From the NCBI GenBank assembly GCA_043798995.1, contig JAZDOD010000009.1, positions 14,015-78,014 on the forward strand: a stretch of 64,000 nucleotides of DNA, read 5' to 3'. The stretch comes from a bacterium. Its GTDB lineage: Bacteria; Patescibacteriota; Patescibacteriia; JAACEG01; JAGUWE01. The notes under the pieces were generated by a model. The model was not told where the DNA came from, ran no database searches, and saw nothing but the letters and a program-made list of their open reading frames with translations. Below are positions 1 to 64,000 of the stretch, piece by piece. Positions within the stretch are counted from its first letter, which is position 1. Each line of letters begins with the position of its first letter. Made by a program: the position numbers and the translations under genes.

Positions 1-840
1 AATAATTTGCTGCGATTAAATTTATCAGTTAATTTGCCAACAGAATGAAAAGCAATTAAAGAAATAAATAAAGAAATGGTTTGGATAAAACCAATTGTTT
101 GATATTGTGGAATAATAATAAAAATAAAGAGAGGCCACATAATAATATTGATAAAGTCTTGAAAATTAAAAAAGCCATTAGCGATTAAATCAGGATAAAC
201 CCCTTTAATTTTTACTAAACTAAAATTGATTTTTCTAATTTTTGATGCCTCGGGAGTGGAGAGAAGCAGGGCAATAGCCGGAATTATTATTAAAATTGCT
301 AATAAAAAAGCCCAATTGAAGCCATACTTAGTAATAATGATTCCTCCCAAGAGCGGTCCGGCTGCTGAAAAAACAGCAGAATAGCTATTAATTCGCCCGA
401 TAATTTTCCCGCGGGTTTCATTCGGAGCAATTTTTGAAAAATGTACGTGGTAAGGCAGATATAAAAAAGCCCAGATTGCGCCATAGAAGATAACGCTTCC
501 CCAAAAACCAACGGAAAAGTAATCTATTTTTTGCAAAAAGAAAAAATAGATTACTTGAAAAACAAAGGCAATGGCGATAATTTTTTTAGCGCCAAAGGAA
601 CTGGAAAGATGGGCAGCCAGAGGCAAAAATAACAAACGCCCCAACTGGCTGAGGGCAAAAAATAATAAAATTAAACTAAGAGGAAATCCTTTTTTAAATA
701 AGTAAAGGGGTATAAAAATCTGGACAAAAGAAAGAGCAAAATTATAAAGAGCAACGCTAAAATAAAAAATTTTCAGTTCTTCTTTGGGAGTAAAAAATTT
801 TAACGAATTTGAAAGCGAAAAAAGACCTAAACTTTTCATG
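1..840 (-). CDS. MFS-type transporter, 3'-partial (runs off window start)
   Basis: I hand-translated the minus strand from the ATG at 838-840: MKSLGLFSLSNSLKFF...GRLLFLPLAAHLSSSFGAKK. This has the MFS motif-A pattern and multiple TM helices, and the frame stays open to position 1. It is missing from the ORF track because it is truncated by the window edge. Confidence 0.55.
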
Positions 841-1014
841 TTTCTAATTATTAGTTTTTAAAAATTGATTTTTAATTTTTTTAATTCTTTATCGTTCATA
901 TGATAAACTATATCACAAATTCTATTAAAATTCAGTTGTTGTGGAAAAGTAATTTGCTGTTTTGAGGGGGGGGTGGTAGAATAGGAGTAGGTGCTATAAA
1001 TTGTTTAGAAATTT

Positions 1015-1425
1015 ATGAAAAAAATACTTTGGACAATTATTATATTAACGGAAGCTATTTATTTTATTCTTTATATTCCACTTTCTTTAGATACAAATAT
1101 GTGGCTACCCGAAGAAAGATATAATACTATTTTTAGTCTTTTCATACTACTTCCGTTATTAAATTTTTTACCTTTTGGAATTTTATTGATCATAGCTAAA
1201 AAATTTTTAAAAGAAAGTTCTTCGAGAAAATATCATCAGCGAAAGATGGGTATAATTGGTGCAGGAATCACCGGGTTTATTATAAATCTATTTATAAATA
1301 TCAGTGTTGCTAATAGTAATTCTTCAACAGCAGCCATAGCCTTATTTCTTCTTCCGTTTTATACACTTGCAATAATGCCGATTGGATATTTTATCGGAAG
1401 CACTATTGCTAAAAATAGAAAGTAA
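1015..1425 (+). CDS. small polytopic membrane protein, hypothetical
   Basis: 136-aa ORF that is highly hydrophobic with several predicted TM segments. I recognise no family. Confidence 0.4.
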   Translation: MKKILWTIIILTEAIYFILYIPLSLDTNMWLPEERYNTIFSLFILLPLLNFLPFGILLIIAKKFLKESSSRKYHQRKMGIIGAGITGFIINLFINISVANSNSSTAAIALFLLPFYTLAIMPIGYFIGSTIAKNRK

Positions 1426-1524
1426 TGATTAAAAGATTTTAAACAGGCCTTATATTATTTTCAACCCTACCAAACTTAGGCTCTGGTGGGTTTTTGATTT
1501 ATATCACGATTTATACAGTTCACC

Positions 1525-1600
1525 ATTATCCTGAGTGATAGCGAAGAATCTCTTTTGAGGATTTTAATTATAGATTCTTTACTGCGTTCAGAATGACGAA
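1525..1600. repeat. degenerate sibling copy of the palindromic element found in-frame at 1797-1904
   Basis: Shares the motifs gagtgatagcgaag, ctttact and aatgacga with the 1797-1904 element. Lies just downstream of the ligase-like gene stop at 1623. Confidence 0.35.
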
Positions 1601-1622
1601 AAAACAAAGATTAAATTAATTC

Positions 1623-3122
1623 TTATTCTTCAGCATTCTTTAATACCAACGCCAAAATCAACCAAAAAAGAAGCACCCCAAAATGGTTACTCCAAAGCCA
1701 GTGGTCAAAGAACATCATTGCCAGAAAAGCGATTAAAATGGATAGATATGGTAAGGTTGAAAAATTTAGTCCCAGGTTGTAAGGCGTACGCCCTTTGTCA
1801 TTGCGAGGAGTGATAGCGACGAAGCAATGTCGTAGAAATTGGCTTAATGAGCGGGATTGCCACGCCCCACCCTTTACTCGGAAAGGGCGGGGCTCGCAAT
1901 GACGATTCTGGTCTGTCAAAATAAAGAATATAGAATAAAGAATTAAGAATAAAAAGATAATCAGGCCCACAATGCCCAATTCCGACCAAATAAGTAAATA
2001 AACATTATGCACCGGCTGGTAAAATCTGGCCGGAAAATTTTTATTAACTTCTTGATAAACCGCCAAAGTGTAATTGCTCATACCAACGCCGGCCCAGAAG
2101 TGTTTTTCTCTTAAATTTTGGGATTGTTTTTGATAAGTGGCTCTTTCCGCCAATGATTGCTGTTCTAATTTTTGCTTGCCCTGAAAGCGGCTTAAAAACG
2201 GCTCTTGGTAAATCGAAAACAAGCTGGCAAAAATCAGTGCGCTTATAAGAGCTAATTTTAAAAGACAAAACAGATTGGTTTTGTCTTTTTGTTTTAGAAA
2301 GTAAAGTAAAAACAAAAAACCGGTCAAAGCCAATCCTAACCAGCCGTTTCTTGAAAAAGAAAAAATCAATCCGATGAGAATAATGACATAGAAAATTAAA
2401 CCAATCAAAATTCGCCCGCCAATTTTTTTAAAAATTTTTTCTTGGTTATCTTCGAAAATTTTTTCTAACTTTTTATAAAGGGAAAGATAATAGCCGATTG
2501 CCAAGACCGCAGCTGCCATTAAAAAACCGCCCAAGATATTGGGATGCGGCAGTCCGCCATAAGCGCGCAGCCACCTTCTTTCATCGGTTTGAACCACCGA
2601 GGTGCCGGCTTGGCTCATATCATGATAACCTAAGCCCAGCCATTTAAATGAAAAAGTTTGCTGGGTGATAAATTGCCAAGAAGCCAAAAGAGCTTGGATC
2701 ACGCCGCCTAAAATAAAACTTAGCGCCAAATAATTAAAATTAAGATTAAGATTTAAAACCAGCCAAAACAAAGCTATGGCCTCAGCAATTTTGACCGTCC
2801 AATAAAGCGCCAATAATTTATCAGCTGCCCAAAAAGAAGACGAAGCAGTCCAGAGAATAAAAAGAACACTCAAAAGAAAAAGTGGCAATCTTTTTTTATT
2901 TAACTTTCCTTTGGGCAGTTGGCGATTTAAAAAAGCTAAAACAAGCCAAAGAATAAAAATTAAAACTAAAAGCAAATCAACCGCGTATAAATTAATTTTA
3001 CCGTATTCCCAAACTTGGTTATTCAGTTTCGGTTCGCGCAAAATCAAAGTTGTCTGCCAGGGCAGAAGAAAAACAAAAAGATAAAAAAGATACTCAATTA
3101 ATTTTTCAAGGTTTTTTTTCAT
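1623..3122 (-). CDS. O-antigen ligase/polymerase-like (Wzy_C family) polytopic membrane protein, carrying an in-frame repeat insertion
   Basis: 499 aa with >10 TM helices and an SRNGWLGLAL motif typical of the Wzy_C/O-antigen ligase domain. A hydrophilic segment (QNRHCEPRPFRVKGGAWQSRSLSQFLRHCFVAITPRNDKGRTPY) is out of character and is encoded by the palindromic element at 1797-1904. Confidence 0.6.
   Translation of the reverse strand: MKKNLEKLIEYLFYLFVFLLPWQTTLILREPKLNNQVWEYGKINLYAVDLLLVLIFILWLVLAFLNRQLPKGKLNKKRLPLFLLSVLFILWTASSSFWAADKLLALYWTVKIAEAIALFWLVLNLNLNFNYLALSFILGGVIQALLASWQFITQQTFSFKWLGLGYHDMSQAGTSVVQTDERRWLRAYGGLPHPNILGGFLMAAAVLAIGYYLSLYKKLEKIFEDNQEKIFKKIGGRILIGLIFYVIILIGLIFSFSRNGWLGLALTGFLFLLYFLKQKDKTNLFCLLKLALISALIFASLFSIYQEPFLSRFQGKQKLEQQSLAERATYQKQSQNLREKHFWAGVGMSNYTLAVYQEVNKNFPARFYQPVHNVYLLIWSELGIVGLIIFLFLILYSIFFILTDQNRHCEPRPFRVKGGAWQSRSLSQFLRHCFVAITPRNDKGRTPYNLGLNFSTLPYLSILIAFLAMMFFDHWLWSNHFGVLLFWLILALVLKNAEE
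1797..1904. repeat. small palindromic (MITE/RPE-like) element inserted in-frame in a coding sequence
   Basis: Terminal inverted repeats of 11 bp, gtcattgcgag (1797-1807) and ctcgcaatgac (1893-1903). Internal near-palindrome ccccaccctttactcggaaagggcgggg. Local GC is far above the genome background. The host gene reading frame is maintained through it. Confidence 0.5.
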
Positions 3123-3137
3123 AAATTAATTAAAGTT

Positions 3138-3272
3138 GCTCGGAAAGTAGTTTTTAGAAGACGTTCGCTCGCCCGGCGTGCTCGCTCACTCAGGTCCTCG
3201 GCTCGCTCTTCCGCCTTTGGCGGAAACCATGCCCGCTCGCCTGTGGATGCTTCTAAAAATTACTTTCCTCGC
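3138..3272. mobile_element. MITE-like element with ~23-bp terminal inverted repeats
   Basis: Left end gctcggaaagtagtttttagaag (3138-3160) versus right end cttctaaaaattactttcctcgc (3250-3272) gives 20/23 as inverted repeats. The core is GC-rich with repeated gctcgc motifs. It is intergenic between two minus-strand genes. Confidence 0.45.
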
Positions 3273-3282
3273 TTTTTAATTG

Positions 3283-4227
3283 TTATTCAAATAAAGCCAC
3301 TTTTTTCAAAAAAAGTTCTTTATATTCCAGGCGGCGGTCGCGAGGATGGAATTTTAAAATTTGATCATTAACTATAACCCGGCCGTTAAGGTTGGCAATA
3401 TTTTTAAGATAGGCGGGGAGTATTTTCATTTCAAAAAATTTAGCCAAAGTTTCTAAAAAATCAAAAATACCCCAGTTGAGAAAATTTAAAAAATTAAATT
3501 GCGCGCTTTTTATTTTTCTTTTTAAGTTTGGCAAAGGTGTCGATAAGTTGGGCAGTTTACTTTTTGACCACCGGCTGGCTTGGGAAAATTTTTGATATAT
3601 TTCAACTCGGGCATAAAGAGGATAGATTTGATTTAGCCAAAACTGAAAATGAATATCATCGGGGTAAGCAATTTTTTCTAAATTCAAAACCTCCTCGCTG
3701 ATAAAAAAACTTAGACAAATCTTATTTTTGGTATTATTGGGTTTGGGCCTTAAATTTAGAAATTTAATAACAGCTACGCTCAAGAGTCTGGTCAGCCAGA
3801 GACGATTTTTTTTACCAATTATAAAAAAATCAATGTCCGAATTGTCGCGACTATTGGCAAAAGCCAAAGAATTGCAAATCGCTATCATTTCAACGAAAGG
3901 AACAAATTTAAAAATTTTAGCTATTTTTAAGGCGCGGCGGTATTTTTTTTCGGCTGAGCCATAGCGCCAAAATCGCGTTTCAATGATTTTTTTCCGGCCG
4001 GAAAAAAAATAAAAGCCGTTTTTTCCATCAATCAGCTTTTTTAGCTTCTTATTATTTTCTAATTCAGCTAATACTTCGGAGGCCAAGAATTTTTTTTCCG
4101 GCGGAGTTTCAAAATAAAGATTCTGCCAGATTTCTTCAAGTGTCAAGGGATAATCAAAAATATCAAAATAAGCCACGGCAGAATAAATGGCTTTGGCAAG
4201 TTCGTTATTTTTTTGCTTTTCGTTCAT
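3283..4227 (-). CDS. hypothetical protein (weak nucleotidyltransferase-like NSDIDFFII motif)
   Basis: 314-aa ORF. NSRDNSDIDFFII resembles the hG[GS]...D.D motif of pol-beta-type nucleotidyltransferases only loosely. The stop of the rmuC-like gene overlaps its start by 4 bp. Confidence 0.45.
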   Translation of the reverse strand: MNEKQKNNELAKAIYSAVAYFDIFDYPLTLEEIWQNLYFETPPEKKFLASEVLAELENNKKLKKLIDGKNGFYFFSGRKKIIETRFWRYGSAEKKYRRALKIAKIFKFVPFVEMIAICNSLAFANSRDNSDIDFFIIGKKNRLWLTRLLSVAVIKFLNLRPKPNNTKNKICLSFFISEEVLNLEKIAYPDDIHFQFWLNQIYPLYARVEIYQKFSQASRWSKSKLPNLSTPLPNLKRKIKSAQFNFLNFLNWGIFDFLETLAKFFEMKILPAYLKNIANLNGRVIVNDQILKFHPRDRRLEYKELFLKKVALFE

Positions 4228-5279
4228 TCGCTTTTTGGTTTTTCTAATGATAGTGGTTCAATTTGTTTTTCACCGCCGGCGATTTTGACAACGTCCTTGT
4301 CAATTTTGGCAAATTCTTTATAAGCAGTATTATAAGAATTAACGGTGGTAGACAAATTATTACCTAATTTTTTCAGGTATTCATCGTAGTTAAGCAAGTG
4401 TTTGCCCAAAATTTCAATCCGTTTTCTAATTTCCTTGGCCGATTCTTCAATTTGCAGCGCTCGCAGCCCCTGGAGCACGGTCTGCAGATAGGCAAAGAAA
4501 GAAGTTGGTGAAACAATGATGACACGTTTTTCCTGAAAAGCATATTCAAGCAAATCCCGGGTTGAAACTTTAACTGCCCCAACCTGGTTGACTAGCAAAT
4601 CATAATAAATTGCTTCAGCCGGAATAAACATAAAAGCAAAATCCATCGTGTCTTTTTCCGGCCGGATGTATTTGGCAGTTTCATCAATGCGAGCTTTTAA
4701 ATCCTGTTTGAAAAGTTTTTCTAATTTTTCTCTTTCTGATTCATTCTTTTCCGCCACAATTTTGTTGTAGTTGTCCAAAGAAAATTTGGCATCAATGGGA
4801 ATAATTTTCTTTTGGATAAAAATGGCAGCGTCAACAATTAAATCCGCGCCATTTTCGTCTTTGCCCAAATTATATTGAAGTTTGTAAGTATTGGGCGGCA
4901 GAACATTTTTCAACAGTGTCTCAAGATAAAACTCGCCCAAGATGCCGCGCTGCTTCGGATTTTTTAAAATATCCTGCAAGCTCTGCAGTTGTTCGGTAAA
5001 ACTCATCACCTGCTTGTTGGTTTCTTCAAGTTTGGCCAGTTTTTCACTTAGTTCGCGGTAAATCTGATGGGTGATATTAGATTGAGCGTGAATTACTTGA
5101 TGAGATTCGCTTAACTTGCCGTCAACCGCTTTGGTTAATTCATTAAGCTGATTTTGGAGCATTAAAATGCCTTGGTCGCCTTTTTCCCGCTCTAAAATGC
5201 TTTTAAATTTTTGGTTTACGATATATAAAAAAAGGCCAAAACAGGCAAGAAAAATAATGATAATAAAAAATATTTCCAT
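4224..5279 (-). CDS. rmuC: DNA recombination protein RmuC-like
   Basis: N-terminal TM segment, then a long coiled coil, then a conserved C-terminal core (IPIDAKFSLDNY...DFAFMFIPAEAIYYDLL) typical of RmuC/DUF195. The start is set at the internal Met (MEIFFIII). The 22 codons upstream in the track ORF are the translated palindromic repeat R1. Confidence 0.65.
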   Translation of the reverse strand: MEIFFIIIIFLACFGLFLYIVNQKFKSILEREKGDQGILMLQNQLNELTKAVDGKLSESHQVIHAQSNITHQIYRELSEKLAKLEETNKQVMSFTEQLQSLQDILKNPKQRGILGEFYLETLLKNVLPPNTYKLQYNLGKDENGADLIVDAAIFIQKKIIPIDAKFSLDNYNKIVAEKNESEREKLEKLFKQDLKARIDETAKYIRPEKDTMDFAFMFIPAEAIYYDLLVNQVGAVKVSTRDLLEYAFQEKRVIIVSPTSFFAYLQTVLQGLRALQIEESAKEIRKRIEILGKHLLNYDEYLKKLGNNLSTTVNSYNTAYKEFAKIDKDVVKIAGGEKQIEPLSLEKPKSE

Positions 5280-5294
5280 AAAGTTAAAGATTAA

Positions 5295-5398
5295 CCCCTC
5301 CTTTTTAAAAGGAGGGTTAGGGAGGATTTTAAAAATCTCCCTCAATCCCTCTTTTACAAAGAGGGAGGAGAAAATTCTCCTTTAACAAAGGGGATTTT
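5295..5398. repeat. cluster of tandem hairpins, copy R1 of the CCCTCCTTTTAAAAGGAGGG-TTAGGGNGGATTTT family
   Basis: Contains cccctcctttttaaaaggaggg, ttagggaggattttaaaaatctccc and tccctcttttacaaagaggga. Related copies occur at 11019, 11843, 45804 and 49278. Confidence 0.5.
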
Positions 5399-5433
5399 CA
5401 GAGAGTATTTTTAGTATAGCAAATGAGTTGCTC

Positions 5434-5462
5434 TTGACAAGTTATCTTTGGCGAGTTAAACT
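5434..5462 (+). promoter_or_regulatory. sigma70-like promoter (TTGACA-17-TAAACT) upstream of the LysM/M23 gene
   Basis: Read directly from the sequence. -35 TTGACA at 5434-5439, 17-nt spacer, -10 TAAACT at 5457-5462. Confidence 0.35.
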
Positions 5463-5586
5463 TTTTATTGGTTGCTCTACTTGAGAAAAGAATAGGCGTT
5501 TAGTTGGCTTGTTGCTTTGAATAATAATTAACTCAAAATATATTAGTAGATCAATCAAAAAAATAGCGTTAAAAATTCTAATTTGG

Positions 5587-6909
5587 TTGGCAAAAGGGTT
5601 AATCTTGCTTAAAAAGTTGTTAACCCTCTTTTTTATTTGTTTGATTAAGATTTTAGCGGCTTTAGGCAAGTTTTTTTACTCTTTTGGCGGCCGTTATTTT
5701 CTTCTTCGCCTTTATCGGATTTATTCATATTTAAAACAGGAATTTAAAAAAGGCCTTGCGCCCCTTCGGAATAAATTATATTATTATTTAGGCAATCGCC
5801 ACTTAATTCATTTTATAATTATTACTCTGGCGGTTTTTGTTGTTACTTCAAACATCAAAGCCCATGAAAACAGGAACGCCGATGTACAGGCGATTGAAAA
5901 GGAAAGTTTGATTCCCGAATTAATTCCCAAGAGTCCGGAAGAAGGGGGGGGATATGACGTAAGCGAGGAAGAAATAGTGATTGAAAATATCAGCCAGAGA
6001 AATGTTTGTCATTACTTAGATTACGAGGATGTAGCTAAGGCCACGCCACAATTAAATGATACCAGTCAGCCGGTCGAAGATTGGACGCAAGTTTCTCTTA
6101 AAGAAGATACGTTGCTTAAGCCCAATATTGTGACCACGGCGCCGGAAGATTATTATCCTTATACCCGAACTTCAATTGAGTCTTACGTTATCAAAAGCGG
6201 CGACACTGTTAGTTCAATTGCTAAAAAATTTGGCGTTTCAGCAGAAACTATTCTTTGGGAAAATAATTTATCGCTTAACAGCACGCTTAAAATCGGCCAA
6301 AAATTAACTATTTTGCCAACAAGCGGCCTTACTTATAAAGTTAAAAAAGGCGATACGGTTGATAAAATCGCCCGTAATTTTAAAGTTGATGCCGATAGAA
6401 TTTTGGCTTATAACAATATTTCAGCTGCCAGCAGCTTGCAGGTAGGCGAGACAATTGTTGTTCCGGATGCCAAGAAGGTTTTTATTCAAACAAAATCACC
6501 CTCGCCCTTAAATGTTCTTAAAGAATATTATGAAGCGCCGGCGGCGCGAACTGCCTTAGGTTTTGTCTGGCCAACTGCCTGCCGGCGCATTACCCAGTAT
6601 TATTCTTGGCGTCATCACGCTATTGATATTGCCTGCGGCCTTAATGTGCCGATTTATGCCGTTGAAGACGGTGTAGTTGAATCAGCTTGCTGGGCAACTG
6701 GCTATGGCAAAAGAATTATTATTCGTCACACCAATGGCATGCGGACGCTTTATGGCCACTTTAACCAATTAAATGTCAGCACCGGGCAGACAGTCAAGAA
6801 GGGCCAGGTTATTGGCCTTATGGGTTCTACCGGCCGTTCCACCGGCCCCCATGTTCATTTTGAAGTTATGGCCGGCGCGGCTAAGCAAAATCCGCTTAGG
6901 TATTATTAA
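5587..6909 (+). CDS. LysM-domain M23-family metallopeptidase (cell-wall endopeptidase)
   Basis: Two LysM repeats (YVIKSGDTVSSIAKKFGV..., YKVKKGDTVDKIARNFKV...). C-terminal M23 core (HHAIDIA...GYGKRIIIRHTNGMRTLYGHF...GSTGRSTGPHVHFEV). N-terminal TM anchor. The track ORF starts at a TTG codon and the true start is uncertain. A G8 tract lies in the coding sequence at 5944-5951. Confidence 0.8.
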   Translation: MAKGLILLKKLLTLFFICLIKILAALGKFFYSFGGRYFLLRLYRIYSYLKQEFKKGLAPLRNKLYYYLGNRHLIHFIIITLAVFVVTSNIKAHENRNADVQAIEKESLIPELIPKSPEEGGGYDVSEEEIVIENISQRNVCHYLDYEDVAKATPQLNDTSQPVEDWTQVSLKEDTLLKPNIVTTAPEDYYPYTRTSIESYVIKSGDTVSSIAKKFGVSAETILWENNLSLNSTLKIGQKLTILPTSGLTYKVKKGDTVDKIARNFKVDADRILAYNNISAASSLQVGETIVVPDAKKVFIQTKSPSPLNVLKEYYEAPAARTALGFVWPTACRRITQYYSWRHHAIDIACGLNVPIYAVEDGVVESACWATGYGKRIIIRHTNGMRTLYGHFNQLNVSTGQTVKKGQVIGLMGSTGRSTGPHVHFEVMAGAAKQNPLRYY

Positions 6910-6999
6910 TAAAAATTTTTTATTGTTTGAATTTTATGATAAAATATGAATAATTAGCTAAAAGATAAATTCTCGTTCTTTTAAAAAGGAGGGGTAACG

Positions 7000-7158
7000 A
7001 TGTTTATGGGATTTTTTTTCTTCTTTTTAGGTATTTTTTCCTTTTCCCAGGATCCTAATTTGCATTTTTATACCATTTTCTTCTTCCTTTTGGCAATTAT
7101 GTTTTTCCTAAACAGAGAAGATCACCACAGCGCTTCCGCCGCCGATGACGAATTTTAG
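7000..7158 (+). CDS. small hydrophobic peptide (52 aa) with an acidic C-tail, hypothetical
   Basis: Strong SD aaaaaggagggg 6 nt upstream of the ATG. Sequence MFMGFFFFFLGIFSFSQDPNLHFYTIFFFLLAIMFFLNREDHHSASAADDEF. Followed by a terminator hairpin. Below the 60-aa cutoff of the ORF track. Confidence 0.3.
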   Translation: MFMGFFFFFLGIFSFSQDPNLHFYTIFFFLLAIMFFLNREDHHSASAADDEF

Positions 7159-7217
7159 ATGATATTGATGAAGCTACGCGTAAAGTCAACGATTCTTAAT
7201 CTTTCAACCTAAGCTCC

Positions 7218-7250
7218 AAGATAACCTCAAGGAGCTTTTTTAATAGTTTT
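7218..7250 (+). terminator. rho-independent terminator (AAGCTCC...GGAGCTT followed by TTTT)
   Basis: Stem agctcc/ggagct followed by a T-run, seen in the sequence. Confidence 0.4.
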
Positions 7251-7263
7251 TTACTTTTAAATT

Positions 7264-8787
7264 TTACTCCACTTTCGGGCGGTATTGCAAGGCCTCGGCC
7301 AGGTGAGGAAGCTCAATGGTTTCTGATTCGGCTAAATCGGCAATGGTGCGGGAAAGTTTGAGGAGGCGGAAATAAGAGCGGGCCGAAAGATGAAGCTGGC
7401 TGACCGCGTTTCTTAAAAGTTCGCGGGCCGGCATGCCGATTTGGCAGAATTCTTTGACCAGCTGCGAAGACATTTCCGCATTGGTCAGAATTTTTAATTT
7501 TTTAAATCTTTTGGCCTGAAGCCGTCGGGCGTGTTCAATTCTTTTTCTGACAGCGGTTGATTTTTCGGCTTGGGAGTCATCATCTAATTTTTCAAATTTA
7601 ATTTTCGGCACCTCAATATGAAGATCAATGCGATCTAAAAGCGGGCCCGAAACTCTTTTTTGATATTTGATAATCTGTGAAGCCGAGCAGATACACTGAC
7701 GGTCCGGATCAGAGTAATAACCGCAGGGGCAGGGGTTTTGCGCCGCCACTAAGATAAATTTGGCCGGAAATTGCAAAGTGCCGGCGGCGCGGGAAACCGT
7801 AATAATGCCATCTTCCAAGGGTTGGCGCAGATTTTCCAAAACTGAATGAGGAAATTCCGCAAATTCATCCAGAAATAAAACTCCGCGGTGAGCCAAACTG
7901 ATTTCTCCGGGCTTGGGCCAGGTGCCGCCGCCGACCAAAGACACGCCCGAAGCGGTGTGATGCGGCGAACGAAAAGGCCGCATTGTAATGAGCGGTTGAT
8001 TTTCCGGCAAAAGCCCGCTGACGCTATAGATTTTTGTCACTTCCAAAGCTTCTTCCAATGTCAGTTGCGGCAGAATTGAAGGCAGAGCTTTGGCCAAAAG
8101 AGTTTTACCGGTGCCGGGCGGTCCGCTCATTAGAATATTATGCGCTCCGGCCGCGGCGATTTCCAAAGCTCGTTTGGCATGCTCCTGGCCCTTGATATGA
8201 GCTAAATCAATTTCAAAATTTAATCCCGGTTCATTAGATAGCAGTGTTTTTTCCCTGGCTTCAATTAATTCTTTAGTATTTAAATGGTTAATTAGCTGAT
8301 TTAAATTTTCTACCGGATAAACATTTAAACCTTCAATCAGGGTTGCTTCGTTGGCATTATCGCGGGGCAAAAAAAGATTTTTAATTTTTTTCTCTTGGCA
8401 AAGCAAAGCCGCTAATAAAACGCCATTGACCGGCCGCAATGTGCCGTCAAGCGAAAGCTCGCCAATAAAAACAGAATCATGAATTAGTTCCGATTCATTG
8501 TTTATTTGGCCTGAAGCCAGAAGAAGCGAAACTGCCAAAGGCAAGTCATAAGCCGGCCCTTCTTTTTTTAAATCAGCCGGCGCTAAATTAACCGTGATGC
8601 GCGTTCGCGGAAAAGCTAAGTCGCTATTTTTGATGGCCGAACGGACGCGTTCGCGCGATTCCTGAACCGAAGTGTCGGGCAGGCCCACCACCACAAAACT
8701 GCCGAGCCCGGCCGAAATATCGGCCTCAACCTCAACTAAAGCGCACTCAAGTCCGACCGGAGCAGCCGAAAATATTTTTGAGGACAT
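7264..8787 (-). CDS. comM: YifB/ComM family Mg-chelatase-like AAA+ ATPase
   Basis: 507 aa. N-terminal Lon-like domain (MSSKIFSAAPVGLECALVEVEADIS). Walker A GPPGTGKT, Walker B, and a C-terminal ChlI-like region. Full-length match to the family pattern. Confidence 0.85.
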   Translation of the reverse strand: MSSKIFSAAPVGLECALVEVEADISAGLGSFVVVGLPDTSVQESRERVRSAIKNSDLAFPRTRITVNLAPADLKKEGPAYDLPLAVSLLLASGQINNESELIHDSVFIGELSLDGTLRPVNGVLLAALLCQEKKIKNLFLPRDNANEATLIEGLNVYPVENLNQLINHLNTKELIEAREKTLLSNEPGLNFEIDLAHIKGQEHAKRALEIAAAGAHNILMSGPPGTGKTLLAKALPSILPQLTLEEALEVTKIYSVSGLLPENQPLITMRPFRSPHHTASGVSLVGGGTWPKPGEISLAHRGVLFLDEFAEFPHSVLENLRQPLEDGIITVSRAAGTLQFPAKFILVAAQNPCPCGYYSDPDRQCICSASQIIKYQKRVSGPLLDRIDLHIEVPKIKFEKLDDDSQAEKSTAVRKRIEHARRLQAKRFKKLKILTNAEMSSQLVKEFCQIGMPARELLRNAVSQLHLSARSYFRLLKLSRTIADLAESETIELPHLAEALQYRPKVE

Positions 8788-8814
8788 AATCTTTAAATTT
8801 CTAATTTCTAATTC

Positions 8815-9228
8815 CTAATTTCTAAAAAGTAGATATTGAATAGTGATAAGTCCCAAGCTTAAATAATTAACCAAACCGATGGAACCATAAGGGGCTTGGA
8901 TTTTAAGGTTAGCCAAAAATTCACGAATAAAAGAATGGTCAAAATTTTTTTTGTCACCAAAAGGATAACCGCGTAGCTTCTGCATCAAAGTTGTCAGTGG
9001 ACAGACGATGCGGTATTTTTTCATATAAGGCATCATCGCCGCGCCCCAGCCCATCTGGATGAGCATAAAGATAAAGATAAACCAGAAATGGAAAGTCACG
9101 CGGCCAGGCCAGAGAAATTTTGGCACAAAAAAAAGCCCGAACCAGATAATAACTATGGCGAGGTGAATAAGGTAAAGAAAATTAATAGTGACTTTTTTCC
9201 AAGTCGGCATATTATAGGATTTTATCAC
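8815..9228 (-). CDS. hypothetical membrane protein
   Basis: 137 aa with three or four TM helices. I cannot assign a family. Confidence 0.45.
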   Translation of the reverse strand: MIKSYNMPTWKKVTINFLYLIHLAIVIIWFGLFFVPKFLWPGRVTFHFWFIFIFMLIQMGWGAAMMPYMKKYRIVCPLTTLMQKLRGYPFGDKKNFDHSFIREFLANLKIQAPYGSIGLVNYLSLGLITIQYLLFRN

Positions 9229-9436
9229 GAAGAAACACCTTTAACAAATTTAAAATTTAAAGCACAAAGCGTAAAACTATATCTCTAAACTAAAAACTAC
9301 CCTTAAATTTTTTTTATTAAATTATTACGAGTTAATGAGTTTAGCGGGTTAAATTAAAATTAACTCGCCCAACCCGCCAACCCGCTAAATAAATTAATAG
9401 ATTAATAAAGTAGTTTTTACTTTTTAGTTTTAAGCT

Positions 9437-9907
9437 TTAAGTTCGGGTTAAATTTATTTTGTTAATTTTTTTTGTTTTGATTTGTGAAAATAAAATTAAT
9501 AATGCCCCAACGGTGATATAGACATCAGCTATGTTGAAAACAGAGAAAAACGGGACATCAATAAAATCAATCACATAGCCAAAATAAAGCCGATCTAATA
9601 AATTGCTGAAAGCTCCGGCTAAAATTAGGGTGAGCGTGAAAACTAAAAAAACATTTTTTTCGCGATAAGACTTTAAAAGAAAATAAACCGCAATCAAGAT
9701 TGCCGCGCCGATTAAAAAATACTGCCAAAAAAGAGGCAGTTTTAAACCCAAAGCTAAATTAGTATTTTTGCCGAATTTTAATTCCAAAAAGCCGGGCCAA
9801 ATTAAATAACCCCGTTTGGCGGGGTTAAATAAGAAAAAAAGTTTGGTTAGGCGATCAAGAGCAAATAAAGCAAGGATTAACAAATTAAGATAAATTATTT
9901 TTTTCAT
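9437..9907 (-). CDS. lspA: lipoprotein signal peptidase (signal peptidase II)
   Basis: 156 aa with four TM segments, an NTNLALG motif (resembles N.GAAF) and FNIADVYITVGA (the catalytic Asp region of LspA). Confidence 0.6.
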   Translation of the reverse strand: MKKIIYLNLLILALFALDRLTKLFFLFNPAKRGYLIWPGFLELKFGKNTNLALGLKLPLFWQYFLIGAAILIAVYFLLKSYREKNVFLVFTLTLILAGAFSNLLDRLYFGYVIDFIDVPFFSVFNIADVYITVGALLILFSQIKTKKINKINLTRT

Positions 9908-9915
9908 TTTTTTAT

Positions 9916-10299
9916 CTACATTTCACCTTTCAATTTTTTCTTGCAAGCGACGCAAGCTGAAGAAACCGGCCTGACAAGGAGGCGCTGGGCATCAATGGGT
10001 TTATGACAATATTTACAGATGCCATAAGTGCCGTTTTTAATCCTTTTAAGCGCTTCATTAATATCGCGCAGAGAATCCTCCAGATTTTTTTCCAAAGGCA
10101 AATTATCAGAAAAAGTTGCCACTTCAGCCACATTTTCATCTTCTTTGTCGCCGAATTCCGGGAAAACCGTGCTGTATTTATCTTTGGTATGTTTATCCGG
10201 CTTGGTAAATTGTTTCAATTCTTCCTCTATTGTCTTTTTTCTTTCTAAAAGTTTTTTCTCAATTTGTTTAGAAGTTTTTTTATCCATAGTCATTGTCAT
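9916..10299 (-). CDS. DksA/TraR-family C4 zinc-finger protein
   Basis: N-terminal coiled coil and a C-terminal CKYCHKPIDAQRL...ACVACKK four-Cys finger. Confidence 0.7.
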   Translation of the reverse strand: MTMTMDKKTSKQIEKKLLERKKTIEEELKQFTKPDKHTKDKYSTVFPEFGDKEDENVAEVATFSDNLPLEKNLEDSLRDINEALKRIKNGTYGICKYCHKPIDAQRLLVRPVSSACVACKKKLKGEM

Positions 10300-10375
10300 T
10301 GAAAATAAAAATTCGGACTATCCGAATAATTTGTATTCTAATTCTATTATAAACTTTAGAGCAACCTTTTGTCAA

Positions 10376-10437
10376 CCCCCACACCTAATAAGCGCATTTA
10401 AATTATTGACTTTTTCAGTGCTTATTAGGTGTGGGGG
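10376..10437. repeat. large hairpin with 20-bp near-perfect stem
   Basis: cccccacacctaataagcgc (10376-10395) pairs with gtgcttattaggtgtggggg (10418-10437) at 19/20, around a 22-nt loop. A gtcaaccccc direct repeat flanks both sides. Confidence 0.5.
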
Positions 10438-10980
10438 TCAACCCCCGTAGCAAATCCCAACGAGGATTTTTCTAAAGGTGGTCTATATAATTTTTCCAAC
10501 TAAAAGAGGCGCAACTAGCGCCCCTTAATATACAAAACAATGTTATTTATTGGGCTGTTGCGCCTCAGGCCATTGAAACCACTTGGACCCGCCGGTGGCA
10601 GGCAATCAAGACCTTATTTCAAAGACCGGATAGCGCAATTCCGACTTTATGCGCGTTCTTCTACCACCTAGTGGTAAGATCTCTATCCTAAGGATAAAAA
10701 TTTACCGTTTTTCACCTTTTGTAGGTGTTTTTTGTTTTTGTTTATGGTGGTTTAGGTCGGTTCTAAGCCAAATGAGGTAGTAAAAGAAACAGAAATTAAG
10801 CCAAAAATCGCTTTTTGCTTCATTTCTCTATGTAAAAGGGCTTTTTATCTATACTAATTTAATTATACCAGCTTTTAGCCCCTCTGTCAATTCAGTTATT
10901 AACAGGATTTAAAGCTAAAATTTATTCCCATGTCTTAAAATTAAAGGAAAGGATGTGGGAAAATAAGTGTTTATTAAAGG

Positions 10981-11001
10981 TTATCCACAGATTTATCCAC
11001 A
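10981..11001 (+). promoter_or_regulatory. two tandem perfect DnaA boxes (TTATCCACA x2)
   Basis: ttatccacag-at-ttatccaca matches the DnaA-box consensus TTATNCACA exactly, twice, 3 nt apart. Further boxes occur at 11830 (TTATCCACT, 1 mismatch) and 42886 (perfect). Confidence 0.4.
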
Positions 11002-11018
11002 GATTAAATCTCCTTTAA

Positions 11019-11086
11019 TCCCTCTTTTTCAAAGAGGGAACTTTTATTCCCTCCTTTTAAAAAGGAGGGTTAGGGTGGATTTTTGA
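11019..11086. repeat. palindromic hairpin cluster, copy R2
   Basis: tccctctttttcaaagaggga + ccctccttttaaaaaggaggg + ttagggtggattttt, immediately 3' of the minus-strand gene ending at 11103. Probably acts as its terminator. Confidence 0.5.
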
Positions 11087-11102
11087 AATTACTCATCCGA
11101 AA

Positions 11103-11762
11103 TTATTCAATAAATTTGAAAGTGGGGAGGATTTGGTCAATTTCTTCTTTAAAAGAATCGGGATATGTCATTTGATAACTTGTATTATTGACATTAACAA
11201 TAATAAAAGTTAATGGTTTATTATTTGGATATTCCTCCCTTATATTTTTACAATCACCTTCGGTGTATCCATATGGCAGATAATATTTCATTCCCTTTGT
11301 GTTACCGACATTAATACTTTGACTGAAATTATTACTAAGACATAATATGTGATCTAAGTAACTTTGCTCAACAGAGGATTGCTTATTTATACGCAAACCG
11401 TCCGATTGAGTTATTTTATAGATCCCTAATTCTTGGGTTTGTTGAATTTCGTATTTTTTATAGATTTTCGGATACCTAAACTCAAAGCCATAGTCCTCGT
11501 TGCGATAAGTTTGCCAAGTAGAAGTTTCATCTACTTCTTCAAGTTTTAATTGATTTATCTGTGTTTGCAAATCAGTAATTTGTTGGTTTAATTGCTGTAA
11601 TTCTTGCCGATTTTTGTTAATTTCGTTTTTAGCTTCTTCTAATAAAAAATTTTGCCACCAATAAACCCCACTACCAGTTATTAGAGCGGTAAAAATTATA
11701 GCAACAGCTATCAGCCAAATGTTTTTTGAATTTTGGGTTGGTTCGTTAATTTGTTGGTTCAT
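11103..11762 (-). CDS. hypothetical secreted/anchored protein with N-terminal TM and coiled coil
   Basis: 219 aa. N-terminal TM (IWLIAVAIIFTALITGSGVYWW), Q/L-rich coiled coil, then a globular C-terminus. No family recognised. Confidence 0.5.
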   Translation of the reverse strand: MNQQINEPTQNSKNIWLIAVAIIFTALITGSGVYWWQNFLLEEAKNEINKNRQELQQLNQQITDLQTQINQLKLEEVDETSTWQTYRNEDYGFEFRYPKIYKKYEIQQTQELGIYKITQSDGLRINKQSSVEQSYLDHILCLSNNFSQSINVGNTKGMKYYLPYGYTEGDCKNIREEYPNNKPLTFIIVNVNNTSYQMTYPDSFKEEIDQILPTFKFIE

Positions 11763-11842
11763 AATATTTTGTTAATTAAAAAAATTTATATTTTAATCCT
11801 ACCACACCCCCACCCCAAACCGCAAATTATTTATCCACTTTT

Positions 11843-11900
11843 AAAAATCTCCCCCAACCCCTCTTTAACAAAGAGGGGAGGACAAATAAATCCCTCTTAG
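11843..11900. repeat. palindromic hairpin cluster, copy R3
   Basis: aaaaatctccccc, cccctctttaacaaagagggg. An adjacent inverted repeat aatgacaaag...ttgtcatt lies at 11925-11965. Confidence 0.4.
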
Positions 11901-11985
11901 TCTTTCTTTACAACCGGAATGACAAAGATTTTTTTAATTTTAAATTGTCATTTTTATTTTTGATATTTGATTTTTGATTTTGTTA

Positions 11986-13746
11986 TTACACCTCAATCAC
12001 CACCGGCAAAATCATTGGCCGGCGCTGGGTTTTGGAGTATAAGAACTGGCCGATGGAATCGCGGAGCGTGCTTCTGATATAGGCCCAGTTAATCGGAGTT
12101 TCTTTAGTTTTCTGGGCAATAATTTGCTTGACCTTGCGTTTGGTCTGGGCCAAAAGCTCGCCCGATTCTTTCATATAAACAAAGCCGCGCGAAATTATAT
12201 CCGGATCTTGGATTATTTTGCCGGTTTTGCTGTCAATAATGACAATAATAGTAAACATACCGTCTTTGGACATCATCTGGCGATCGCGCAACACTACCTG
12301 CCCGACATCACCGATGCCCAAGCCGTCAACCATAATGTAATTGGTCGGGGCGCGCTTGTCGGTCAGCCGGATATTTTTGGCCGTTACTTCTACTATCTGG
12401 CCATTATCCGGAATGACAATGTTTTTTTCCGGCACGCCGACTGTCTGGGCTAATTCGGCATGGAGCTTTAACATATAATAATTGCCGTGGATAGGAATAA
12501 AAAAAGTAGGCCGGACTAAATTAATCATCATTTTTAAATCCTCAACCTGGGCATGGCCGCCGGCGTGGACATCCATCATCTGGTAATGAATAATTTTGGC
12601 GCCGTGGCGGCTTAAAGTATCTTTAACATGCTGGACGGTGCGTTCATTGCCCGGAATAACCGAGGAAGAAAAGATAACCGTATCGCCGGCTTTAATGCGG
12701 ATAAAGCGATGCTCTTTATTAACAATGCGCATCAAGACGGCCCGGTCTTCGCCCTGGGCGCCGGTGCAGAGCACTAAAATTTTATTGTCCGGCCAGTCGC
12801 GGAGTCGTTCAATATTAATAAAGGTGTCTTTTTTAACCTTAAGATAGCCCAAGTTGCGGGCGATTTCCACATTGGTTTTCATGCTATAACCGTCAACCAC
12901 GACTTTACGATGGTATTTTTCAGCCAGATAAATCAATTCCTGGAGGCGCGAAATTAAAGAAGAGAAAGTCGCGGCAATGATGCGGCCCTCGGCATTTTTG
13001 AAAATATCATCCAAAGTATCCTGAATGGTTTTCTCCGAAATTGAATAGCCGGGTGTATCAGCATCGGTTGAATCGGACATTAAAAGAAGCACGCCGCGGG
13101 CGCCAAGCTGGGCCAGATGAGCAATGTCAGCCGGTTCGTCGCCCACCGGGCTGTGGTCAAATTTAAAGTCGCCGGTATAAATAACGGTGCCGACCGGCGT
13201 ATGCAAAGCTATGCCCAAACTATCCGGAATATTGTGATTGAGGCGAAAAAATTCAGCTTCAAAGCAGCCAAGGCGCACACGATCTTTCTTTTTAACTATA
13301 TTAAGATTAAGATGAGTACCGTTGGGATAATCTTCCTGGCGTTTTTTAATAATAGCCGCCGTCAGCGCCGCGGTATAAATCGGCGGATTGCCGATTTTCG
13401 GCATAATATGGGGGATAGCGCCGATATGATCATAGTGGCCGTGGGTGATAATGACGCCGCGGATGTTTTTGGTTTTTTCCTGAAGATAGGCGGCGTTGGG
13501 AATAATATAATCAATGCCCGGCATATCTTCTTCCGGAAACTGCAAACCCATATCAATAACTATAATATCCGAGTCATACTCAAAAACGGTCATATTTCGA
13601 CCCACTTCCTCCAAACCGCCTAAAGGAATAATTTTTAAAGTATCCTCTGCCGGATGGCTTAAACCCCGATCGATCCTTTGGATTCTGCGAGGCGAACGGT
13701 AATAAGACCTGCGAGTTGTTGATTTTTTGTGTAAAGTTTCAATCAT
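11986..13746 (-). CDS. rnj: ribonuclease J (metallo-beta-lactamase / beta-CASP RNase)
   Basis: 586 aa. HGHYDHIG metallo-beta-lactamase motif, beta-CASP region and RNase J C-terminal domain. N-terminal R/S-rich extension. Confidence 0.85.
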   Translation of the reverse strand: MIETLHKKSTTRRSYYRSPRRIQRIDRGLSHPAEDTLKIIPLGGLEEVGRNMTVFEYDSDIIVIDMGLQFPEEDMPGIDYIIPNAAYLQEKTKNIRGVIITHGHYDHIGAIPHIMPKIGNPPIYTAALTAAIIKKRQEDYPNGTHLNLNIVKKKDRVRLGCFEAEFFRLNHNIPDSLGIALHTPVGTVIYTGDFKFDHSPVGDEPADIAHLAQLGARGVLLLMSDSTDADTPGYSISEKTIQDTLDDIFKNAEGRIIAATFSSLISRLQELIYLAEKYHRKVVVDGYSMKTNVEIARNLGYLKVKKDTFINIERLRDWPDNKILVLCTGAQGEDRAVLMRIVNKEHRFIRIKAGDTVIFSSSVIPGNERTVQHVKDTLSRHGAKIIHYQMMDVHAGGHAQVEDLKMMINLVRPTFFIPIHGNYYMLKLHAELAQTVGVPEKNIVIPDNGQIVEVTAKNIRLTDKRAPTNYIMVDGLGIGDVGQVVLRDRQMMSKDGMFTIIVIIDSKTGKIIQDPDIISRGFVYMKESGELLAQTKRKVKQIIAQKTKETPINWAYIRSTLRDSIGQFLYSKTQRRPMILPVVIEV

Positions 13747-13834
13747 AAAGTATTAAATTAATTTTTAATTTTTAAATAAATTTCAATTTTTAATGTCAAA
13801 TTAATAAATATTTGCCTTGCACTAAATTTATTTG

Positions 13835-13916
13835 TGCCGATGGTGGGAGTTGAACCCACAAGCCTTGCGGCATACGGCTCTGAACCGTACGTGTTTGCCA
13901 ATTTCACCACATCGGC
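13835..13916 (-). tRNA. tRNA-Leu (anticodon CAG), class II with long variable arm
   Basis: Folded by hand from the reverse complement. Acceptor GCCGATG/CATCGGC plus discriminator A. Anticodon loop UUCAGAG. Variable stem-loop GCC-GCAA-GGC. T arm GTGGG-TTCAACT-CCCAC. Confidence 0.8.
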
Positions 13917-14018
13917 GCGGGCCAGGTCTACCAGGCCTGCCCCGTACCTTTCCGCCAGCCGGCGGATCTGGTGCGGGGTTCCACCACTCGCCCAAAATTA
14001 AAAACAAGAAAAAAGTTG
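13917..14018 (-). other. GC-rich (~60%) structured spacer between the two tRNA-Leu genes, possible small ncRNA or processing element
   Basis: Three hairpins can be drawn: UGGUG-N8-CACCA, CCGCC-GGCU-GGCGG, and a GGCC-rich stem. The GC content stands out from background, as for structured RNAs in low-GC genomes. No family assigned. Confidence 0.2.
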
Positions 14019-14103
14019 TGCCGGGGACAGGATTTGAACCTGCACAGAGTTGCCCCCACTGCCACCTCAAGGCAGCGTGTCTACCAGATTCCACCACCCC
14101 GGC
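14019..14103 (-). tRNA. tRNA-Leu (anticodon GAG), class II with long variable arm
   Basis: Acceptor GCCGGGG/CCCCGGC plus A. Anticodon stem-loop CTGCC-TTGAGGT-GGCAG. Long variable arm. T arm GCAGG-TTCAAAT-CCTGT. Confidence 0.8.
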
Positions 14104-14222
14104 TAATGAAAATTAAAAATAAAATATCAAAAATCAAAAACACAAATTAAAAAATTTTTAATTTTGTTTTGTAATTTTGACTTTTGCCTTTTAAATTTTG
14201 GATTAAGCTTCAAATGTAAAAA

Positions 14223-14252
14223 TAAGGAGAGTTATTTAGAAGTCTCCCCTGA
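14223..14252 (-). terminator. rho-independent terminator downstream of rplS
   Basis: Minus strand reads GGGGAGAC...CTCTCC followed by UUAUUUUU. Confidence 0.4.
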
Positions 14253-14277
14253 TTTTATGTGATAGAAGAGAGTTTAA

Positions 14278-14625
14278 CTAAGAGATCTTTTCCTCTTTGA
14301 GTCGTTTAGGATTATCTCTTAAGAAGTAAAGTTTAGCACGTCTTGTTTTAAATTTTTTAACAAGTTCTATTTTAGTAATTGAAGGTAAATGCAAAGGGAA
14401 GATTTTTTCCACGCCCACGCCATAAGATTCCTTGCGGACAATCACGGTTTCCGAAAGGCCGCTGCCGCGGCGGGACAGAACCAGGCCCTCAAAGGCCTGA
14501 ATGCGCTCTTTTAATTCGCCTTTGGGGCTGAGTTCTTTAATTTTTTGATGGATTTTAACCAGCATGCCCGGCTGAATTTCAGTGGGTTTAATTATTTTTT
14601 TTTCCTTAGTTTTTACTTTAATCAT
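14278..14625 (-). CDS. rplS: 50S ribosomal protein L19
   Basis: 115 aa. [36 protein letters not shown] and RRAKLYFLR align with the L19 consensus along the whole length. Confidence 0.9.
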
Positions 14626-14702
14626 AAAATAAAGAATTACATTATTAACTATTATAGCGCATTATTGAGATTTTGTCAACGATTTGTATAATTAGAATAA
14701 AA

Positions 14703-14735
14703 AAAGCAGGTTTTTAGGCCTGCCGTTTTTGCTGT
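14703..14735 (-). terminator. rho-independent terminator (minus strand GCAGGCCUAAAAACCUGC + U7)
   Basis: Perfect stem followed by a U-tract on the minus strand. A near-identical copy lies at 14984-15012. Confidence 0.5.
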
Positions 14736-14742
14736 TTAATTC

Positions 14743-14910
14743 TCAGATTTTACTATTTTTTATTTCTCTCAATATTCTTTCTCCTCTTCTTTTTTCTTGT
14801 TCTTTAGATATACATTCATCCACATAAACTTTATGGAAAATAGCAGTTTGTAACTTATCACTCCAACAAACATCATATTCAATCCCATCTTCGTCAAATA
14901 ATTTAACCAT
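14743..14910 (-). CDS. small hypothetical protein (55 aa)
   Basis: MVKLFDEDGIEYDVCWSDKLQTAIFHKVYVDECISKEQEKRRGERILREIKNSKI. Preceded by a G9 homopolymer (plus-strand C9 at 14913-14921) and followed by a terminator. Below the ORF-track size cutoff. Confidence 0.3.
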   Translation of the reverse strand: MVKLFDEDGIEYDVCWSDKLQTAIFHKVYVDECISKEQEKRRGERILREIKNSKI

Positions 14911-14983
14911 CGCCCCCCCCCTTTTTTAAAAAAAATTACCATTTGCTTTTATTTTAAATCTTTGCAAAAAATTTTGCAAGAAA

Positions 14984-15012
14984 AAAGCAGGTTTTTGGGG
15001 CCTGCTTTGCTG
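14984..15012 (-). terminator. rho-independent terminator (second copy)
   Basis: Minus strand reads GCAGGCCCCAAAAACCUGC followed by UUUUUU. Confidence 0.45.
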
Positions 15013-15026
15013 ATTAAAAATTTTAC

Positions 15027-15221
15027 TTAAATTGCCATAACCTTTTTTATAAGGTCTTCCGCTGTCATTTTTCTCAACTCTCCTGTTGAAAAACTAAGGG
15101 TTTTATTGGGTGATGAACAAACCGAGCAACCATCTTGTGAATTTTCATCACGTATAAGATGTGCTTCTGATATCTCCAGGAGCGCTCCCTTTAAACGGAT
15201 TATCACTAAGTTAGATATCAT
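15027..15221 (-). CDS. small hypothetical protein (64 aa)
   Basis: Start chosen at the internal Met MISNLVIIRLKG..., which has a strong SD (GGAGGGG) 4 nt upstream. The upstream part of the track ORF overlaps the neighbouring gene out of frame. Confidence 0.35.
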   Translation of the reverse strand: MISNLVIIRLKGALLEISEAHLIRDENSQDGCSVCSSPNKTLSFSTGELRKMTAEDLIKKVMAI

Positions 15222-15237
15222 AGAACCCCTCCTTTTT

Positions 15238-15681
15238 TTAAAGGATATGCAAAGAATTTTTTGCTCGGATACGATTCCACTCCTCATTACCCATAATAAT
15301 AATGGGTAATCCCCAATATTTTTTTGCGTGTTTTGCAAAATATTCCCTTGCCTCCAACTCTGTGATTGTCCTCCCGTTCTCTGCCGATAGATACATATGA
15401 ACATGCAGATAAAACTCCGGGATAAGTACGCAAGGGCCGAGACCATGATTCTTGCCCCATTCTACCTCAAGCCAGTCAGGAATCGGTTTGCCATACCACC
15501 AAGGCACCACTTTTATTAATCCTCGCGCTGCACCCAGATTAATTCCTATGAAATATTCGCCACAATGGGGGCAGATGCTGTCTCGATGATAAACTTTTGG
15601 ACACAGATCAAAGTATCCATAACACTTTAAACACTGAACTCTTTTCACGCCGCCAAAATTACACTTATCTAAAGAACACAT
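15238..15681 (-). CDS. Cys-rich (double zinc-ribbon) hypothetical protein
   Basis: N-terminus C-x4-C...C-x2-C...C...C-x2-C (CSLDKCNFGGVKRVQCLKCYGYFDLCPKVYHRDSICPHCGEYF). C-terminal domain of unknown family. SD GGGAGGT. Codon usage is GC-shifted relative to its neighbours. Confidence 0.45.
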   Translation of the reverse strand: MCSLDKCNFGGVKRVQCLKCYGYFDLCPKVYHRDSICPHCGEYFIGINLGAARGLIKVVPWWYGKPIPDWLEVEWGKNHGLGPCVLIPEFYLHVHMYLSAENGRTITELEAREYFAKHAKKYWGLPIIIMGNEEWNRIRAKNSLHIL

Positions 15682-15694
15682 CCTTTACCTCCCT

Positions 15695-15907
15695 TTAAAT
15701 TTGATATCTTAGATCAAGATACTTGATTAAAGATTCTTCTGTCGGTTTTCCGTTGCCGATTTTATAAGCGCCTATATAAAGTTCCTCCAACTTGACACCG
15801 TGTCTTTTTGCCACGCAACAGCATAATTGATATGCGCGTTTAGAGATTTTAAATTTTATTAAGATGCCTTTCCATTCAAAAGAGACTTTAATTTTATTCT
15901 TACCCAT
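15695..15907 (-). CDS. small basic protein, possible ribbon-helix-helix DNA binder
   Basis: 70 aa. FKISKRAYQLCCCVAKRHGVKLEELYIGAYKIG fits a beta-alpha-alpha pattern. SD GGGAGGGT. The assignment is speculative. Confidence 0.35.
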   Translation of the reverse strand: MGKNKIKVSFEWKGILIKFKISKRAYQLCCCVAKRHGVKLEELYIGAYKIGNGKPTEESLIKYLDLRYQI

Positions 15908-16105
15908 TTACCCTCCCTTTCATTGTTTTTAAGTTTTGTCAAAGGGCCATTTTTTTATTCTTAGCAAAGTTTTAAACTTTTGTCAATCTAAAATATTTGC
16001 TTCTATTTCCCTTTTCTTTTATAATAATATATAATGTATATTAAGAAAAATAATAATTAAGAGTTTCTTAGGGACTCAAATTTTTGGTATTGTAAAATAT
16101 AATTT

Positions 16106-17959
16106 ATGCAGAATATAATCAAAAACTTTTTAATCATCTTTGTAACTTTTTTAGCCATATCTTTCGTTTTTAGTTTTTATTTTAATCCTCAAGAACAAAC
16201 CAAAGAAATCAGTTTAAGCGCTTTGGTTGAGCAGATTAATAATGAGCAGGTCAAACAAATAGAAATTTCGGGCAATAATTTAAATGTTACTTTAAACGAC
16301 AATACTAAAGAAAAAGCGGCTAAAGAACCGGAAGAGTCATTAAGTTCAACGCTGAAAAATTACGGCGTAGCGCCGGACAAACTTGTCAAACTTAACATTA
16401 TTAATAAAACCGAGTCGGGTTGGGAATTTTGGCTGGCTAATCTTTTGCCGATTGTTATTCCCTTTTTGCTGATCGCCGGTTTTATTTATTTTATGATGCG
16501 TCAGGCGCAGGGCGCTAACCGCCGGGCTTTGATGTTCGGCCAGTCGCAAGCCCGAGAAGTCAAGCCACAGGACAAAAAAACACAAACAACTTTTAAGGGC
16601 GTGGCTGGCGCTAAAGAAGCCAAAGAAGAGCTTTACGAAATTGTTGAGTTTTTAAAAGATCCGAAGAAATTTACTTCCATCGGCGCTAAAATTCCTAAAG
16701 GAGTTCTGCTTTTGGGGCCGCCCGGAGTTGGCAAGACACTTTTGGCGCGGGCTGTGGCCGGTGAAGCCAATGTGCCGTTTTTTCATATTTCCGGTTCGGA
16801 ATTTGTGGAAATGTTTGTTGGCGTTGGCGCGGCCCGGGCGCGCGATCTTTTCCAGCGGGCCAAAAAGAACGCGCCTTCAATTTTATTTATTGATGAAATT
16901 GATGCCGTCGGCCGTCGGCGAGGGGCAGGCTTGGGCGGTTCGCATGATGAACGGGAGCAAACCTTAAATCAGATTTTGGTTGAAATGGACGGCTTTGATC
17001 CGCATACCAATGTCATTGTCATTGCCGCCACTAACCGGCCGGATGTTTTGGATCCGGCGCTGCTTAGGCCCGGTCGTTTTGACCGCCGCATAGTTTTGGA
17101 CCTGCCGGACATTGCGGATCGCGAAGCAATTCTTAAAGTTCATGCCCAAAACAAACCCTTGGCGCCGGAAGTGAATCTTCGCCGGGTAGCTGAAAGAACG
17201 CCGGGTTTTTCCGGAGCCGATTTGGAAAATTTGTTAAATGAAGCCGCAATTTTAACAGCGCGGCGCAATAAAAAACAAATCAGCCAAGGCGAGATTTTTG
17301 AAAGTATTGAAAAAGTTCTCTTGGGTCCGGAGCGCAAAAGCCATATTTTATCCAAGCGCGAAAAAGAAATCATAGCAGTTCATGAAGCCGGGCATGCTTT
17401 GGTGGCGCATGAATTGCCTAACGCCGATCCGGTCCATAAAGTTTCGATTATTTCCCGTGGCCGGGCCGCTGGCTATACCTTAAAATTACCCTTAGAAGAC
17501 AAACATTTTCATACCAAAGCTGAATTTTTGGATGATTTGGCCGTGTTTTTAGCCGGCTATGCTGCGGAAAGAGAAATTTTTAAGGAAATTACTACCGGCG
17601 CAGCCAATGATTTAAAACAAGCCACGCAATTAGCCAAGAGATTAGTAACGGATTTTGGCATGAGCCAAAATATGCCGCCGCGGACTTTTGGCGAAAGGGA
17701 AGAATTGATTTTTTTGGGTCGGGAAATTACCGAACAGCGCGATTACAGCGAAAAAATCGCCGAACAAATTGATCAGGAAATCTCCCAGTTTATTAACATT
17801 GCCCTCACAACCGCCACCTCAGTTATCAAAAAGAAAAAAGGGAAACTGCTTGAAATTAAAAATTTATTAATGGAAAAAGAAACTCTTGAGCAGGAAGAAT
17901 TTGAATCTATCTTTAAAAAGAAAGAGAAGAAAGTTGAAGTTCAAATTAATATAAAATAA
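16106..17959 (+). CDS. ftsH: ATP-dependent zinc metalloprotease FtsH
   Basis: N-terminal TM pair. AAA core ([23 protein letters not shown], Walker B, SRH). HEAGHAL zinc-binding motif. C-terminal helical domain. Confidence 0.92.
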
Positions 17960-18014
17960 ATTAAACTTAATTTTGTTTTCTAGAAAATTAGAAACAAAAT
18001 AAAGGAGGAAATTT

Positions 18015-19043
18015 ATGACAAAAGAAAAACCTCTCTATCGCCAAACTCTAAGAGAGGCGCTGACTATTATTTGGCGGAATAAATTTTTGTGGTTCTTTGG
18101 GTTATTTGCCGCCATGGCGGGTAGTGTTGAGTACAATTTTTTAATTGAAGGTTTTTCACGTTCGTCGGGTGACAAACCATTGACCTTGGGATTTCTGGAT
18201 GTGGTCCAAGATGTGGCCAATACGGGCATTTTTCGTTTTGAAACTTTGGGTAATTTAAAACGGATTATGATTGAAAATCCGTTTTCTTTCTTTATGTCAG
18301 TTTTTATTTTTTTAGTTTTCCTGGGCATTGCCGCTTTTGTTATTTGGTTAATCGTTGTTTCTCAGGCAAGCCTGATTAGCGCCACCAGAAAGATTGAGCA
18401 AGGCGAGGTAGCCGATCTTCGCGAGGAGATAGAAAAAAACAGAAGGTCTTTTTGGCCTTTATTTATCCTTAATTTTATTAATAAATTTTTAACCGGGCTC
18501 CTTTTGGTTTTAGTTGGGGTAGTGGTTTTTGTTTCGGCAATTAAAGCTACGGTGATGACCCTGCTTTTATTTATTTTAGTTTTTGTTGTTTTTATTTCCC
18601 TTTCTTTGATTATTGCCTTTATCACTAAATACGCTATCTGTTTTGTGGTTTTAAAAAAGCAGGGTTGGTTTGAATCAATTAAATCAGCGGTTAATTTGTT
18701 TTTTGCCAATTGGGTTATAAGTTTAGAGATGGCTTTGATTTTGTTTGCGATTGATTTTGTTTTTGTCTTATTTTTTGCTATATCAACCCTTGTTTTAATG
18801 TTAGCTGTAGCAATGTTAATGATTTTAGCTGCCTTTTTAAGTCTTAAGATGACTTTTTGGGGAGTGGTAATTTTACCGGTCATTTTATTGATCATTTTAT
18901 TTTTAATTATCACCAGTGGTTTAACTGCTTTTCAATACTCTTCCTGGACCTTGCTTTTTATGAGGTTAGCCGGTAAAAAAACCGTTGTCAGCAAACTTGC
19001 TCGCTTAGCTTCCAATCTATCAAATAAAGTGATGGGCAGTTGA
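18015..19043 (+). CDS. polytopic membrane protein, hypothetical
   Basis: 342 aa with about eight TM helices. No conserved motif recognised. Confidence 0.45.
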   Translation: MTKEKPLYRQTLREALTIIWRNKFLWFFGLFAAMAGSVEYNFLIEGFSRSSGDKPLTLGFLDVVQDVANTGIFRFETLGNLKRIMIENPFSFFMSVFIFLVFLGIAAFVIWLIVVSQASLISATRKIEQGEVADLREEIEKNRRSFWPLFILNFINKFLTGLLLVLVGVVVFVSAIKATVMTLLLFILVFVVFISLSLIIAFITKYAICFVVLKKQGWFESIKSAVNLFFANWVISLEMALILFAIDFVFVLFFAISTLVLMLAVAMLMILAAFLSLKMTFWGVVILPVILLIILFLIITSGLTAFQYSSWTLLFMRLAGKKTVVSKLARLASNLSNKVMGS

Positions 19044-19086
19044 TTAACTAAATTAAAAATTAATTTCGTTTTAAGTTTATTTAATT

Positions 19087-20775
19087 ATGTCGGATGATAG
19101 GATTAAAATTAAAATTTCCTCTGATGAAACTGCTCAAAAATTAACGCAGAAAATTTCTGAAATTGATTACAAAAAACACGAAGATTTAGTAAAGGAAAAA
19201 GCTAAAAAATTGGGTTTCCCTTATATTAATTTAAAGGGCTTTCCAATTAATTCTGAAGCTTTAATTTTAATTGAGGAGGCAGAGGCGCGTCAATTTAAGA
19301 CAGTTTGTTTTTTTTATGATGAAATAAAAATGAATATCGCCATAGTTGACCCGGCTTTGACAGGACTGGAAGAATTTTTAAAAAAATTAAAAGCCGCCCA
19401 CCGGGCCGAGCAAAAGATTTTTTTAATTTCTGAAACGAGCCTAAAATTCACTTTGAGTTTGTATGCTAATCTGCCGGCGCCGAAAAAGATGGCCAAAGGG
19501 TTAGAAATTAAAGAACAGGATCTTAAAAAATACCAGAAAGATTTTACCAACCTCAGTCAGTTAAATGAAATGATTCAGCAGGCCAATATGACTGAAATTC
19601 TGACTTTAATAGTGGCTTCAGCTGTTCAACTTGAAGCTTCTGATATTCACGTTGAAGCCGAGGAGAAAGAAATAAAAATAAGATTTCGTCTGGACGGCGT
19701 ACTGCATAGCGTTGCCAATTTGCCGACCAAAACTTGGCCTCAGGTCGTAGCGCGAATTAAATTAATCTCCGGCTTAAAAATTAATATTGATGATAAACCG
19801 CAGGACGGACGCTTTACTATTTTTATGGCTCGCGATCGGCTGGATGTCAGAGTCTCGGTTTTTCCAACTGCTTATGGCGAGTCTGTAGTTTTGAGACTTC
19901 TGCTTTATTCGCGCGCCGGTTTGAGTTTTGATAGTTTAGGCCTGCGGCCAGAAGTTTACCAGCTTTTGGAATCAGAGCTTAATCGGCCAAACGGCATGCT
20001 CTTGACCACCGGGCCGACCGGCTCCGGCAAAACCACAACTTTATATGCCATTTTGGTGGAACTAAATCAACCTGATACCAAACTTATTACCATTGAAGAT
20101 CCGATAGAGTATCAATTGACCGGCATTACTCAAAGTCAGATTGATGAAAAAAGGGGCCATACTTTTGCCAAAGCCCTGCGCGCCGTGGTGCGCCAAGACC
20201 CGGATATTATTATGATTGGTGAAATTAGAGATTTGGAAACAGGGGAAGCGGCTGTTCAGGCAGCTTTGACCGGCCATTTTGTTTTATCAACCGTGCATAC
20301 CAACAGCGCCGCCGCTGCCGTCCCGAGATTAATTTCTTTAGGAGTTAAACCTTTTTTATTAGCGCCGGCTCTCAATGTGGCAATGGGCCAAAGATTACTC
20401 CGAAAAATTTGCTCTTCTTGCAAAGAAGAAACAAAACTTTCAGCCGAGGAAGCGGAAAAAGTTAAAAAACTTCTGGAAACCTTGCCCGAAAACTACAAAG
20501 GCCGATATCCGTCAGATCCGGCCAAGATAAAATTTTTAAAAGGCAAAGGCTGCGACAAATGTCAGAGCATTGGTTTTAAAGGCCGAATTGGCATTTTTGA
20601 AATTATGCGGATTAATAATGAAATTAGAGAATTGATTTTAGCCAAAGACATACCCGAACACAAAATTTTTGAAGTCGCTTTTAAAGACGGCATGCTGACT
20701 ATGGCCCAGGACGGCGTCTTAAAAGCTGCCGAAGGCATTACTTCAATTGATGAAATTTTCCGCGTGGCAGAATAA
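19087..20775 (+). CDS. pilB: type IV pilus / type II secretion assembly ATPase (PilB/GspE family)
   Basis: Walker A GPTGSGKTTTLYA. Asp box ITIEDPIEYQL. His box. C-terminal tetracysteine motif CSSC...CDKC. N-terminal GSPII-like domain. Confidence 0.8.
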   Translation: MSDDRIKIKISSDETAQKLTQKISEIDYKKHEDLVKEKAKKLGFPYINLKGFPINSEALILIEEAEARQFKTVCFFYDEIKMNIAIVDPALTGLEEFLKKLKAAHRAEQKIFLISETSLKFTLSLYANLPAPKKMAKGLEIKEQDLKKYQKDFTNLSQLNEMIQQANMTEILTLIVASAVQLEASDIHVEAEEKEIKIRFRLDGVLHSVANLPTKTWPQVVARIKLISGLKINIDDKPQDGRFTIFMARDRLDVRVSVFPTAYGESVVLRLLLYSRAGLSFDSLGLRPEVYQLLESELNRPNGMLLTTGPTGSGKTTTLYAILVELNQPDTKLITIEDPIEYQLTGITQSQIDEKRGHTFAKALRAVVRQDPDIIMIGEIRDLETGEAAVQAALTGHFVLSTVHTNSAAAAVPRLISLGVKPFLLAPALNVAMGQRLLRKICSSCKEETKLSAEEAEKVKKLLETLPENYKGRYPSDPAKIKFLKGKGCDKCQSIGFKGRIGIFEIMRINNEIRELILAKDIPEHKIFEVAFKDGMLTMAQDGVLKAAEGITSIDEIFRVAE

Positions 20776-21190
20776 TTTCCCGGCCCTCACCATTTTTAAG
20801 AATTTTTATTTTAATAAAAATAGTTTTTTCAGGCAGAATTGATTTTATCTTGTCCGCCCACTCGATAATTGTTAGGGTATTTTTGGCGCCCAAAAAATCA
20901 AGGACGCCTAAGGCGATAAAATCTTTTGCTTTTTTCAGCCGGTAAGCATCAAGGTGATAAATGATTTTTATTTTTTTATTTTTAGTTTTGTAGGTTTTAA
21001 GCAAAATAAAGGTCGGGCTGGTAACTTTTTTTCTGACCCCCAAAGTCAAAGCCAGGGATTTGGTAAAAAAAGTTTTGCCGGCGCCAAGCTCGCCGATCAA
21101 AGCTAAAATCTCGCCGCCTTTTAGGCCGGCAGCCACTTTTTGAGCAAACAATTCAGTTTGTTTCGGACTTTTGGAAATAATTTTTCGCAT
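20738..21190 (-). CDS. tsaE: tRNA t6A37 threonylcarbamoyladenosine biosynthesis ATPase TsaE
   Basis: GELGAGKT P-loop, SPTFILLKTY and HLDAYRL motifs. Convergently overlaps the pilB 3' end by 38 bp. Confidence 0.7.
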   Translation of the reverse strand: MRKIISKSPKQTELFAQKVAAGLKGGEILALIGELGAGKTFFTKSLALTLGVRKKVTSPTFILLKTYKTKNKKIKIIYHLDAYRLKKAKDFIALGVLDFLGAKNTLTIIEWADKIKSILPEKTIFIKIKILKNGEGREIILPRGKFHQLK

Positions 21191-21229
21191 ACTTTATTAA
21201 TCTTAACAAAAAATTTAAATTTTAAAAAC

Positions 21230-22267
21230 ATGGCAGAAAAAAATAAAGCTTTATTAATCAATATTTCAACCTGGTCGGTTGTTAAAGTTGTTTTGATTCT
21301 TTTAGCCGCTTATCTTTTGTTTTTGCTAAACGAAGTGATTTTAATTTTTTATGTGGCTTTGATTTTTGCGGCTGTGATTGACCCTTGGGCTGATTTGGTT
21401 GAAAAATATAAGTTGCCGCGCGGTTTGGCGGTGATCGTGGTTTATATTTTGCTTTTTGGCATTTTAAACTTGTCAATCATTCTTTTAATCGGTCCTTTGA
21501 CCGCCCAGTTTAAAGAATTGGTTGACAGCTTTCCTGTCATTTGGCAAAAGATAAGCCAAATCCTTTTTTATTTCAGAAGTTATTCAATTGAACATGGCTT
21601 TTACCAGCAATTTGAGGAAGCTGTCCGCGGCGTCAATTTAAATTTAGGCGCCGGCGCTGGCGGCATAATTACTTTCACCCAAAACATCTTTCAGGGATTT
21701 TTTTCCTTTTTTCTGGTTTTAATTTTAACTTTCTTTTTGGTCAGCAGCCGTGGTTTCTTTAGGGAATTTTTAAAATCGATTATGCCAGAGGCGCATCATG
21801 CGTCTTTGAATTTGATTTTTGAAGGGATTCAGACCAAAATCGGCGGCTGGGTTCGAGGGCAGATTTTACTTTGTTTTATAATTTTTGTTTTTGTTTATGC
21901 AGGACTGCTTCTTCTGGGAGTAAAATATTCCTTGGTTTTGGCGCTTTTTGCCGGTGTGACTGAATTTATTCCTTATTTAGGTCCTTTCATCGGCGCAATC
22001 CCGGCCGTTATCATTGCTTTTTTCCAGTCACCGGTTCTGGCCTTTTGGGTGATTATTTTATACACGATTGTCCAGCAGTTTGAAAATAATATTTTAGTTC
22101 CCAAAGTGATGCAAAAAGCTGTCGGACTCAATCCTATTTACAGTATTTTAGCTTTGCTTATTGGCGCTAAAATCGCCGGTGTTGTCGGTTTAATTTTAGC
22201 CATTCCTACCGCTACAATCATTAGCGTCATAGCCCAGGAGTTAGTTGATAGAAATAACAAATCATGA
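21230..22267 (+). CDS. AI-2E family transporter (PerM/YhhT-like), paralog 1
   Basis: Eight TM helices and the conserved FIPYLGPFIGAIPAVIIAFFQSP segment. The start is moved to ATG 21230 because the longer track ORF overlaps tsaE. Confidence 0.65.
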   Translation: MAEKNKALLINISTWSVVKVVLILLAAYLLFLLNEVILIFYVALIFAAVIDPWADLVEKYKLPRGLAVIVVYILLFGILNLSIILLIGPLTAQFKELVDSFPVIWQKISQILFYFRSYSIEHGFYQQFEEAVRGVNLNLGAGAGGIITFTQNIFQGFFSFFLVLILTFFLVSSRGFFREFLKSIMPEAHHASLNLIFEGIQTKIGGWVRGQILLCFIIFVFVYAGLLLLGVKYSLVLALFAGVTEFIPYLGPFIGAIPAVIIAFFQSPVLAFWVIILYTIVQQFENNILVPKVMQKAVGLNPIYSILALLIGAKIAGVVGLILAIPTATIISVIAQELVDRNNKS

Positions 22268-23298
22268 GCCAAAAATTAAAAAATGAAATTACAATTAATT
22301 TACCCGTCTCTTTTATAATCAAGGTGGTGGCAATTTTATTTTTGGTTTACTTCCTTTATCTTGTTAAATTAGTTGTTTTCATTTTTTTTCTGGCCTTTGT
22401 TTTGGCAACCGCCATTGAGCCGACGGTTGATTTTTTAGAAAAAAAGCAAATTCCGCGCAGCTTGGGCGTCGTGATTATTTATTTATTTTTATTGGCGCTT
22501 TTTACCTTTTTCATTTATTTAATTTTAAGTCCGGTAGTGGCGCAACTGGGTTTACTTGCCAATAATTTTCCTTTACTTTGGCAAAAATTTGTTTATCTTT
22601 TTACCCAACTTAAATTTTATCTGACACAAACCGGCCTGACTCCCCAGATGCAGAATTTTTTGCTTTATTTAGAAAATTTTTTATCAGCCCAAATTTTTAA
22701 TTTATTAGTTCTTTTAAAAAATATTTTTCAGATTATCTTTTATTTTTTCGTGGTTTTAATCCTGACTTTCCTTATTGTTATTGATAAAAATTTCTGGCAG
22801 CGTTTTTTTGCCTCATTTTTTCCTAGGAATTATCAGCCTTATTTATTAAATTTAATTTCCTCAGTCAAAAAGAAAATTGGCGATTGGCTGCGGGGCCAGC
22901 TTAGCCTTTGTTTTATTATTTTCGTTTTGGTTTATGCGGGATTGTCGCTTTTAGGCGTAAAATACGCCCTACTTCTGGCGCTTTTTTCCGGTCTGGCTGA
23001 ATTTATTCCCCTGATCGGACCCTTAATCGGAGAATTGCCGGCGGTTTTTTTGACCTTTTTTCAGTCGCCGACTTTAGCTTTGTGGGTAGTAATTTTTTAT
23101 TTTGTCGTTCAGCAATTTGATGCTAATATTTTAGCTCCCAAAATTATGGGCCGGGCCCTTGGTTTGAGCCCGGTAGTTATAATTTTAGCAATTTTAGCCG
23201 GTGCTACTTTAGGCGGAGTTTTGGGAATTATTTCGGCTGTGCCGGCCGTGGCGATTTTTAACCTTATAATTAAAGATTTTTTTAGCCGAAGCGAATAA
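22264..23298 (+). CDS. AI-2E family transporter, paralog 2 (tandem duplicate)
   Basis: Same architecture with FIPLIGPLIGELPAVFLTFFQSP. Its start overlaps the stop of paralog 1 by 4 bp. Confidence 0.65.
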   Translation: MSQKLKNEITINLPVSFIIKVVAILFLVYFLYLVKLVVFIFFLAFVLATAIEPTVDFLEKKQIPRSLGVVIIYLFLLALFTFFIYLILSPVVAQLGLLANNFPLLWQKFVYLFTQLKFYLTQTGLTPQMQNFLLYLENFLSAQIFNLLVLLKNIFQIIFYFFVVLILTFLIVIDKNFWQRFFASFFPRNYQPYLLNLISSVKKKIGDWLRGQLSLCFIIFVLVYAGLSLLGVKYALLLALFSGLAEFIPLIGPLIGELPAVFLTFFQSPTLALWVVIFYFVVQQFDANILAPKIMGRALGLSPVVIILAILAGATLGGVLGIISAVPAVAIFNLIIKDFFSRSE

Positions 23299-23302
23299 AT
23301 CT

Positions 23303-23881
23303 ATGATTTCTTATCTTCAGGGCGAAATTATTTTTCAGGACGATAAATCAATTATTGTTAAAACTGATAACCTTGGCTATCAGGTTTTTGTCACCGAACG
23401 GTTTTTGGAAAAATTAAAACAAGAAAAAATAGAAAATATCGAGCTTTATACTTACCTTAATGTTCGCGAAGAAAGTTTAGAACTTTTTGGCTTTATCAAC
23501 TTAGAGGAATTAAATTTTTTTAAAATGTTACTAGGAGTTAACGGGGTAGGGCCAAGAGTGGCACTTCACATTTTAAGTTTAGCTAATTTGTCTGAGATTA
23601 AACAAGCCATTGTTAATAACAGGGCGGAATTTTTAACCAAAGTTTCAGGCGTGGGCAAAAAGACAGCCGAAAGAGTAGTAATGGAGCTTCGTTATAAAAT
23701 TGATGACATTAAAATAGGTAAGGATGTTAAACTATCAACCGAAGATGAGGAAGTTATAGATGCTTTACTAGGATTAGGTTATAGAATTTCTGATGCCCGC
23801 GAAGCGCTGAGAAAGATACCTAAGGATTTAAAAAATAGCCAAGAAAAATTAAGAGCCGCCTTAAAATTTTTAGGCAAATGA
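23303..23881 (+). CDS. ruvA: Holliday junction branch-migration complex subunit RuvA
   Basis: MISYLQGEI...OB-fold N-terminus, the HhH pair LLGVNGVGPRVALHILS, and a C-terminal domain III. Confidence 0.8.
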   Translation: MISYLQGEIIFQDDKSIIVKTDNLGYQVFVTERFLEKLKQEKIENIELYTYLNVREESLELFGFINLEELNFFKMLLGVNGVGPRVALHILSLANLSEIKQAIVNNRAEFLTKVSGVGKKTAERVVMELRYKIDDIKIGKDVKLSTEDEEVIDALLGLGYRISDAREALRKIPKDLKNSQEKLRAALKFLGK

Positions 23882-23884
23882 TTT

Positions 23885-25246
23885 ATGAGGCAAAAAATAA
23901 TTGATATTTTATTAATAAAAATCAAAAAAATAATACCCCTTGGGGTATTTAATTTTTTAAGTCCGCTTTATCATCAGACACTAGCTTATTTGTCTGCTTT
24001 CTTTTATGGCTGGCCGGCCGAGAAAATGATTGTTATCGGCGTCACCGGCACTAACGGCAAATCAACCACTGTCAATTTGATTGCCGCAATTTTAGAAAAA
24101 GCCGGTTTTAAGGTCGGGGCAACTTCAACGGTGAATTTTAAGATTGGCGAAAAAGTCTGGCTTAATGATACCAAAATGACAATGCCGGGCAGGTTCCAAT
24201 TGCAAAAAATGCTTAGCCAGATGGTTAAAACCGGCTGCCGGTACGGCGTGATTGAAACTTCTTCGCAGGGCCTTGCCCAGTTTCGCCATTTGGGAATTAA
24301 TTATGATTTGGCAGTTTTTACTAATTTAACGCCCGAACATTTGGAAGCTCACGGTGGTTTTGAAAATTATAAAGCGGCTAAAGGCGAATTGTTTTCTCGC
24401 TTAAATAAATCCCGGCGAAAGAAAATTAATAGTGAAAAGATTGAAAAAATAATTGTTGCCAATCTTGATGATGATTACGCCTCTTATTTTCTTAATTTTC
24501 CGGCAGAAAGAAAAATCGGCTATACGCTTAAAAAAAATTCTTTTGATAATATAGAAATTATCAAAGGAGAAAAAGTAAATTTTACCTCTTCGGGCTCAAT
24601 GTTTGAAGTCAAAGGCGAGATTTTTAAAATTAATTTACTTGGCCAGTTTAATATTTATAATACTCTGGCTGCTTTAGCAGTCACTTATTCACAAGGCATT
24701 GATTTAAAAATTGCTAAAGAGGCGCTAAACCAAATTCAGGGCGTGCCCGGGCGTTTGGAAAAAATTGACGAAGGCCAATCATTTGCGGTCATTGTTGATT
24801 ACGCGCCAGAGCCAGCTTCTCTAAATAAAGTTTACGAAGTGATTAAAACTTTTCCTTACCAACGGATTATTCACATTTTGGGCTCAACCGGCGGCGGCCG
24901 TGATGTGGCTCGCCGTCCGATTCTTGGCCGAATCGCCGCTCAAAACGCCGATATCGTGATTGTTACCAACGAAGATCCTTACGACGACGATCCTCAAGAG
25001 ATTATTAATCAAATAGCTGAAGGCGCTGAAAAATTAGGCCAAGTTTTAGAAAATAATCTTTTTAAAATTTTAGATCGCCGCGAGGCAATCAAATTTGCCC
25101 TGACCTTGGCAAGTGAAGGCGATTTAGTTTTAATCACCGGCAAAGGCGCCGAGCAGGCCATGGTGGTTAAAGACAATCAAAAAATTCCCTGGGATGACAG
25201 AGTGGTGGTTAGAGAAGAGTTAAAAAGATTAATTGTAGGGGCTTGA
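23885..25246 (+). CDS. Mur ligase family protein (MurE/MurF-like UDP-N-acetylmuramoyl-peptide ligase)
   Basis: GVTGTNGKSTT P-loop, ETSSQGL, DLAVFTNLTPEHLEAHGG, and a C-terminal domain ending GKGAEQAMVV. The specific substrate is not assignable from sequence. Confidence 0.6.
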   Translation: MRQKIIDILLIKIKKIIPLGVFNFLSPLYHQTLAYLSAFFYGWPAEKMIVIGVTGTNGKSTTVNLIAAILEKAGFKVGATSTVNFKIGEKVWLNDTKMTMPGRFQLQKMLSQMVKTGCRYGVIETSSQGLAQFRHLGINYDLAVFTNLTPEHLEAHGGFENYKAAKGELFSRLNKSRRKKINSEKIEKIIVANLDDDYASYFLNFPAERKIGYTLKKNSFDNIEIIKGEKVNFTSSGSMFEVKGEIFKINLLGQFNIYNTLAALAVTYSQGIDLKIAKEALNQIQGVPGRLEKIDEGQSFAVIVDYAPEPASLNKVYEVIKTFPYQRIIHILGSTGGGRDVARRPILGRIAAQNADIVIVTNEDPYDDDPQEIINQIAEGAEKLGQVLENNLFKILDRREAIKFALTLASEGDLVLITGKGAEQAMVVKDNQKIPWDDRVVVREELKRLIVGA

Positions 25247-25270
25247 CAGATTTTTTTTGTTTGCTATTAT
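25243..25270 (+). promoter_or_regulatory. sigma70-like promoter TTGACA-16-TATTAT upstream of rpoB
   Basis: -35 at 25243-25248 and -10 at 25265-25270. Confidence 0.4.
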
Positions 25271-25426
25271 TTAAGGTAATCCAATTTTCAAATTTTTATG
25301 GAGATTTCCCCGCTATACAAAACCTTTAAGGTAGTGGGTTTAATTCAATAGACAAAAAAATTACCTAAAAACTCGCCTTCCGGGGAAGGTGAAGTATTTT
25401 TTTGTGTTTAGTTAATTTTTTAAACC

Positions 25427-28400
25427 ATGAACAGACGAAAAAATTTTTCTAACATTAATATTGCGCCGTTGCCAAATTTAATTGAAAGCCAAGTTAAGTC
25501 TTACAACTGGTTTATAAAAGAAGGCGTTAAGGAATTATTTAATGAAATTTCTCCGATTAAAGATTCAATCGGCCGCAGTTTTGAACTTTATTTCGCCGAT
25601 TATTATTTTGATGAGCCGAAGTTTGACGAAGTTACTTCCCGTATTAAAAATATTACTTATGAGGCGCCGCTTCGGGTTAAAGTCAAGTTAACCAATAAAA
25701 AAGAAGGCTCTGTTAAAAAACAGGAAATCTATTTAGGCGATATTCCGATGATGACTAAGCGCGGCACTTTTATAATCAATGGCATTGAAAGAGCCTGCGT
25801 CTCGCAGTTAATCAGATCATCGGGAGTATTTTTCACTTCCCAGATTGTTAAAGGTAAGCGTTATTATGGCGCTAAGGTTATTCCCAACCGAGGGGCTTGG
25901 CTGGAAATTGAAACAGATGGTAATAATATAATCTGGGTTAAAATTGACCGGAAAAGAAAAGTAGCTATTACTTCGCTTCTTCGGGCTTTTGGCTTTGGCG
26001 TTGATGACGAAATAAAATCTTTATTTAAGGATGCGGATATTCATCCTGATATTAAATATATAGAAGAAACAATTGCCAAAGATAATGCCAAATCAGAAGC
26101 TGAAGGGCTTAAAGAAATTTACAAGCGTATCCGTCCCGGTGATTTAGCTACTGCCGATAACGCCAAGCAGCTGATTCACGCTATGTTTTTTAATTTTGAT
26201 CGTTATGATTTGGGGCGCGTCGGCCGTTATAAAATTAACAAACGCTTTGCTTTTAATATTCCCAATACCGAAGAAAATCGCATTTTACGCCGCGAAGATT
26301 TGGTGGCCATTATTAAAGAAATTATCAAATTAAATATTAACCAAACTGAAGCCGATGATATTGATCATTTAGGCAATCGCCGCGTCCGAACCGTTGGCGA
26401 ATTGGTTCAGAACCGTTTCCGCATCGGACTGGCCAGAATGGAAAGAATTATCAAAGACCGGATGAGTACCTTGGATCCGCAGGGCATGACTCCGGCCAAA
26501 CTGGTTAATGCCCGGCCGGTCATCGCCGTGGTTAAAGAATTTTTCATGTCCAGTCAGCTCTCGCAATTTATGGATCAAACTAATCCTTTAGCTGAACTGG
26601 AACACAAAAGACGGCTCTCGGCTATGGGTCCGGGCGGTCTTTCGCGTGAGCGAGCCGGTTTTGAAGTCCGTGACGTTCATCGCACTCATTATGGCCGCAT
26701 TTGCCCGATTGCCACTCCCGAAGGGCCAAACATCGGTTTAGTCGGCCATTTAGCGAGTTATGCCAAAATTAATGATTTTGGTTTTATTGAGACGCCTTAT
26801 CGCAAAGTTATTCATGATATTGATAATAAAGCCGAATTAACAGTGAACAAAATTGCCCGAACTGACATTACGGTCAAAGAAGCAGGTAAAAAGAAAATTT
26901 TAGTCAAAGACGGTGAAGAAATTACTCCCAAACTTGCCCGTGAACTGGAAAAACACAAAGATTTAAAAGCCATTCTCATTAAATCAATGGTAACTAACGA
27001 AATTATTTATTTAGATGCTTTTGAAGAAGAACGTCATATTACCACGGCTGCCACTACGCCTGTTGATGAAAAGGGCTTTTTTTATAAGGAAAAAGCTGAA
27101 ATTCGAAGATATGGTGATCCGGAAATTGATTTGGTTGAAAAAATAGATTATATGGATGTGGCGCCGAATCAGATTGTCAGTATTGCCACTTCTTTGATTC
27201 CTTTTTTGGAACACGACGATGCTATCCGGGCCTTGATGGGTTCTAATATGCAGCGCCAGTCCGTCCCCTGTATTAAAACGCAGTCACCGATTGTCGGTAC
27301 CGGGGTTGAGGAAAAAGCCGCCAAGGACTCGGGTCACTTATTAGTCTGTGAAGCTGACGGCAAGGTAGTTGAGGCAGATGCTTCTAAAATAATTATTCAG
27401 GAAGAAAAAGGCAATTTGCATACTTATTATTTAAATAAATTTGTCCGATCCAATGCTTCAACTTGCATTAATCAGCATCCTTTGGTCAATGTCGGCGATA
27501 AAGTTAAAAAAGGCGATGCTTTGACCGATGGTTCAGCCATTCAGGGCTCTGAATTGGCTTTGGGTCAAAATGTTTTGGTCGCTTTTATGAGTTGGGAAGG
27601 TTTTAATTATGAGGATGCAATTTTAATTTCCGAGCGAGTGGTCCATGATGACCTTTATACTTCTATCCATATTGAAAATTACACCATTGATGTCCGTGAT
27701 ACTAAATTAGGCCCGGAAGTAGTTACACGCGATATTCCCAATGTTGGCGAAGAAAAATTAAAAAATCTGGATGAAGAAGGCATTGTCCACGTCGGGGCTG
27801 AAGTCTCTTCCGGTGATATTCTAGTCGGTAAAATTACGCCTAAGGGGGAAACCGAGCTTTCAGCCGAAGAAAAATTATTACGTGCTATTTTTGGAGAAAA
27901 AGCCAAAGATGTCCGAGACAGCTCTCTTTACCTGGAGCATGGCGAACACGGCAAAGTAGTCGGCATTCAGATTTTTTCCCGCGAAGAGGGCGATAAATTA
28001 TCGCCGGGCGTCATTAAAACTATCCAAGTATCAGTTGCTAATTTAAGGAAAGTCCAGGTTGGCGACAAAATGGCCGGTCGCCATGGCAACAAAGGCGTAA
28101 TTTCTAAAATTATGCCGCAGGAAGAAATGCCTTATTTGGCCGATGGTACGCCGATTGATATTATTTTAAGTCCGTTAGGAGTTATTTCGCGCATGAATCT
28201 AGGGCAGATTTTGGAAACTCATTTGGGCTTGGCCGCTCATAAATTAGGTTACAAAGTTGCCAGTCCATCTTTAAGCGGCGCGACCGAAGAACAAATCCGC
28301 GAGGAACTCAGGGAAGCCGGTTTTCGCGAAGATGGCAAGATGATTTTATATGATGGCCGCAGCGGGGAGCCGTTTGATAAGCCGGTAGTCGTCGGCTATA

Positions 28401-28798
28401 TCTATATAATGAAACTGAATCATATGGTTGAAGATAAAATCCACCAGCGCTCAATCGGTCCTTATTCTTTAATTACTCAGCAGCCTTTGGGCGGTAAAGC
28501 CCAGTTCGGCGGTCAGCGTTTTGGCGAGATGGAAGTCTGGGCTTTGGAAGGTTATGGCGCCGCTCATATTTTGCAGGAAATGCTGACGATTAAATCTGAT
28601 GATGTCACCGGTCGCAGCAAAACTTATGAATCAATTATTAAAGGTGAATCAATTAATAAGTTAAATGTGCCGGAATCATTTAATGTTTTAATCAGGGAGC
28701 TTAAAGGTTTGTGTTTGGATGTTGAATTGATTAAGGAGAAAGAAAGCGAAGAGAAAGAAACAAAGAAAACACAGTCAAAAAATTTCCAAGATAAATAA
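25427..28798 (+). CDS. rpoB: DNA-directed RNA polymerase subunit beta
   Basis: 1123 aa. Conserved regions throughout, including GEMEVWALE, NMQRQ, and HGNKGV in the fork/active-site region. Confidence 0.95.
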   Translation: MNRRKNFSNINIAPLPNLIESQVKSYNWFIKEGVKELFNEISPIKDSIGRSFELYFADYYFDEPKFDEVTSRIKNITYEAPLRVKVKLTNKKEGSVKKQEIYLGDIPMMTKRGTFIINGIERACVSQLIRSSGVFFTSQIVKGKRYYGAKVIPNRGAWLEIETDGNNIIWVKIDRKRKVAITSLLRAFGFGVDDEIKSLFKDADIHPDIKYIEETIAKDNAKSEAEGLKEIYKRIRPGDLATADNAKQLIHAMFFNFDRYDLGRVGRYKINKRFAFNIPNTEENRILRREDLVAIIKEIIKLNINQTEADDIDHLGNRRVRTVGELVQNRFRIGLARMERIIKDRMSTLDPQGMTPAKLVNARPVIAVVKEFFMSSQLSQFMDQTNPLAELEHKRRLSAMGPGGLSRERAGFEVRDVHRTHYGRICPIATPEGPNIGLVGHLASYAKINDFGFIETPYRKVIHDIDNKAELTVNKIARTDITVKEAGKKKILVKDGEEITPKLARELEKHKDLKAILIKSMVTNEIIYLDAFEEERHITTAATTPVDEKGFFYKEKAEIRRYGDPEIDLVEKIDYMDVAPNQIVSIATSLIPFLEHDDAIRALMGSNMQRQSVPCIKTQSPIVGTGVEEKAAKDSGHLLVCEADGKVVEADASKIIIQEEKGNLHTYYLNKFVRSNASTCINQHPLVNVGDKVKKGDALTDGSAIQGSELALGQNVLVAFMSWEGFNYEDAILISERVVHDDLYTSIHIENYTIDVRDTKLGPEVVTRDIPNVGEEKLKNLDEEGIVHVGAEVSSGDILVGKITPKGETELSAEEKLLRAIFGEKAKDVRDSSLYLEHGEHGKVVGIQIFSREEGDKLSPGVIKTIQVSVANLRKVQVGDKMAGRHGNKGVISKIMPQEEMPYLADGTPIDIILSPLGVISRMNLGQILETHLGLAAHKLGYKVASPSLSGATEEQIREELREAGFREDGKMILYDGRSGEPFDKPVVVGYIYIMKLNHMVEDKIHQRSIGPYSLITQQPLGGKAQFGGQRFGEMEVWALEGYGAAHILQEMLTIKSDDVTGRSKTYESIIKGESINKLNVPESFNVLIRELKGLCLDVELIKEKESEEKETKKTQSKNFQDK

Positions 28799-28823
28799 TA
28801 TAAATTTTTAGTTTTAAAATATT

Positions 28824-31800
28824 ATGCAAACACAAGATTCAGCCAAAACTTTTGATTTTGATTCCATTCGTCTGAAATTGGCGTCCCCCAAGGTGATTCA
28901 CGGCTGGTCGCACGGCGAAGTTTTAAAACCGGAAACTATTAATTACCGTACCCAGAAACCAGAAAAAGATGGTCTTTTTTGCGAAAGAATTTTTGGTCCC
29001 AGTAAAGATTGGGAATGTTACTGCAGTAAATATAAAAAAATTCGCTATAAGGGCATTGTCTGCGATAAGTGCGGCGTTGAAGTCACTCGTTCAATCGTCA
29101 GACGCGAGAGAATGGGGCATATTGATTTGGCAACCCCGGTCGCTCATATTTGGTTTTTAAGAAGCGTGCCTTCAAAAGTCGGCATGATTTTAGATTTATC
29201 GCCGCAAGCCCTGGAGAAAGTTATTTATTTTGCTAATTTTATTGTTACTAAAGTTGAAGAACCGCTTAAAAATGAGGTCTGGGAACAGGCCAAAAACGAA
29301 TATAAAACCAAAAAGAAAAATATTGAAAAAGAATGTCAGAGACGCTCCAATGAAATCAAAAACGGCAAGTTTAGTGACGAGGAAAAAGAAAAGAGTTTGG
29401 CCGGATTAACCCTGCACAAAGAAAAAGAAATAAAAGAACTGGAGGATTTGCTGGAAACCGCAGAAAAGGAAATTAAAGAATTAAAAGTCAAAAAAATAAT
29501 TCCGGAAAATGTTTATCAGGATTTATCTTTGAAATACGGTCATATTTTTGAAGCTTCGATCGGAGCCGAAGCCGTCCGTTTCCTTTTAGAGCAAATTGAT
29601 TTAGATAAACTAATCAAAGAATTAGAAAAGGAAACAGAGGGTAGCCGAGGCGGCAAAAAAGAAAAAAATATCAGACGGCTCAAACTTCTTAAAAGTTTAA
29701 AAAATAATCAGCTAAGGCCGGAATGGATGATTCTGACAACCGTTCCGGTTATACCGCCCGACCTTCGGCCGATGGTAGCTTTGGATGGCGGTCGTTTTGC
29801 CACCTCTGACTTAAATGATTTATATCGCCGAGTTATCAATCGCAACAATCGCCTTAAACAATTATTAAACCTTAATGCGCCCGAAGTTATCATCCGCAAT
29901 GAAAAAAGAATGCTCCAGGAAGCGGTTGATGCTTTAATTGATAACAGCGCCCGTCACGGCAAAACAGTTATTGCTTCAACCGGTCAGAGAAGGATGCTTA
30001 AATCACTGGCCGATATTTTAAAAGGCAAGCAGGGCCGTTTCCGCCAAAATCTTTTGGGTAAACGCGTTGATTATTCCGGCCGCAGTGTCATTGTCGTTGG
30101 CCCCTTTTTAAAACTTAATGAATGCGGTCTGCCAAAACAGATGGCTTTGGAATTATTTAAGCCATTTGTTATCAGTAAATTAATTAAATACGGTTATATT
30201 CACAACGTCAGAAGCGGCGCCCGTTTTATTGAAAGCGGCCGGCCCGAGGTCTGGGATATTTTAGAAGAAGTTATTAAAGATGCCTTTGTCTTACTCAATC
30301 GCGCGCCAACGCTTCATCGCTTGGGTATCCAGGCTTTCCGTCCAATTCTGATTGAAGGCAAAGCAATTCAGATTCATCCCTTGGTTTGCCCGGCTTTCAA
30401 TGCTGACTTTGACGGCGACCAGATGGCCGTTCATGTGCCTTTGACCGAAGAGGCGCAAACCGAGGCGCGGGAAATAATGCAGTCATCCAAAAATTTACTT
30501 AAGCCCGCCACCGGCGACCCAGTAGTAACTCCCAATCAGGATATTGTCTGGGGTTGTTATTATCTGACCAGCTTAGAAGAAAAAGAGAAAAGACTAAAAC
30601 CAAAAATTTTTAGCTCCAAACAGGAAGCAGTTTTGGTTTATGATTTGGGCCAAATTTATTTGAGAGAACCGATTAAAGTGCGGTTTGAAAAAGGCGAAAT
30701 TGTTGACACCAGTGTCGGCCGTATTATTTTTAATAAGATTGTTCCCAAAGGACTGGGTTATGTTAATGAAGCCATGGTTTCTAAATCTCTTAAAGCTTTG
30801 GTTAAGAAATGTCTGGATAATTACGGCCGGGAAAAAACCGTTGAATTTCTGGATCAGTTAAAAGCATTGGGTTTTAGTTATTTAACTAAATCAGGTTTTT
30901 CCTGGGGAATGGGCGATTTACCGAATTTGCCGGAAAAACAGAAGATTCTCAGGGAAGCTGAGAAATATCTGGAAGAAATCCAGAATCAATACGAAATGGG
31001 ACTTCTGACCAATACCGAACGCCACAGCAAAGTAATTGAAACTTGGGCTGATGTGAAAAACAAAATTGTTAAAATAGGCAAAGACCTGCTTGACCCCAAA
31101 GGCGCTCTTTATTCTATTATTGAATCAGGCGCCCGTGGTTCTTGGAGCCAGCTAACTCAGGTTATTGGCATGAAAGGATTAGTGAGCAATCCGGCCGGTG
31201 AAATTATTGAACTGCCTATTAAAAACAGTTTTAAAGAAGGTTTTGATGTTTTGGAATATTTTATTTCTACCCACGGTTCAAGAAAGGGTTTATCCGACAC
31301 GGCGCTTAGAACTTCTAATGCCGGTTATCTCACCCGCCGTTTAGTTGACGTAGCCCAAGACGTTTTTATTATTAATGAAGATTGCCACGATAAAGAAGGA
31401 GTTCTTATAACTAAAGAGGAAAGCGAAGAAATCGGCGAGGGTCTAATTAACAGAATTATCGGTCATTTTGTGCTTGAAGATATAATTGACCCCAAGACAA
31501 AAAAAATTATTGCCAAAAAAGGAGAATTAGTGACCGAAGACAAGCGCGGATCTTTAGAAACAATTGATCCTAAGAAAGTAAAAATCCGTTCGGTTTTAAG
31601 CTGCAAAAATACGCGCGGACTTTGCCGTAAGTGCTACGGCAATGACTTGGGCTATAACCGTCTCGTTGATTTTGGCGTCGCCACTGGCATTATTGCGGCC
31701 CAAAGTATCGGTGAGCCGGGAACGCAACTGACAATGAGAACCTTTCATACCGGCGGCGTGGCCGAAAAAGATATAACCCAGGGTTTGCCGCGAGTTGAGG

Positions 31801-32738
31801 AGCTTTTTGAAGCCCGCAGTCCTAAGCGAAAAGCAATCTTAGCCGATGTTTCAGGACCAGCTTTCATTGAGCAGCATCAGCGCTCAATCAAAGATTCCAA
31901 GGGCCGAATCATTATTGAAAATGTACCCGGCCAGAGAGTAATCAAAATTGAATTTCAGGACGTTGAAGAAGATAAATATGATTTAATAATACCGATTAAA
32001 TCAGCCGAAGGGCAGCCAAAAACTGTGGAGCCAAAAATAAAAGTTAAAGACGGTCACCGGGTTGACAAAGGCGCTGAATTGGGCGCCAGTAATTTGGGAG
32101 TTAAGATTAAAGCCAAACGGGCCGGGGTGGTTAAAATTAATAATGAAAAGAAGCAAATCAAAGTTTTAGTTGAAGCAACTAAAGTGCGCGAATATATTGT
32201 CCCGCAGGGAATTAATATTTTAATCAAATCAGGGCAGATGGTAGAAAAAGGCGCGCAACTAACCGATGGCAGCCTTGATCTTCAGCAGCTTTATGCTTTG
32301 CGCGGCAAAACCGAAACCCAAAAATATATTATTAAAGAAATTCAGTATATTTATTCTTCCCAGGGGCAGAAACTTAACGACAAACACATTGAAATTATTG
32401 CCCGGCAGATGTTTTCCAAGGTTTATGTTAAAGATGCCGGCGACACCGATCTTTTGCCCGGTAAAATCATTGACATTTCGGAATTAGAAGAAGCTAATCA
32501 AAAAATCGATCCTAAAGAAGGCAAACCGGCCAAAGTGGAAGAACTGCTCTTGGGTATTACTAAAGTTTCTCTTTCAACCCCGAGTTTCTTAGCCGCCGCC
32601 TCATTCCAAGAAACCTCCCGCATTTTAATTGATGCCGCCATCAGCGGCAAGATTGACCGCCTGGAAGGTCTTAAGGAAAACGTCATTATCGGCCGGCTTA
32701 TCCCGGTCGGCACTGGTTTCAGAAAGAAAAAAGGCTAA
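28824..32738 (+). CDS. rpoC: DNA-directed RNA polymerase subunit beta'
   Basis: 1304 aa. Zn-binding CxxC cluster (CSKYKKIRYKGIVCDKCGVEV), catalytic NADFDGDQMAVHVP, trigger loop and bridge helix. Confidence 0.95.
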   Translation: MQTQDSAKTFDFDSIRLKLASPKVIHGWSHGEVLKPETINYRTQKPEKDGLFCERIFGPSKDWECYCSKYKKIRYKGIVCDKCGVEVTRSIVRRERMGHIDLATPVAHIWFLRSVPSKVGMILDLSPQALEKVIYFANFIVTKVEEPLKNEVWEQAKNEYKTKKKNIEKECQRRSNEIKNGKFSDEEKEKSLAGLTLHKEKEIKELEDLLETAEKEIKELKVKKIIPENVYQDLSLKYGHIFEASIGAEAVRFLLEQIDLDKLIKELEKETEGSRGGKKEKNIRRLKLLKSLKNNQLRPEWMILTTVPVIPPDLRPMVALDGGRFATSDLNDLYRRVINRNNRLKQLLNLNAPEVIIRNEKRMLQEAVDALIDNSARHGKTVIASTGQRRMLKSLADILKGKQGRFRQNLLGKRVDYSGRSVIVVGPFLKLNECGLPKQMALELFKPFVISKLIKYGYIHNVRSGARFIESGRPEVWDILEEVIKDAFVLLNRAPTLHRLGIQAFRPILIEGKAIQIHPLVCPAFNADFDGDQMAVHVPLTEEAQTEAREIMQSSKNLLKPATGDPVVTPNQDIVWGCYYLTSLEEKEKRLKPKIFSSKQEAVLVYDLGQIYLREPIKVRFEKGEIVDTSVGRIIFNKIVPKGLGYVNEAMVSKSLKALVKKCLDNYGREKTVEFLDQLKALGFSYLTKSGFSWGMGDLPNLPEKQKILREAEKYLEEIQNQYEMGLLTNTERHSKVIETWADVKNKIVKIGKDLLDPKGALYSIIESGARGSWSQLTQVIGMKGLVSNPAGEIIELPIKNSFKEGFDVLEYFISTHGSRKGLSDTALRTSNAGYLTRRLVDVAQDVFIINEDCHDKEGVLITKEESEEIGEGLINRIIGHFVLEDIIDPKTKKIIAKKGELVTEDKRGSLETIDPKKVKIRSVLSCKNTRGLCRKCYGNDLGYNRLVDFGVATGIIAAQSIGEPGTQLTMRTFHTGGVAEKDITQGLPRVEELFEARSPKRKAILADVSGPAFIEQHQRSIKDSKGRIIIENVPGQRVIKIEFQDVEEDKYDLIIPIKSAEGQPKTVEPKIKVKDGHRVDKGAELGASNLGVKIKAKRAGVVKINNEKKQIKVLVEATKVREYIVPQGINILIKSGQMVEKGAQLTDGSLDLQQLYALRGKTETQKYIIKEIQYIYSSQGQKLNDKHIEIIARQMFSKVYVKDAGDTDLLPGKIIDISELEEANQKIDPKEGKPAKVEELLLGITKVSLSTPSFLAAASFQETSRILIDAAISGKIDRLEGLKENVIIGRLIPVGTGFRKKKG

Positions 32739-32770
32739 ATAAAATTTAGGATCTTTATAATATCAATCAG

Positions 32771-32805
32771 CCAAAACGCCCGTTTTTAAAACGGGCGTTT
32801 TGGCT
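32771..32805. terminator. perfect 35-bp palindrome, bidirectional rho-independent terminator after rpoC
   Basis: GCCAAAACGCCCGTTTTTAAAACGGGCGTTTTGGC followed by TTT. Confidence 0.6.
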
Positions 32806-32813
32806 TTGGGGCA

Positions 32814-32842
32814 TTGACAGTAAGCGGCTTTAGGTATATAAT
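32814..32842 (+). promoter_or_regulatory. near-consensus sigma70 promoter TTGACA-17-TATAAT for the DGR target gene, followed by palindromic operator-like sites
   Basis: -35 at 32814-32819 and -10 at 32837-32842. Immediately downstream lie ATTGACaatagaaaaGTCAAT and ATTCCGCcttgGCGGAAT inverted repeats. Confidence 0.45.
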
Positions 32843-32914
32843 GGTTTATTGACAATAGAAAAGTCAATATTCCGCCTTGCGGAATTAATGCTCTTTTTAA
32901 AAGGGAGGATCGCC

Positions 32915-33625
32915 ATGATTAGCGATAAGACCTTAAATAACGCAGAGTTAGAGTTGACGCAAAAGTTGCAAATGCATTTTCCGAGAGGAGTCATTTCTCC
33001 GGATGTGCTAAAGCAATGGAATACCTGTCAGAAAGAAGCTATTACAGCACGCCTAGTCGAAGCATTTAGCAAGGGACCGGAAATTGTTTCTTCCGCAACT
33101 GAGCATCTGCTTGAATTTCTAGGCACCATAATCATTCCAGATAATCCTGAAAAATTCGTCGTCAAGAAAAAATTCATCGTGGATACCGGCAAGAAAGCTC
33201 CGATAAAAATTTCCTATCTTGGATCGAACCTGCAAGAGTGGTTTCTTAACAAGGTCGAGGGACCAAGTGAAAAAACCGTTCTTCGCAAAGACCGATTACG
33301 GAAAGCGTCGATTGACATGCCCATTATCGCCGAACTTGGCGGCCACAACAAAGTAGCCACGACTTGGTTTGCCATCTGGCACCTAATGATCCCGAACCAG
33401 CTCGACAAGAATTTGTGGCATGTCTTCTATATGGAAGATGAAATCCGTTTCCCGGAAGACAAAACCATCGCTTTCACCAACGCGAAAAGCGAAAAAGGTG
33501 TGCTTCGCGCGGTGTACGTGTTCTGGCTCGACGGCGGCTGGGACCTGACGGCGCACTCCGTCCTGTCTCCGTACTGGTGGTCTGAGGGCCGTCGGTTCTT
33601 CTCCCGCAATTCCTCTGAAACTTAG
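32915..33625 (+). CDS. DGR target (variable) protein; C-terminal ~38 aa encoded by the variable repeat
   Basis: Start at ATG 32915 (MISDKTLNN), which has a GGGAGG SD. GC is ~47%, against a ~35% background, and codon usage is distinct (ccg/gcg/ctg/atc). The C-terminus GVLRAVYVFWLDGGWDLTAHSVLSPYWWSEGRRFFSRN is encoded by VR. No signal peptide is recognisable. Confidence 0.6.
   Translation: MISDKTLNNAELELTQKLQMHFPRGVISPDVLKQWNTCQKEAITARLVEAFSKGPEIVSSATEHLLEFLGTIIIPDNPEKFVVKKKFIVDTGKKAPIKISYLGSNLQEWFLNKVEGPSEKTVLRKDRLRKASIDMPIIAELGGHNKVATTWFAIWHLMIPNQLDKNLWHVFYMEDEIRFPEDKTIAFTNAKSEKGVLRAVYVFWLDGGWDLTAHSVLSPYWWSEGRRFFSRNSSET
33497..33609 (+). repeat. DGR variable repeat (VR)
   Basis: 113 bp homologous to 33991-34103. 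It differs at 22 positions, every one of which is an A in the TR copy. The last ~17 bp (ttcttctcccgcaa) are identical and A-poor, a candidate initiation-of-mutagenic-homing (IMH) boundary. A downstream hairpin GACCCTCT...AGAGGGTC lies at 33657-33703. Confidence 0.8.
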
Positions 33626-33990
33626 AATATATGGCTCTTTGATCCTTTAACACTCTGACCCTCTTGAATTTTTTGCAGAATCTTGCAGAAATTTGAGAGG
33701 GTCTTTTATTTTTGCTATACTATTTTTAGAATCATGCGCTACACGGCGGTTACGACTTCCGTGTTATGATTTCAGGAAATTTTTCACGAGAGTCGCGCCG
33801 GATAAGTCTTGCGCGAGAGTGTGAAAAATATTTCTTCAAAAAATTAAAATGAATTGGTGCAGGAAACCGGCGGATTTTTAGGTCCCGAATAAAATTCAGC
33901 CCCGAGAGTATTCATCCCATTAGAAATTCATAACTTCTAATGGGATTCAAGGGGCAGTGGCACAGATAGTTTTCTGCTCGAGAACGAGCC

Positions 33991-34103
33991 GGTGTGCTTC
34001 GCGCAGTAAACGTGAAATGGAACGACGACGGCTGGAACCTGAAAGCGAACTCCGTCCTGAATCCGAACAGGTGGAATGAGGGCAATCAGTTCTTCTCCCG
34101 CAA
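33991..34103 (+). repeat. DGR template repeat (TR)
   Basis: Contains 31 adenines, 22 of which are substituted in VR. Rich in AAC/AAT codons in the VR reading frame (N V K W N D D G W N L K A N S V L N P N R W N E G N Q). Followed by a hairpin CTCCTGCtagtctCGCAGGAG. Confidence 0.8.
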
Positions 34104-34107
34104 CTCA

Positions 34108-34527
34108 TTATTTTTCTCCTGCTAGTCTCGCAGGAGTTTTACTTAGTAAGCCCTTTTTCCATCCGCCAAGCATTCTTCCTATTTCTTCAAGCTTTTTGGA
34201 AAGCTCGATGTATTTTTCATTCGGAATAAGCTTGCTTTCCCAGGCGACTTGGACAAAGAATTTCAGGACATCAAGTTTTGATATAGTTTTTCCCAATAAG
34301 ATGAATTTCTGATCAGGCGGAAGGTAGGAGGCAGTAAAACTTAATTCAAGAATTTCAAGAAATGTCCAATCGATTTTTCTTCCAATCCCAAAACGCTCGG
34401 CTCTTCCCAAATTCCGCTGAAGCGCCAGCCAATATTGATAAGAATCCTTAATCTTATGAATTACAACGGGCAAGCCTCGGGGGGGGGCGTTAAAAGTCAT
34501 CTTACTATGAAAATTCAATTGAGCCAT
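34108..34527 (-). CDS. avd: DGR accessory variability determinant (Avd)-like four-helix-bundle protein (23S rRNA intervening-sequence protein family)
   Basis: LPVVIHKIKDSYQYWLALQRNLGRAERFGIGRKI and the C-terminus LIPNEKYIELSKKLEEIGRMLGGW match the Avd family pattern. It is on the strand opposite to TR and RT. Its coding sequence contains a C9 homopolymer (plus-strand G9 at 34489-34497). Confidence 0.65.
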   Translation of the reverse strand: MAQLNFHSKMTFNAPPRGLPVVIHKIKDSYQYWLALQRNLGRAERFGIGRKIDWTFLEILELSFTASYLPPDQKFILLGKTISKLDVLKFFVQVAWESKLIPNEKYIELSKKLEEIGRMLGGWKKGLLSKTPARLAGEK

Positions 34528-35020
34528 AATTTTTCCGAAATAATTCGCGTTGAAAATTTATTAGAAGCTTGGAAAGAGTTTGAAAAAGGCAAGAAAAGCA
34601 GAAAAGATGTGCAAGTTTTTTCATTGCGGTTAATGGATAATATTTTTTTGCTTCACAACGATCTTTTTCATCATACTTACAAACACGGAGAATATCAAGC
34701 TTTCAAAATCAATGATCCAAAACCCAGAGATATTCACAAAGCCACAGTTCGCGATCGGCTTCTGCATCATGCGATTTACAGAATACTTTAAAACTTCGGC
34801 TTCGGGAGTTGATTTTTTGGGCTTCATCAATTTTTATAATCATAGAATTTTGCGGACGAAAACAAAAAGGAGGATGTTTAAGAAGATTAGAATCAATAGA
34901 GAAAAATTGGCCAAAGGTCTTATCAGCAAGGAATCGTTCAATCAATTGCTGCAATCATATTATGGGATTCTCAAACATTGTCACGGTTATAAGTTAAAAT
35001 TAAAGATTGATGAATTGTAG
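34507..35020 (+). pseudogene. DGR reverse transcriptase remnant: internal deletion plus frameshift, catalytic motifs 3-7 missing
   Basis: Frame A runs 34507-34791: MKIQLSHNFSEIIRVENLLEAWKEFEKGKKSRKDVQVFSLRLMDNIFLLHNDLFHHTYKHGEYQAFKINDPKPRDIHKATVRDRLLHHAIYRIL. This is the RT N-terminus through motifs 1-2, then a stop. A different frame (34712-35020) encodes the RT C-terminus: VDFLGFINFYNHRILRTKTKRRMFKKI...SFNQLLQSYYGILKHCHGYKLK. Only ~170 codons are present in total and there is no YxDD motif. Confidence 0.6.
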
Positions 35021-35088
35021 TTTGAATCAAGATTGAGCCCTTTTTTCTTTAGACAAAATGGTTTTTTTATGGTATAATTAAGTTAAAT

Positions 35089-37287
35089 ATGGGCAGAAAC
35101 AATAATTCTAAAAAGGGTTATTTCAGTCACTATCGCGAACCGCTTAAATCAGAAGTCAAAAAGGGAATTGTGACTGTTTTTATTTTTGTTTTGGCATTGG
35201 TGAGTCTTCTTAGTTTTTTTGATCAATCTGGCCAGGCCGGCCGTTATTTATTGCGGCTACTTTATATTTTTTTTGGCAAAGGCGCTGCCATAGCGCCGGT
35301 CCTATTGCTTATTACCGGACTCTTGGTGCTTTTAAAAGAAAAACTTCAGATCCTTTGGGTTTATTGGCTGGGACTCATTCTTTTTGCTTTGACTTTTTTT
35401 GGCCTGTTTCATTTATGGATTCCGCCGGAAAATGCTTTGACCGAAGCTTTGGCCGGCCACGGCGGCGGTTTGGTCGGTCTTATCTTGAGCTATCCCTTGG
35501 GCCGATTTTTTGGTTTTTGGGCTTCCCTCATTATTTTTTTGGCGCTTTTAATCACTTCGGTTTTAATTCTACTTAACCTTTCTTTGGCTAAGCTTTTTCA
35601 GGGCGTTAGTTTTTTTAAATTTATTTTTAATAAAGTCAACCAATTAGTTTTCGGTCTCACTAATAAGATTTTTGATTTTGTAGGTAAAAGAAAAAAGCCG
35701 CAAGAATCTTTAAATTATGAAGAAGCAGCTTTTGAAAGTAAAGACATTAAAGAACTGGAAGAAGAAGTTGCTGAAGAGAAAAAAGAACAGCAATTATCCT
35801 TTGAGGATATTAAATCACCCAAAGCCAAGCGAAGCAGTAAAAAAATTGACTTGCCTTTATCGCTTTTGGAAAGCCGGGACAGCCAACCGACCAGCGGCGA
35901 TATCAATGCTAACACTAATATTATTAAAAGGACTTTGGAAAACTTTGGCATTGAAGTGGAAATGGGCAAAGTCAGCGTTGGCCCGACCGTGACTCAATAT
36001 ACTCTGAAGCCGGCCGATGGCGTCAAACTTTCCCAAATTGTCACGTTACATAATGACCTGGCCTTGGCTTTAGCCGCCCATCCAATCAGAATTGAAGCGC
36101 CGATTCCGGGCAAATCCCTGGTCGGCATTGAAGTACCTAATCAATCAGTGGCCGTGGTGCGGCTTAAGGAGATTTTGGACTCGGATCGTTTCCGGCGCCG
36201 CCAGTCAAATTTAATGATTTCTTTAGGCAAGGATGTGGCCGGCGAAGTCTGGCTGGCCAATTTAAGAAAAATGCCCCATCTTTTAATTGCCGGCGCCACC
36301 GGCTCGGGCAAAACCATTGCCATTAACTCAATTATTGTCAGCCTGATTTTTCAGAATTCGCCGGATGACCTTAAATTTATTTTAATTGATCCCAAGAGGG
36401 TAGAACTGCCGGTTTATAATAGTATTCCTTATTTAATTACGCCGGTTATTACCGATGTTAAGAAAACAGTCAATGCCTTAAAATGGGCGGTGGCGGAAAT
36501 GGAAAGAAGGTTTGAGGTTTTAGCTAAATTTGTCAAACGCGATATTCAATCTTACAACGCTTCAACCGAACAAAAAATACCTTACATTGTAATCGTTATT
36601 GATGAGCTGGCTGATTTAATGGCCACCGCCGGGCCGGAAATAGAAGCTTTAATTATCCGTTTGGCTCAGATGTCTCGGGCAGTCGGCATTCATTTGGTTT
36701 TAGCCACTCAACGGCCATCGGTCAATGTGATTACGGGCTTGATTAAAGCCAATATCACCAGCCGCATTGCTTTTGCCGTTGCTTCCTTAGTTGACTCAAG
36801 AACAATTTTAGATACCGGCGGCGCCGAGAAATTATTAGGCCGCGGTGATATGCTTTTTATTTCCTCAGAAATTTCCAAGCCTAAAAGAATTCAGGGCGCT
36901 TATGTTTCCGACAAGGAAATTAAAGGTATTGTCAGCTATCTTAAAGAAAAAGGCGAGCCCGAATATCTGCCCGAAGTGGTTGAGAAGACAAAAGAAGGCA
37001 GTCTTCTTTACAATTTTAGCGGCAGCGACGATGAACTTTTAGAAGAAGCGAAAAGAGTTGTTGTGCAGGCGGGTAAAGCCTCAGCTTCACTACTGCAAAG
37101 AAGATTGCGCATTGGTTATGCCCGGGCGGCGAGACTTTTAGATTTATTAGAAGAACAAGGCGTGGTTGGTCCTTTGGACGGAGCCAGGCCGCGCGAAGTC
37201 TTGATTCCGAGAGAGGACTTGGCTAAAATAGGAGAAAGCGATGAGGAAGAAGGGTTTCCCGAAGAAGAGGAAGAAGAAATAAAATAA
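35089..37287 (+). CDS. ftsK: DNA translocase FtsK/SpoIIIE
   Basis: N-terminal four TM helices, a linker, then the alpha/beta motor (GATGSGKT Walker A, VIVIDELADLM Walker B) and a gamma wHTH domain (LLQRRLRIGYARAARLLD). Confidence 0.9.
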   Translation: MGRNNNSKKGYFSHYREPLKSEVKKGIVTVFIFVLALVSLLSFFDQSGQAGRYLLRLLYIFFGKGAAIAPVLLLITGLLVLLKEKLQILWVYWLGLILFALTFFGLFHLWIPPENALTEALAGHGGGLVGLILSYPLGRFFGFWASLIIFLALLITSVLILLNLSLAKLFQGVSFFKFIFNKVNQLVFGLTNKIFDFVGKRKKPQESLNYEEAAFESKDIKELEEEVAEEKKEQQLSFEDIKSPKAKRSSKKIDLPLSLLESRDSQPTSGDINANTNIIKRTLENFGIEVEMGKVSVGPTVTQYTLKPADGVKLSQIVTLHNDLALALAAHPIRIEAPIPGKSLVGIEVPNQSVAVVRLKEILDSDRFRRRQSNLMISLGKDVAGEVWLANLRKMPHLLIAGATGSGKTIAINSIIVSLIFQNSPDDLKFILIDPKRVELPVYNSIPYLITPVITDVKKTVNALKWAVAEMERRFEVLAKFVKRDIQSYNASTEQKIPYIVIVIDELADLMATAGPEIEALIIRLAQMSRAVGIHLVLATQRPSVNVITGLIKANITSRIAFAVASLVDSRTILDTGGAEKLLGRGDMLFISSEISKPKRIQGAYVSDKEIKGIVSYLKEKGEPEYLPEVVEKTKEGSLLYNFSGSDDELLEEAKRVVVQAGKASASLLQRRLRIGYARAARLLDLLEEQGVVGPLDGARPREVLIPREDLAKIGESDEEEGFPEEEEEEIK

Positions 37288-37294
37288 TTTAAAT

Positions 37295-38020
37295 ATGACA
37301 AGTTTTAGAACCAAAAAAATTTTGGAAAATCTAACCTTAGGAGAAAGATTGGCCAGTTTAAGAAAAGCTAAAGCCATTAATTTGGCAACTTTAGCTAAAA
37401 AAACCGGCATCAGCCAAAAATATTTATTGGCTTTAGAAGAAGGCAGATATCAGAAATTGCCCAGCCGGCTTTATGCTAAAAATTATCTTAAAAGCTATTT
37501 AGCATCTCTGGCAGTTGATCGACCCGAAGATTATTTAAAATTATTTGAAAGCGAGCAATCAATTTATCAGAAAACTAACAGTTATTCAGATTCGCCTAAA
37601 AACGCATCTTCTTTTAATTGGCAGAAAATTTTAAAGCAAATTGAGATTACGCCCCAGAAAATAAAATTGGCTCTTATCGGCTTAACTATTTTGGTTTGTT
37701 TCAGTTATTTGGGCTGGGAGACAAAAAAATTTTTTAGCCCCCCCCGTTTGGTAATTGAGATGCCGGAAAATAATTTAATAACCAACAAACAATTGATTGA
37801 AGTTAAGGGCCGGACTGAAAAAGAGGCAAATCTGGCCATTAACGGCCAGGAAATTTTTGTTGCCAGTGATGGCTCTTTTTCAGACAAAATTTTTCTTCAG
37901 GACGGTCTTAATATCATCAAAATTTCAGCTAAAAAAAGATATTCCAAAGACAATACTATTTTTCGCAAAGTTTTAGTCATCGGCAGCGATGAGAAAAAAC
38001 AAGAAGTTTCAACAAAATAA
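37295..38020 (+). CDS. RodZ-like protein (XRE-type HTH + TM + C-terminal DUF4115-like domain)
   Basis: HTH LGERLASLRKAKAINLATLAKKTGISQKYLLALEEG. One TM helix. C-terminal beta-rich domain. A C7 tract lies in the coding sequence at 37738-37744. Confidence 0.45.
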   Translation: MTSFRTKKILENLTLGERLASLRKAKAINLATLAKKTGISQKYLLALEEGRYQKLPSRLYAKNYLKSYLASLAVDRPEDYLKLFESEQSIYQKTNSYSDSPKNASSFNWQKILKQIEITPQKIKLALIGLTILVCFSYLGWETKKFFSPPRLVIEMPENNLITNKQLIEVKGRTEKEANLAINGQEIFVASDGSFSDKIFLQDGLNIIKISAKKRYSKDNTIFRKVLVIGSDEKKQEVSTK

Positions 38021-38051
38021 TTTTTTATTAATTTAATTAAATAAAATTTAT

Positions 38052-39071
38052 ATGCCAAAAGACATAAAAAAAGAGAGTAAAAGTCAGGAGCCCAAAAGAG
38101 AAATTGCCGAAGCCATCAGCCAGATTAGGCAACGTTTTGGCGAGGGCTCAATTATGAGATTAGGAGAAGCCAAATCAATGAAAGTTGATGCCATTCCAAC
38201 CGGTTGCCTTTCTTTGGATATTGCTTTAGGAGTCGGTGGACTGCCGCGGGGTAGAGTGGTGGAAATTTTTGGACCCGAGGCCTCGGGTAAAACAACACTG
38301 GCCCAGCATGTCGTCGCCGAGGTGCAAAAAATGGGCGGGATAGCGGCTTTTATTGATGCTGAACATGCCTTAGATCCTGATTACGCCAAGAGAATTGGAG
38401 TCAATATTAATGATTTATTAATTTCCCAGCCGGATACCGGGGAACAAGCGCTGGATATTGTTGAGACCTTAGTGCGTTCCAATGGTGTGGATGTTATTGT
38501 AATTGATTCAGTGGCGGCGCTGACTCCCAAGGCAGAAATTGAAGGCGATATGGGAGATCACTTTATCGGACTGCAGGCTCGCCTGATGAGCCAGGCGCTT
38601 AGAAAACTAACAGCCATTATTGGTAAATCTCGCACTGTGGTCATTTTTATTAACCAGCTTAGAATGAAAATCGGTGTTTTTTTTGGCAATCCAGAGACCA
38701 CCACCGGCGGAGTTGCCTTAAAATTTTATTCCTCGGTTCGTATTGAGGTTCGCCGCAGCGCTCAAATCAAAAAAGGAGAACAAATTATTGGCAACCGGGT
38801 TCGGGCCAAAGTGGTGAAAAATAAAGTAGCTGCGCCATTTAAGAACACTGAATTTGATATTATGTATAACGAAGGCATTTCTCTTTCGGGTGATGTTTTA
38901 GATACAGCCACTAATCTTGGCGTTATAACTAAAGCCGGCAATACCTACAATTATGGTGAAATAAAACTCGGCGTTGGTCGCGAAGCAGCCAAGCAATATT
39001 TACGAGAAAACCCTAAACTCATCCAGGAAATCAAAGCCGCTACCTGGCAGGCGGTGAAGAAAGAGGAATAA
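38052..39071 (+). CDS. recA: recombinase RecA
   Basis: [11 protein letters not shown] Walker [12 protein letters not shown]1/L2 loops. Full-length match. Confidence 0.95.
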
Positions 39072-39183
39072 AAAAATAGAAATTATTTCGCATAATATAC
39101 AATATCAAGTATATTATATGCAAACACTTCACATAAAAACTACTTAGGCGACATTATCTATACAAACATTAAAAGAAGAATGT

Positions 39184-39510
39184 ATGTGGCAAATAATTGG
39201 CTGGATAATTTGGGGCTTATTAGCTTTTTTTGCTATTTCATGGGCATTTGGTTGCCGAACATATGCTAAATCGGGGCAAGGATTTCAATTGGCAACAGGT
39301 GTTCAAACTTTCTATTTTTGGATTATTGCCTTTCTTTTTTTAGTATTTGAGTGGAATAAACTTCACATACTTTGGGTAACTCCGATTGCGTTTTTCACAG
39401 CAAATTTATTGGTTCATGGAGGAATTCCTATTTTGTCACCTCTTGTATTATTTTCCACAAGAATATTTTTATCCATTATTCTTATTGGAGTTAGAAAACA
39501 TAATTCATAG
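39184..39510 (+). CDS. small membrane protein, hypothetical
   Basis: 108 aa with three or four TM helices. First gene of the accessory array. Confidence 0.4.
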   Translation: MWQIIGWIIWGLLAFFAISWAFGCRTYAKSGQGFQLATGVQTFYFWIIAFLFLVFEWNKLHILWVTPIAFFTANLLVHGGIPILSPLVLFSTRIFLSIILIGVRKHNS

Positions 39511-39534
39511 ACAACGTCACCCAACAGTTTATAT

Positions 39535-39554
39535 GGGGTGAGGCATTTGATATT
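39535..39554. repeat. left arm of the 20-bp perfect inverted repeat bracketing gene 39560..39883
   Basis: ggggtgaggcatttgatatt. Its reverse complement occurs at 39881-39900 (19/20). It ends 5 nt before the ATG. Confidence 0.6.
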
Positions 39555-39559
39555 TTTTT

Positions 39560-39883
39560 ATGAATAAGAAAATTCAAACAATTACGATTGTAAAAATTAT
39601 TGCTATTATAATGCTCTTTTGGGCGTTGGCTGATAATCCGTACGGATATTATCAAATTTTGCGTTGGGTTATATGCGGACTAACTGGATATTCGGCTTAT
39701 CTCGCCTATGAGCAAGGTAAAATTGCTTGGGCTTGGATTTTGGGAATTACGGCAATACTTTTTAATCCAATAGCACCTATTTACCTTGATCGTGAAACTT
39801 GGTCAGTATTGGATATAATCGCCGCCACAATAATTTTTACAAGTATATTTAAAATGGAAGTAGTTGCGAAAAAAGAGGAATAA
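39560..39883 (+). CDS. small membrane protein, hypothetical (IR-bracketed cassette gene)
   Basis: 107 aa with three TM helices. Precisely flanked by the 20-bp inverted repeats. Confidence 0.4.
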   Translation: MNKKIQTITIVKIIAIIMLFWALADNPYGYYQILRWVICGLTGYSAYLAYEQGKIAWAWILGITAILFNPIAPIYLDRETWSVLDIIAATIIFTSIFKMEVVAKKEE

Positions 39884-39900
39884 TATCAAATGCCTCACCC
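39881..39900. repeat. right arm of the 20-bp inverted repeat; begins at the stop codon of 39560..39883
   Basis: aatatcaaatgcctcaccc(a). Followed by the motif ctcacccaaattt, which recurs at 42111-42123 after another gene stop. Confidence 0.6.
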
Positions 39901-39982
39901 AAATTTTTGCTCCGTTTCACTTTGCAAAAACTTCAGATACACAGATACGTTTAGCTGAAATAAATTTAATTTTTATTTTTTT

Positions 39983-41239
39983 ATGTCAAATAAATTCAAT
40001 CCATTTAAGCCAAATAGTCCTGTGTTTACGGGAATGTTTGCAGGTAGAGAAAAAGAAATTAACGGTATAGCCAGATCATTATTCCAAACAAAAAATGGAA
40101 ATCCGAACCACATTTTACTTGTTGGTGAACGAGGTATCGGCAAAACATCTCTTTTGTCTTTAGCTAATAATTTTGCAAAAAATGAAATAATATGGGATGA
40201 ACAAAATTATAATTTTTTAACCATCCAAATTAATCTTTCAGAAAAAATGACTATGGCCGATTTGGCTGTATCCTTAAAAATTAAAGTCGAAAGAGAATTA
40301 GAAAAAATAAATCCAGAGATTACATTAATAAAAAAATGCTGGGATCATATTCTTAAAATCGAAGCAGGTGGAATTAAGTATAGAGGTTCCGATAATATGC
40401 AAGATGAAGAACCACAAATTTGTGAAAAATTTACGCATTCTCTAGTTGATACTGTTAAAAAATTAACTCAAGATACTGCAGCGAGCGAAGTTGGTATAAC
40501 CCAAAAAAAAGATGGGATGGTAATTTTAATAGATGAGGCCGACAGAGCAAATAAGTCTCTAAATTTAGGATCATTTTTAAAAAACTTAACGGAAGCTCTA
40601 AGTGTTGAAAATTGTAATAAAATATTATTTATACTTGCTGGACTACCCAATATACGTAAAATCCTTCTAGAAAGTCACGAATCATCATTGAGATTATTTC
40701 AAGAATATGAATTGCCTCCACTCTCAAAAAATGAGACAGATGAAGTAATAACGAGAGGCATTAAAGAAGGAAATGAAGCATCTAATTCAAAAATTACAAT
40801 AGGCCGCAAAGCTTTGGATTTAATTTATATATATTCAGAGGGTTATCCTCATTTTGTACAACAAATTGGGTATTCTTGTTTTGAGGTAAATTCTGATGAA
40901 GAAATTGACGAAGAAGATATTAAAAAAGGCTTTTTTATGAAAGGAGGCGCCTTAGACCTAATTGGTAATAGGGGTTACAAAAAGTTATATTATTCAGACA
41001 TAAACGTTGATTCGCAAAGAGAAATTCTTGATATTATGGCCGATAATTGGAATGATTGGGTATCGCGAGACAATATAATTAAAAAATTTTCAGGAAAAAA
41101 AACCGCACTTAATAATGGGTTAAGAGCATTAAAAGAAAAAAGTATTATTTTAATAAAAGAAGGTGAGAGGGGAAAATATAGATTACAATGGGCGAGTTTT
41201 GCTTTTTGGATAAAGAATCATAAAAAAATACAAAAATAA
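39983..41239 (+). CDS. AAA-type ATPase (archaeal-ATPase / ORC-Cdc6-like P-loop NTPase) with C-terminal winged-helix-like domain
   Basis: Walker A GERGIGKTSLL. Walker B MVILIDEADR. The C-terminus RDNIIKKFSGKKTALNNGLRALKEKSIILIKEGERGKYRL looks like a wHTH. The exact family is not assignable. Confidence 0.5.
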   Translation: MSNKFNPFKPNSPVFTGMFAGREKEINGIARSLFQTKNGNPNHILLVGERGIGKTSLLSLANNFAKNEIIWDEQNYNFLTIQINLSEKMTMADLAVSLKIKVERELEKINPEITLIKKCWDHILKIEAGGIKYRGSDNMQDEEPQICEKFTHSLVDTVKKLTQDTAASEVGITQKKDGMVILIDEADRANKSLNLGSFLKNLTEALSVENCNKILFILAGLPNIRKILLESHESSLRLFQEYELPPLSKNETDEVITRGIKEGNEASNSKITIGRKALDLIYIYSEGYPHFVQQIGYSCFEVNSDEEIDEEDIKKGFFMKGGALDLIGNRGYKKLYYSDINVDSQREILDIMADNWNDWVSRDNIIKKFSGKKTALNNGLRALKEKSIILIKEGERGKYRLQWASFAFWIKNHKKIQK

Positions 41240-41254
41240 AAATTAAATTAACAT

Positions 41255-41345
41255 CAGCTAACAGCGTGTATCGGGTTCGGTCTTCTCCGAAAGCCTCCGC
41301 CAAATTTGCCTCCGCTACGCTACGCAAACTTTAGATATTCCTAAA
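41255..41345. repeat. post-stop junction element, copy C of the TAACAGCG...AACGTTA family
   Basis: Starts gctaacagcgtg and ends ctaaacgttaagg. Internal direct repeat cctccgcc/cctccgct. Immediately follows the stop at 41239. Confidence 0.35.
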
Positions 41346-41385
41346 CGTTAAGGTGAAATTTAATTTTTAATTTAATAAAATTGAT

Positions 41386-41817
41386 ATGGACTCAAACAAA
41401 TTGCCTCGTAACATTATTTTAGTTAGCATCTTAATAATCGCCGTATCCATTGGTTATTATTATTTAATTTTTCTGCCTCAAAAAGAACGTAATAGAATAG
41501 AAGCCGAAAATCAAAAACGCGTTGAATCTATTAAAAATGATTGCATTGACAGAGTTTTAAAAGAAATGAAAAACGAACATCCTAAAATGGAAACTGAGGA
41601 AATCACTAGTTTTCGAATTGCTAGTGATCGAGGTTGTTTTATTGAGGCGGGTTGCATGAAAGGTGTTCAAGATAATTATTTTAAAGCTAAATTTGATGAG
41701 TGTAATAATGAATATTATAATACTTGTTTAGCAGGACTTAAAAACAAAGTAGATGAAATGATTGAGGCAGAAAAATTAAAAAGAATCAATGAATGTATAA
41801 ATCTATATTCAAATTAA
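41386..41817 (+). CDS. hypothetical membrane-anchored Cys-rich protein
   Basis: N-terminal TM anchor and a C-terminal domain with six Cys residues (CIDRV...CFIEAGC...CNNEYYNTC...CIN). Confidence 0.4.
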   Translation: MDSNKLPRNIILVSILIIAVSIGYYYLIFLPQKERNRIEAENQKRVESIKNDCIDRVLKEMKNEHPKMETEEITSFRIASDRGCFIEAGCMKGVQDNYFKAKFDECNNEYYNTCLAGLKNKVDEMIEAEKLKRINECINLYSN

Positions 41818-41820
41818 AAA

Positions 41821-41860
41821 TATAACTTCACTTAACACGGTTTATCCGATTCGCTCGCTA
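41821..41860. repeat. post-stop junction element, copy A (ATAACACGGTTTATCCGATTCGC)
   Basis: cacttaacacggtttatccgattcgctcgc, 4 nt after the stop at 41817. A near-identical copy B lies at 43600-43645. Confidence 0.45.
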
Positions 41861-41881
41861 AAAATATTAATTCGAAAATTT

Positions 41882-42076
41882 ATGGACAATAAACAATTAA
41901 CTAAGGATGATCTATTTAGGTGGCTATCAAATAAAATTGGTGGCGCGTCTATGGACGTTATTTTAGAAACTTTTTTAAAATTTAGTGATAGAGAATCATT
42001 ATTTTGTTTTGTAAAAGAGCTTGAAAATGAAGGGCTTATTTACAAATATAATGGTGAATTTTGGATAAAAAAATAA
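41882..42076 (+). CDS. small hypothetical protein (64 aa, winged-helix-like)
   Basis: MDNKQLTKDDLFRWLSNKIGGASMDVILETFLKF...GLIYKYNGEFWIKK. No family assignable. Confidence 0.35.
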   Translation: MDNKQLTKDDLFRWLSNKIGGASMDVILETFLKFSDRESLFCFVKELENEGLIYKYNGEFWIKK

Positions 42077-42195
42077 ATGCCTATTTTATATTCATAAATA
42101 TTTTTAGCTCGCTCACCCAAATTTGGTAGTAGTGAGCACTGGCGCGTAAATTATACCACTGCCAAATTTCGGCTATCCCAAGCCATTAGCCGCTA

Positions 42196-42831
42196 TTGCC
42201 TTTAAAGAGGATAAAAAATATGGGATTATTTTCACTTGATTATCAAAACATGCCAGGCCAGTGTATCTATGCCAAAGGTGGCTTGAAGTTCCGTGCCGAC
42301 GAAGATGCACTACGCCACTACTTTGCCCCAATTTTGCCTTATGTGTCTCTAAACGATCTTATCGGCGAAAGTGTTTTCTGGTCTATGCTACCATCAACAG
42401 TGGCTATCTGGACATTTCCTTTTCTTCTTCATAGTCAAGGAATCCTATTTGCTATAATCGCCACACTAGCCCTCTATTTAGTTGCGGAAATAGGTCATAT
42501 GGCTTTCTATATAAAGCCGCTCAATTACGTAGTTTTCATTTTAGGAAATCAGTTCCTCTCGTTGGTCGTTTATATTATCTGGGCAGTAATACTCATTCTC
42601 TCTGGTTCTATAGTTGGAGCTATAATTTTGGGGGTGTGGTTTTTGTTTTTTGCGCTTGGTCTTAGTCAAATAATATTTCTTTTGCCAATAATTCCCTTCC
42701 TTACAAAACTTTTTTCCTTACCACCATCTGATCAGGTGTTAAAAAACGTTGGCTGGCATTGTGCTAGAAAATTTGGAATTGACCCAACTAAATGGAAGAT
42801 GTATGACCAAAAAACAGGCAACGGCGGCTAA
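42196..42831 (+). CDS. hypothetical membrane protein
   Basis: 211 aa with about five TM helices. Confidence 0.4.
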   Translation: MPLKRIKNMGLFSLDYQNMPGQCIYAKGGLKFRADEDALRHYFAPILPYVSLNDLIGESVFWSMLPSTVAIWTFPFLLHSQGILFAIIATLALYLVAEIGHMAFYIKPLNYVVFILGNQFLSLVVYIIWAVILILSGSIVGAIILGVWFLFFALGLSQIIFLLPIIPFLTKLFSLPPSDQVLKNVGWHCARKFGIDPTKWKMYDQKTGNGG

Positions 42832-42900
42832 CAGCGGATAAAAGGGAAATTAAAGATTTCCCCAAATTGCCTTCGGCAACTTCTTTTATCCACAAAACGT
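42826..42900. repeat. post-stop junction element, copy D, imperfect ~70-bp palindrome containing a perfect DnaA box
   Basis: gctaacagcggataaaag...cttcttttatccacaaaacgtta. The arms ggataaaag and cttttatcc pair, and there is an internal hairpin gggaaat...atttccc. It overlaps the stop at 42831. Confidence 0.4.
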
Positions 42901-42924
42901 TATATGAAATAATAAAAAAATTTA

Positions 42925-43596
42925 TTGCTTATGAATGACTTTAATGATATTGTCGAGAGACATAGAAAAAGAGGCGAAGAAATTGTAGAAAAGTTTAAAC
43001 AGGACTCAGAAAGGAGGGAAGCCAAAATGGCTAAAGGCGTAGAGCGACTTGAGGATTTATCAATGCAGAATTTCGCCTCTTGGCGAGATTATCTATACAA
43101 ATACTTCAGCGTTATCTTATTACTTATCGGAGCCACAGGAGTTTTGCAATCGGAAAAGTTTAATGACCCATGGTTTAAAGCAGGTATATTCACAACTCTG
43201 GTTGGAGTCTTCATTGGCTATGTTTTTATCAATATATATTTCTATATAGAAAGAAAGTGGCTCCAAGCGCAAAATATCATTGGCTTAGAAGGAACTTACT
43301 CTTTACATGAACACCCCAAAGCAAAAACGGGCGATATCCGAGAAGCAATTATCCTCCATCAGCTAGATTATATAGAACAGATCAAGAAAAGATTAGAGGA
43401 AGCTAAAGCGAATAATGACAAAAAAATGATAAGACATTACAAAAAGGTTATTAGGATTAATAAGCGATTAAACTTTTCCATCAAATTTACTGGGGAGCAG
43501 TTTGGTATAATAGAACACATTTGGATATCAGGGACAATACTAAGCTTATTCCTAACGATCTCTGGTATAGCAATTGTTTTCTTAAACATTCGATAA
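42925..43596 (+). CDS. hypothetical membrane protein with N-terminal coiled-coil segment
   Basis: 223 aa with four TM helices. Confidence 0.4.
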   Translation: MLMNDFNDIVERHRKRGEEIVEKFKQDSERREAKMAKGVERLEDLSMQNFASWRDYLYKYFSVILLLIGATGVLQSEKFNDPWFKAGIFTTLVGVFIGYVFINIYFYIERKWLQAQNIIGLEGTYSLHEHPKAKTGDIREAIILHQLDYIEQIKKRLEEAKANNDKKMIRHYKKVIRINKRLNFSIKFTGEQFGIIEHIWISGTILSLFLTISGIAIVFLNIR

Positions 43597-43599
43597 AAT

Positions 43600-43645
43600 T
43601 TTTGATTACATCCAATAACACGGTTTATTCGATTCGCGTTTGTTA
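43600..43645. repeat. post-stop junction element, copy B (ATAACACGGTTTATTCGATTCGCG), ends in GTTAAAT
   Basis: ccaataacacggtttattcgattcgcgtttgttaaat, which is 22/23 identical to copy A over the core. Starts 4 nt after the stop at 43596. Confidence 0.45.
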
Positions 43646-43966
43646 AATAAATTATTTTTTAATAATTACAGTCCTATGAATTTAGTAAGCACTAACCTCA
43701 AAAAAATCATTTTAGTAACTAGTGTAATATTAATGGTTGGAACAGTTAGTACAAGGGCATTGTTTCTACGAGAAGGGAATATTATAATTGGTTCCCTGTT
43801 CTCAATAGGATTTGGACTTTTAATCTCTCTTGGAGTATTGATTACTATACAAAAAATATTTTTCAATAAAAATATTAAAAAATGCTCTTTTTGTTCTGAA
43901 GAAATTTTAGCTGATGCAATCAAATGTAGATATTGCGGTGAATTTTTAAATAAAAAAATAAAATGA
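43640..43966 (+). CDS. membrane protein with C-terminal zinc ribbon
   Basis: Two TM helices, then CSFCSEEILADAIKCRYCGEF. Confidence 0.4.
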   Translation: MLNKLFFNNYSPMNLVSTNLKKIILVTSVILMVGTVSTRALFLREGNIIIGSLFSIGFGLLISLGVLITIQKIFFNKNIKKCSFCSEEILADAIKCRYCGEFLNKKIK

Positions 43967-44130
43967 AAGACTATATTTTTTATCCATTACTTACAGCCAT
44001 TTTCTGGATTCTTATGTCTTTATTTGTATATAAAGACGATTCGACTCAAGAAAAAACTAAGATGGCAATTGGCGCCGGTGTTATCGGTTTGATTATGGGC
44101 ATTTTTTTCTATTTTTTTGGATTTTACTAA
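43963..44130 (+). CDS. small TM protein (55 aa), start overlaps upstream stop (ATGA)
   Basis: MKDYIFYPLLTAIFWILMSLFVYKDDSTQEKTKMAIGAGVIGLIMGIFFYFFGFY. Below the ORF-track size cutoff. Confidence 0.3.
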   Translation: MKDYIFYPLLTAIFWILMSLFVYKDDSTQEKTKMAIGAGVIGLIMGIFFYFFGFY

Positions 44131-44382
44131 TTTCATTCAAAAATAAAAATATTTAGTAAACGCTCATCCAAATGCGCTTTCGCTAAAGCTCCAGCGCTCC
44201 AGGTGTTATACAAAAAAGTTCAACCAAAAAAGACGGAAAATATAGCCGTCTTTTTAAAATGTCATCCTGATCCGCCAGTCGGCGGATTCAGGATTTCTTA
44301 ATTAATATATCAAAATGTCGAGATAAGTTCGTCCCAAAGAGATTCTGAAACAAGTTCAGAATGACAAATTAATTATTTAAAC

Positions 44383-44431
44383 TTGACAGGATATTTTACT
44401 TATGTTAGTATTGTAATACAATGTATTACAA
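44383..44431 (+). promoter_or_regulatory. promoter TTGACA-17-TAGTAT with adjacent perfect palindromic operator TTGTAATACAatgTATTACAA
   Basis: -35 at 44383-44388 and -10 at 44406-44411. A 10+10-bp perfect inverted repeat at 44411-44431 lies 17 nt before the antitoxin start. This layout is typical of RHH-antitoxin autoregulation. Confidence 0.45.
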
Positions 44432-44447
44432 TTAATCAAAAAAAAAT

Positions 44448-44663
44448 ATGCGTGAAATAATCAATATTTCCCTGCCTTCTCCGCTGGTCAAAACCGTTAA
44501 AAAAGCGGTTAAAGAAGGCGATTATATGAGTGTTAGCGAATTTTTTCGTGATTTACTGCGGGACTGGCAGAAAGGTAAATTATTAAGCGAGCTCAACGAA
44601 AGCCGCGAAGAAATTAGATCCGGCAAGGGCAAAACCTTAAAATCCTTAAAGGATTTAAGATAG
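44448..44663 (+). CDS. ribbon-helix-helix (ParD/CopG-like) antitoxin
   Basis: 71 aa. INISLPSPLVKTVKKAVKEGDYMSVSEFFRDLLRDWQ has a beta-alpha-alpha pattern. It lies 8 nt upstream of a RelE/ParE-family toxin gene. Confidence 0.6.
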   Translation: MREIINISLPSPLVKTVKKAVKEGDYMSVSEFFRDLLRDWQKGKLLSELNESREEIRSGKGKTLKSLKDLR

Positions 44664-44671
44664 TTTTCTGT

Positions 44672-44932
44672 ATGAATATTGTTTATAGCTCAAAATTTGC
44701 GCGTGAATACAGAAAATTACCTAACAATATAAAAACCATTGCCGAGCAACAAGAAAAAATATTTCGCAAAAATCCTTTTGACCAAAAACTAAAAACTCAC
44801 AAACTAAAAGGCAGGTTGAAAGGATTTTTATCTTTTTCTATTGGTTATCAGTACCGAATAATTTTTGAATTCGGAAAAGATAAAAAAACCGTCTATTTTC
44901 ATTTTGTTGGTAACCATGGTATTTATCAATAA
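44672..44932 (+). CDS. RelE/ParE-family toxin (type II TA)
   Basis: 86 aa. KTHKLKGRLKGFLSFSIGYQYRIIFEF...KKTVYFHFVGNHGIY matches the RelE/ParE/YafQ pattern (KL.G....E.RIG.YR.I..I..D..V.I..IGHR..IY). Confidence 0.7.
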   Translation: MNIVYSSKFAREYRKLPNNIKTIAEQQEKIFRKNPFDQKLKTHKLKGRLKGFLSFSIGYQYRIIFEFGKDKKTVYFHFVGNHGIYQ

Positions 44933-45227
44933 CAAATCAATAACCACATTAAGTATAACCAAAAAAGACGGATTACATTTTCCGTCTTTTTTGATGTCAC
45001 CCTGAACTTGTTTCAGGGTCTCTTTTAGGACTTCCATAGATGCTGAAATAAATTCAGCATGACAGATAAAAAATTGTTCGAGATTGCTACTCCGCCAGAG
45101 GCGGATCGCAATGACATTTTAGTTTAAGTTTTAAAATTAGTTCATTAAAAATTATTTAAAAATTGTCCACCGGAGGCGGATCCGCCTTGGGCGGAAAAAT
45201 TTAAAATTTAAAATTAAAAATTTTAAA

Positions 45228-45791
45228 TTACACTCTCTCCACATACAACCCCGTATCGGTATTAACGCGGAGAATGTCTCCTTCTTTGACAAAAAGCGGG
45301 GCGTTAACAATAAGGCCGGTTTCTAAAGTGACTTGTTTGGTAGCGCTGCCTTGGGCAGTATCCCCGCGCACGGCTGGCGGAGAAGAAATAACCTTGTAAT
45401 CAATTTTTTTTGGTAGTTCAATATTTACCGGCTGGTTATTAAAATACAAAACTATAACTTCTATGCCTTCTTTTAAAAATTTAACCCGTTCATTTAATTG
45501 TTCGGCGCTGAAATTAAACTGCTCAAAAGTTTCGTTATCCATAAAAAAATAACCTTGAGCGTCTTGATAAAGAAAATTAGCTTTGTGTTTTTCTAAGTCG
45601 GCTTCCTCAACTTTATCGCCCGGCTTGAAATTAATTTCCAAGACCTTGCCGCTTAAGAGATTTTTCAGTTTTGTCTGCATCACCGGTTTTCTTTGCTGGC
45701 AACGCATAAAATGAGCCTCTACCACTTGGTAGGGCTCATTGTTTATTTTTAAACATAATCCTTGCTTGATGTCGTTAAGCGAAGAAATCAT
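45228..45791 (-). CDS. efp: elongation factor P
   Basis: 187 aa starting MISSLNDIKQGLCLK. KOW-like N-terminus and two OB domains. The start is trimmed from the longer track ORF, whose extension translates repeat R4. Confidence 0.85.
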   Translation of the reverse strand: MISSLNDIKQGLCLKINNEPYQVVEAHFMRCQQRKPVMQTKLKNLLSGKVLEINFKPGDKVEEADLEKHKANFLYQDAQGYFFMDNETFEQFNFSAEQLNERVKFLKEGIEVIVLYFNNQPVNIELPKKIDYKVISSPPAVRGDTAQGSATKQVTLETGLIVNAPLFVKEGDILRVNTDTGLYVERV

Positions 45792-45803
45792 ATGGTTCGT
45801 TTT

Positions 45804-45840
45804 CCCCTCCTTTGAAAAAGGAGGGTTAGGGGGATTTTTA
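45804..45840. repeat. palindromic hairpin element, copy R4
   Basis: cccctcctttgaaaaaggagggttagggggatttt. It fills the efp-rpsR intergenic space. Confidence 0.5.
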
Positions 45841-46071
45841 CTATCTTTTAAGAAAGGGTATAAGCGCCATAATGCGGGCGCGTTTAATGGCTTCGGCCAT
45901 TTTTCTTTGATGTTTGGCGCAGAGGCCGCTTTTTCGCCGCGGTCTGATTTTGGCATAAGAAGACAAAAATCGTCGCAATATTTGCGCATCTTTGTAATCA
46001 ACTCTTTGTTCAGCATTAAGGCAAAAATAACAATTTTTTCTTTGTCTGATTATAGTATTTTTTTTAAGCAT
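45841..46071 (-). CDS. rpsR: 30S ribosomal protein S18
   Basis: 76 aa. YFCLNAEQRVDYKDAQILRRFLSSYAKIRPRRKSGLCAKHQRKMAEAIKRAR matches the S18 pattern. Confidence 0.9.
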   Translation of the reverse strand: MLKKNTIIRQRKNCYFCLNAEQRVDYKDAQILRRFLSSYAKIRPRRKSGLCAKHQRKMAEAIKRARIMALIPFLKR

Positions 46072-46080
46072 AAATTAATT

Positions 46081-46536
46081 TTAAAATGGTATTGTTTCAA
46101 CGTTAATTTCTTCGTCTGAATTACCTCCAAAAACCGATGGTTCTTCAGGTATTTGAGATGGAGCCGGACTTGGATTTTGATTGGCAGTAAAATTAGCGCC
46201 TTGAGAAGGGGCTCTATCCAGCATAATCATATTTTCCGTGATAATTTCAGTCCGATTTCTTTTTGCCCCGTCCTGGCCAACCCAGTCCCTGGTTTGGAGC
46301 CGGCCTTCAATATAAACCTTACGCCCTTTGGTTAAAAATTGGCGGCAGATTTCAGCCAACTTTCCCCAGGCCACTATATTGTGATACTCAACAGATTCTT
46401 GGCGCTGGCCCGAGGCATTGGTCCAGATGCGGTTAGTCGCCACGGAGAAAGTTACAACATTTTGCCCAGAATTCGTGGTTCGCATTTCCGGATCTCGGGT
46501 TAAATTGCCAATAATCATGACTTTATTTAGATTCAT
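46081..46536 (-). CDS. ssb: single-stranded DNA-binding protein
   Basis: OB fold MNLNKVMIIGNLTRDPEMR...VVTFSVA. Acidic C-terminal tail ending DEEINVETIPF. Classic position between rpsF and rpsR. Confidence 0.9.
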   Translation of the reverse strand: MNLNKVMIIGNLTRDPEMRTTNSGQNVVTFSVATNRIWTNASGQRQESVEYHNIVAWGKLAEICRQFLTKGRKVYIEGRLQTRDWVGQDGAKRNRTEIITENMIMLDRAPSQGANFTANQNPSPAPSQIPEEPSVFGGNSDEEINVETIPF

Positions 46537-46587
46537 AGGTTTTAAAAATTTTTAAAATTATTTTTAAGTTTTCTATATTTTATCGCT

Positions 46588-47031
46588 TTAAAGAATTTTT
46601 TCTTGAAGAATTTCATCCAATCTTTGGTCTAAATTGTCTAGTGTAATTTTACTTTTTTCCGGGGTTTCTTTTTTGGTTGGTTTTTCTTCTTTTAGTTCAA
46701 GGGGTTTTCTAACTTTTTTAACTTTCCTTGCTTTAATTGCTTTAACCGGTTCAATTTTAACCATCAAGTAGCGAAGCACCTCCTCGGCTAAAGTCAAGTA
46801 ATTATTAATTTCACGAACATTTTCTCTTTCAGCTGCCAATTCTCGTAAAATATAATGGCCATAATGAATCTGTTTAATTGGATAAGCCAATCTTTTTTCC
46901 CCAAAATTTTCACTTTTTAGAATTTGGCAACCCTTTTGTTTAAGCCAATTATCAATTTTTTCAGCGATTGATTTAATTTCCACTTCCGAATATTTATTGG
47001 AAATAATGTAAAGTAATTCGTAATTTTGCAT
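46588..47031 (-). CDS. rpsF: 30S ribosomal protein S6
   Basis: MQNYELLYII...EKRLAYPIKQIHYGHYIL with a C-terminal K/E-rich extension. Confidence 0.85.
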   Translation of the reverse strand: MQNYELLYIISNKYSEVEIKSIAEKIDNWLKQKGCQILKSENFGEKRLAYPIKQIHYGHYILRELAAERENVREINNYLTLAEEVLRYLMVKIEPVKAIKARKVKKVRKPLELKEEKPTKKETPEKSKITLDNLDQRLDEILQEKIL

Positions 47032-47116
47032 AGTAAGATAAATACTTTCCTTATTTAAGATTTTAAGATAAAATTATTCTAACATAATTAGTTAAAAAAA
47101 TCAAGGCACCTTCTTT

Positions 47117-48340
47117 ATGCCTCAATACTTCTTTATTTTAGGGAAAAATAAAAATTTGTCAATAGCCGAAATTGCCGGTAAATTTGCCAATGGGGCTGAC
47201 TTTGTAAGCGCAGAATTAGCTGACGGCGCTTTGATGGTTGAGTCAAAAAAAGAGTTAAACCCCACCATAATGTTAAATGAGCTGGGTGGCACAGTCAAAA
47301 TCGGAGAGGTTTTAAAATCAATTGATAATTTAGGATGTATCAACGCTAAGGAAATAATCGCCCTTCTTTCTTTTAAAGACAAGAAAAAGGTTTTTTTTGG
47401 CTTTAGCTCTTATGGTTTTCTAAATAATACTAAATTAGCTAAACAAATCCAAAAATTAGCATTGATTCTTAAAAAAGAATTAAAAGCGCGAGGTTTTACC
47501 TCGCGCTGGGTAACTTCAAAAGAGCTACAGCTTTCGTCAGTAATAGTTAAGAAAAATCGGCTTTTAGAGCAGGGCGCTGAAATTATTTTTATTCAAGCCA
47601 GAAACATGCTTTATTTAGGTAAAACATTAGCGGTTCAGGAATTTGCCGATTACAGTTTTCGCGACTATGGCCGGCCAGCGCGCGATAGCGCCTCTGGAAT
47701 GTTACCGCCAAAACTGGCTAAAATTATGGTTAATTTAGCCTGGGCTGAAAAGTCAGATGCAATTTTAGATCCTTTTTGCGGTTCGGGCACGATTTTATCT
47801 GAAGCCGCGTTTTTAGGCTATCAAAATCTAATCGGCGTTGACATTAGCCAAAAAGCAATTTCCGACAGCCGAGATAATTTAGAATGGCTTGAACGGAATT
47901 TTAAATTTAAAATTTTAAATTTAAAATTATTGAATATTGATGTAAGAATCATTTCGCAAAAAATAGCAGCCAATTCAATCGATGTAATCGTTACCGAACC
48001 TTATCTTGGACCAACTAAACTATTAAAAAGCGAAGAAGAAGTAAAAAAAGTTATCGCTGAATTAAGCGAATTATATCTTAAATCTTTTGGGGAATTTAAA
48101 AAAGTTTTAAAACCTCAAGCTAAAATTGTCATTATCTTGCCGATTTTAAAAATTAAAAATAAACTTTTTCAGCTTCCAATTTTAGATGAGATTAAAAAAT
48201 ATGGTTTTAAAACTGAATCATTTTTGCCTTCATTTTGGCCACCGGATTTAGTTCAAACTACTGCCCGCGGCTCAATCATTTACAGCCGTCCGGATCAGTA
48301 TGTTTTAAGGGAGATTTTTATATTTTCGTCCAAAGATTGA
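47117..48340 (+). CDS. putative RNA methyltransferase (UPF0020/THUMP-associated class I SAM MTase)
   Basis: LDPFCGSGTILSEAAFLGY...GVDIS (SAM-binding motif I of the N6-adenine/N2-guanine RNA MTase family) and the DPPY-like TEPYLG. Confidence 0.55.
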   Translation: MPQYFFILGKNKNLSIAEIAGKFANGADFVSAELADGALMVESKKELNPTIMLNELGGTVKIGEVLKSIDNLGCINAKEIIALLSFKDKKKVFFGFSSYGFLNNTKLAKQIQKLALILKKELKARGFTSRWVTSKELQLSSVIVKKNRLLEQGAEIIFIQARNMLYLGKTLAVQEFADYSFRDYGRPARDSASGMLPPKLAKIMVNLAWAEKSDAILDPFCGSGTILSEAAFLGYQNLIGVDISQKAISDSRDNLEWLERNFKFKILNLKLLNIDVRIISQKIAANSIDVIVTEPYLGPTKLLKSEEEVKKVIAELSELYLKSFGEFKKVLKPQAKIVIILPILKIKNKLFQLPILDEIKKYGFKTESFLPSFWPPDLVQTTARGSIIYSRPDQYVLREIFIFSSKD

Positions 48341-48435
48341 CACATTCAACATTTTATGTTACAATAAGCTGTTATTGGTCTTTACAACTAAATAGCGTAT
48401 TAACCAAAATCCATTTTAAAAGGAGGGTATTAAAA

Positions 48436-49212
48436 GTGAGAAGAGTTGAAATTGTAAGTATTATGATTAATGGCGAGCCGGCAAAAATTCAAGCTGGCGG
48501 AGTTGTTGGCAACTTTACGCCAAACTCTAGAGTGGAGGTAAAACTTCGCTCAAGAGTCAAAACCGCTATTGTGGTGAGTCGCGACGGCGCCGGCAATTAT
48601 GTTTCACGGCGTATCAATGAGGGCGGAGAGTTCTTTCTACGGGCGGTGGCTAATGAACATTTGTTCTTATGGCCAATAAATCTGGTTCAGTTTGTCTGGA
48701 CCTACCACGGCTTAGTCAAGGTGATGAGCGTTGCTGTTATCCGGCGCAATAAAGCCATAAAGATTATCGAGACGATAATCTTCGAAGCTCCTTTAAAAAC
48801 AGAAAATGGCACAATTTTTATTGCCGGTGGGAAAACCTGGTCAGACCTTTTCAGGCTGGCCCAGAAAGAAAATCTTTTGTCTACCGGAGAGATTCGTTGT
48901 ACCTATGTGTCTCAACCGCGGATTCCCGCCGCAGGACTTACTCCCAACACAGGTGTCATCTACTGGTGGAACCCAACACTGCGGGGCAACGTGGATAAAC
49001 ATGGTCATGGCGGAAATGGCTATGGCCAAGTTCTTATTGATTTAAGGGGAAAAGCAACCTTAGCCAGTATAGTAGCCAGTAATTTTACCGGCCAAATTCC
49101 CGAGAAGCTGAACCCAGGAACTATCATTCAATTCGACAGGATAATACCTGTCTATCACTACGAAGGTCATAATCCGCGACTCTCCGGCATTCGCTTAGTA
49201 AAGACCCAGTAA
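48436..49212 (+). CDS. hypothetical protein, compositionally atypical (GC-rich codons)
   Basis: GTG start with SD aaaggaggg. A promoter TTGACA-17-TACAAT at 48337-48365 overlaps the upstream stop. GC is ~48% against a ~35% background. No family recognised. The upstream part of the track ORF (from 48235) overlaps the methyltransferase and is rejected. Confidence 0.45.
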   Translation: MRRVEIVSIMINGEPAKIQAGGVVGNFTPNSRVEVKLRSRVKTAIVVSRDGAGNYVSRRINEGGEFFLRAVANEHLFLWPINLVQFVWTYHGLVKVMSVAVIRRNKAIKIIETIIFEAPLKTENGTIFIAGGKTWSDLFRLAQKENLLSTGEIRCTYVSQPRIPAAGLTPNTGVIYWWNPTLRGNVDKHGHGGNGYGQVLIDLRGKATLASIVASNFTGQIPEKLNPGTIIQFDRIIPVYHYEGHNPRLSGIRLVKTQ

Positions 49213-49277
49213 CTTTCACGAGGCGCGTAAGTCAAAAAAGACCCAAACGCCTCTCTTTTTTAACTTCAATATATTTT

Positions 49278-49348
49278 CCCCCTTTGTAAAAGGGGGATTA
49301 AGGGGGATTTATAAATCCACCCCAACCCTCCTTTATTAAAGGAGGGGG
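49278..49348. repeat. palindromic hairpin cluster, copy R5
   Basis: ccccctttgtaaaaggggg + gggggatttataaatccacccc + ccctcctttattaaaggaggggg. Confidence 0.5.
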
Positions 49349-49407
49349 AAAACAGATCGAATTACAAATATTTTAAAATAGTTTAAAAATTTAGTATAAT
49401 TAAACTA

Positions 49408-50448
49408 ATGTCAGATCAAATCAAAAAAATCCTACTTCCTAAAAATCCGCATTTGGATCCGCTGGCGGCTTGTTATTTATTGTTTAAATACGGCGAAGAA
49501 AAATTTTCCGGTATAAGTTCTGCCACCTTAGAAACCTGGCCTTATGCTGAAGATCCTTCTCGAGATGAGATTGCTCGCTGGCAGGAAGAAGGAGTTTTAA
49601 CTTTGGATGTCGGCGGCGGACTTTTTGACCATCATCAGACTAAAAAAGACGTAACCTCAACTTTTTTGGCGGCCGAATATTTAGGTCTTGCCGAACGTCC
49701 GGAGATCCAGGAGTTAATCCGTTATGTTCAGGAAGATGATTTATATGGCCTTCATAATCGCTGGGGCGATTTGGCCCAGATTATCAAATGTTTTAATAAA
49801 GCCGGCCACCAACTGACTGACATTGTCAATTTTGTTTTTAATATTTTAGAAGCGCTTCAAGCCAAGGAAGAAATTTGGCACGCCGATGTTAAGGAGGAGT
49901 TTGAAGCCAAAGCGCAGATTAAAAAAATCAAACGCGGCAAAAATAAAGTTAAAATTGCTATAATTGAATCCGACAATCTCTATGTTGCCGCTTACGGCCG
50001 AGAAAATTATAATTTAGCCATGGTCATCCAGAAAAATTCCAAAGGGCATGTCTTTATTTTCACCAATAAAATTTATAAAATTAATTTAACTGATTTAGCG
50101 GGCGCGGTGCGATTGCGCGAACTGGAAGAACTTAATCTTTATAATCCGCAAAAGCACCGAATTAAAAATTTGAAATTTCCCGGCAAACACGCTGAGGTGC
50201 CGGGCTGGTTTTATCATAAATCGCTTAATACTCTGATGAACGGCTCGTTTTCCTTGTCTGAAACCAAACCCACCAAATTGGCTTTTTCTGAAATCATTGA
50301 TTTGACTTTATTTGCGGTTGGCAGCGATTTTCCCGAGCAGTGTCTAAAAGCCAAAGAAAATTTGATTCAAATTTGCCAATCTTGTAAATACAATAGGTTT
50401 GAATTTTATAAATGCAATAAAAAAAGAGAGGGGCTAAAAACCAATTAA
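49408..50448 (+). CDS. hypothetical protein (possible DHH-like phosphoesterase; C-terminal Cys cluster)
   Basis: NPHLDPLAACYLL and GGGLFDHHQ loosely resemble DHH-family motifs I and III. C-terminus CQSCKYNRFEFYKC. Weak assignment. Confidence 0.35.
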   Translation: MSDQIKKILLPKNPHLDPLAACYLLFKYGEEKFSGISSATLETWPYAEDPSRDEIARWQEEGVLTLDVGGGLFDHHQTKKDVTSTFLAAEYLGLAERPEIQELIRYVQEDDLYGLHNRWGDLAQIIKCFNKAGHQLTDIVNFVFNILEALQAKEEIWHADVKEEFEAKAQIKKIKRGKNKVKIAIIESDNLYVAAYGRENYNLAMVIQKNSKGHVFIFTNKIYKINLTDLAGAVRLRELEELNLYNPQKHRIKNLKFPGKHAEVPGWFYHKSLNTLMNGSFSLSETKPTKLAFSEIIDLTLFAVGSDFPEQCLKAKENLIQICQSCKYNRFEFYKCNKKREGLKTN

Positions 50449-50528
50449 TTTTAAAGACAATAGCTAGTTGGGTTATTAAAATCAAAAAAGCGGACTCATC
50501 CGCTTTTTTGATTTAAAATGAGGATTTA

Positions 50529-50876
50529 TTACTTCTTAATACTTTCTACGATTTTGGCAAAAATTTTTGGTTCGTGTTCGGCTAAATCGGCCAAAATTTT
50601 TCGATCCAAAATAATTTCCGCTTTTTTAAGAAGATTGATTAATTTTGAGTAACTTAAACCAGATTCCCGCGAAGCAGCGTTGATTTTAATCTGCCAAAGG
50701 CGGCGAAATTCTCTCTTTTTGCCACGGCGATCGCGAAAAGCATGAACCCCGGCCTTGGCAGCAGCTACTTTAGCTAACTTCGGCAGATTTTTTCTGCCCC
50801 ATTTATAACCTTTAACGCGCTTGAGCAGCCGCTTTCTTTTTCTTAGATGAGTTTTTCCTCTTTTGACTCTAGGCAT
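50529..50876 (-). CDS. rplT: 50S ribosomal protein L20
   Basis: MPRVKRGKTHLRKRKRLLKRVKGY...AFRDRRGKKREFRRLWQIKINAASR is a full-length L20 match. Confidence 0.9.
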   Translation of the reverse strand: MPRVKRGKTHLRKRKRLLKRVKGYKWGRKNLPKLAKVAAAKAGVHAFRDRRGKKREFRRLWQIKINAASRESGLSYSKLINLLKKAEIILDRKILADLAEHEPKIFAKIVESIKK

Positions 50877-50920
50877 GTTTCAAATTTAAAATTAAAAATT
50901 TAAAATTAAAAATTGATTCA

Positions 50921-51112
50921 TCATTTTCCCATTAAACGTCGGATAATTTTAGTGTTTGTTTTAGACATTTCCACATCTTTTCGCTTGCGGCGAGTAACGG
51001 TGCCGGATTCCCGGGCGTTGAAGTGATCTTGGCCGGCTTTGCGTTTTATGATTTTGCCTTTCTTTATTTTAAATCTTTTGACCGTTGCTTTGTGAGTTTT
51101 TAATTTCGGCAT
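50921..51112 (-). CDS. rpmI: 50S ribosomal protein L35
   Basis: MPKLKTHKATVKRFKIKKGKIIKRKAGQDHFNA. The start is trimmed to the internal Met, giving a 63-aa protein of typical L35 size. Confidence 0.85.
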   Translation of the reverse strand: MPKLKTHKATVKRFKIKKGKIIKRKAGQDHFNARESGTVTRRKRKDVEMSKTNTKIIRRLMGK

Positions 51113-51202
51113 AAGTTTTTTTATTATCAAGCGAGCGAGACCCACCAAAGTTTTTGAAAAAAATTTAGGCGAGCGAGCGAGCGCCGATATCAAAGGGTTT
51201 TA

Positions 51203-51754
51203 TTATTTCGGAGCGATGATGGCGCTTAATTGTCCACCTTGTTTAACTGTTGGTTGTTCAATTCTGATTTCCTTATTTTCTTTTATTAAATTAATAAAAT
51301 TATTGATAATGCCTTCAGCTAAATCAGCGTGCTGTCTTTCTCTGCCTTTTAGCATCAAACTTATATTGACCTTGTCGCCGTCGTTAAGAAAAGTGACGGC
51401 TTGATTTTTGCGGAATTCTAAATCGTGTTTGCCAATGCGAAGCGATAATTTGATGCCTTTAATCTCAATTTTTTTTTGTCTGGCTTTTTGTTTTTGCTGT
51501 TCTTTTTCCTGTTCGTATTTGAATTTGCCAAAATCCATAATTTTGGCAACCGGCGGGGTTTCTTTGGGGGAAATTTCAACTAAAGCCAAGCCCTTTTCCC
51601 GGGCCATTCTGATAGCTTCTTGAGTATTAGTGGTGCCTATGTAATTGCCGTTTTCATCAATCAGCTTTACTTCTTGGGCAAAAATTCTTTCATTAATTTT
51701 GTATCTCAATTGCTGTTGAAAGTATCTTTTTGGTCTTTTATAAGAGTAGCGCAT
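51203..51754 (-). CDS. infC: translation initiation factor IF-3
   Basis: N-domain EVKLIDENGNYIGTTNTQEAIRMAREKGLALVEI and C-domain KGIKLSLRIGKHDLEFR...DKVNISLMLKGRE. The true start may be a non-AUG codon, as is typical for infC. Confidence 0.85.
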   Translation of the reverse strand: MRYSYKRPKRYFQQQLRYKINERIFAQEVKLIDENGNYIGTTNTQEAIRMAREKGLALVEISPKETPPVAKIMDFGKFKYEQEKEQQKQKARQKKIEIKGIKLSLRIGKHDLEFRKNQAVTFLNDGDKVNISLMLKGRERQHADLAEGIINNFINLIKENKEIRIEQPTVKQGGQLSAIIAPK

Positions 51755-51758
51755 TGGT

Positions 51759-52016
51759 TTACTTTTTATTTAAATAATTTTTTAATCTTTGTTTTAAAAA
51801 TCTTTTTCTTATGCCACTTTTTAGATATTTTTCTCTTTGTTTTGCGTCTTTTTTATTTAGACAGGCTTCGTAGTAAATTAGTTTTAAAGGCCTTCTAAAT
51901 TTTGTTGATAAATTAAGTCCTTTATTATGCTGCGTAACTCTGTTTTTTAAGTCATCCGTATAACCAGTGTAAAAGTTATTATCTTTTGAACTTTGGAGAA
52001 CGTAAGTATAGTACAT
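51759..52016 (-). CDS. GIY-YIG nuclease superfamily small protein (UPF0213-like)
   Basis: MYYTYVLQSSKDNNFYTGYTDDLKNRVTQHN contains the GIY-(N10)-YIG core. Confidence 0.65.
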   Translation of the reverse strand: MYYTYVLQSSKDNNFYTGYTDDLKNRVTQHNKGLNLSTKFRRPLKLIYYEACLNKKDAKQREKYLKSGIRKRFLKQRLKNYLNKK

Positions 52017-52132
52017 AATTTTAGGGTGGACCCCGTAAGAAGTCAGCCCAACGCTACTTTAATAGAAACTGAGAATTTAAAAATCAATAGGGCACTTTTT
52101 ATATAAAGATACATTTGTCTGACTTCTTACGG

Positions 52133-52533
52133 GGTGGAGATGAGGGGAGTTGCACCCCTGTCTAAAGATTCTCGTTTAAAAACTTCTACAAATTTAGTCC
52201 TATTTTTTTCTCGGCTTAAAATAAAAAATAAGACAAAAACTTTTAAGCCAGAGTCTTATTTGTGGTTCGATAAATTAGCAAAGACCGCTCTAATTTATCT
52301 AGTCTAATAATTATGACACCGAAACTACCTATTAGACATCAGTAGCCCCAGTGGGCCGTTTCAATTAAGCAACAGCCATTGCCAAAGAAGGAGTGGCAAT
52401 TGCTTGCGCAATCGCAGTCCTTACTTTGTTAACAAGTGTTTTTGCACTTATAATTTGTCAGCGGTTTAAAGAGCAACTAACAGCTCCATTTGCCGTTTTT
52501 AAAAAGAACCTCTGGCGAAGCTTAGGCATCCCC
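52133..52533 (-). ncRNA. ssrA: tmRNA (SsrA) candidate, directly downstream of smpB
   Basis: 5' end GGGGAUGCCUAAGCUUCGCCAGAGG resembles the tmRNA start GGGGcUGauUcuGgaUUCGaCgGG. 3' end AGGGG-UGCAACU-CCCCU-CAUCUCC-A-CC gives a T-arm plus acceptor strand pairing with the 5' GGGGAUG (one G-U). An in-frame tag-like ORF ends ...SLAMAVA-UAA. A 16-bp perfect inverted repeat (52029-52044 / 52120-52135) lies immediately 3'. Confidence 0.6.
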
Positions 52534-52548
52534 AGATAAAAATTAGAA

Positions 52549-53001
52549 TTAAATTCTTTCTTTCATTTTTCTTTGTAACTGTCTTTCAATTTCTCTTTTC
52601 TTAATGCTTTCCCGTTTGTCATAAAGCTTTTTGCCGCGAGCTAAAGCGATTTCAATCTTAATTAAGGCATTTTTAGTATACACTGAAAGAGGGATAATTG
52701 TCAAGCCAGAAGCCCCGGTTTTGCCGTGAAGATAACTTATTTCTTTCTGGCGAAGAAGCAGTTTTCTTGTCCGGGTCGGGCTGTAATCTTTTTGCACGCC
52801 GGCGGCCGGTTTATAGGGGTTAATATGAGCATTGACTAAAAAGGGTTCATTTTTAATAAAACTGACATAAGAACCCCGCAGGTTGATTTGGCCAAGCTTG
52901 GCGGCTTTGACTTCCGGGCCGGAAAGTTTAAGACCGGCTTCAAATTTTTCCAAAATTTCGTAGTGAAAGGCGGCTTCTTTATTGTGAGCAAGAGTCGGCA
53001 T
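52549..53001 (-). CDS. smpB: SsrA-binding protein SmpB
   Basis: AFHYEILEKFEAGLKLSGPEVKA and TGASGLTIIPLSVY are a full-length SmpB match. Confidence 0.9.
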   Translation of the reverse strand: MPTLAHNKEAAFHYEILEKFEAGLKLSGPEVKAAKLGQINLRGSYVSFIKNEPFLVNAHINPYKPAAGVQKDYSPTRTRKLLLRQKEISYLHGKTGASGLTIIPLSVYTKNALIKIEIALARGKKLYDKRESIKKREIERQLQRKMKERI

Positions 53002-53063
53002 AAAAGTTTAAAGTTTTTTAAATTTTAACTATTAAATAGGTTTAAGTCAAATAAAACTTAGCT

Positions 53064-53191
53064 TTGACAAAGAGATTAATTCTTGATAAATTTACCCCGT
53101 AACCTCCTCTAAAAAGATTTATCAATTTATCAAGAGATAGTTTTTATCAATTTTGTTTTACCTTCTTTAGTAGATAGAGGAGGTTACGGGG
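53064..53191 (+). promoter_or_regulatory. ileS leader: promoter TTGACA-17-TAAATT followed by a perfect 17-bp-stem hairpin
   Basis: -35 at 53064-53069. Stem arms ccccgtaacctcctcta (53095-53111) and tagaggaggttacgggg (53175-53191). A nested TTGATAAATT/AATTTATCAA inverted repeat sits in the loop. ATG at 53214. Confidence 0.4.
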
Positions 53192-53213
53192 TTTAAGCTA
53201 TAAAAATTATTTT

Positions 53214-56147
53214 ATGTCCGAGAAATCTAAATTTGCCCAGAAGGAAGAAGAGATACTTGCTTTCTGGGAGCAAAACAAAATTTTTGAAAAAACGCTAACC
53301 AAAAAATCGCCCAAGGGTGATTATGTTTTTTATGATGGCCCGCCGTTTGCCACCGGCCTGCCCCATTACGGCCATATCGTGGCCTCTTTAATGAAAGATG
53401 CGATACCGCGTTTTCGGACAATGCAGGGCTATCACGTTGAACGTCGCTGGGGCTGGGATTGTCATGGCCTGCCGGTTGAAAATTTAGCCGAGAAAGAATT
53501 AAACCTTAAAACTAAAAAAGAAATTGAAGCGCGCGGTATTGATAAATTTAATGCTTATTGCCACAGTATTGTGCTTCGTTACGCTAAAGAGTGGCAGGGC
53601 ATAGTCAAACGTTTAGCCCGCTGGGTTGATATGGAGCGCGACTACAAAACTATGGAACCGAATTATATGGAATCAATCTGGTGGGTTTTCAAAAGTTTAT
53701 TTGACAAAGGTTTGATTTATGAAGATTACCGCGTCACGCCTTATTGCCCGCGTTGCGGCACCCCGCTTTCCAATTTTGAGCTTAATCAGCCCGGCGCTTA
53801 TCGCGAAGTTTCCGACCAATCAGTTTATGTGAAATTTCCCGTCAAAGGACAGGGCAACACCTATTTTTTAGTTTGGACCACCACGCCGTGGACATTACCC
53901 GCTAATACTGCTTTAGCTATTGGCAAAGATATCGATTATGTTTTAATAAAACTCAATCCGCCAGCCGGCAGACAAAACTCAAAACTGATTCTTGCTAAAA
54001 AAAGATTAGAAGTAATAAAAGATGAATACGAAATCATTAAGACAATCAAAGGCAAAGATTTGGTTGGTTTAGAATACGAACCTTTATATCCGATGAAATT
54101 AGATAAAACTGGCTACAAAGTTGTAGCCGCGGATTTTGTTTCAACCGAAGATGGCACTGGCATTGTTCATATTGCCCCGGCTTTTGGCGAAGACGATATG
54201 AATTTAGGCAAAGCCGAGAATTTGCCAACGGTTATTACCGTTGATTTGGAAGGAAAGGTGATTAAAAATTTGGGCATTCCCGGCGAGGGTGAATTTGTCA
54301 AAATTGCCGACGAAGATATTAAGACAAATTTTAAAAATCGTGATTTATTATTTAAAGAAGAAAAAATTGTTCACAGTTATCCTTTTTGCTGGCGTTGCGA
54401 ATCGCCACTTCTGTATTATCCGATTCATAGCTGGTATGTAGCGGTGACGAAAATTAAAGACAAGGTTGTTGCCAACAATCAGAAAATCAATTGGGTGCCG
54501 GCTCACTTAAAAGAAGGGCGTTTTGGCAAATGGCTTTCGGAAATTCGCGACTGGGCGATTTCGCGCAATCGTTTTTGGGGCTCTCCAATTCCAATTTGGA
54601 GATGCCAAACTGGTAAAAATCAAAAATCCCCGCCAGAGGCGGGTCCGCCTTTGGAGGAAAAAGTCAAAAGTCAAAAGTCCTGCGTTAACATTAAAGTTAT
54701 TGGTTCAATTCGGGAATTAGAAGAATTAAGCGGGCAAAAAATTAATGATTTACATAAACATATTATTGATAAAATTATTTTTAAGTGTAAAAAATGCGGC
54801 GGGGAAATGAAAAGAGTGCCCGAAGTGCTTGATTGCTGGTTTGAATCCGGTTCTATGCCTTATGCCCAGTTTCATTATCCTTTCGCTAATAAAGAAAAAT
54901 TCTTAAACAATTTTCCGGCCCAGTTTATTGCCGAAGGCATTGACCAGACCCGCGGCTGGTTTTATACCCTCTTGGTTTTATCATCGGCCTTATTTAATAA
55001 GCCCGCGGCTAAAAATATTCTAGTCAATGGCATTGTTTTGTCTGAAGACGGCCAAAAGATGAGTAAATCCAAAGGTAATTTTCCTGACCCGCAACTCGTT
55101 TTTGATAAATACGGAGTTGATGCTTTGCGCTACTACCTTTTTTCTTCGCCGGTAATGGCGGCTGAAAATCTTAATTTTTCAGAAAAAGGCGTGGATGAAG
55201 CTTTAAAAAAAGTGGTAATACTTTTAGGCAATGTTTTGAATTTTTATTTGCTTTACGCGCCGAAAGAAAAGGCCCCAACTATAAAAGATAAAAAATCAAA
55301 CAATATTTTAGATCGCTGGATTTTAGCGCGGCTCAACCAATTAATCAGCGAAGAGACTCAGGCCTTAGAAAGTTATGATTTGCCGCGAGCTTGCCGGCCC
55401 CTAGCAGAATTCATCAATGATTTATCAACTTGGTATTTAAGAAGAAGCCGGGCTCGTTTTAAAGATGAAACCACTAAAAAAGAAGCTATTAATACCCTAA
55501 GATATACATTAAATATATTAAGTAAACTTTTAACTCCTTTTCTGCCTTTTATGGCCGAGGAAGTTTTTCAAACTGTCACCGGATATAATTTTAAAGCTTG
55601 CAGTAAATCAGTTCATTTGGCAGATTGGCCTAAGACGGAAAAAGCAGATCAAAAAATTATTGCAGAGATGGAGCCGGCCAAAAAAATTGTTGAGCAAGCT
55701 TTGTCAGCCAGAGCCAGGGCCGGAATTAAAATCCGCCAGCCGCTTAATTTTTATTCAACCGATTTGGTGAAAAAATTGTCCAAAGAAATTATTGAAATTA
55801 TCAAAGAAGAATTAAACATTAAGGAATTGCGTTTCGGCAAAGAAGAATTGGATATTAAAATTGATGATAAATTAAAAGAAGAAGGTTTGGTTCGCGATTT
55901 AACGCGCCTCATTAACAATTTAAGAAAAGAAGCCGGCCTCACCATTAATAACAGAGTCATAATTTATTTTGAATCGACTGATGAGCTGCTTAAAAAAATT
56001 ATTGCTAATAATAAAAAAGAACTTCTTGAAAATACTTTAAGCCAGGATTTTAAAGAAGAAAAAATTAATGAACAATCGTTTTATTTACTGGAAGCAAAAA
56101 TAGACGGGCAGGTTATTAAGTTAGGAATAAAAAGACAGTGGGATTAA
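53214..56147 (+). CDS. ileS: isoleucine--tRNA ligase, with an in-frame repeat-derived insertion in the zinc knuckle
   Basis: HIGH motif PHYGHIVAS. KMSKS. CP1 editing domain. Zn-binding Cys pairs. The extra segment TGKNQKSPPEAGPPLEEKVKSQKS between WRCQ and C is encoded by the 54605-54682 element. Confidence 0.92.
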   Translation: MSEKSKFAQKEEEILAFWEQNKIFEKTLTKKSPKGDYVFYDGPPFATGLPHYGHIVASLMKDAIPRFRTMQGYHVERRWGWDCHGLPVENLAEKELNLKTKKEIEARGIDKFNAYCHSIVLRYAKEWQGIVKRLARWVDMERDYKTMEPNYMESIWWVFKSLFDKGLIYEDYRVTPYCPRCGTPLSNFELNQPGAYREVSDQSVYVKFPVKGQGNTYFLVWTTTPWTLPANTALAIGKDIDYVLIKLNPPAGRQNSKLILAKKRLEVIKDEYEIIKTIKGKDLVGLEYEPLYPMKLDKTGYKVVAADFVSTEDGTGIVHIAPAFGEDDMNLGKAENLPTVITVDLEGKVIKNLGIPGEGEFVKIADEDIKTNFKNRDLLFKEEKIVHSYPFCWRCESPLLYYPIHSWYVAVTKIKDKVVANNQKINWVPAHLKEGRFGKWLSEIRDWAISRNRFWGSPIPIWRCQTGKNQKSPPEAGPPLEEKVKSQKSCVNIKVIGSIRELEELSGQKINDLHKHIIDKIIFKCKKCGGEMKRVPEVLDCWFESGSMPYAQFHYPFANKEKFLNNFPAQFIAEGIDQTRGWFYTLLVLSSALFNKPAAKNILVNGIVLSEDGQKMSKSKGNFPDPQLVFDKYGVDALRYYLFSSPVMAAENLNFSEKGVDEALKKVVILLGNVLNFYLLYAPKEKAPTIKDKKSNNILDRWILARLNQLISEETQALESYDLPRACRPLAEFINDLSTWYLRRSRARFKDETTKKEAINTLRYTLNILSKLLTPFLPFMAEEVFQTVTGYNFKACSKSVHLADWPKTEKADQKIIAEMEPAKKIVEQALSARARAGIKIRQPLNFYSTDLVKKLSKEIIEIIKEELNIKELRFGKEELDIKIDDKLKEEGLVRDLTRLINNLRKEAGLTINNRVIIYFESTDELLKKIIANNKKELLENTLSQDFKEEKINEQSFYLLEAKIDGQVIKLGIKRQWD
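54605..54682. repeat. GC-rich palindromic element embedded in-frame in ileS (paralog of the intergenic copy at 45165-45198)
   Basis: ccgccagaggcgggtccgcctttggagg flanked by aaaaatcaaaaat and gtcaaaagtcaaaag, versus intergenic ccaccggaggcggatccgccttgggcgg at 45168-45195. Related ccgccagaggcgg at 45099-45111. Confidence 0.45.
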
Positions 56148-56194
56148 AAATTGTCATTTTTTAGCAAGATCAATTTTTAATAATAAAATTCACA

Positions 56195-57934
56195 ATGTAT
56201 CAAATTAATTCAAAAATTACTGACAAATTTACAAAAGAGGCCATTGGCCAGATTTTTAAGATGCTTCGGCTTTTTGTCGGCAAAAACGATTTAGTTAATC
56301 TCGCGATTGATTATCCGCCCGAGCTAAAATTCGGTGATTTTACCTTGCCTTGTTTTGCTTTAGCTAAAAGTTTTAAAAAAGCGCCTGAGGCAGTTGCTTC
56401 AGAGTTAAAAGAAAAAATAAAGCCCGCTGGTTTAATTAAGAGAATTAAAAATGTCGGGCCCTATCTTAATTTTTTTGTTGATAAAAATAAAAAATCCAAA
56501 CTGATTTTAAATCAAATTATGAAAGAAAAAGAATCTTATGGCCAAGCGAAAATCGGGCAGGGTAAAAAAATAATGATTGAATATATTTCGCCCAATACTA
56601 ATAAGCCATTGCATTTAGGGCATGTCAGAAATGCGCTGCTGGGGACGAGTTTGGTTAATCTTTTGGGCTCAACCGGTCACAAAATAATCAGGACTTGTCT
56701 AATCAACGATCGAGGCAATCAAATCTCTCAATCAATGGCGGCTTATGAGGTCTATGGCCAAGGGAAATTGCCGGATAAAAAACCGGATCATTTTGTCGGT
56801 GATTTTTATGTTCGTTATCATCAAGAAGTCAAAGAAAATCCGGCTTTAGCAAAGCGAGCCAAAGAAATGCTTTTGGCCTGGGAAAAAGGCGATAAAGAAG
56901 TCAGGCATCTTTGGCAAAAAATGAACGGCTGGTTTTATCAGGGTTTTAAAGAAACGCTAAAAAATTTAGGCATTAGTTTTGATAAATTTTATTACGAAAG
57001 CCAAGTTTATCTTAAGGGCAAAAAAATCATCTCTGATAATTTGAAAAAAGGAATCTTTCAAAAACAAGACGGCGCCGTAGTTGCGCCTTTAGAAAAATAC
57101 AATTTGCCGGCTAAAGTTTTGATTAAATCTGACGGCACCGCAGTTTACACCACCACTGATATTTATCTGGCCTTCCAAAAATTTAAAGATTATAAATTAA
57201 CCCAAAGCATTTATTTGGTTGGTTCAGAACAGGATTTGCTTTTTCGTCAGCTTTTTAAAATTTTAGAGCTGATTGGTTTTAAAAAAGTTAAACAAATGTT
57301 ACATTTAAGTTATGGAATTGTAAATCTGCCCGAAGGTAAAATGAAATCTAGGGAGGGCAAAGTGGTTGACGCCGATAATTTGCTGGCTGAATTGGAAAAA
57401 TTATCTAGGGAAGAAATTATCAAAAGATATTCATCAATTTCAGAAAAAGAAAAGAAGAATCGCAGCCAAAAAATTGCCCGAGCCGCGCTTAAATATTTTA
57501 TTTTAGAAATTAATCCCAAAAGCGAAGTTTGTTTTGAGCCGAAAAAATCCTTGTCCTTTACCGGCCGCACCGGACCATATCTTCTTTATACTTACGCCCG
57601 CCTCAAGGCAATTTTAAGAAAAGCCAAAAAAGAAAATAAAGCAAAAAAAATTGATTTTTCCGGCTTAGAAAATCCAATCGAGCAGATGTTAGTTAATCTG
57701 CTTGGCCGTTTTCCGGCCGTGATTGTTGAAGCCGCTTTGGTTTATGACCCCTCAATTTTAGCCAAATATCTTTATAGTTTAGCCGATCAAACTAACAGCT
57801 TTTATCACGATTTGCCCGTACTTCAGGCAGAAGAAAAATTAAGATTAGCCCGCTTAAAAATGATTGAAGCAGTCAGCATCGTTTTAAAAGAAGGTTTGGC
57901 AATTTTAGGCATTGAAACAGTGGAAGAAATGTAG
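56195..57934 (+). CDS. argS: arginine--tRNA ligase
   Basis: SPNTNKPLHLGHVRNALLG (HIGH-class motif of ArgS), the Arg-binding catalytic core, and a C-terminal DALR anticodon-binding domain. Confidence 0.85.
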   Translation: MYQINSKITDKFTKEAIGQIFKMLRLFVGKNDLVNLAIDYPPELKFGDFTLPCFALAKSFKKAPEAVASELKEKIKPAGLIKRIKNVGPYLNFFVDKNKKSKLILNQIMKEKESYGQAKIGQGKKIMIEYISPNTNKPLHLGHVRNALLGTSLVNLLGSTGHKIIRTCLINDRGNQISQSMAAYEVYGQGKLPDKKPDHFVGDFYVRYHQEVKENPALAKRAKEMLLAWEKGDKEVRHLWQKMNGWFYQGFKETLKNLGISFDKFYYESQVYLKGKKIISDNLKKGIFQKQDGAVVAPLEKYNLPAKVLIKSDGTAVYTTTDIYLAFQKFKDYKLTQSIYLVGSEQDLLFRQLFKILELIGFKKVKQMLHLSYGIVNLPEGKMKSREGKVVDADNLLAELEKLSREEIIKRYSSISEKEKKNRSQKIARAALKYFILEINPKSEVCFEPKKSLSFTGRTGPYLLYTYARLKAILRKAKKENKAKKIDFSGLENPIEQMLVNLLGRFPAVIVEAALVYDPSILAKYLYSLADQTNSFYHDLPVLQAEEKLRLARLKMIEAVSIVLKEGLAILGIETVEEM

Positions 57935-57970
57935 ATTTTTTTATCTAATGAATTATAAATTTTTAAATTT

Positions 57971-59338
57971 ATGACTAAAAAAAATGAAAAAGAAAGCGAG
58001 TTGATGGACAAAATTGTTTCTTTGGCCAAGCGCCGTGGCTTTATTTTCCCCAGCTCTGAAATTTATGGCGGCTTTGCCAGTTGTTATGATTATGGACCGC
58101 TGGGCGTGGAACTAAAAAATAATGTCAAAAATCTTTGGTGGCAAGAAATGACCCGGCTTCAAAATAATATTGTCGGGCTGGACTCAGCTATTTTAATGTC
58201 GCCTAAAATTTGGCAAGCTTCGGGGCACCTGACAGCTGGCTTTGCCGATGAGTTGGTTGAATGTAAGGAGTGTCATAAGCGATTTCGTAAAGATCATTTA
58301 GAAGAAGAGGGTAAGACAAACTGTCCTGATTGCGGCGGAGCGCTAACTGAACCCAAAAAATTTAATTTAATGATGAAAACTTTTGTTGGTCCGGTTGAAG
58401 ACGAGGCCAATATAACTTATCTTCGGGCCGAAACCTGTCAGGGAATCTATGTCAATTTTGCCAATATTTTAGATTCAACTCGCGTTAAGATTCCCTTTGG
58501 CATTGCCCAAATTGGCAAAGCTTTTCGCAATGAAATCACGCCGGGTCATTTTATTTTTAGAACACGCGAGTTTGAACAAATGGAAATGCAGTTTTTTATT
58601 AAGCCCCACGAAGCTGACAAATGGTTTAACTACTGGAAAGAGGCAAGAACGAAATGGTATTTAAATCTTGGTCTTAAAAAAGAAAATATCAGATTTAAAG
58701 AAGTAGCCAAAAAAGATTTAGCCCATTATGCCAAGCGGGCAGTTGATATTGAATATCATTTTCCAGAACCCATGGGCTGGCGGGAAATTGAAGGCATTCA
58801 TAATCGCGGCGATTGGGATTTGTCAAATCATGCCAAGTTTAGCGGCAAGGATTTATCTTATTTTGATGAGGTTAGTAAAGAAAAATTTACCCCCTGGATT
58901 ATTGAAACTTCGGCCGGGGCTGATCGGGCAACCTTGGTCTTTTTGGTTAATGCTTATCAGGCAGTTTTGGGCGGCCGGACTACCACCACTGAATCAACCA
59001 AAGAGGCAGAGGTTGTTTTAAGGTTTGATAAAAGATTGGCGCCGGTTAAAATTGCGGTTTTACCCTTGGTGAAAAATAAAGAAAATGTAGTTAAATTAAC
59101 CCAGAAAATTTTCGAGCTTCTCAAGGCAAAATATTTAACCCATTATGATGAAGCCGGTTCAATTGGCCGGCGCTACCGCCGTCAAGATGAAATCGGCACT
59201 CCTTATTGCCTGACAGTAGATTTTGAAAGTTTGGAAAATCAGGATGTCACCGTCCGCGACCGGGATACGATGAAGCAGGAGAGAGTGAAGGTTGATGAGC
59301 TGGTAAATTATTTCGGAAATAAATTATTAATTAGTTAG
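57971..59338 (+). CDS. glyQS: glycine--tRNA ligase (dimeric alpha2 type)
   Basis: GFIFPSSEIYGGFASCYDYGPLGVELKNN, class II motifs 2 and 3, and a C-terminal anticodon-binding domain. Confidence 0.85.
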   Translation: MTKKNEKESELMDKIVSLAKRRGFIFPSSEIYGGFASCYDYGPLGVELKNNVKNLWWQEMTRLQNNIVGLDSAILMSPKIWQASGHLTAGFADELVECKECHKRFRKDHLEEEGKTNCPDCGGALTEPKKFNLMMKTFVGPVEDEANITYLRAETCQGIYVNFANILDSTRVKIPFGIAQIGKAFRNEITPGHFIFRTREFEQMEMQFFIKPHEADKWFNYWKEARTKWYLNLGLKKENIRFKEVAKKDLAHYAKRAVDIEYHFPEPMGWREIEGIHNRGDWDLSNHAKFSGKDLSYFDEVSKEKFTPWIIETSAGADRATLVFLVNAYQAVLGGRTTTTESTKEAEVVLRFDKRLAPVKIAVLPLVKNKENVVKLTQKIFELLKAKYLTHYDEAGSIGRRYRRQDEIGTPYCLTVDFESLENQDVTVRDRDTMKQERVKVDELVNYFGNKLLIS

Positions 59339-59356
59339 ATATATTTTCCTCAATTT

Positions 59357-60631
59357 ATGGTTTTTATGAAATTTCAAAAAGAAACTTTATCAAATGGTCT
59401 TCGTTTGATTTTGGCGCCGCTTAATAATACCCAGATAGTAACCGTCTTATTTCTGGTTGGCGTTGGTTCAAAATATGAAACGAAAAAAATCAACGGCATT
59501 TCCCATTTTTTGGAACACATGGTTTTTAAGGGAACAAAAAAAAGGCCGACTGCCCTAAAAATTAATGAGGTTGTTGACAAAGTCGGCGGTGAATTCAACG
59601 CTTTTACCTCTAAAGAAGCAACTGGTTTTTATATTAAGATTGATAAGAGATATTTAGATTTGGCTTTGGATGTTATTTCCGATATCTTGCTTAATTCTAA
59701 ATTTGAAAACAAGGAAATTAATAAAGAGCGGGGCGTAATTATTGAGGAAATAAACTTTAAACAAGACACGCCAATCCGACAAGTTGGTGATTTGTTTGAA
59801 AAGCTTCTTTACGGCGACCAGCCGGCCGGGTGGGAAATCATTGGTGAAAAGGAGAATATTTTAAAATTAAACCGCCCCGATATCTTGAATTATTTTAAAG
59901 TTCATTATTTGGCTAATAATTCAATTCTTTGCCTTGCCGGGGCAATTAATGATAGAATAAAGTTAAAGGTGGATAAATATTTTGCTCGTTTTGAAACCGG
60001 TCAATTAAAAAATAAGATTAAAGTTAAAGAAGAACAAATTAAACCCCAAGCCCTGGTTAGTTATAAAAAGACAGATCAAACCCATCTTTGTTTGGGTACA
60101 AGAGCTTATGATTTATTTCATCCCGATCGTTACGCCCTGAAAGTTTTAGGGGTTATCTTGGGCGGTAATATGAGCTCTCGACTTTTTAATTTGGTGCGAG
60201 AAAAATATGGTTTAGCTTATTATATTAGGACAAACACAGAAACCTATACTGATTCTGGTTATTTAGTCACTCAAGCCGGTGTAGATAATAAAAAAGTAAA
60301 ACAAGTGATTAAACTTATTTTAAGTGAATATAAAAAAATAAAAAAAACAAAAGTCAATCAAACTGAGTTAAAAAAAGCCAAGGATTATATTAAAGGCGTT
60401 AGTTTGATAAACTTAGAAACCTCGGATGAAGTTGCTCATTTTTTGGCTACCCAAGAAATTTTAACCAGAAAAATTTTAACTATTGAAGAACAGTTTGCCG
60501 CCATTGATAAAGTGACAACTCGGGATATTGAGCGAGTCGCCCAAGACATTTTTAAGCCGTCTAAATTAAACCTGGCTATCATCGGTCCGTTTGAAAAAAA
60601 AGAAGAATTTGCTAAAATTCTAAGTATATGA
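59357..60631 (+). CDS. M16-family (insulinase-like) zinc peptidase
   Basis: Inverted zinc motif HFLEHMVFKGT and the downstream E. Confidence 0.75.
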   Translation: MVFMKFQKETLSNGLRLILAPLNNTQIVTVLFLVGVGSKYETKKINGISHFLEHMVFKGTKKRPTALKINEVVDKVGGEFNAFTSKEATGFYIKIDKRYLDLALDVISDILLNSKFENKEINKERGVIIEEINFKQDTPIRQVGDLFEKLLYGDQPAGWEIIGEKENILKLNRPDILNYFKVHYLANNSILCLAGAINDRIKLKVDKYFARFETGQLKNKIKVKEEQIKPQALVSYKKTDQTHLCLGTRAYDLFHPDRYALKVLGVILGGNMSSRLFNLVREKYGLAYYIRTNTETYTDSGYLVTQAGVDNKKVKQVIKLILSEYKKIKKTKVNQTELKKAKDYIKGVSLINLETSDEVAHFLATQEILTRKILTIEEQFAAIDKVTTRDIERVAQDIFKPSKLNLAIIGPFEKKEEFAKILSI

Positions 60632-61818
60632 AAATTGGCATTGATTGCCGGACAATTTTAAATCCTTCTTTAGGTGAGCGAGTCGGCGCCGCTCATTATA
60701 CTTATTATTTGATAAAAAATTTGTTGGCAATTGATCGGGAAAATAAATATGTTCTCTTTTTTCCCTCGCTGACCCAGCCGAGTGTGGTGGCCGAATTAGT
60801 CCAAAATTATGAAAATGTCAAAGTTAAATTTTTTCCGCTTTATCGCTATAAAAGATTTTTACCCTTGACTTATTCTCAGCTTTTAGTCTCGGCCGTTTAT
60901 GAAAGTGAAAAATTAGAATTGCTTCATTTGACAGCTGACAGTCTTCCTTATATTTACGGCGGTAAATCAGTAGTCACAGTTCACGATTTGGCAATTTTTA
61001 AATACCCGCAGTGGTTTCCTTCGCAAATTATTTCTAATTTAAATCTTTATACTAAAGTTCTTTTCCCCAAGAGTTTAAAACATTCGGATAAAATTATTGC
61101 TGTTTCCGAAAATACCAAAAAAGATTTGATTGAACTTTTTAAAATTCAGTCTGAAAAAATAAAAGTCATTTATGAAGGCACGGGCCAGCAAAGCGAGGCA
61201 GAAATTCAGAAAAATGTTTTACAAAGAGCCGATTCTATTATTGAACAATTTAAAATTAATCAACCATATCTCTTGTTTTTAGGCACAATTGAGCCAAGAA
61301 AAAATTTGATTTTATTAGTCAGAGCTTTTGGCGAGTTGCTTCGCAGTAGCGACTTTTTCCAAGGGTTTCAATTAGTCATTGCCGGAGTGAAAGGCTATCG
61401 CCATCAAGAGGTTTTTCGCGAAATTAAAAAAGTTAATCAAAACTATAAATTAGGCTTCCCGCCGATAAAATATGTGGGTTATGTTGACAAGACAGCAAAA
61501 TACGCGCTGATGAGCAGATCCGCTTGTTTTGTTTTCCCCACTCTTTATGAAGGTTTCGGCTTGCCAATCGTTGAAGCAATGAGCCTGGGAGCCCCCGTTA
61601 TTACCAGTAAAGTTTCTTCTATTCCGGAAATTACCGAGGAGGCGGCTATTCTAATTGATCCAGCCAGTCAGAAGGAAATGACAGCCGCTATCAGCCGATT
61701 GCTTAAAGATAAGCAGTTGCAAGAGGAGTTGCGGCAAAGTGGTTTTAGGCAAAGCAAAAAATTTTCCTGGCGAAAATGCGCTATAGAAACATTAAAGCTT
61801 TATCAATCGATTCGTTAA
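60628..61818 (+). CDS. GT4-family glycosyltransferase
   Basis: C-terminal EGFGLPIVEAMSLGAPVITS (the E-x7-E region) and GT-B fold length. Confidence 0.75.
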   Translation: MKIGIDCRTILNPSLGERVGAAHYTYYLIKNLLAIDRENKYVLFFPSLTQPSVVAELVQNYENVKVKFFPLYRYKRFLPLTYSQLLVSAVYESEKLELLHLTADSLPYIYGGKSVVTVHDLAIFKYPQWFPSQIISNLNLYTKVLFPKSLKHSDKIIAVSENTKKDLIELFKIQSEKIKVIYEGTGQQSEAEIQKNVLQRADSIIEQFKINQPYLLFLGTIEPRKNLILLVRAFGELLRSSDFFQGFQLVIAGVKGYRHQEVFREIKKVNQNYKLGFPPIKYVGYVDKTAKYALMSRSACFVFPTLYEGFGLPIVEAMSLGAPVITSKVSSIPEITEEAAILIDPASQKEMTAAISRLLKDKQLQEELRQSGFRQSKKFSWRKCAIETLKLYQSIR

Positions 61819-61874
61819 ATTTTATCAAAACAAAAAAGATAGGTTGGTTTCCTGTCTTTTTTTGTTTTTAAAAA

Positions 61875-62348
61875 TTAATAGCTTTTTAAAATCAAAAGAA
61901 AAGTCAGAATCTGGATAATAATTCCGCTTACTAGGTTGACTTTGATGCCTAAAGTATAATGAAGCGATTTATGAAAATCAAAAAAGGACTGAACAATTTT
62001 GTTTTTGGTAAGGACGTTAAGGCCAATAATGAAATCTGGTAAAATACTGCCAATTAAAGCCCAAGAAGCGGAGGTATGAAAAATACAAATTTTATTATTA
62101 TAAAGGAGACTGATAAAAATAATTAAAATGGTATTATCAATTGTGGTGAGAGCCAAGACCTTTCTGACCTTACCCCCTCTTTTGACTCCTTCTAGCAGGC
62201 CCTGATCGCCATGAGGAACGAGATCAAGCAAAAAATGGGAAGCAAAGCCAGCTAAAAACGCCAAAAAAGAATTATTAACATATTCGCCGATCAATACTCC
62301 GGCCGCGGCATGTACGGTTAGGAACATAAAAAATAAGTCAAAATTCAA
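61875..62348 (-). CDS. membrane protein, possible membrane-bound metal-dependent hydrolase (YdjM/DUF457-like)
   Basis: Four TM helices with conserved His (HAAAG, HFLLDLVPHGD). Weak assignment. Confidence 0.35.
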   Translation of the reverse strand: MNFDLFFMFLTVHAAAGVLIGEYVNNSFLAFLAGFASHFLLDLVPHGDQGLLEGVKRGGKVRKVLALTTIDNTILIIFISLLYNNKICIFHTSASWALIGSILPDFIIGLNVLTKNKIVQSFFDFHKSLHYTLGIKVNLVSGIIIQILTFLLILKSY

Positions 62349-62541
62349 AAATCAAAATTCAAAAGTTATTTTAGAAAGTTTTTAGTTTTAAGTTGTGGTC
62401 TTGAGTTTTGCCTGCCCCGCCATTGGCTATGCCGTCAGGCGTTAGCCTCAATCTTTAAATTTAATTATAGTATATCCCAAAATAGCTATTTGGGCAATTT
62501 TTTCTATTGTGAGGGAGAATAAAGTTTGATATAATAAAGCC

Positions 62542-63579
62542 ATGCTAAAAGTTAAAAAAATAAAGGTCCTGTTAGAACCAACTAATTTACCTTTTGAAGC
62601 CAAAGCTGTGCTTAATCCAGCCACTTTTCGTGATGGCAAATATGTCCATCTTTTTTATCGAGCTATTGATAATAATAATTGTTCTTCAATAGGTTATGCC
62701 TTACTTAAAGGTCCGACTAAAATTATTAAACGCTGGCGCCGGCCGATTATCCATCGTAAATTTCCTTACGAAAGCAAAGGCGTTGAGGACCCAAGAATAG
62801 TCAAAATAGATAACTTATTTTATCTTTTTTATACCGCCCACGATGGCAAAAACGCTTTGGCTGCTTATGCCACTAGCAAGAATTTGAAGAAATTTGAAAA
62901 GAAGGGTTTGATCACTCCCCTGATTACTTATGACGAAGCCGAGGATGTTTTTCGTGAAAGTCGCCTTAAGGACAGATATTTCTTTTTTGAATCTTATTAT
63001 AAAGACGTGGCAGGCAAAGATGTGCTTCTTTGGGAAAAAGATGCTTTTCTTTTTCCAAAAAAATTTAACGGCCAGTTTGCCCTGATTCATCGGATTTTAC
63101 CCGATATCCAAGTAATTTATTTTGATAAATTTAGTCAGCTCAAAAATAATAATTTTTGGCGAAGCTATCTTAAAGATTTGGGCAAATATGTGATTTTAGA
63201 GAATAAATTCGGTTATGAATCAAGAAATATCGGGGGCGGCGCTCCGCCGATTGAAACAAAAAAGGGCTGGCTTTTGATTTATCATGCGGTTGAGGATTCA
63301 AATAAGGGCCGTATTTATCACGCTGGCGCGGCGCTGCTTAGTAAAAATAATCCTACCAAAGTCATCGGCCATCTGCCCGAACCGCTTTTTTCACCCGAGC
63401 GTTCTTGGGAAAAACAAGGAGAGGTTAGTAATGTGGTTTTTCCCACCGGCACAGCCATCTTTGGTGGTAATCTCTATATTTATTATGGCGCGGCTGATAA
63501 AAGAATCGCCGTAGCCAGAGTTAATTTGAATGAGCTGTTAAGGGAGTTAACCAAAAAAAGAAAAAAACCGGGTAGATAA
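62542..63579 (+). CDS. GH130 / DUF377-family glycoside hydrolase/phosphorylase (beta-propeller)
   Basis: AVLNPATFRDGKYVHLFYRA, GVEDPRIV...LFYTAHDG and WLLIYHAVE repeats, typical of GH130 five-bladed propellers. Confidence 0.55.
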   Translation: MLKVKKIKVLLEPTNLPFEAKAVLNPATFRDGKYVHLFYRAIDNNNCSSIGYALLKGPTKIIKRWRRPIIHRKFPYESKGVEDPRIVKIDNLFYLFYTAHDGKNALAAYATSKNLKKFEKKGLITPLITYDEAEDVFRESRLKDRYFFFESYYKDVAGKDVLLWEKDAFLFPKKFNGQFALIHRILPDIQVIYFDKFSQLKNNNFWRSYLKDLGKYVILENKFGYESRNIGGGAPPIETKKGWLLIYHAVEDSNKGRIYHAGAALLSKNNPTKVIGHLPEPLFSPERSWEKQGEVSNVVFPTGTAIFGGNLYIYYGAADKRIAVARVNLNELLRELTKKRKKPGR

Positions 63580-63583
63580 ATTT

Positions 63584-64000
63584 ATGTCCCCAGAAAAATT
63601 TAATTTTGAAACGCCTCAAATTCCTGCTGAGAACAAGCAAGACGAGGTTACAAAACGCTATTTGGAAAAAAGAAAAAAAGTGAGGGAAATTTATGATTTT
63701 ACCACCAAAGAAAAACTTTTATTAGCCGATACATACCAGTTAGTTGAGCATTTAAGGAAAAAGGAGTCGCGTTATGCCCATTTAACTACGGTCCAACAGT
63801 CAGAAGATGGCTCCTTTCAAGAAAGAAAATTCTTTAAACTTTTAACATCCCAAGGAGAAAGAAGAGAAAGAGACGAAGAGGCCTTTTTGCGAGAGATTTT
63901 GGTAACAGATTTTTTAGCCAGAAAAACAGATCTCCCTGCTCGCAAAGTTGATTCTTATTACGTTGACCCAAATAAAAAAGATTTTTACGCCGTAATGGAA
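63584..64000 (+). CDS. hypothetical protein, 3'-partial at window end
   Basis: ATG 63584 (MSPEKFNFETPQ...) stays open to the window end. No family assignable. Confidence 0.3.
   Translation, partial: MSPEKFNFETPQIPAENKQDEVTKRYLEKRKKVREIYDFTTKEKLLLADTYQLVEHLRKKESRYAHLTTVQQSEDGSFQERKFFKLLTSQGERRERDEEAFLREILVTDFLARKTDLPARKVDSYYVDPNKKDFYAVME

Follow-up and report, generated by a model that had tools for sequence, protein, structure and literature searches.

Between rpoC and ftsK, this patescibacterial chromosome carries two similar 113-bp repeats next to pieces of a reverse transcriptase (RT), raising the question of whether the locus is a functional diversity-generating retroelement (DGR), the remains of one, or an unrelated duplication. 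We addressed this question in the 64-kb stretch of DNA around the repeats (here called the window). The genomic setting is as first described, an insertion into a housekeeping block: rpoB and rpoC were identified on one side of the cassette; the other side has ftsK and recA, together with a gene for an HTH-domain protein. We conclude that the locus is very probably a real chromosomal DGR cassette of Patescibacteria (CPR) that became non-autonomous when a 509-bp deletion removed the core of its RT.

The origin of the locus is recorded in the repeats. A variable repeat (VR; 33497..33609, + strand) and a template repeat (TR; 33991..34103, + strand) were compared without gaps over their 113 bp. 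They differ at 22 positions, and TR has an adenine at all 22; 22 of the 31 TR adenines are changed in VR (eight to T, seven to G, and seven to C), and all 82 non-A positions are the same, so that the adenine-only pattern reported by the first-pass annotation is borne out in full. The altered adenines fall on codon positions 1, 2, and 3 in 10, 8, and 4 cases, respectively, and TR is rich in AAC and AAT, as had been noted (6 and 3 of 38 codons). These mismatches show that mutagenic homing has operated on the target gene. VR and TR share GTTCTTCTCCCGCAA at their 3' ends, after which the flanking sequences diverge. The invariant end of VR is IMH-like: it is GC-rich and comprises the last 15 nt (33595-33609), slightly less than the ~17 bp initially given, and a hairpin lies 47 nt past VR, with a different hairpin past TR.

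A simple duplication, or resemblance by chance without any link to retrohoming, would account for the existence of a repeat and for nothing else. The probability that 22 random mismatches would all fall on the 31 adenines of one copy is about 1.4e-16, and the repeats adjoin an Avd gene and RT remnants. The same adenine-only divergence was found in five independent relatives examined in detail and in about 60 in a survey. No third VR-like copy is present on either strand of the 64-kb window. We therefore regard duplication as an explanation with virtually no standing.

The target gene (32915..33625, + strand) carries VR at its 3' end and encodes a small variable protein of 236 amino acids (aa) without a signal peptide. 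The gene appears to be equipped with its own control signals. A promoter-like site, TTGACA-17-TATAAT (32814..32842, + strand), matches the consensus at 12 of 12 positions, in keeping with the promoter proposed earlier, and is kept in a sibling strain (L005); it probably drives transcription of the target gene. Two short inverted repeats, TATTGAC...GTCAATA and ATTCCGC...GCGGAAT, follow at 32848..32885 (+ strand). They had been described as operator-like palindromes, but both are located downstream of the -10 box and thus read better as hairpins in the probable 5' untranslated region (UTR) of the target; pairing in the second is kept in the sibling strain through changes on both sides. The terminator assigned to the gene is also present, as a long GC-rich hairpin with a U-run (33657..33715, + strand; minimum free energy [MFE] fold, z = -3.55). 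The position of this element (GACCC.../...GGGTC plus a T-run after VR) is conserved across loci, and it possibly doubles as the DGR "inverted repeat downstream of IMH."

Horizontal acquisition of the target had been argued from a GC content much higher than that of the neighboring genes. This argument does not hold: GC content is 0.44 in the target outside VR, compared to 0.415 in rpoC and 0.425 in ftsK, and only VR is rich (0.66), because its adenines were replaced. What does support mobility, of the cassette as a whole, is that its genomic neighborhoods differ among relatives.

The fold of the target protein, a question raised at the outset, received a partial answer. Scans of Pfam, NCBIfam, and PHROG gave no domain match, comparison of the target family profile with PDB sequences returned only noise, and Foldseek searches of PDB and BFVD gave no significant structural match. 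The predicted model is nonetheless confident, with a helical N-terminal region and a mixed alpha/beta C-terminal domain that bears VR, and its top structural neighbors are almost all proteins of the C-type-lectin fold, albeit with weak scores.

The Avd-family open reading frame (34108..34527) is an intact avd (accessory variability determinant) gene on the minus strand, head-to-head with the RT gene. The assignment is confirmed in three HMM libraries: Pfam PF22296 bAvd (52.6 bits; cut-off, 40), NCBIfam NF033474 DivGenRetAVD (E = 4e-18; 65.7 bits, under the cut-off of 80), and PHROG 3206, "Avd protein of DGR" (E = 6e-17). A putative avd promoter, TTGATA-17-TATGAT (10/12; 34670..34698, minus strand), lies within the N-terminal RT remnant.

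The RT itself survives in two pieces. Neither was matched in the Pfam, NCBIfam, or PHROG scans; the two were joined into one query for homologues, which identified them as RT. The search matched about 1,500 RVT_1 proteins of roughly 296 to 300 aa; those with a named source, and the best matches, are from Patescibacteria. With an intact 296-aa RT (P0002) as the reference, the N-terminal remnant (34507..34791, + strand; 94 aa, ending in HHAIYRIL and a stop) is 83% identical to residues 1 to 94. The C-terminal remnant (34787..35020, + strand), which begins with FKTSASGVDFLGF and ends in KIDEL, is in another frame and matches residues 263 to 296 of P0002 and 227 to 297 of a second RT (P0065). At the junction (34786..34790, + strand), the same 509-bp gap is seen against three relatives (L007, L094, and L118). 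Lost with this out-of-frame deletion were ~168 RT residues, among them motif A (LKCDIRKFF), DGR motif B (LGNLTSQL), YADD, and LHPDKV; intact relatives have the first three of these. The DGR RT catalytic core (motif A Asp, [I/L/V]GxxxSQ, and YxDD) is thus absent, and only residues 1 to 94 and ~263 to the end are left. The two pieces recognized by the first-pass annotation are real RT remnants in different frames; as leftovers of a single frameshifting deletion, they are not a working component. Since the deletion took every catalytic motif, mutagenic homing with the enzyme of this cassette would not occur, and the locus is therefore DGR-derived rather than an autonomous DGR. The earlier DGR interpretation stands to the extent that it rests on the adenine-only repeats, the IMH-like end, Avd, and an RT clade of intact cassettes with the same layout, and it is qualified by the deletion of the RT.

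Could the locus nevertheless be an autonomous, active DGR, its RT split by an assembly or sequencing artefact or rescued by recoding? The perfect agreement of TR and VR outside adenines and the intact avd, promoters, and RNA would be expected of such an element. However, the ~168 residues with every catalytic motif are missing in all three frames, so no frameshifting could restore the RT. A typical assembly collapse would be flanked by a repeat, and this deletion is not; the RT core is also missing from the sibling strain, whose contig is independent; and many relatives in the databases have comparable internal deletions that begin and end elsewhere. Together, these observations make autonomy highly improbable.

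To place the locus among its relatives, we used a search based on a tight 15-sequence alignment, which recovered ~160 related loci; almost all come from patescibacterial metagenome-assembled genomes (MAGs). Their layout is target (+), a spacer of about 350 nt, TR, Avd (-), and RT (+), and the relatives with an intact RT are organized identically to the locus here. The cassette is complete in 35 to 38 of 84 nonredundant loci, with Avd on the minus strand every time. Decay of RT and Avd is common; in many relatives, loss has progressed, in the extreme to the target gene alone. The locus and its ~160 relatives thus form a decay series, from internal deletion of RT through loss of avd and RT to an RNA remnant and, finally, a bare target. 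No further contig was recovered by exact-sequence look-ups of the target, Avd, and the RT fragment. Viral contigs of IMG/VR likewise gave no match to a strict pattern for the RNA motif; the pattern itself finds only 48 of 165 related loci, and this null result is therefore weak evidence against phage carriage.

The sibling strain has its cassette at the same rpoC-adjacent site, with the RT core absent through a larger deletion and avd truncated. Its TR differs from that of the window at 4 of 113 positions (109/113 identity), and its VR, known from one contig, has 23 differences, of which 19 coincide with TR-A sites and 3 belong to the ragged 5' edge. Each VR has the base of its own TR (C/C versus T/T) at TR position 32, indicating TR-to-VR transfer after the two lineages split. 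Divergence between the strains is 3.6% in the TR transcript, compared to 9.1% in the RT remnant (p = 0.026), 11.7% in the upstream intergenic region (p = 0.0003), and 23.7% at third codon positions of the target.

These comparisons bear on whether the RT of another DGR in the same genome, with or without its Avd, still diversifies the locus as a maintained "satellite" TR/VR module. The TR transcript is the least diverged segment even though neither strain has a working RT, Avd is intact in the window, and all non-A positions of TR and VR still agree. Moreover, one MAG (H43-bin006_1) contains a complete cassette (L091) beside an RT-less module of RNA, TR, and VR (L134), in which VR matches its own TR only. 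On the other hand, the 64-kb window holds no other RT, the sibling avd is truncated, and one TR site in the sibling no longer agrees with its VR. The low divergence of TR is equally explicable by recent independent losses of RT or by recombination of the segment, and the progressive loss to a bare target in many relatives fits decay rather than maintenance. We consider continued service in trans a possibility, though a rather unlikely one, and favor a non-autonomous cassette that has lost its RT core.

The new element of this locus, missed by the first-pass annotation, is the VR-TR spacer, which contains a promoter followed by a conserved, structured, covarying RNA. A motif scan identified an extended -10 promoter-like site, TTGAGA-17-TG-n-TATACT (33693..33721, + strand), in which the TGnTAnnnT columns vary little or not at all across 59 loci. 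Immediately downstream, covariation defines a 5' domain of ~250 nt (33731..33979, + strand). It contains helices H1 (33731-36/33765-70), H2 (33741-46/33759-64), H3 (33783-87/33821-25), H4 (33793-98/33811-16), and H5 (33800-03/33806-09), a long-range H6 (33857-68/33968-79), and H7 (33872-75/33882-85), all on the + strand, as is a strain-specific insert hairpin (~33916-33944). RNAalifold predicts 50 pairs, 40 of which have compensatory changes; 94.8% of cells are paired, compared to 38 to 51% in slid controls, and none of 500 shuffles reached the observed values. An nhmmer profile of the domain matched 94 loci, all on the + strand. A 43-aa open reading frame (33693-33824) was considered as the spacer product and rejected, as variation is compensatory in the helices and not codon-like.

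At the predicted 3' end of the RNA, a terminator scan found the hairpin CTCCTGC-7nt-GCAGGAG followed by UUUU (34116..34140, + strand), which starts 12 nt past TR and overlaps the last avd codons on the opposite strand. Six of its seven pairs have compensatory changes among 44 loci; it is a terminator-like end of the TR RNA and a candidate Avd-binding stem-loop. A counterpart of the "cPRT stop" duplex of BPP-1, which would pair the 3' end of TR with the ~20 nt preceding TR, was looked for by eye, and no covariation was seen. In the literature searched, which includes part of the CPR DGR literature, we found no description of this conserved structured RNA around TR.

In an intact cassette, the dedicated promoter would drive an RNA of ~410 nt consisting of the structured 5' domain, the 113-nt TR, and the short 3' hairpin with its U-run. 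A complex of RT and Avd would then make cDNA from TR, misincorporating opposite adenines, and the cDNA would replace VR at the 3' end of the target, with the common 15-nt GC-rich end as the boundary and ~18 target codons recoded as the outcome. In this genome, a single later deletion of 509 bp has removed the catalytic core, leaving VR either frozen or changeable only with an RT supplied from elsewhere in the genome.

The abundance of DGRs in Patescibacteria is already known, and one extra cassette adds little. The decay series matters where "active" DGRs are counted from TR/VR pairs alone. CPR DGRs are among the closest known systems. Wu et al. (2018; PMC5758913) assign 90% of CPR DGRs to an architecture subtype called B3, and Roux et al. 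(2021; PMC8144416) describe DGR clade 2 as cellular and found only in Patescibacteria. As these sources describe them, CPR DGRs share with the locus here the host group, small RTs of ~296 to 300 aa, a cellular rather than viral location, targets without recognizable domains, and probably an arrangement of avd and TR unlike that of the prototype; the locus here differs in having lost the RT catalytic core. The target-TR-avd(-)-RT(+) layout is common to at least 35 patescibacterial loci, and the cassette may be of the B3 or clade 2 type. Candidate relatives of the target protein, on weak structural scores, are the C-type-lectin-fold DGR variable proteins (Mtd and TvpA, 2y3c) and the FGE/SUMF family.

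The prototype, the Bordetella phage BPP-1 DGR (mtd-avd-TR-brt), likewise shows adenine-specific TR/VR divergence, and its target gene also closes with a VR that has an invariant, GC-rich, IMH-like terminus and is followed by a hairpin. Also in common are Avd and, judging from intact relatives of the locus here, an RT of the same superfamily with the LGxxxSQ motif. As with the Avd-binding stem-loop of BPP-1 (preprint 10.1101/2023.10.23.563531), a stem-loop is located just past TR here. Unlike the phage-borne BPP-1 element, the locus here is chromosomal, its RT is deleted, and avd, placed between TR and RT, is encoded on the opposite strand, head-to-head with RT. The RNAs also differ. The functional RNA of BPP-1 consists of 20 nt upstream, TR, and a 140-nt downstream spacer, whereas ~250 nt covary upstream of TR here and only ~45 nt (linker, hairpin, and U-run) follow it before antisense-avd sequence begins.

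Part of the 5' domain has a likely relative in Rfam. Weinberg et al. (2017; PMC5737381) described RT-1 to RT-19 as motifs near RT genes; only RT-10, the BPP-1 spacer, was tied to DGRs, and RT-9 was left without a function. The full 92-nt model of RT-9 (RF03080) aligns to 33739-33852 (+ strand) at 25.4 bits, below the gathering score of 46.1, and in 7 of 13 relatives it aligns in full to the + strand at the same site upstream of TR, with subthreshold scores of 26 to 31.7 bits. Both have a hairpin whose loop region reads GGUUACGgCUU, followed by CAUG and then by UUCnCGAGAG; RT-9 covers only the 5' part of the ~250-nt domain. By sequence and structure model, the 5' domain appears to be related to RT-9 and is a nonmember by the Rfam criterion, and a spacer RNA with its own promoter gives this orphan motif a genomic context. 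The spacer RNA further suggests that the RNA requirements of BPP-1, a short upstream and a long downstream segment, are arranged otherwise in this lineage. We tentatively propose that the functional RNA of these patescibacterial DGRs is a discrete ~410-nt molecule with its own promoter and terminator, in which an RT-9-related 5' domain might perform the RT/Avd binding and positioning carried out by the downstream spacer in BPP-1. Because such an RNA is self-contained, RT-less modules of RNA, TR, and VR such as the one here could persist and be used in trans by an RT-Avd pair encoded elsewhere in the genome.

The window locus is a diversity-generating retroelement (DGR) cassette of a known Patescibacteria type. 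In a pairwise comparison, the variable repeat (VR, 33497-33609) in the target gene and the template repeat (TR, 33991-34103) align over 113 bp without gaps and differ at 22 positions, every one of which is an adenine in the TR (A>T, 8; A>G, 7; A>C, 7). The adenine-only divergence, the central observation of the first-pass annotation, was thus exactly right. Substitutions affect 22 of the 31 adenines in the TR and none of the 82 non-A positions; the probability that 22 random mismatches over 113 positions would all land on the 31 A positions is ∼1.4e-16. They fall at VR codon positions 1, 2, and 3 in 10, 8, and 4 cases, respectively, and the TR is rich in AAC and AAT as proposed (6 and 3 of 38 codons). 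Both copies end in a shared 15-nt stretch (GTTCTTCTCCCGCAA, 33595-33609 in the VR), slightly shorter than the ∼17 bp first given, and diverge beyond it, which is the IMH/IMH* arrangement. No further VR-like copy was found within the window.

An intact Avd gene lies next to the TR on the reverse strand (34108-34527), as annotated: its product matches Pfam bAvd (52.6 bits; cut-off, 40), the PHROG family "Avd protein of DGR" (E = 6e-17), and NCBIfam DivGenRetAVD (E = 4e-18; 65.7 bits, under the strict cut-off of 80). The reverse transcriptase (RT) pieces on the forward strand (34507-34791 and 34787-35020) fared differently. Neither has a Pfam match, but when concatenated they match ∼1,500 RVT_1 proteins of ∼296 to 300 aa, all from Patescibacteria where a source is named, and they are true remnants of this clade. 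In alignments, the first piece covers residues 1 to 94, ending in HHAIYRIL and a stop; the second supplies, in another frame, the C terminus from KTSASGVDFLG on. The gap between them is 509 bp against all three intact relatives compared, and the frame changes because 509 mod 3 = 2. The missing block held LKCDIRKFF (motif A), LGNLTSQL (DGR-type motif B), YADD, and LHPDKV, none of which is encoded in any frame of the window, and no other RT was detectable in the 64 kb. This RT is a pseudogene; because its core is deleted, the locus is not a working autonomous DGR. Many database RTs of the same clade show other internal deletions with differing breakpoints (P0001, P0008, P0009, P0036, P0054, P0077, and P0101). 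The avd and RT genes stand head to head at 34500-34527, overlapping or almost touching, and their starts are 3 to 30 nt apart in all relatives, so the promoter of each must sit inside the other; a promoter-like site for avd is found on the reverse strand inside the RT remnant (34698-34670).

The target protein (32915-33625, forward strand) has 41 detected homologues of 220 to 236 aa, none with a Pfam domain. Most members of the family alignment A2 carry a near-invariant N-terminal motif, NAELELTQKxQMHFPRG; several have unrelated N termini on the same C-terminal variable domain, which suggests that an N-terminal interaction or docking region is exchanged as a module. Through these homologues we fetched ∼160 related loci, nearly all from Patescibacteria metagenome-assembled genomes (MAGs). 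Complete cassettes invariably consist of the target (+) with a C-terminal VR, a spacer of ∼330 to 400 nt, the TR, avd (-), and RT (+). A cellular DGR clade confined to Patescibacteria was described by Roux et al. (PMC8144416), and the window locus belongs with these elements.

Of 84 nonredundant loci that extend 2.6 kb or more past the 3′ end of the target, 35 are complete (structured RNA, TR, Avd, and RT) and 3 nearly so. The RT is partly deleted in 3 (the window, L001, and L102) and lost with RNA and TR kept in 3; 8 retain RNA alone, whole or partial, 2 an RNA fragment and an RT scrap, and 1 Avd and RT without nearby RNA or TR, and 29 are bare target genes. Decay of these cassettes appears to be recurrent and independent. 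Loci in which avd and/or RT is gone, or RT is internally deleted, include L001, L102, L096, L105, L075, L077, L045, and L131. We also observed an RNA 5′ domain followed directly by an intact RT, without TR or Avd (L031:1036-2269), and a target with Avd and RT immediately behind it and neither RNA nor TR within 3 kb (L055:4001-5868).

A sibling-strain contig, L005 (positions 1-1721; Logan SRR22388163), is ∼90% identical to the window and shares the rpoC-adjacent site. The two VRs differ at 23 sites, 19 of them TR-adenine sites and 3 at the ragged 5′ edge. In each strain, the VR base at TR position 32 is that of the strain's own TR (C/C versus T/T), indicating TR-to-VR transfer after the lineages split. 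The deletion in L005 is larger than that in the window, fusing mid-avd to the RT C terminus, and its junction lies at an imperfect direct repeat (CATCAAGTTTTGATATA/CATCAATTTTTATAATCA).

Most probably, the cassette was inactivated recently and its VR is now frozen. We regard as possible, though rather doubtful, that it is serviced in trans by an RT encoded elsewhere. Such service would fit the intact avd and the perfect TR/VR agreement outside adenines in the window, but half of avd is also gone in L005, which has one non-A TR/VR mismatch. Trans service would also fit the pattern of divergence: of four regions compared in the window and L005, the TR transcript has diverged least, at 3.6%, versus 9.1% for the RT remnant (P = 0.026 against the TR transcript), 11.7% for the upstream intergenic region (P = 0.0003), and 23.7% for target third codon positions (P = 1e-13). 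Also in its favor, MAG H43-bin006_1 contains a complete cassette (L091) together with an RNA-TR-VR module lacking RT and Avd (L134, the same as L077); each VR there matches its own TR only. In favor of a recent loss with subsequent decay, the family-wide series extends down to bare targets.

The setting within a housekeeping block was confirmed: the cassette follows rpoB and rpoC and precedes ftsK, an HTH-domain gene, and recA. The HTH-domain gene (37295-38020) encodes HTH_25 and, at the C terminus, a Glucodextran_B-like domain, an arrangement resembling that of RodZ. Horizontal acquisition had been proposed from the high GC content of the target, but only the VR is GC rich (0.66), because its adenines were replaced; the rest of the gene (0.44) is close to rpoC and ftsK (0.415 to 0.425), so composition is no argument for recent acquisition. 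Related cassettes occur in unrelated surroundings, e.g., beside hydrogenase or EamA/HAD genes, and the cassette has therefore moved over evolutionary time. Two small inverted repeats (32848-32885), previously read as operator-like palindromes, lie between the -10 box of the target promoter and the ribosome-binding site; in the second, L005 changed both sides with pairing retained, which suggests a 5′-UTR hairpin rather than an operator.

What merits further work is the leader of the TR RNA, which is conserved and structured (5′ domain, 33731-33979, forward strand). The window and L005 share 96.4% identity in the VR-TR spacer, versus 85.1% in the target outside the VR; across 59 loci, the central spacer retains 72 to 80% DNA identity, whereas their targets share only 35 to 45% protein identity. 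Aligned spacers contain, in order, the target terminator hairpin, a near-invariant extended -10 box (TGnTAtAcT), and ∼250 nt of helices; the promoter-like site in the window is TTGAGA-17-TATACT (33693-33721, forward strand). RNAalifold predicted 50 pairs, 40 with compensatory changes. Standard pairs occupy 94.8% of cells in the predicted structure versus 38 to 51% in controls with slid partners, cells changed on both sides number 444 versus 66 to 128, and none of 500 shuffles matched the observed pairing values. Twelve nucleotides past the TR is a 7-bp hairpin with UUUU (compensatory changes in 6 of 7 pairs); beyond it lies antisense avd, with no more structure predicted. An nhmmer profile matched 94 loci, in each case on the strand of the target and TR; these include cassettes with unrelated targets (L002 to L004), and the window has a single match (33714-33983). 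A 29-nt perfect hairpin (CCCATTAGAA...TTCTAATGGG, 33916-33944) is inserted in a loop of the domain; among the 59 aligned loci, it is limited to the window strain and L005.

No description of this domain was found in the literature searched, which did not cover Paul et al. 2017. The full-length Rfam RT-9 model aligns to its first part, and the two share, in order, a hairpin whose loop region reads GGUUACGgCUU, CAUG, and UUCnCGAGAG. The alignment scores 25.4 bits in the window and, in 7 of 13 relatives, 26 to 31.7 bits at the corresponding site; none of these reaches the gathering score of 46.1, making the domain a subthreshold relative of RT-9. In Weinberg et al., only RT-10 is tied to a DGR, and RT-9 has no assignment (PMC5737381). 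The Bordetella prototype requires 20 nt upstream of the TR, the TR, and a 140-nt downstream spacer with the elements for Avd binding, priming, and RT binding (preprint 10.1101/2023.10.23.563531). Unlike in the prototype, most of the conserved structure in the window lineage is upstream of the TR, and we infer that in these Patescibacteria the 5′ domain helps to bind RT-Avd and position the template.

Follow-up and report, generated by a model that had tools for sequence, protein, structure and literature searches.

The element of Bordetella phage BPP-1 (mtd-avd-TR-brt) is the mechanistic prototype of DGRs. For the DGRs of CPR/Patescibacteria, the order target/VR-TR-avd(reverse)-RT was named architecture B3, TR-(avd)-RT, by Wu et al. 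2018 (NAR 46:11, PMC5758913), who also discarded over half of the candidate DGRs for premature stops or truncations. In Treponema denticola, 8 of the 17 isolates listed in one study keep target genes without RT or TR, which were interpreted as core-DGR remnants (Front Microbiol 2016, PMC4891356). Inactivation is a common and already recognised fate of DGRs.

The locus described here lies on contig JAZDOD010000009.1 (GCA_043798995.1), of which a stretch of 64 kb was analysed (hereafter, the window; coordinates refer to it unless another sequence is named). The DGR layout extends across window 32849-35020 in the order target/VR (+), TR RNA module, avd (-), and reverse transcriptase (RT) (+), as listed in Table 1. 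Since the cassette is placed between rpoC upstream and ftsK and recA downstream, the element is chromosomal. Among the criteria for a DGR, the locus shows an adenine-restricted TR/VR pair, an avd adjoining TR and RT, and the B3 order together with the RNA elements of its clade; for the complete RT catalytic domain, homology is present and enzymatic integrity is absent. We consider it likely that this is a chromosomal DGR of a Patescibacteria clade whose RT was recently inactivated by a deletion of ~509 nt, so that retrohoming stopped and the VR became fixed.

Table 1. Features of the DGR cassette and RNA genes elsewhere in the 64-kb window
Feature	Position in window	Strand	Remarks
tRNA gene	13835-13916	-	Rfam, above gathering threshold
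tRNA gene	14019-14103	-	Rfam, above gathering threshold
DGR target gene	32915-33625	+	236 aa as annotated, V1892_02550; ORF also open from TTG 32849
VR	33497-33612	+	Direct repeat of TR (116 nt); final ~40 target-gene codons
Inverted repeat, 15-nt arms	33657-33703	+	87% complementary; just past the target stop codon
Structured RNA 5′ of TR	33857-33979	+	RNAalifold on 19 loci and covariance model
TR	33991-34106	+	Rich in AAC/AAT codons
Hairpin, 7-bp GC-rich stem and U tract	34116-34140	+	Directly 3′ of TR; terminator-like match
avd	34108-34527	-	Intact; 139 aa as annotated, 130 aa from the second Met at 34500
RT 5′ fragment	34507-34791	+	94 codons, then TAA; tblastn E 7e-49
Deletion junction	34788-34791	+	blastn against L001; codon-level comparison with 8 intact loci
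RT 3′ fragment	34790-35020	+	+1 frame, 76 codons to the natural stop; tblastn E 4e-24
tmRNA gene	52132-52533	-	Rfam, above gathering threshold

TR and VR were aligned over 116 nt with 80% identity, and 22 of the 23 mismatches fell at TR adenines (A>T 8, A>G 7, and A>C 7). TR has 31 adenines, and a binomial estimate for such a concentration of mismatches was about 4e-12. The VR carries the typical adenine-specific diversification signature, and its description in an earlier note on this DNA as heavily diversified agrees with these counts. The identity was within the range of clade loci with intact RTs (79-93%). The sole non-adenine change was a C>T located three bases from the end of the repeat, where a difference between IMH and IMH* is expected; since the last homing event, the interior of the repeat has gained no non-adenine difference. 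An identical GC-richer stretch, TTCTTCTCCCGCAA, closes both TR and VR, after which the two sequences diverge. The inverted repeat that follows about 45 nt after the VR is a possible terminator of the target gene or a possible DGR target-site hairpin.

The N-terminal part of the target protein is helical, and its C-terminal domain, which bears the VR, is rich in beta structure. An AlphaFold model of the protein, built on 52 sequences, was confident (pLDDT 90.4). No Pfam domain was found in any of 181 target homologues. The VR-bearing domain is probably a small C-type-lectin-like binding domain.

The TR is accompanied by structured RNA on both sides. In all clade loci examined, the ~120 nt upstream of the TR hold an element with a three-way junction fold, whose stems in the window are P1 (33857-33868/33968-33979), P2 (33872-33875/33882-33885), and P3 (33899-33907/33947-33955), with an extra hairpin (33914-33946) inserted in the P3 loop. 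Compensatory changes were observed in 19 of its 23 pairs (RNAalifold, 19 loci); paired cells amounted to 95%, versus 76.5% in shuffles and 33-50% in slid controls, and double-change cells numbered 103, versus 34 in shuffles. The corresponding covariance model (R1) detected a single copy in the window (104 bits, E 2e-18) and one copy per locus wherever enough upstream sequence was available (e.g., L001 4363-4487), including loci on which the model had not been trained. The single-stranded motifs AATAAAATTCAA, GAGAGTATTC, and GGTGGTG of this element are conserved across the clade. No Rfam family matched either the three-way-junction element or the 3′ hairpin, and a brief literature search found no description of the former.

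Equivalents of the 3′ hairpin, with 7-10 bp followed by TTTT, were present in 19 of 21 clade loci, where the stem sequences differ and the pairing is kept. In the window, this hairpin overlaps the last avd codons on the opposite strand, and it probably either terminates a separate TR transcript or serves the DGR RNA as a functional 3′ element. Because promoter-like sites lie upstream of the 5′ element in the window and a terminator-like hairpin with a U tract follows the TR, the arrangement suggests that the TR RNA of this clade is transcribed separately, as a short RNA, and not together with the RT gene. The covarying RNA that flanks the TR is probably of more general use than the RT pseudogene described below.

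The avd product (NCBI MFH0819889.1, ‘four helix bundle protein’) matched the Pfam family bAvd (PF22296) with an E-value of 7e-14 and 52.6 bits, against a cut-off of 40, and a promoter-like site for avd was located at 34698-34670 (-), inside the retained RT 5′ part. The position of avd on the strand opposite to TR and RT had been linked to a possible rearrangement in the earlier note; however, the order target-TR-avd(-)-RT(+) was found in every relative examined, with about 430-570 nt from VR to TR (start to start), and is the published architecture B3. L001, L003, and L004 shared this order and spacing, and the TR-to-RT spacing was alike in 18 of 24 genome loci. A rearrangement that flipped avd was rejected: avd(-)/RT(+) is the clade norm, and therefore no rearrangement is needed.

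A tblastn comparison of the clade RTs with the window yielded two matches in different frames, namely an N-terminal piece at 34507-34788 (E 7e-49; 83% identity to P0003) and a C-terminal piece in the +1 frame at 34784-35029 (E 4e-24 to P0001), and no match beyond these two fragments over the whole 64 kb. The RT had been called an internally deleted and frameshifted remnant from the letters alone, and these matches uphold that description; the stop (34789-34791) and the second open frame (34712-35020) had likewise been located correctly. The RT start had been placed at a TTG (34435), and this is corrected here to the ATG at 34507, which gives the N-terminus common to all homologues. The 5′ fragment, identical in sequence to NCBI MFH0819890.1 (‘hypothetical protein V1892_02560’), contains the N-terminal extension and motifs 1-2 and ends in ...PRDIHKATVRDRLLHHAIYRIL. 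The 3′ fragment contains KT-SASGVDFLG (motif 7) and the thumb, and has no start of its own save a fortuitous ATG at 34712. Neither fragment has further stops or frameshifts, and both are 70-87% identical to the RTs of Moraniibacteriota, Falkowbacteria, and Parcubacteria.

Intact RTs of the clade are 340-350 aa long; thousands of them were found with a 340-aa composite query, constituting the overwhelming majority of relatives and originating from Moraniibacteriota, Falkowbacteria, Parcubacteria, and other Patescibacteria. In the reference RT P0248 (342 aa), the RVT_1 domain corresponds to residues 73-276. Alignment to intact RTs indicated that the window keeps the equivalents of P0248 residues 1-94 and ~265-340, and that ~170 residues (codons ~95-264), roughly 83% of the RVT_1 domain, have been lost. 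The missing segment holds SYSCRxxKGTHKA, CDIRKFFANIDH, GLPLGNLTSQ, YIRYADDF, and LKLHPDK, which represent motifs 3-6 including the catalytic aspartates and YADD; CDIRKFF is among the absent sequences. The absence of motifs 3-7 asserted in the earlier note accordingly holds for motifs 3-6, whereas motif 7 (SGVDFLG) is retained. The RT HMM alignment proposed there as a check gave no match to Pfam RVT_1 for either fragment alone, because too little of the domain remains in each, and it was the alignment to intact RTs that showed motif 7 to be present. On its sequence, the RT is a catalytically dead remnant of a Patescibacteria-clade DGR RT. Programmed frameshifting as a rescue of the RT was rejected because the catalytic motifs are absent from the DNA. 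In annotation, the two ORFs would be better labelled as one RT pseudogene than as ‘hypothetical protein’.

The deletion was delimited by blastn against L001, the nearest relative with the catalytic core (77% nucleotide identity), in which L001 4917-5284 corresponded to window 34425-34790 and L001 5803-5878 to window 34800-34875. The net gap relative to L001 was 509 nt at codon resolution. Since 509 is 3n+2 and not a multiple of 3, a single deletion explains both the motif loss and the frameshift, and one out-of-frame gap suffices where a deletion and a frameshift had previously been listed as two lesions. The TAA at 34789-34791 was created at the junction: the Tyr codon after ...YRIL contributed the TA, and the Lys codon of ...IKT supplied the final A from its first position. 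The breakpoints are ambiguous within a 3-nt TTA microhomology. The deletion was probably mediated by microhomology, or it may have arisen in two steps, with a 495-nt in-frame deletion at the AAAACTT words of FDKTF and IKT(L/S) and a subsequent loss of 14 nt. In 8 intact relatives, the break regions lie 504-510 nt apart and have exact words of only 6-11 nt in common, and repeats of this size are the kind at which slippage deletions occur.

Contigs of two sister strains covered parts of the cassette. L006 (Logan contig), 95.6% identical, covers window 33576-34722 and ends before the junction. L005 (Logan SRR22388163), 90% identical, is collinear up to window 34285 and then jumps to about 34825. 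At the join (L005 1585-1601), window 34269-34285 is fused to about 34825-34841 at an imperfect 17-nt repeat, CATCAAnTTTTnATA, with one copy within avd and another in the RT 3′ part. This deletion, different from and larger than that of the window, has cost L005 the 5′ half of avd and almost the entire RT.

The source is a metagenome-assembled genome, and its junction is covered by one assembly, given that L006 ends at 34722 and the L005 deletion spans the junction. With strain-level variation present at the locus, the deletion might be an assembly artefact or a minority haplotype of a population that mostly has an intact RT. We regard this as unlikely, because repeats between the break regions of intact relatives do not exceed 11 nt, which is much shorter than the k-mers of assemblers; the shortness of the words in common makes repeat collapse by the assembler unlikely, and such a collapse was rejected. 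The junction is also clean, with 3-nt microhomology; the sister strain L005 has a deletion of its own; and similar deletions were found in many relatives, such as the P0025 cluster with 4 members (ENA and JGI) and P0008 on 2 contigs. Neither the junction 25-mer nor a lineage-specific 30-mer from the TR 3′ end had a match in JGI metagenomes, and no same-lineage signatures were found among the retrieved proteins.

The sister strains also provide a relative date for the loss. The TRs of the window, L005, and L006 are 96-97% identical (each comparison gave 4 differences in 120 positions), and their VRs differ from each other at TR-adenine positions; therefore, mutagenic homing went on after the strains had split. 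Such cross-strain VR differences demonstrate past activity only. For the RT, pN/pS was 0.14 over 72 N-terminal codons (compared with L006) and 0.21 over 39 C-terminal codons (compared with L005), and for avd it was 0.04 (window compared with L006), all three figures resting on few substitutions. These values indicate purifying selection on the retained RT pieces, with an RT that would have been functional for most of the divergence time of the strains. The low RT pN/pS, the stop-free fragments, and the strain VR differences together argue for a recent window deletion, and so does the fact that no other cassette component has decayed.

Two further features of the sister strains were observed. 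Between the window (34108-34722) and L006, pS was 0.32 in the RT 5′ part, about four times the 0.078 of the adjacent avd, and this difference suggests recombination within the cassette. In L005, all 8 adenine-site differences between the VR (813-932) and the TR (1307-1426) were A>G (N>D and K>R); this spectrum, with no A>C or A>T, is unusual for DGR mutagenesis. One TR-specific C>T of L005 was not copied into its VR.

The frequency of RT lesions in the clade was estimated by a scan of GTDB representative genomes, which provided 24 clade loci in 22 MAGs, picked by peptide patterns that were mostly N-terminal. The RT was frameshifted or truncated in about 5 of the 24 loci, including a C-terminal truncation (L009), frameshifts near the C-terminus (L015), before YADD (L025), and at residue ~130 (L028), and the absence of the N-terminal half (L030). 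An A-biased TR/VR pair was kept at the lesioned loci L015, L025, and L009, as well as at L001, which is the L009 locus in another assembly, and at L004, a locus found outside the genome scan whose in-frame RT deletion is almost identical in extent to that of the window. Two clade RT loci each were present in the MAGs CAYQVD01 (L017 and L018) and JAPLXF01 (L027 and L028). In the latter, one RT appears intact and its partner has a frameshift at residue ~130, so that complementation in trans might be tested naturally in this MAG. Other irregularities in the clade were a P0003 RT (296 aa) lacking the last ~45 thumb residues and an open frame of 424 codons in L016 (367-1635), where a clade RT has a ~200-nt insertion between motif 4 and YADD. 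The L001-L003 contigs, which stem from different assemblies, end 110-125 nt past the stop of the P0003 RT (L001 5891-6002), and this common end hints at a repeat or a strain-variable junction.

In-frame internal RT deletions were seen in P0001, P0005, P0006, P0008, P0016, P0025, P0033, P0039, P0040, P0047, P0058, and P0083, with junctions at short repeated peptides or words (e.g., KFFAS|GVDFLG and FFDKT|LASGVDFLG); these were obtained with a 170-aa remnant query for which all matches were ≤298 aa, probably through a length limit tied to the query, a list enriched for short proteins. The idea that most relatives carry deletions was rejected, as the 340-aa composite query revealed abundant intact 340-350-aa RTs. 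Several of the relatives are in-frame fusions of the N- and C-terminal parts without the catalytic core, among them P0008 (171 aa), with a gap almost identical to that of the window, and the P0025 cluster, found in four assemblies; moreover, both window fragments are still open reading frames. Truncated RT products could on these grounds have been selected for a non-polymerase role, for example as a regulator binding Avd or the TR RNA, with the mini-RTs as the functional versions. This is extremely improbable in our estimation: the deletion end points vary and sit at short repeats, as expected of random slippage, the 3′ part in the window is out of frame and without a proper start, and the fusions come from a hit list with no protein above 298 aa, whereas intact RTs dominate overwhelmingly among relatives.

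With the local RT dead, another DGR of this clade, located elsewhere in the genome, might still supply the RT, and possibly also the Avd, for diversification of the TR-VR pair in trans. Because the TR seems to have a transcript to itself, the RT would always act on a separate RNA, and because the single-stranded motifs of the 5′ element are conserved across the clade, a paralogous RT could plausibly recognise the TR RNA. The avd, the TR, and both RNA elements are intact, although this is equally expected from a recent deletion. Two RT loci per genome occurred in 2 of the 22 clade MAGs, and several DGRs are present in about 10% of DGR-bearing complete genomes (Wu et al. 2018, PMC5758913), but most genomes have a single DGR. 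Searches of the 64-kb window with tblastn and the covariance model found no second RT, TR copy, or TR-RNA module, and the loss of half of avd in L005 argues weakly against selection for local helper functions. We therefore judge diversification in trans to be very unlikely; if true, the locus would represent a natural orphan TR-VR pair served by a remote RT. Of the two readings offered in the earlier note, a decaying DGR diversified in the past or diversification in trans, the former is favoured by the deletion that L005 acquired on its own, the RT lesions among clade loci, and the survey of Wu et al. 2018.

Under the favoured reading of a recently inactivated DGR, the steps of the intact element can be reconstructed from established DGR biology. 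The TR RNA would have been transcribed, apparently as a short RNA of its own that begins with a structured domain and ends with a hairpin, and RT and Avd would have copied it to cDNA with misincorporation opposite adenines. The cDNA would then have replaced the VR, which forms the 3′ end of the target gene, rewriting the surface of the binding domain. The ~509-nt deletion took RT codons ~95-264, shifted the frame, and made the stop at the junction. As such an RT cannot polymerise, mutagenic retrohoming would have stopped and the current VR variant would have been fixed; most likely, an already diversified target gene is now frozen. Taken alone, the locus is of little weight, since inactivated DGRs are frequent and are routinely discarded by surveys. 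Its modest value is that of a dated snapshot, in which one locus in three close strains shows different VRs and two independent RT/avd deletions, and it could exemplify the speed of DGR loss and receptor fixation in small CPR genomes.

Compared with the B3 DGRs of CPR/Patescibacteria (Wu et al. 2018, PMC5758913), the window element has the same order and orientation, and its target, like most CPR targets in that study, is without a Pfam domain. Unlike the B3 set, its RT lacks codons ~95-264 and is frameshifted, and by the criteria of that study the element would be discarded as non-functional. With the BPP-1 element it shares the adenine-specific TR-to-VR differences, an Avd four-helix bundle, structured RNA flanking the TR, and a C-terminal VR in a binding domain that is probably C-type-lectin-like. 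In contrast to the phage-borne BPP-1 element, it is chromosomal, between rpoC and ftsK, and its RT is dead; its avd is antisense and located between TR and RT; and its TR RNA is apparently transcribed separately, with a three-way junction on the 5′ side and a hairpin on the 3′ side. The comparison with the T. denticola isolates (PMC4891356) concerns the fate of the element: both cases involve strain-level gain and loss of DGR function, but whereas RT and TR are wholly absent in those isolates, the loss in the window is an early one, in which TR, avd, and the two ends of the RT remain.

Follow-up and report, generated by a model that had tools for sequence, protein, structure and literature searches.

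A proposed integron-like gene-cassette array with non-canonical sites, located between recA and a conserved terminator in a Patescibacteria genome

In integrons, cassettes carry as their signature cognate inverted ends (GTT on the left, AAC on the right), and the attC site has a two-sided unpaired spacer, an L box with a bulged base and 5 nt between R'' and L''. Integron remnants (CALINs) without an intI close by are common (PMC4889954). For the promoter-early stem-loops (PeSL) of T4-type phages, ORF shuffling by homologous recombination has been shown, and PeSL-flanked ORFs give rise to mini-circles via the phage recombination machinery alone (PMC2839356).

The locus described here belongs to a Patescibacteria MAG, i.e. 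a bacterium of the candidate phyla radiation (CPR), and was analysed within a stretch of 64 kb (hereafter the window). A 5.1-kb island (39.1–44.2 kb), with recA on one side and a conserved terminator on the other, comprises eight units with nine small, tightly packed ORFs, all co-oriented on the + strand, in agreement with the nine-gene array of a preliminary description. Our verdict is that the island resembles an integron cassette array but has sites of a non-canonical kind. That the island is a hypervariable, promoterless cassette array, working as integron arrays do but on a non-canonical site family (family E), is a reading that we hold with belief and doubt in about equal parts. The preliminary description had proposed an integron or other cassette array. 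This proposal is partly supported. Its cassette-array part holds up, and more strongly than a sequence-only reader could see: the units have cognate ends, close relatives lack the array or have another one, an attC-like covarying repeat family is present, related mini-cassettes occur in phage and the junctions are not U-tract terminators. Its integron part in the strict sense finds no support: an attC model drew a blank, the geometry differs, neither the 64 kb nor 29.5 kb of a phage contig yielded an integrase, and a DnaA box is most likely there by coincidence. The features are as follows.

39072..39183, + strand: leader S0, from the recA stop to the first unit, holding unit 1's left arm (CTTAGGCGAC...) and sigma-70-like hexamers (TTCGCA-17-TATATT, 39087-39115)
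39184..39510, + strand: unit 1 ORF, 108 aa, without a Pfam family, predicted to be a membrane protein
39511..39559, + strand: short junction S1, ACCCAAC-A-GTTTATAT, followed by unit 2's left arm (GGGTGAGGCATTTGATATT)
39560..39883, + strand: unit 2 ORF, 107 aa, DUF6804, bracketed by a perfect 19-nt inverted repeat (39536-39554 / 39882-39900)
39873..39958, + strand: junction S2, partial E element (43.6 bits with the E covariance model R3, of which it is a training sequence), with motif CTCACCCAAAT, hairpin B (AAATTTTTGC/GCAAAAACTT), L' GATACAC, spacer AGATAC and R' GTTTAGC
39983..41239, + strand: unit 3 ORF, 418 aa, AAA_22/AAA_16 STAND-like ATPase, bracketed by a 34-nt inverted repeat of 88% (39951-39984 / 41228-41261; outer ends GTTTAGCTGA / TCAGCTAAC)
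41252..41356, + strand: junction S3, full E element (R3 75.3 bits, training member); first half R'' CAGCTAAC, AGC, L'' GTGTATC and hairpin A, second half GCCTCCGCCAAATTTGCC hairpin B, L' GATATTC, CTAAAC and R' GTTAAGG
41386..41817, + strand: unit 4 ORF, 143 aa, Cys-rich and with a single TM segment predicted; flanks GTTAAGGTGAAATTTAATTTTTAATTT / AAATTAAAAATATAACTTCACTTAAC
41818..41881, + strand: short junction S4, ACTTAAC-ACG-GTTTATCCGATTCGC, with a 22-mer at 41833-41854; the next unit opens GCTAAAAATATT
41882..42076, + strand: unit 5 ORF, 64 aa; ends GCTAAAAATATT / AATATTTTTAGC, GCT/AGC replacing GTT/AAC
42077..42219, + strand: junction S5, long hairpin opened by CTCACCCAAATTTGG, end GCTATCC-CAAGCC-ATTAGCC; linked to family E by shared motifs only and not picked up by R3
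42220..42831, + strand: unit 6 ORF, 203 aa, multi-pass membrane protein; ends TTAGCCGCTATTGCC / GGCAACGGCGGCTAA, its stop codon falling within R'' (GGC TAA C)
42822..42908, + strand: junction S6, full E element (R3 87.4 bits, training member), with R helix TAACA/CGTTA, AAAA bulge, L helix of 9-11 bp (GGATAAAAG/CTTTTATCC) and hairpins A (GGGAAAT/ATTTCCC) and B (AAATTGCC/GGCAACTT)
42931..43596, + strand: unit 7 ORF, 221 aa, membrane and coiled-coil
43597..43675, + strand: short junction S7, CAATAAC-ACG-GTTTATTCGATTCGC-GTTTGTTAAAT, with the 22-mer at 43616-43637
43676..44130, + strand: unit 8, two overlapping ORFs of 96 aa (TM, weak Zn-ribbon match) and 55 aa (TM); flanks GCGTTTGTTAAATA / TATTTAGTAAACGC
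44131..44215, + strand: junction S9, distal end of the array, AGTAAAC-GCTCATCCAAATGC...-TCCAGGT-GTTATAC
44216..44270, + strand: conserved intrinsic terminator closing the array, AAAAAGACGG...CCGTCTTTTT, first copy of a 55-nt direct repeat
44448..44932, + strand: RHH antitoxin and YafQ/RelE-like toxin, lying between the two copies of the 55-nt direct repeat (the second at 44951-45005)

Every unit (8/8) has its own flanking inverted repeat, usually GTT... at the left and ...AAC at the right, as in integron cassettes, although the AAC/GTT triplets are missing from units 2 and 5, which counts against the cassette reading. The two ends of each cassette match one another and not those of the neighbouring cassette: the upstream flank paired best with the unit's own downstream flank in all eight units (permutation p 3e-5), as against 0-2 cases in five control gene arrays (p >= 0.05), and when the ends were anchored, own ends matched at 10.6 of 14 positions, whereas non-cognate ends reached 6.6 and the R' from the same junction 6.1. 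The general cassette layout is a GTTnnnn(GAAAT) start, a complementary ...nnnnAAC and an imperfect palindrome.

Junctions S2, S3 and S6 are members of the structured repeat family E; they are the only matches of R3 in the window, and statistically supported members make up just three of the eight window junctions, a point against the reading. S2 is homologous to S3 (nhmmer E-value 2.7e-4 in 1.3 Mb). The L box of S3 itself pairs poorly (5/7), while its L'' matches the L' of S2 perfectly, a match not expected from a strict G|TT crossover. The element noted earlier as an imperfect palindrome at 42826-42900 was borne out as S6 (42822-42908; DNA fold -13.7 to -17.4 kcal/mol, z -3.0). The DnaA box reported within it, TTATCCACA, is indeed present at 42886, but is probably incidental, because it belongs to the L' arm and the window holds three copies (0.36 expected), the other two in tandem at 10981/10993.

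The E fold consists of the R helix (TAACA/CGTTA), a one-sided bulge of 3-7 nt, an L helix of 8-13 bp of free sequence and a variable tip that often bears a conserved CCAAATTG...CAACTT hairpin. This structure is conserved and covaries: perfect L helices occur in eight different sequences, all 11 pairs of the L helix have changed on both sides with 90% of cells paired, and the covariation score, with counts taken from a model-fitted alignment, was 0.366 compared with 0.10 in shuffles (0/500 reached it) and 0.02-0.06 in slid controls. The element folds better as bottom strand (10/11 elements; mean -2.0 kcal/mol), whereas the bottom strand was better in just 26-41% of random sense-strand segments, and at two positions nearly all members have A.C on the top strand, corresponding to G.T on the bottom. 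These observations bear on an RNA-level reading, in which the repeats are intercistronic processing or stability hairpins of one polycistronic mRNA, the pairing of 5' and 3' flanks of cistrons serves RNase III cutting or translational control, and strain differences stem from unrelated processes such as natural transformation. Nine co-oriented, packed ORFs with a single terminator (44222-44256) and none internal would suit it, as would stems that overlap the regions of start and stop codons. However, the better-folding strand is the antisense one, A.C mismatches are conserved within the sense-strand helices, the elements sit exactly where the gene content of relatives differs and no repeat matched Rfam; we regard this explanation as improbable. 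The possibility that the junctions are ordinary terminators was also checked: they are not U-tract terminators.

A canonical integron remnant (CALIN) would have true but divergent attC sites, callable by the IntegronFinder model, at its junctions, and an IntI-family integrase elsewhere in the genome or on a co-resident element. Several R boxes do fit RYYYAAC / GTTRRRY (ACTTAAC, ACCCAAC and GTTAAAT in the window; ATCTAAC / GTTAGAT in phage), each cassette carries its own R' remainder, CALINs without a neighbouring intI are frequent (PMC4889954), and a toxin-antitoxin pair adjoins the array, as in chromosomal integrons. Family E also resembles attC in its L'-R' spacer (5-7 nt), its orientation relative to the ORFs and its bottom-strand bias. 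It differs in having a one-sided bulge of 3-7 nt instead of a two-sided spacer, an L box without the bulged base and an R''-L'' spacing of 1-3 nt. Moreover, a class-1 attC covariance model that we built from 11 sites recovered 16/16 control attCs (>= 49.7 bits), but its hits across the whole window included no junction (best hit 10.2 bits, elsewhere); an island-only search gave three non-junction sites (<= 5.1 bits), and in phage E elements only the R box matched (<= 10.9 bits). No tyrosine recombinase was found in the 64-kb window with an IntI1 query (its sequence 100% correct), as the preliminary description had stated for integrases; searches of the window, of 29.5 kb of the 35-kb phage contig, of L162 and of L113 yielded no recombinase of any type, no locus examined had an IntI-like ORF, and the literature searched had no integrons of Patescibacteria. 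We consider a CALIN unlikely, on a par with the PeSL-like alternative discussed below.

The motifs noted earlier in this island are real, and all are restricted to it: TAACACGGTTTATYCGATTCGC has exactly two copies in 64 kb (41833 and 43616), CTCACCCAAATTT is exact at 39894 and 42112 and GCTAACAGCG at 41257 and 42827, both GCTAACAGCG junctions ending in AAACGTTA. The 22-mer had been placed 4 nt after the stops, but actually starts 16 and 20 nt after them, and its first copy, given as ATAACACGG, reads TTAACACGG. S4 and S7 have a 22-nt stretch in common, with 21 identical positions, and none would be expected by chance for TAACACGGTTTATYCGATTCGC even with 3 mismatches. By themselves, the shorter motifs are near chance level (with mismatches allowed, 6 matches vs 4.1 expected for CTCACCCAAATTT and 3 vs 2.1 for GCTAACAGCG), and their significance derives from their position and from the longer homologies (S2/S3, S4/S7), outside which the window junctions have 10-13 nt in common. 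S1, S4 and S7 are too short for a proper fold, which speaks against canonical integron membership: their cores measure 13-35 nt and fold at just -3 to -5 kcal/mol (S4, which aligns with the 5' half of S3, at -3.1 kcal/mol). These and the motif-only junctions (S1, S4, S5, S7 and S9) may be reduced or decayed sites.

The ancestral gene order is recA followed by efp, with a gap of 0.1-0.6 kb in six CPR relatives vs 6.1 kb here. At this hotspot, close relatives have units, have none or have different ones; the array turns over and is not a fixed block. Three relatives have RecA 93-97% identical: L093 is 'empty', with the same terminator as the window directly after recA; L094 contains one unrelated 92-aa ORF, then ...AAGC-GTTATAT and the same terminator; and L095 is homologous to the first ~95 nt of leader S0 (to about 39166) and then diverges. 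In L101 (EF-P 87% identical), a close relative in which the E covariance model found a homologue, the same terminator has a full E directly in front of it, whose bottom strand folds at -20.7 kcal/mol (z -4.8). The S9 boundary (R', AAAGTTCAA and terminator) is conserved in L094 and L101. The relatives' contigs are short and in 5/5 cases break at the locus (0.15-0.7 kb from recA or efp), which fits a hotspot but could also be due to REP-like hairpins (44.26-45.2 kb).

Outside the model's own members, R3 matched L162 (57.7 bits) and seven elements within 2.1 kb of L127 (21.5-51 bits; E-values 1.5e-8 to 0.16), and the end of viral contig L113 agrees with S2 at 40/46 nt (87%). The family bounds mini-cassettes in phage genomes too: with the E covariance model, an array of at least nine was found on a phage contig between the terminase and portal genes, with conserved stem-loop repeats between its tiny ORFan genes. 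In L207 the layout is GTTAGATGAAAT, RBS, ORF and CATCATCTAAC-A-L''...L'-AGAAC|GTTA, and in 8/9 cassettes the best partner of R'' is the R' that precedes it (11.0/14 vs 8.7). Phage element E8 and S9 have 12 nt (TCATCCAAATGC) in common. In the phage array every ribosome-binding site has E directly 5' of it, and ORFs frequently extend into E, an arrangement that would also fit the RNA-level reading. PeSL-like shuffling with no recombinase of its own, in which E serves as a conserved linker between genes and homologous recombination at its conserved ends, by general or phage pathways, deletes, inserts and swaps ORFs, agrees with the make-up of the phage array, with the lack of a nearby recombinase, with mini-circles that need phage machinery alone (PMC2839356) and with recA adjoining the island. 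Yet E ends share only ~8-20 nt, homologous exchange would neither maintain the match of R'' to the cassette's own 5' end nor select for compensatory L-helix changes or a bottom-strand bias, and E has neither a U-tract terminator nor a consistent sigma-70 promoter (32 promoter-like sites vs 29 expected, none recurrent at junctions). This explanation, too, seems unlikely to us.

Under the cassette-array reading, a structure-specific site-specific recombinase would excise and insert cassettes at the ...AAC|GTT... boundary, which would explain why the 5' end of each cassette carries its own R' remainder. Neither circular cassettes nor direct products of recombination were seen. Its gene may be located elsewhere, in the host genome or on a phage, and phages may shuttle cassettes between genomes.

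A selfish palindromic repeat (MITE or REP-like) spread between the pre-existing genes of an ordinary accessory island would account for elements that are imperfect palindromes (60-140 nt) and whose outer arms are AT-rich, and REP-like hairpins do lie just downstream (44.26-45.2 kb). Against this, no E copy occurs beyond the island in 64 kb, and in 50 CPR loci (0.66 Mb) E is absent except in L101, at the same locus; there is one element per gene in a single orientation, no target-site duplications were seen and repeat insertion would not produce cassette-specific ends, making this the least probable of the explanations and, to us, a very improbable one. Beyond the terminator, the toxin-antitoxin pair is a separate variable insertion that is missing from L101.

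The window, part of a Patescibacteria (CPR) MAG, encodes a RecA with 75–79% identity to that of Kerfeld-, Uhr- and Falkowbacteria-like genomes; exact look-ups of the window proteins RecA, ORF3 and P0001 found no record. The CPR gene order at this locus is ftsK, rodZ and recA (forward strand) followed by efp, rpsR, ssb and rpsF (reverse strand). The recA–efp gap spans 0.1–0.6 kb in six relatives and 1–3.4 kb in others, vs. 6.1 kb in the window, where it holds an island of eight units with a GC content of 30–36% (vs. ~40% nearby). The array is bordered by recA on one side and, on the other, by a toxin–antitoxin pair and then efp:

39184–44130, nine co-oriented ORFs
44222–44256, terminator
3′ of the terminator and followed by efp, RHH/YafQ-like toxin–antitoxin pair

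The cassette proteins include a DUF6804 protein, an AAA_22/AAA_16 STAND-like ATPase, several small membrane proteins and one that weakly matches a Zn-ribbon. PADLOC and PHROGs searches with the nine proteins returned no defence or phage function beyond the weak ATPase and Zn-ribbon matches, and the gene content is mostly uninformative. The closest homologue of the AAA ATPase (76% identity) is encoded in a different CPR genome (L081), in another accessory island (9544–14365) that is inserted between murC and murB and also holds genes for DUF4145, flavin reductase, Zn-finger and PDDEXK_3 proteins. As that island has neither flanking repeats nor any element of the structured repeat family found at the window junctions (hereafter E), it lends no support to the occurrence of one cassette in two contexts.

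Single ORFs of the window island are enclosed by inverted repeats (19 nt and perfect around ORF2; 34 nt, 88%, around ORF3; 21 nt, 86%, around ORF4). When all upstream flanks were compared with all downstream flanks by local alignment, the own downstream flank was the best partner for all eight units (mean 31.0 vs. 16.9; permutation p = 3e-5). Five control gene arrays, three in the window and two in relatives' islands, gave 0–2 cognate-best cases (p ≥ 0.05). With anchored ends the cognate partner was best in seven of the eight units, the right end of a unit scoring 10.6/14 against its own left end vs. 6.1/14 against the following left end in the same junction. Left arms mostly start with (C)GTT and right arms mostly finish with AAC. 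The ORF-side arm R″ finishes with AAC at six of the eight junctions that lie 3′ of units (S1, S3, S4, S6, S7 and S9), the 5′ end is GTT in units 3, 4, 7 and 8 (4/8; ATT, CTT, GCT or GGG in the others), and the array-terminal far-side arm R′ in S9 is also GTT. In units 2 and 5, GGG/CCC and GCT/AGC replace GTT/AAC. The ORF-side arm L″ of S3 pairs perfectly with the far-side arm L′ of S2, across ORF3, and not with its own L′. Since in integrons a crossover at G|TT gives each cassette the remainder of R′ as its 5′ end, these cognate ends follow the pattern of integron cassettes, whose 5′ end is complementary to their own inverse core, as is the case for the window units and for the phage cassettes described below.

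Junctions S6 and S3 and an element in the close relative L101 are built alike. Their R helix (CTAACA/CGTTAG) is followed by a one-sided bulge of 3–4 nt, rich in A, and by an L helix that reaches 11 bp and varies in sequence by member. A three-way junction then bears hairpin A, which is variable, and hairpin B, which is conserved in sequence (CCAAATTGC...GCAACTT) and has a stem that grows on both arms together (TT/AA, TTT/AAA, TTTTT/AAAAA). Covariation was measured on a 14-sequence alignment fitted to the covariance model of E (R3; S2, S3 and S6 were among its training sequences), in which the AAC and GTT triplets are invariant. The L helix showed two-sided changes at 11/11 pairs with 90% of cells paired, and the covariation score was 0.366 vs. 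a shuffle mean of 0.10 (0/500 shuffles reached the observed value) and 0.02–0.06 in slid controls. The same elements were returned by a model-free scan for AACA...YGTT with at least eight contiguous Watson–Crick pairs adjoining, and their eight L-helix sequences are all different.

Within the window R3 matched S6, S3 and S2 only, making three of the eight junctions statistically supported members of E, and in 50 CPR loci (0.66 Mb) it matched nothing except L101, a relative's version of this locus. Motif and nhmmer searches also gave no copy outside the island in the 64-kb window. On the sequence searched, a dispersed selfish repeat would hardly be restricted to the recA–efp locus in this way, and a MITE or REP-like nature of E is extremely unlikely. 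IMG/VR was scanned with a degenerate pattern and the matches were then screened with R3, which recovered sequences that had not been used in training: one element (57.7 bits) in the phage L162, which encodes a P22-type portal and a large terminase subunit; seven (21.5–51 bits) in the viral locus L127, all inside 2.1 kb; and a truncated element at the end of the viral locus L113. Junction S2 and the tail of L113 agree at 40/46 nt (87% identity), which ties the bacterial island to phage DNA.

A single 35-kb IMG/VR contig (IMGVR_UViG_3300028595_000036) comprises the phage loci L127, L207 and L210 and encodes a small terminase subunit, a 776-amino-acid intein-bearing ORF, a portal-like DUF4055 protein, a Mu-F-like protein, Bro-N and a Tad6-like protein. 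A TTGACA-17-TATGAT promoter precedes a row of at least nine mini-cassettes, which separates the portal gene from the 776-amino-acid ORF. The cassettes have the form GTTAnnnGAAAT, RBS, ATG...ORF...(C)ATCAnnTAAC-A-L″...L′-(A/G)GAAC|GTTA, with E lengths of ~54 to 160 nt. Some ORFs run deep into E, and one cassette is nearly devoid of an ORF. This array independently replicates the cognate-end signature of the window: R″ pairs best with the preceding R′, i.e. the 5′ end of its own cassette, in 8/9 cases (11.0/14 vs. 8.7 with the R′ of the same element).

Several features of this contig were recorded alongside. The 776-amino-acid ORF (L207 10001–12331) carries an intein-type LAGLIDADG/Hom_end insertion, adjoins the small terminase gene and is probably the large terminase. 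The Tad6-like protein (L207 8701–9432; Pfam E = 9e-41) belongs with inhibitors of type I Thoeris. In L207 12415–14670 several cassette proteins are small and Cys-rich, and ORFs read through R″–L″ in one frame, giving a recurring peptide xNS(D/E)Y (SNSDYAK, HNSDYMPPSAQ, PNSEYMPPSAQ) that may be either functional or a by-product of the conserved DNA.

The bottom strand of E, antisense to the ORFs, is predicted to be the more stable one in 10/11 elements (mean difference −2.0 kcal/mol), compared with 26–41% of 450 random sense-strand segments from the same loci. At two helix positions nearly all members have A·C on the top strand, which corresponds to G·T on the bottom strand. Both observations argue against a sense-RNA structure. 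A role as sense RNA, which would hardly yield the cognate-end signature, the covariation or the strand bias, is in our view very unlikely. Rfam 15 gave no credible match in window 38900–45300 (E ≤ 10) or in the phage array (E ≤ 1), and a hammerhead or other small ribozyme was rejected for want of a conserved core and of an Rfam match. In attC sites the bottom strand is the recombined strand, a parallel that for E rests on folding energies.

The locus was compared in close relatives whose RecA is 93–97% identical to that of the window (contigs stopping 215–682 nt past recA) or whose EF-P is 87–88% identical (contigs stopping 156–269 nt past efp).

The recA–efp locus in close relatives
L093, RecA 95%: no unit; ~130 nt after recA, the same terminator as at window 44222–44256
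L094, RecA 97%: one unrelated 92-amino-acid ORF with its own flanking repeat, GGCAATTTA/TAAATTGCC
L094, distal end: after the ORF, a hairpin, AAGC-GTTATAT-GAATAAAGTTCAATT and the terminator
L095, RecA 93%: ~95 nt of leader in common with the window, divergent beyond
L101, EF-P 87%: a full junction element right before GAAAAAGTTCAACC and the terminator; no toxin–antitoxin module

The array is therefore not a fixed block in all relatives, a possibility that the preliminary description had raised against its own cassette reading; the relatives (93–97% RecA), on short contigs, have no unit, one unit or different units. Comparison with these short contigs yielded no case of the same cassette in two different arrays. 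In the window the array closes with GTGTTATAC-AAAAAAGTTCAACC plus the terminator, so the distal boundary is conserved. As L101 has one terminator and no toxin–antitoxin module, the toxin–antitoxin segment of the window is a variable insertion in its own right, distinct from the array.

A 55-nt direct repeat (71% identity; 44216–44270 and 44951–45005) contains the terminator and brackets the toxin–antitoxin module, and several REP-like hairpins (GTCAYCCTGA...TCAGRATGAC) lie between its copies (44216–45005) together with this RHH/YafQ-like module. The motif TTCGCATAAT, often inside the hairpin GCATAATAACGAGTTATGC, occurs at 39087–39100 in the leader between the recA stop and the first unit (S0) and is intergenic in L093, L095 and L081; a promoter or regulatory element specific to the lineage is one possible reading.

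The shared junction motifs noticed initially do exist, and within the 64-kb window they are restricted to the island. The 22-mer TAACACGGTTTATYCGATTCGC had been misplaced, its two window copies starting 16 and 20 nt past the stops and not 4 nt; zero copies are expected even at three mismatches. Motifs of 10–13 nt are, one by one, near chance once mismatches are allowed, and their weight derives from their positions and from the longer homologies. S2 (39873–39958) aligns to the 3′ two-thirds of S3 over ~90 nt (nhmmer E = 2.7e-4 in 1.3 Mb), while S4 and S7 align to its 5′ third; the S4/S7 motif, as an exact 20-mer, is absent from the viral contigs. Ordinary U-tract terminators do not account for the junctions, where S6 alone has a weak terminator-like hairpin, and a promoter scan found 32 sites vs. 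29.0 ± 5.3 expected, none recurrent at junctions. A sigma-70 promoter within E was rejected on account of inconsistent spacing. The DnaA box reported in S6 is indeed a perfect match, but the sequence is part of the L′ arm and we do not read it as a functional box.

Short junctions with the 5′ half (S1, S4, S7), junctions with the 3′ half plus a CCAAAT motif (S2, S5, S9) and full junctions (S3, S6) succeed one another with a period of three, for which the probability by chance is ~1 in 81, and the flanking ORFs are mutually unrelated. S1, S4 and S7 are too short to fold. The 5′-half and 3′-half junctions alternate strikingly, and we considered the insertion of an ORF into the hairpin A loop of a split E (S1+S2, S4+S5, S7+S9); the L boxes of the halves are not complementary, so the halves are preferably read as separate short or decayed sites.

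Integrons are the textbook example of gene capture cassette by cassette, and their folded single-strand attC sites are among the rare recombination sites that are recognised by shape and not by sequence. Like an integron, the array in the window is a row of small ORFs in one orientation, most of them lacking a promoter, with an imperfect palindrome behind each, and it shares with integrons a strain-variable content and an adjacent toxin–antitoxin module. Both E and attC are bounded by ...YTAAC next to the ORF and by GTTR... at the opposite end, vary in length and centre, and keep complementarity rather than sequence. Their geometry differs. In E the R″–L″ spacing is 1–3 nt (vs. 5 in attC) and the L′–R′ spacing 4–7 nt; the bulge is one-sided, whereas attC has a two-sided unpaired central spacer (about 5 and 5–6 nt); and the L helix is perfect over 8–13 bp with no bulge, whereas attC has extrahelical L-box bases. 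E is further unlike attC in the extension of its R helix to 9–30 bp via a conserved GAAAT/ATTTC, in an internal hairpin (CCAAATTG...CAACTT) that is conserved in many members, in ORFs that can extend deep into the site, and in its hosts, a Patescibacteria genome and phage genomes.

Membership of the attC family was assessed with a covariance model (R2) built from 11 attCs of class-1 integrons on plasmids as a surrogate for the IntegronFinder model. An earlier version with trimmed loops (R1) had been limited to matches of ~60 nt and missed long control attCs. R2 recovered 16/16 attCs in seven integron loci (49.7–70.9 bits), long and non-training sites included, and nothing else above 15 bits in these loci. 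Its best match in the window, 10.2 bits, is at chance level and none fell at junctions; in the island searched by itself there were three matches, all ≤ 5.1 bits and all outside junctions; and in phage E elements it aligned the R box alone (≤ 10.9 bits). R2 is narrow, being made of GC-rich proteobacterial sites, so this negative does not exclude distant attCs.

The statement that the window lacks an integrase was borne out: phmmer with IntI1 (a query 100% identical to plasmid intI1) and XerD against ORFs of at least 80 amino acids found nothing at E ≤ 10, and Pfam scans of flanking ORFs found no recombinase. The same queries detected no tyrosine recombinase in L162, in L113, in the relatives' contigs or in L207 plus L210, which make up 29.5 kb of the 35-kb phage contig. 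Clusters of attC without an integrase are known as CALINs (Cury et al. 2016, PMC4889954), defined as at least two attC sites within 4 kb by IntegronFinder with no integron integrase nearby (PMC4889954). The island resembles a CALIN in having no integrase nearby; with R2 negative at its junctions, a canonical CALIN served by an IntI encoded elsewhere seems unlikely. Of the integron features tested, the AAC/GTT ends, the cognate 5′ ends and the bottom-strand folding are present here, and an R2 match, the attC spacer geometry and an adjacent integrase are not.

Two further modular systems offer comparisons. The pdif (XerC/XerD) modules of Acinetobacter plasmids are tandem small gene modules, toxin–antitoxin modules included, between inverted sites of 28 bp (11-6-11) that are conserved in sequence and alternate in orientation. 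Pdif modules and island units are alike in their small size, inverted flanking copies, tandem arrangement and the presence of toxin–antitoxin genes, but the flanking repeats of the island are module-specific in sequence and all junctions have one orientation. On inspection, no 11-6-11 core was seen at the junctions, and dif/pdif sites were rejected.

The promoter-early stem-loop (PeSL) cassettes of T4-type phages combine a strong sigma-70 early promoter with a terminator stem-loop and recombine by homology (Arbiol et al. 2010, PMC2839356; Comeau et al. 2014, PMC4122927). PeSL and E are both conserved stem-loop repeats beside small ORFans (for PeSL, in hyperplastic regions of phage genomes), both lie where close relatives differ by insertions, deletions or replacements, and no dedicated recombinase has been identified for either. 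Unlike PeSL, E has no consistent promoter and no U-tract, its complementary ends are cassette-specific and bounded by AAC/GTT, its folding favours the antisense strand, and it is present in a bacterial chromosome too. Homologous shuffling of the PeSL kind (PMC2839356) is an unlikely explanation, as homology-driven exchange would hardly yield cognate ends, covariation and strand bias.

What fits best, at about even odds in our judgement, is a site-specific, structure-directed, integron-like cassette system with a distinct site family and a putative recombinase. More tentatively, E may represent an undescribed cassette-exchange system of CPR bacteria and their phages, in which structure-specific, single-strand (bottom-strand) sites analogous to attC, but outside that family, would be served by a recombinase that is not an IntI, or by a very divergent one acting in trans, with phages as both shuttle and reservoir of mini-cassettes. 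The literature searched describes no integrons in Patescibacteria and no attC-like cassette arrays in phages. Such a system would be the first integron-like one for Patescibacteria as well as for phages and would imply an independent or deeply divergent origin of attC-type recombination. Cognate AAC|GTT ends, a covarying hairpin and a bottom-strand bias amount to integron logic with a clearly different geometry. That they turn up in phages and in an episymbiotic bacterium of ultra-small size, and with no integrase in the vicinity, widens the possible range of such systems. A suggested route of exchange between CPR bacteria and their phages is a fixed chromosomal hotspot, through which genes for small membrane proteins, ATPases and possibly for defence or counter-defence would pass. 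E provides a concrete site model that can be searched for further arrays and for the missing recombinase, and it bears on the question of where cassettes and attC come from.

Two other features of the window were noted. An ORF of 139 amino acids on the reverse strand (34108–34527) has a bAvd-like Pfam match (E = 7e-14), a fold known both from proteins of 23S rRNA intervening sequences and from the accessory proteins that belong to diversity-generating retroelements. Two further perfect DnaA boxes (TTATCCACA) stand in tandem at 10981–11001 (starts 10981 and 10993, 12 nt apart), a few kb from the cumulative GC skew minimum (~15–16 kb), and may be part of a replication origin.
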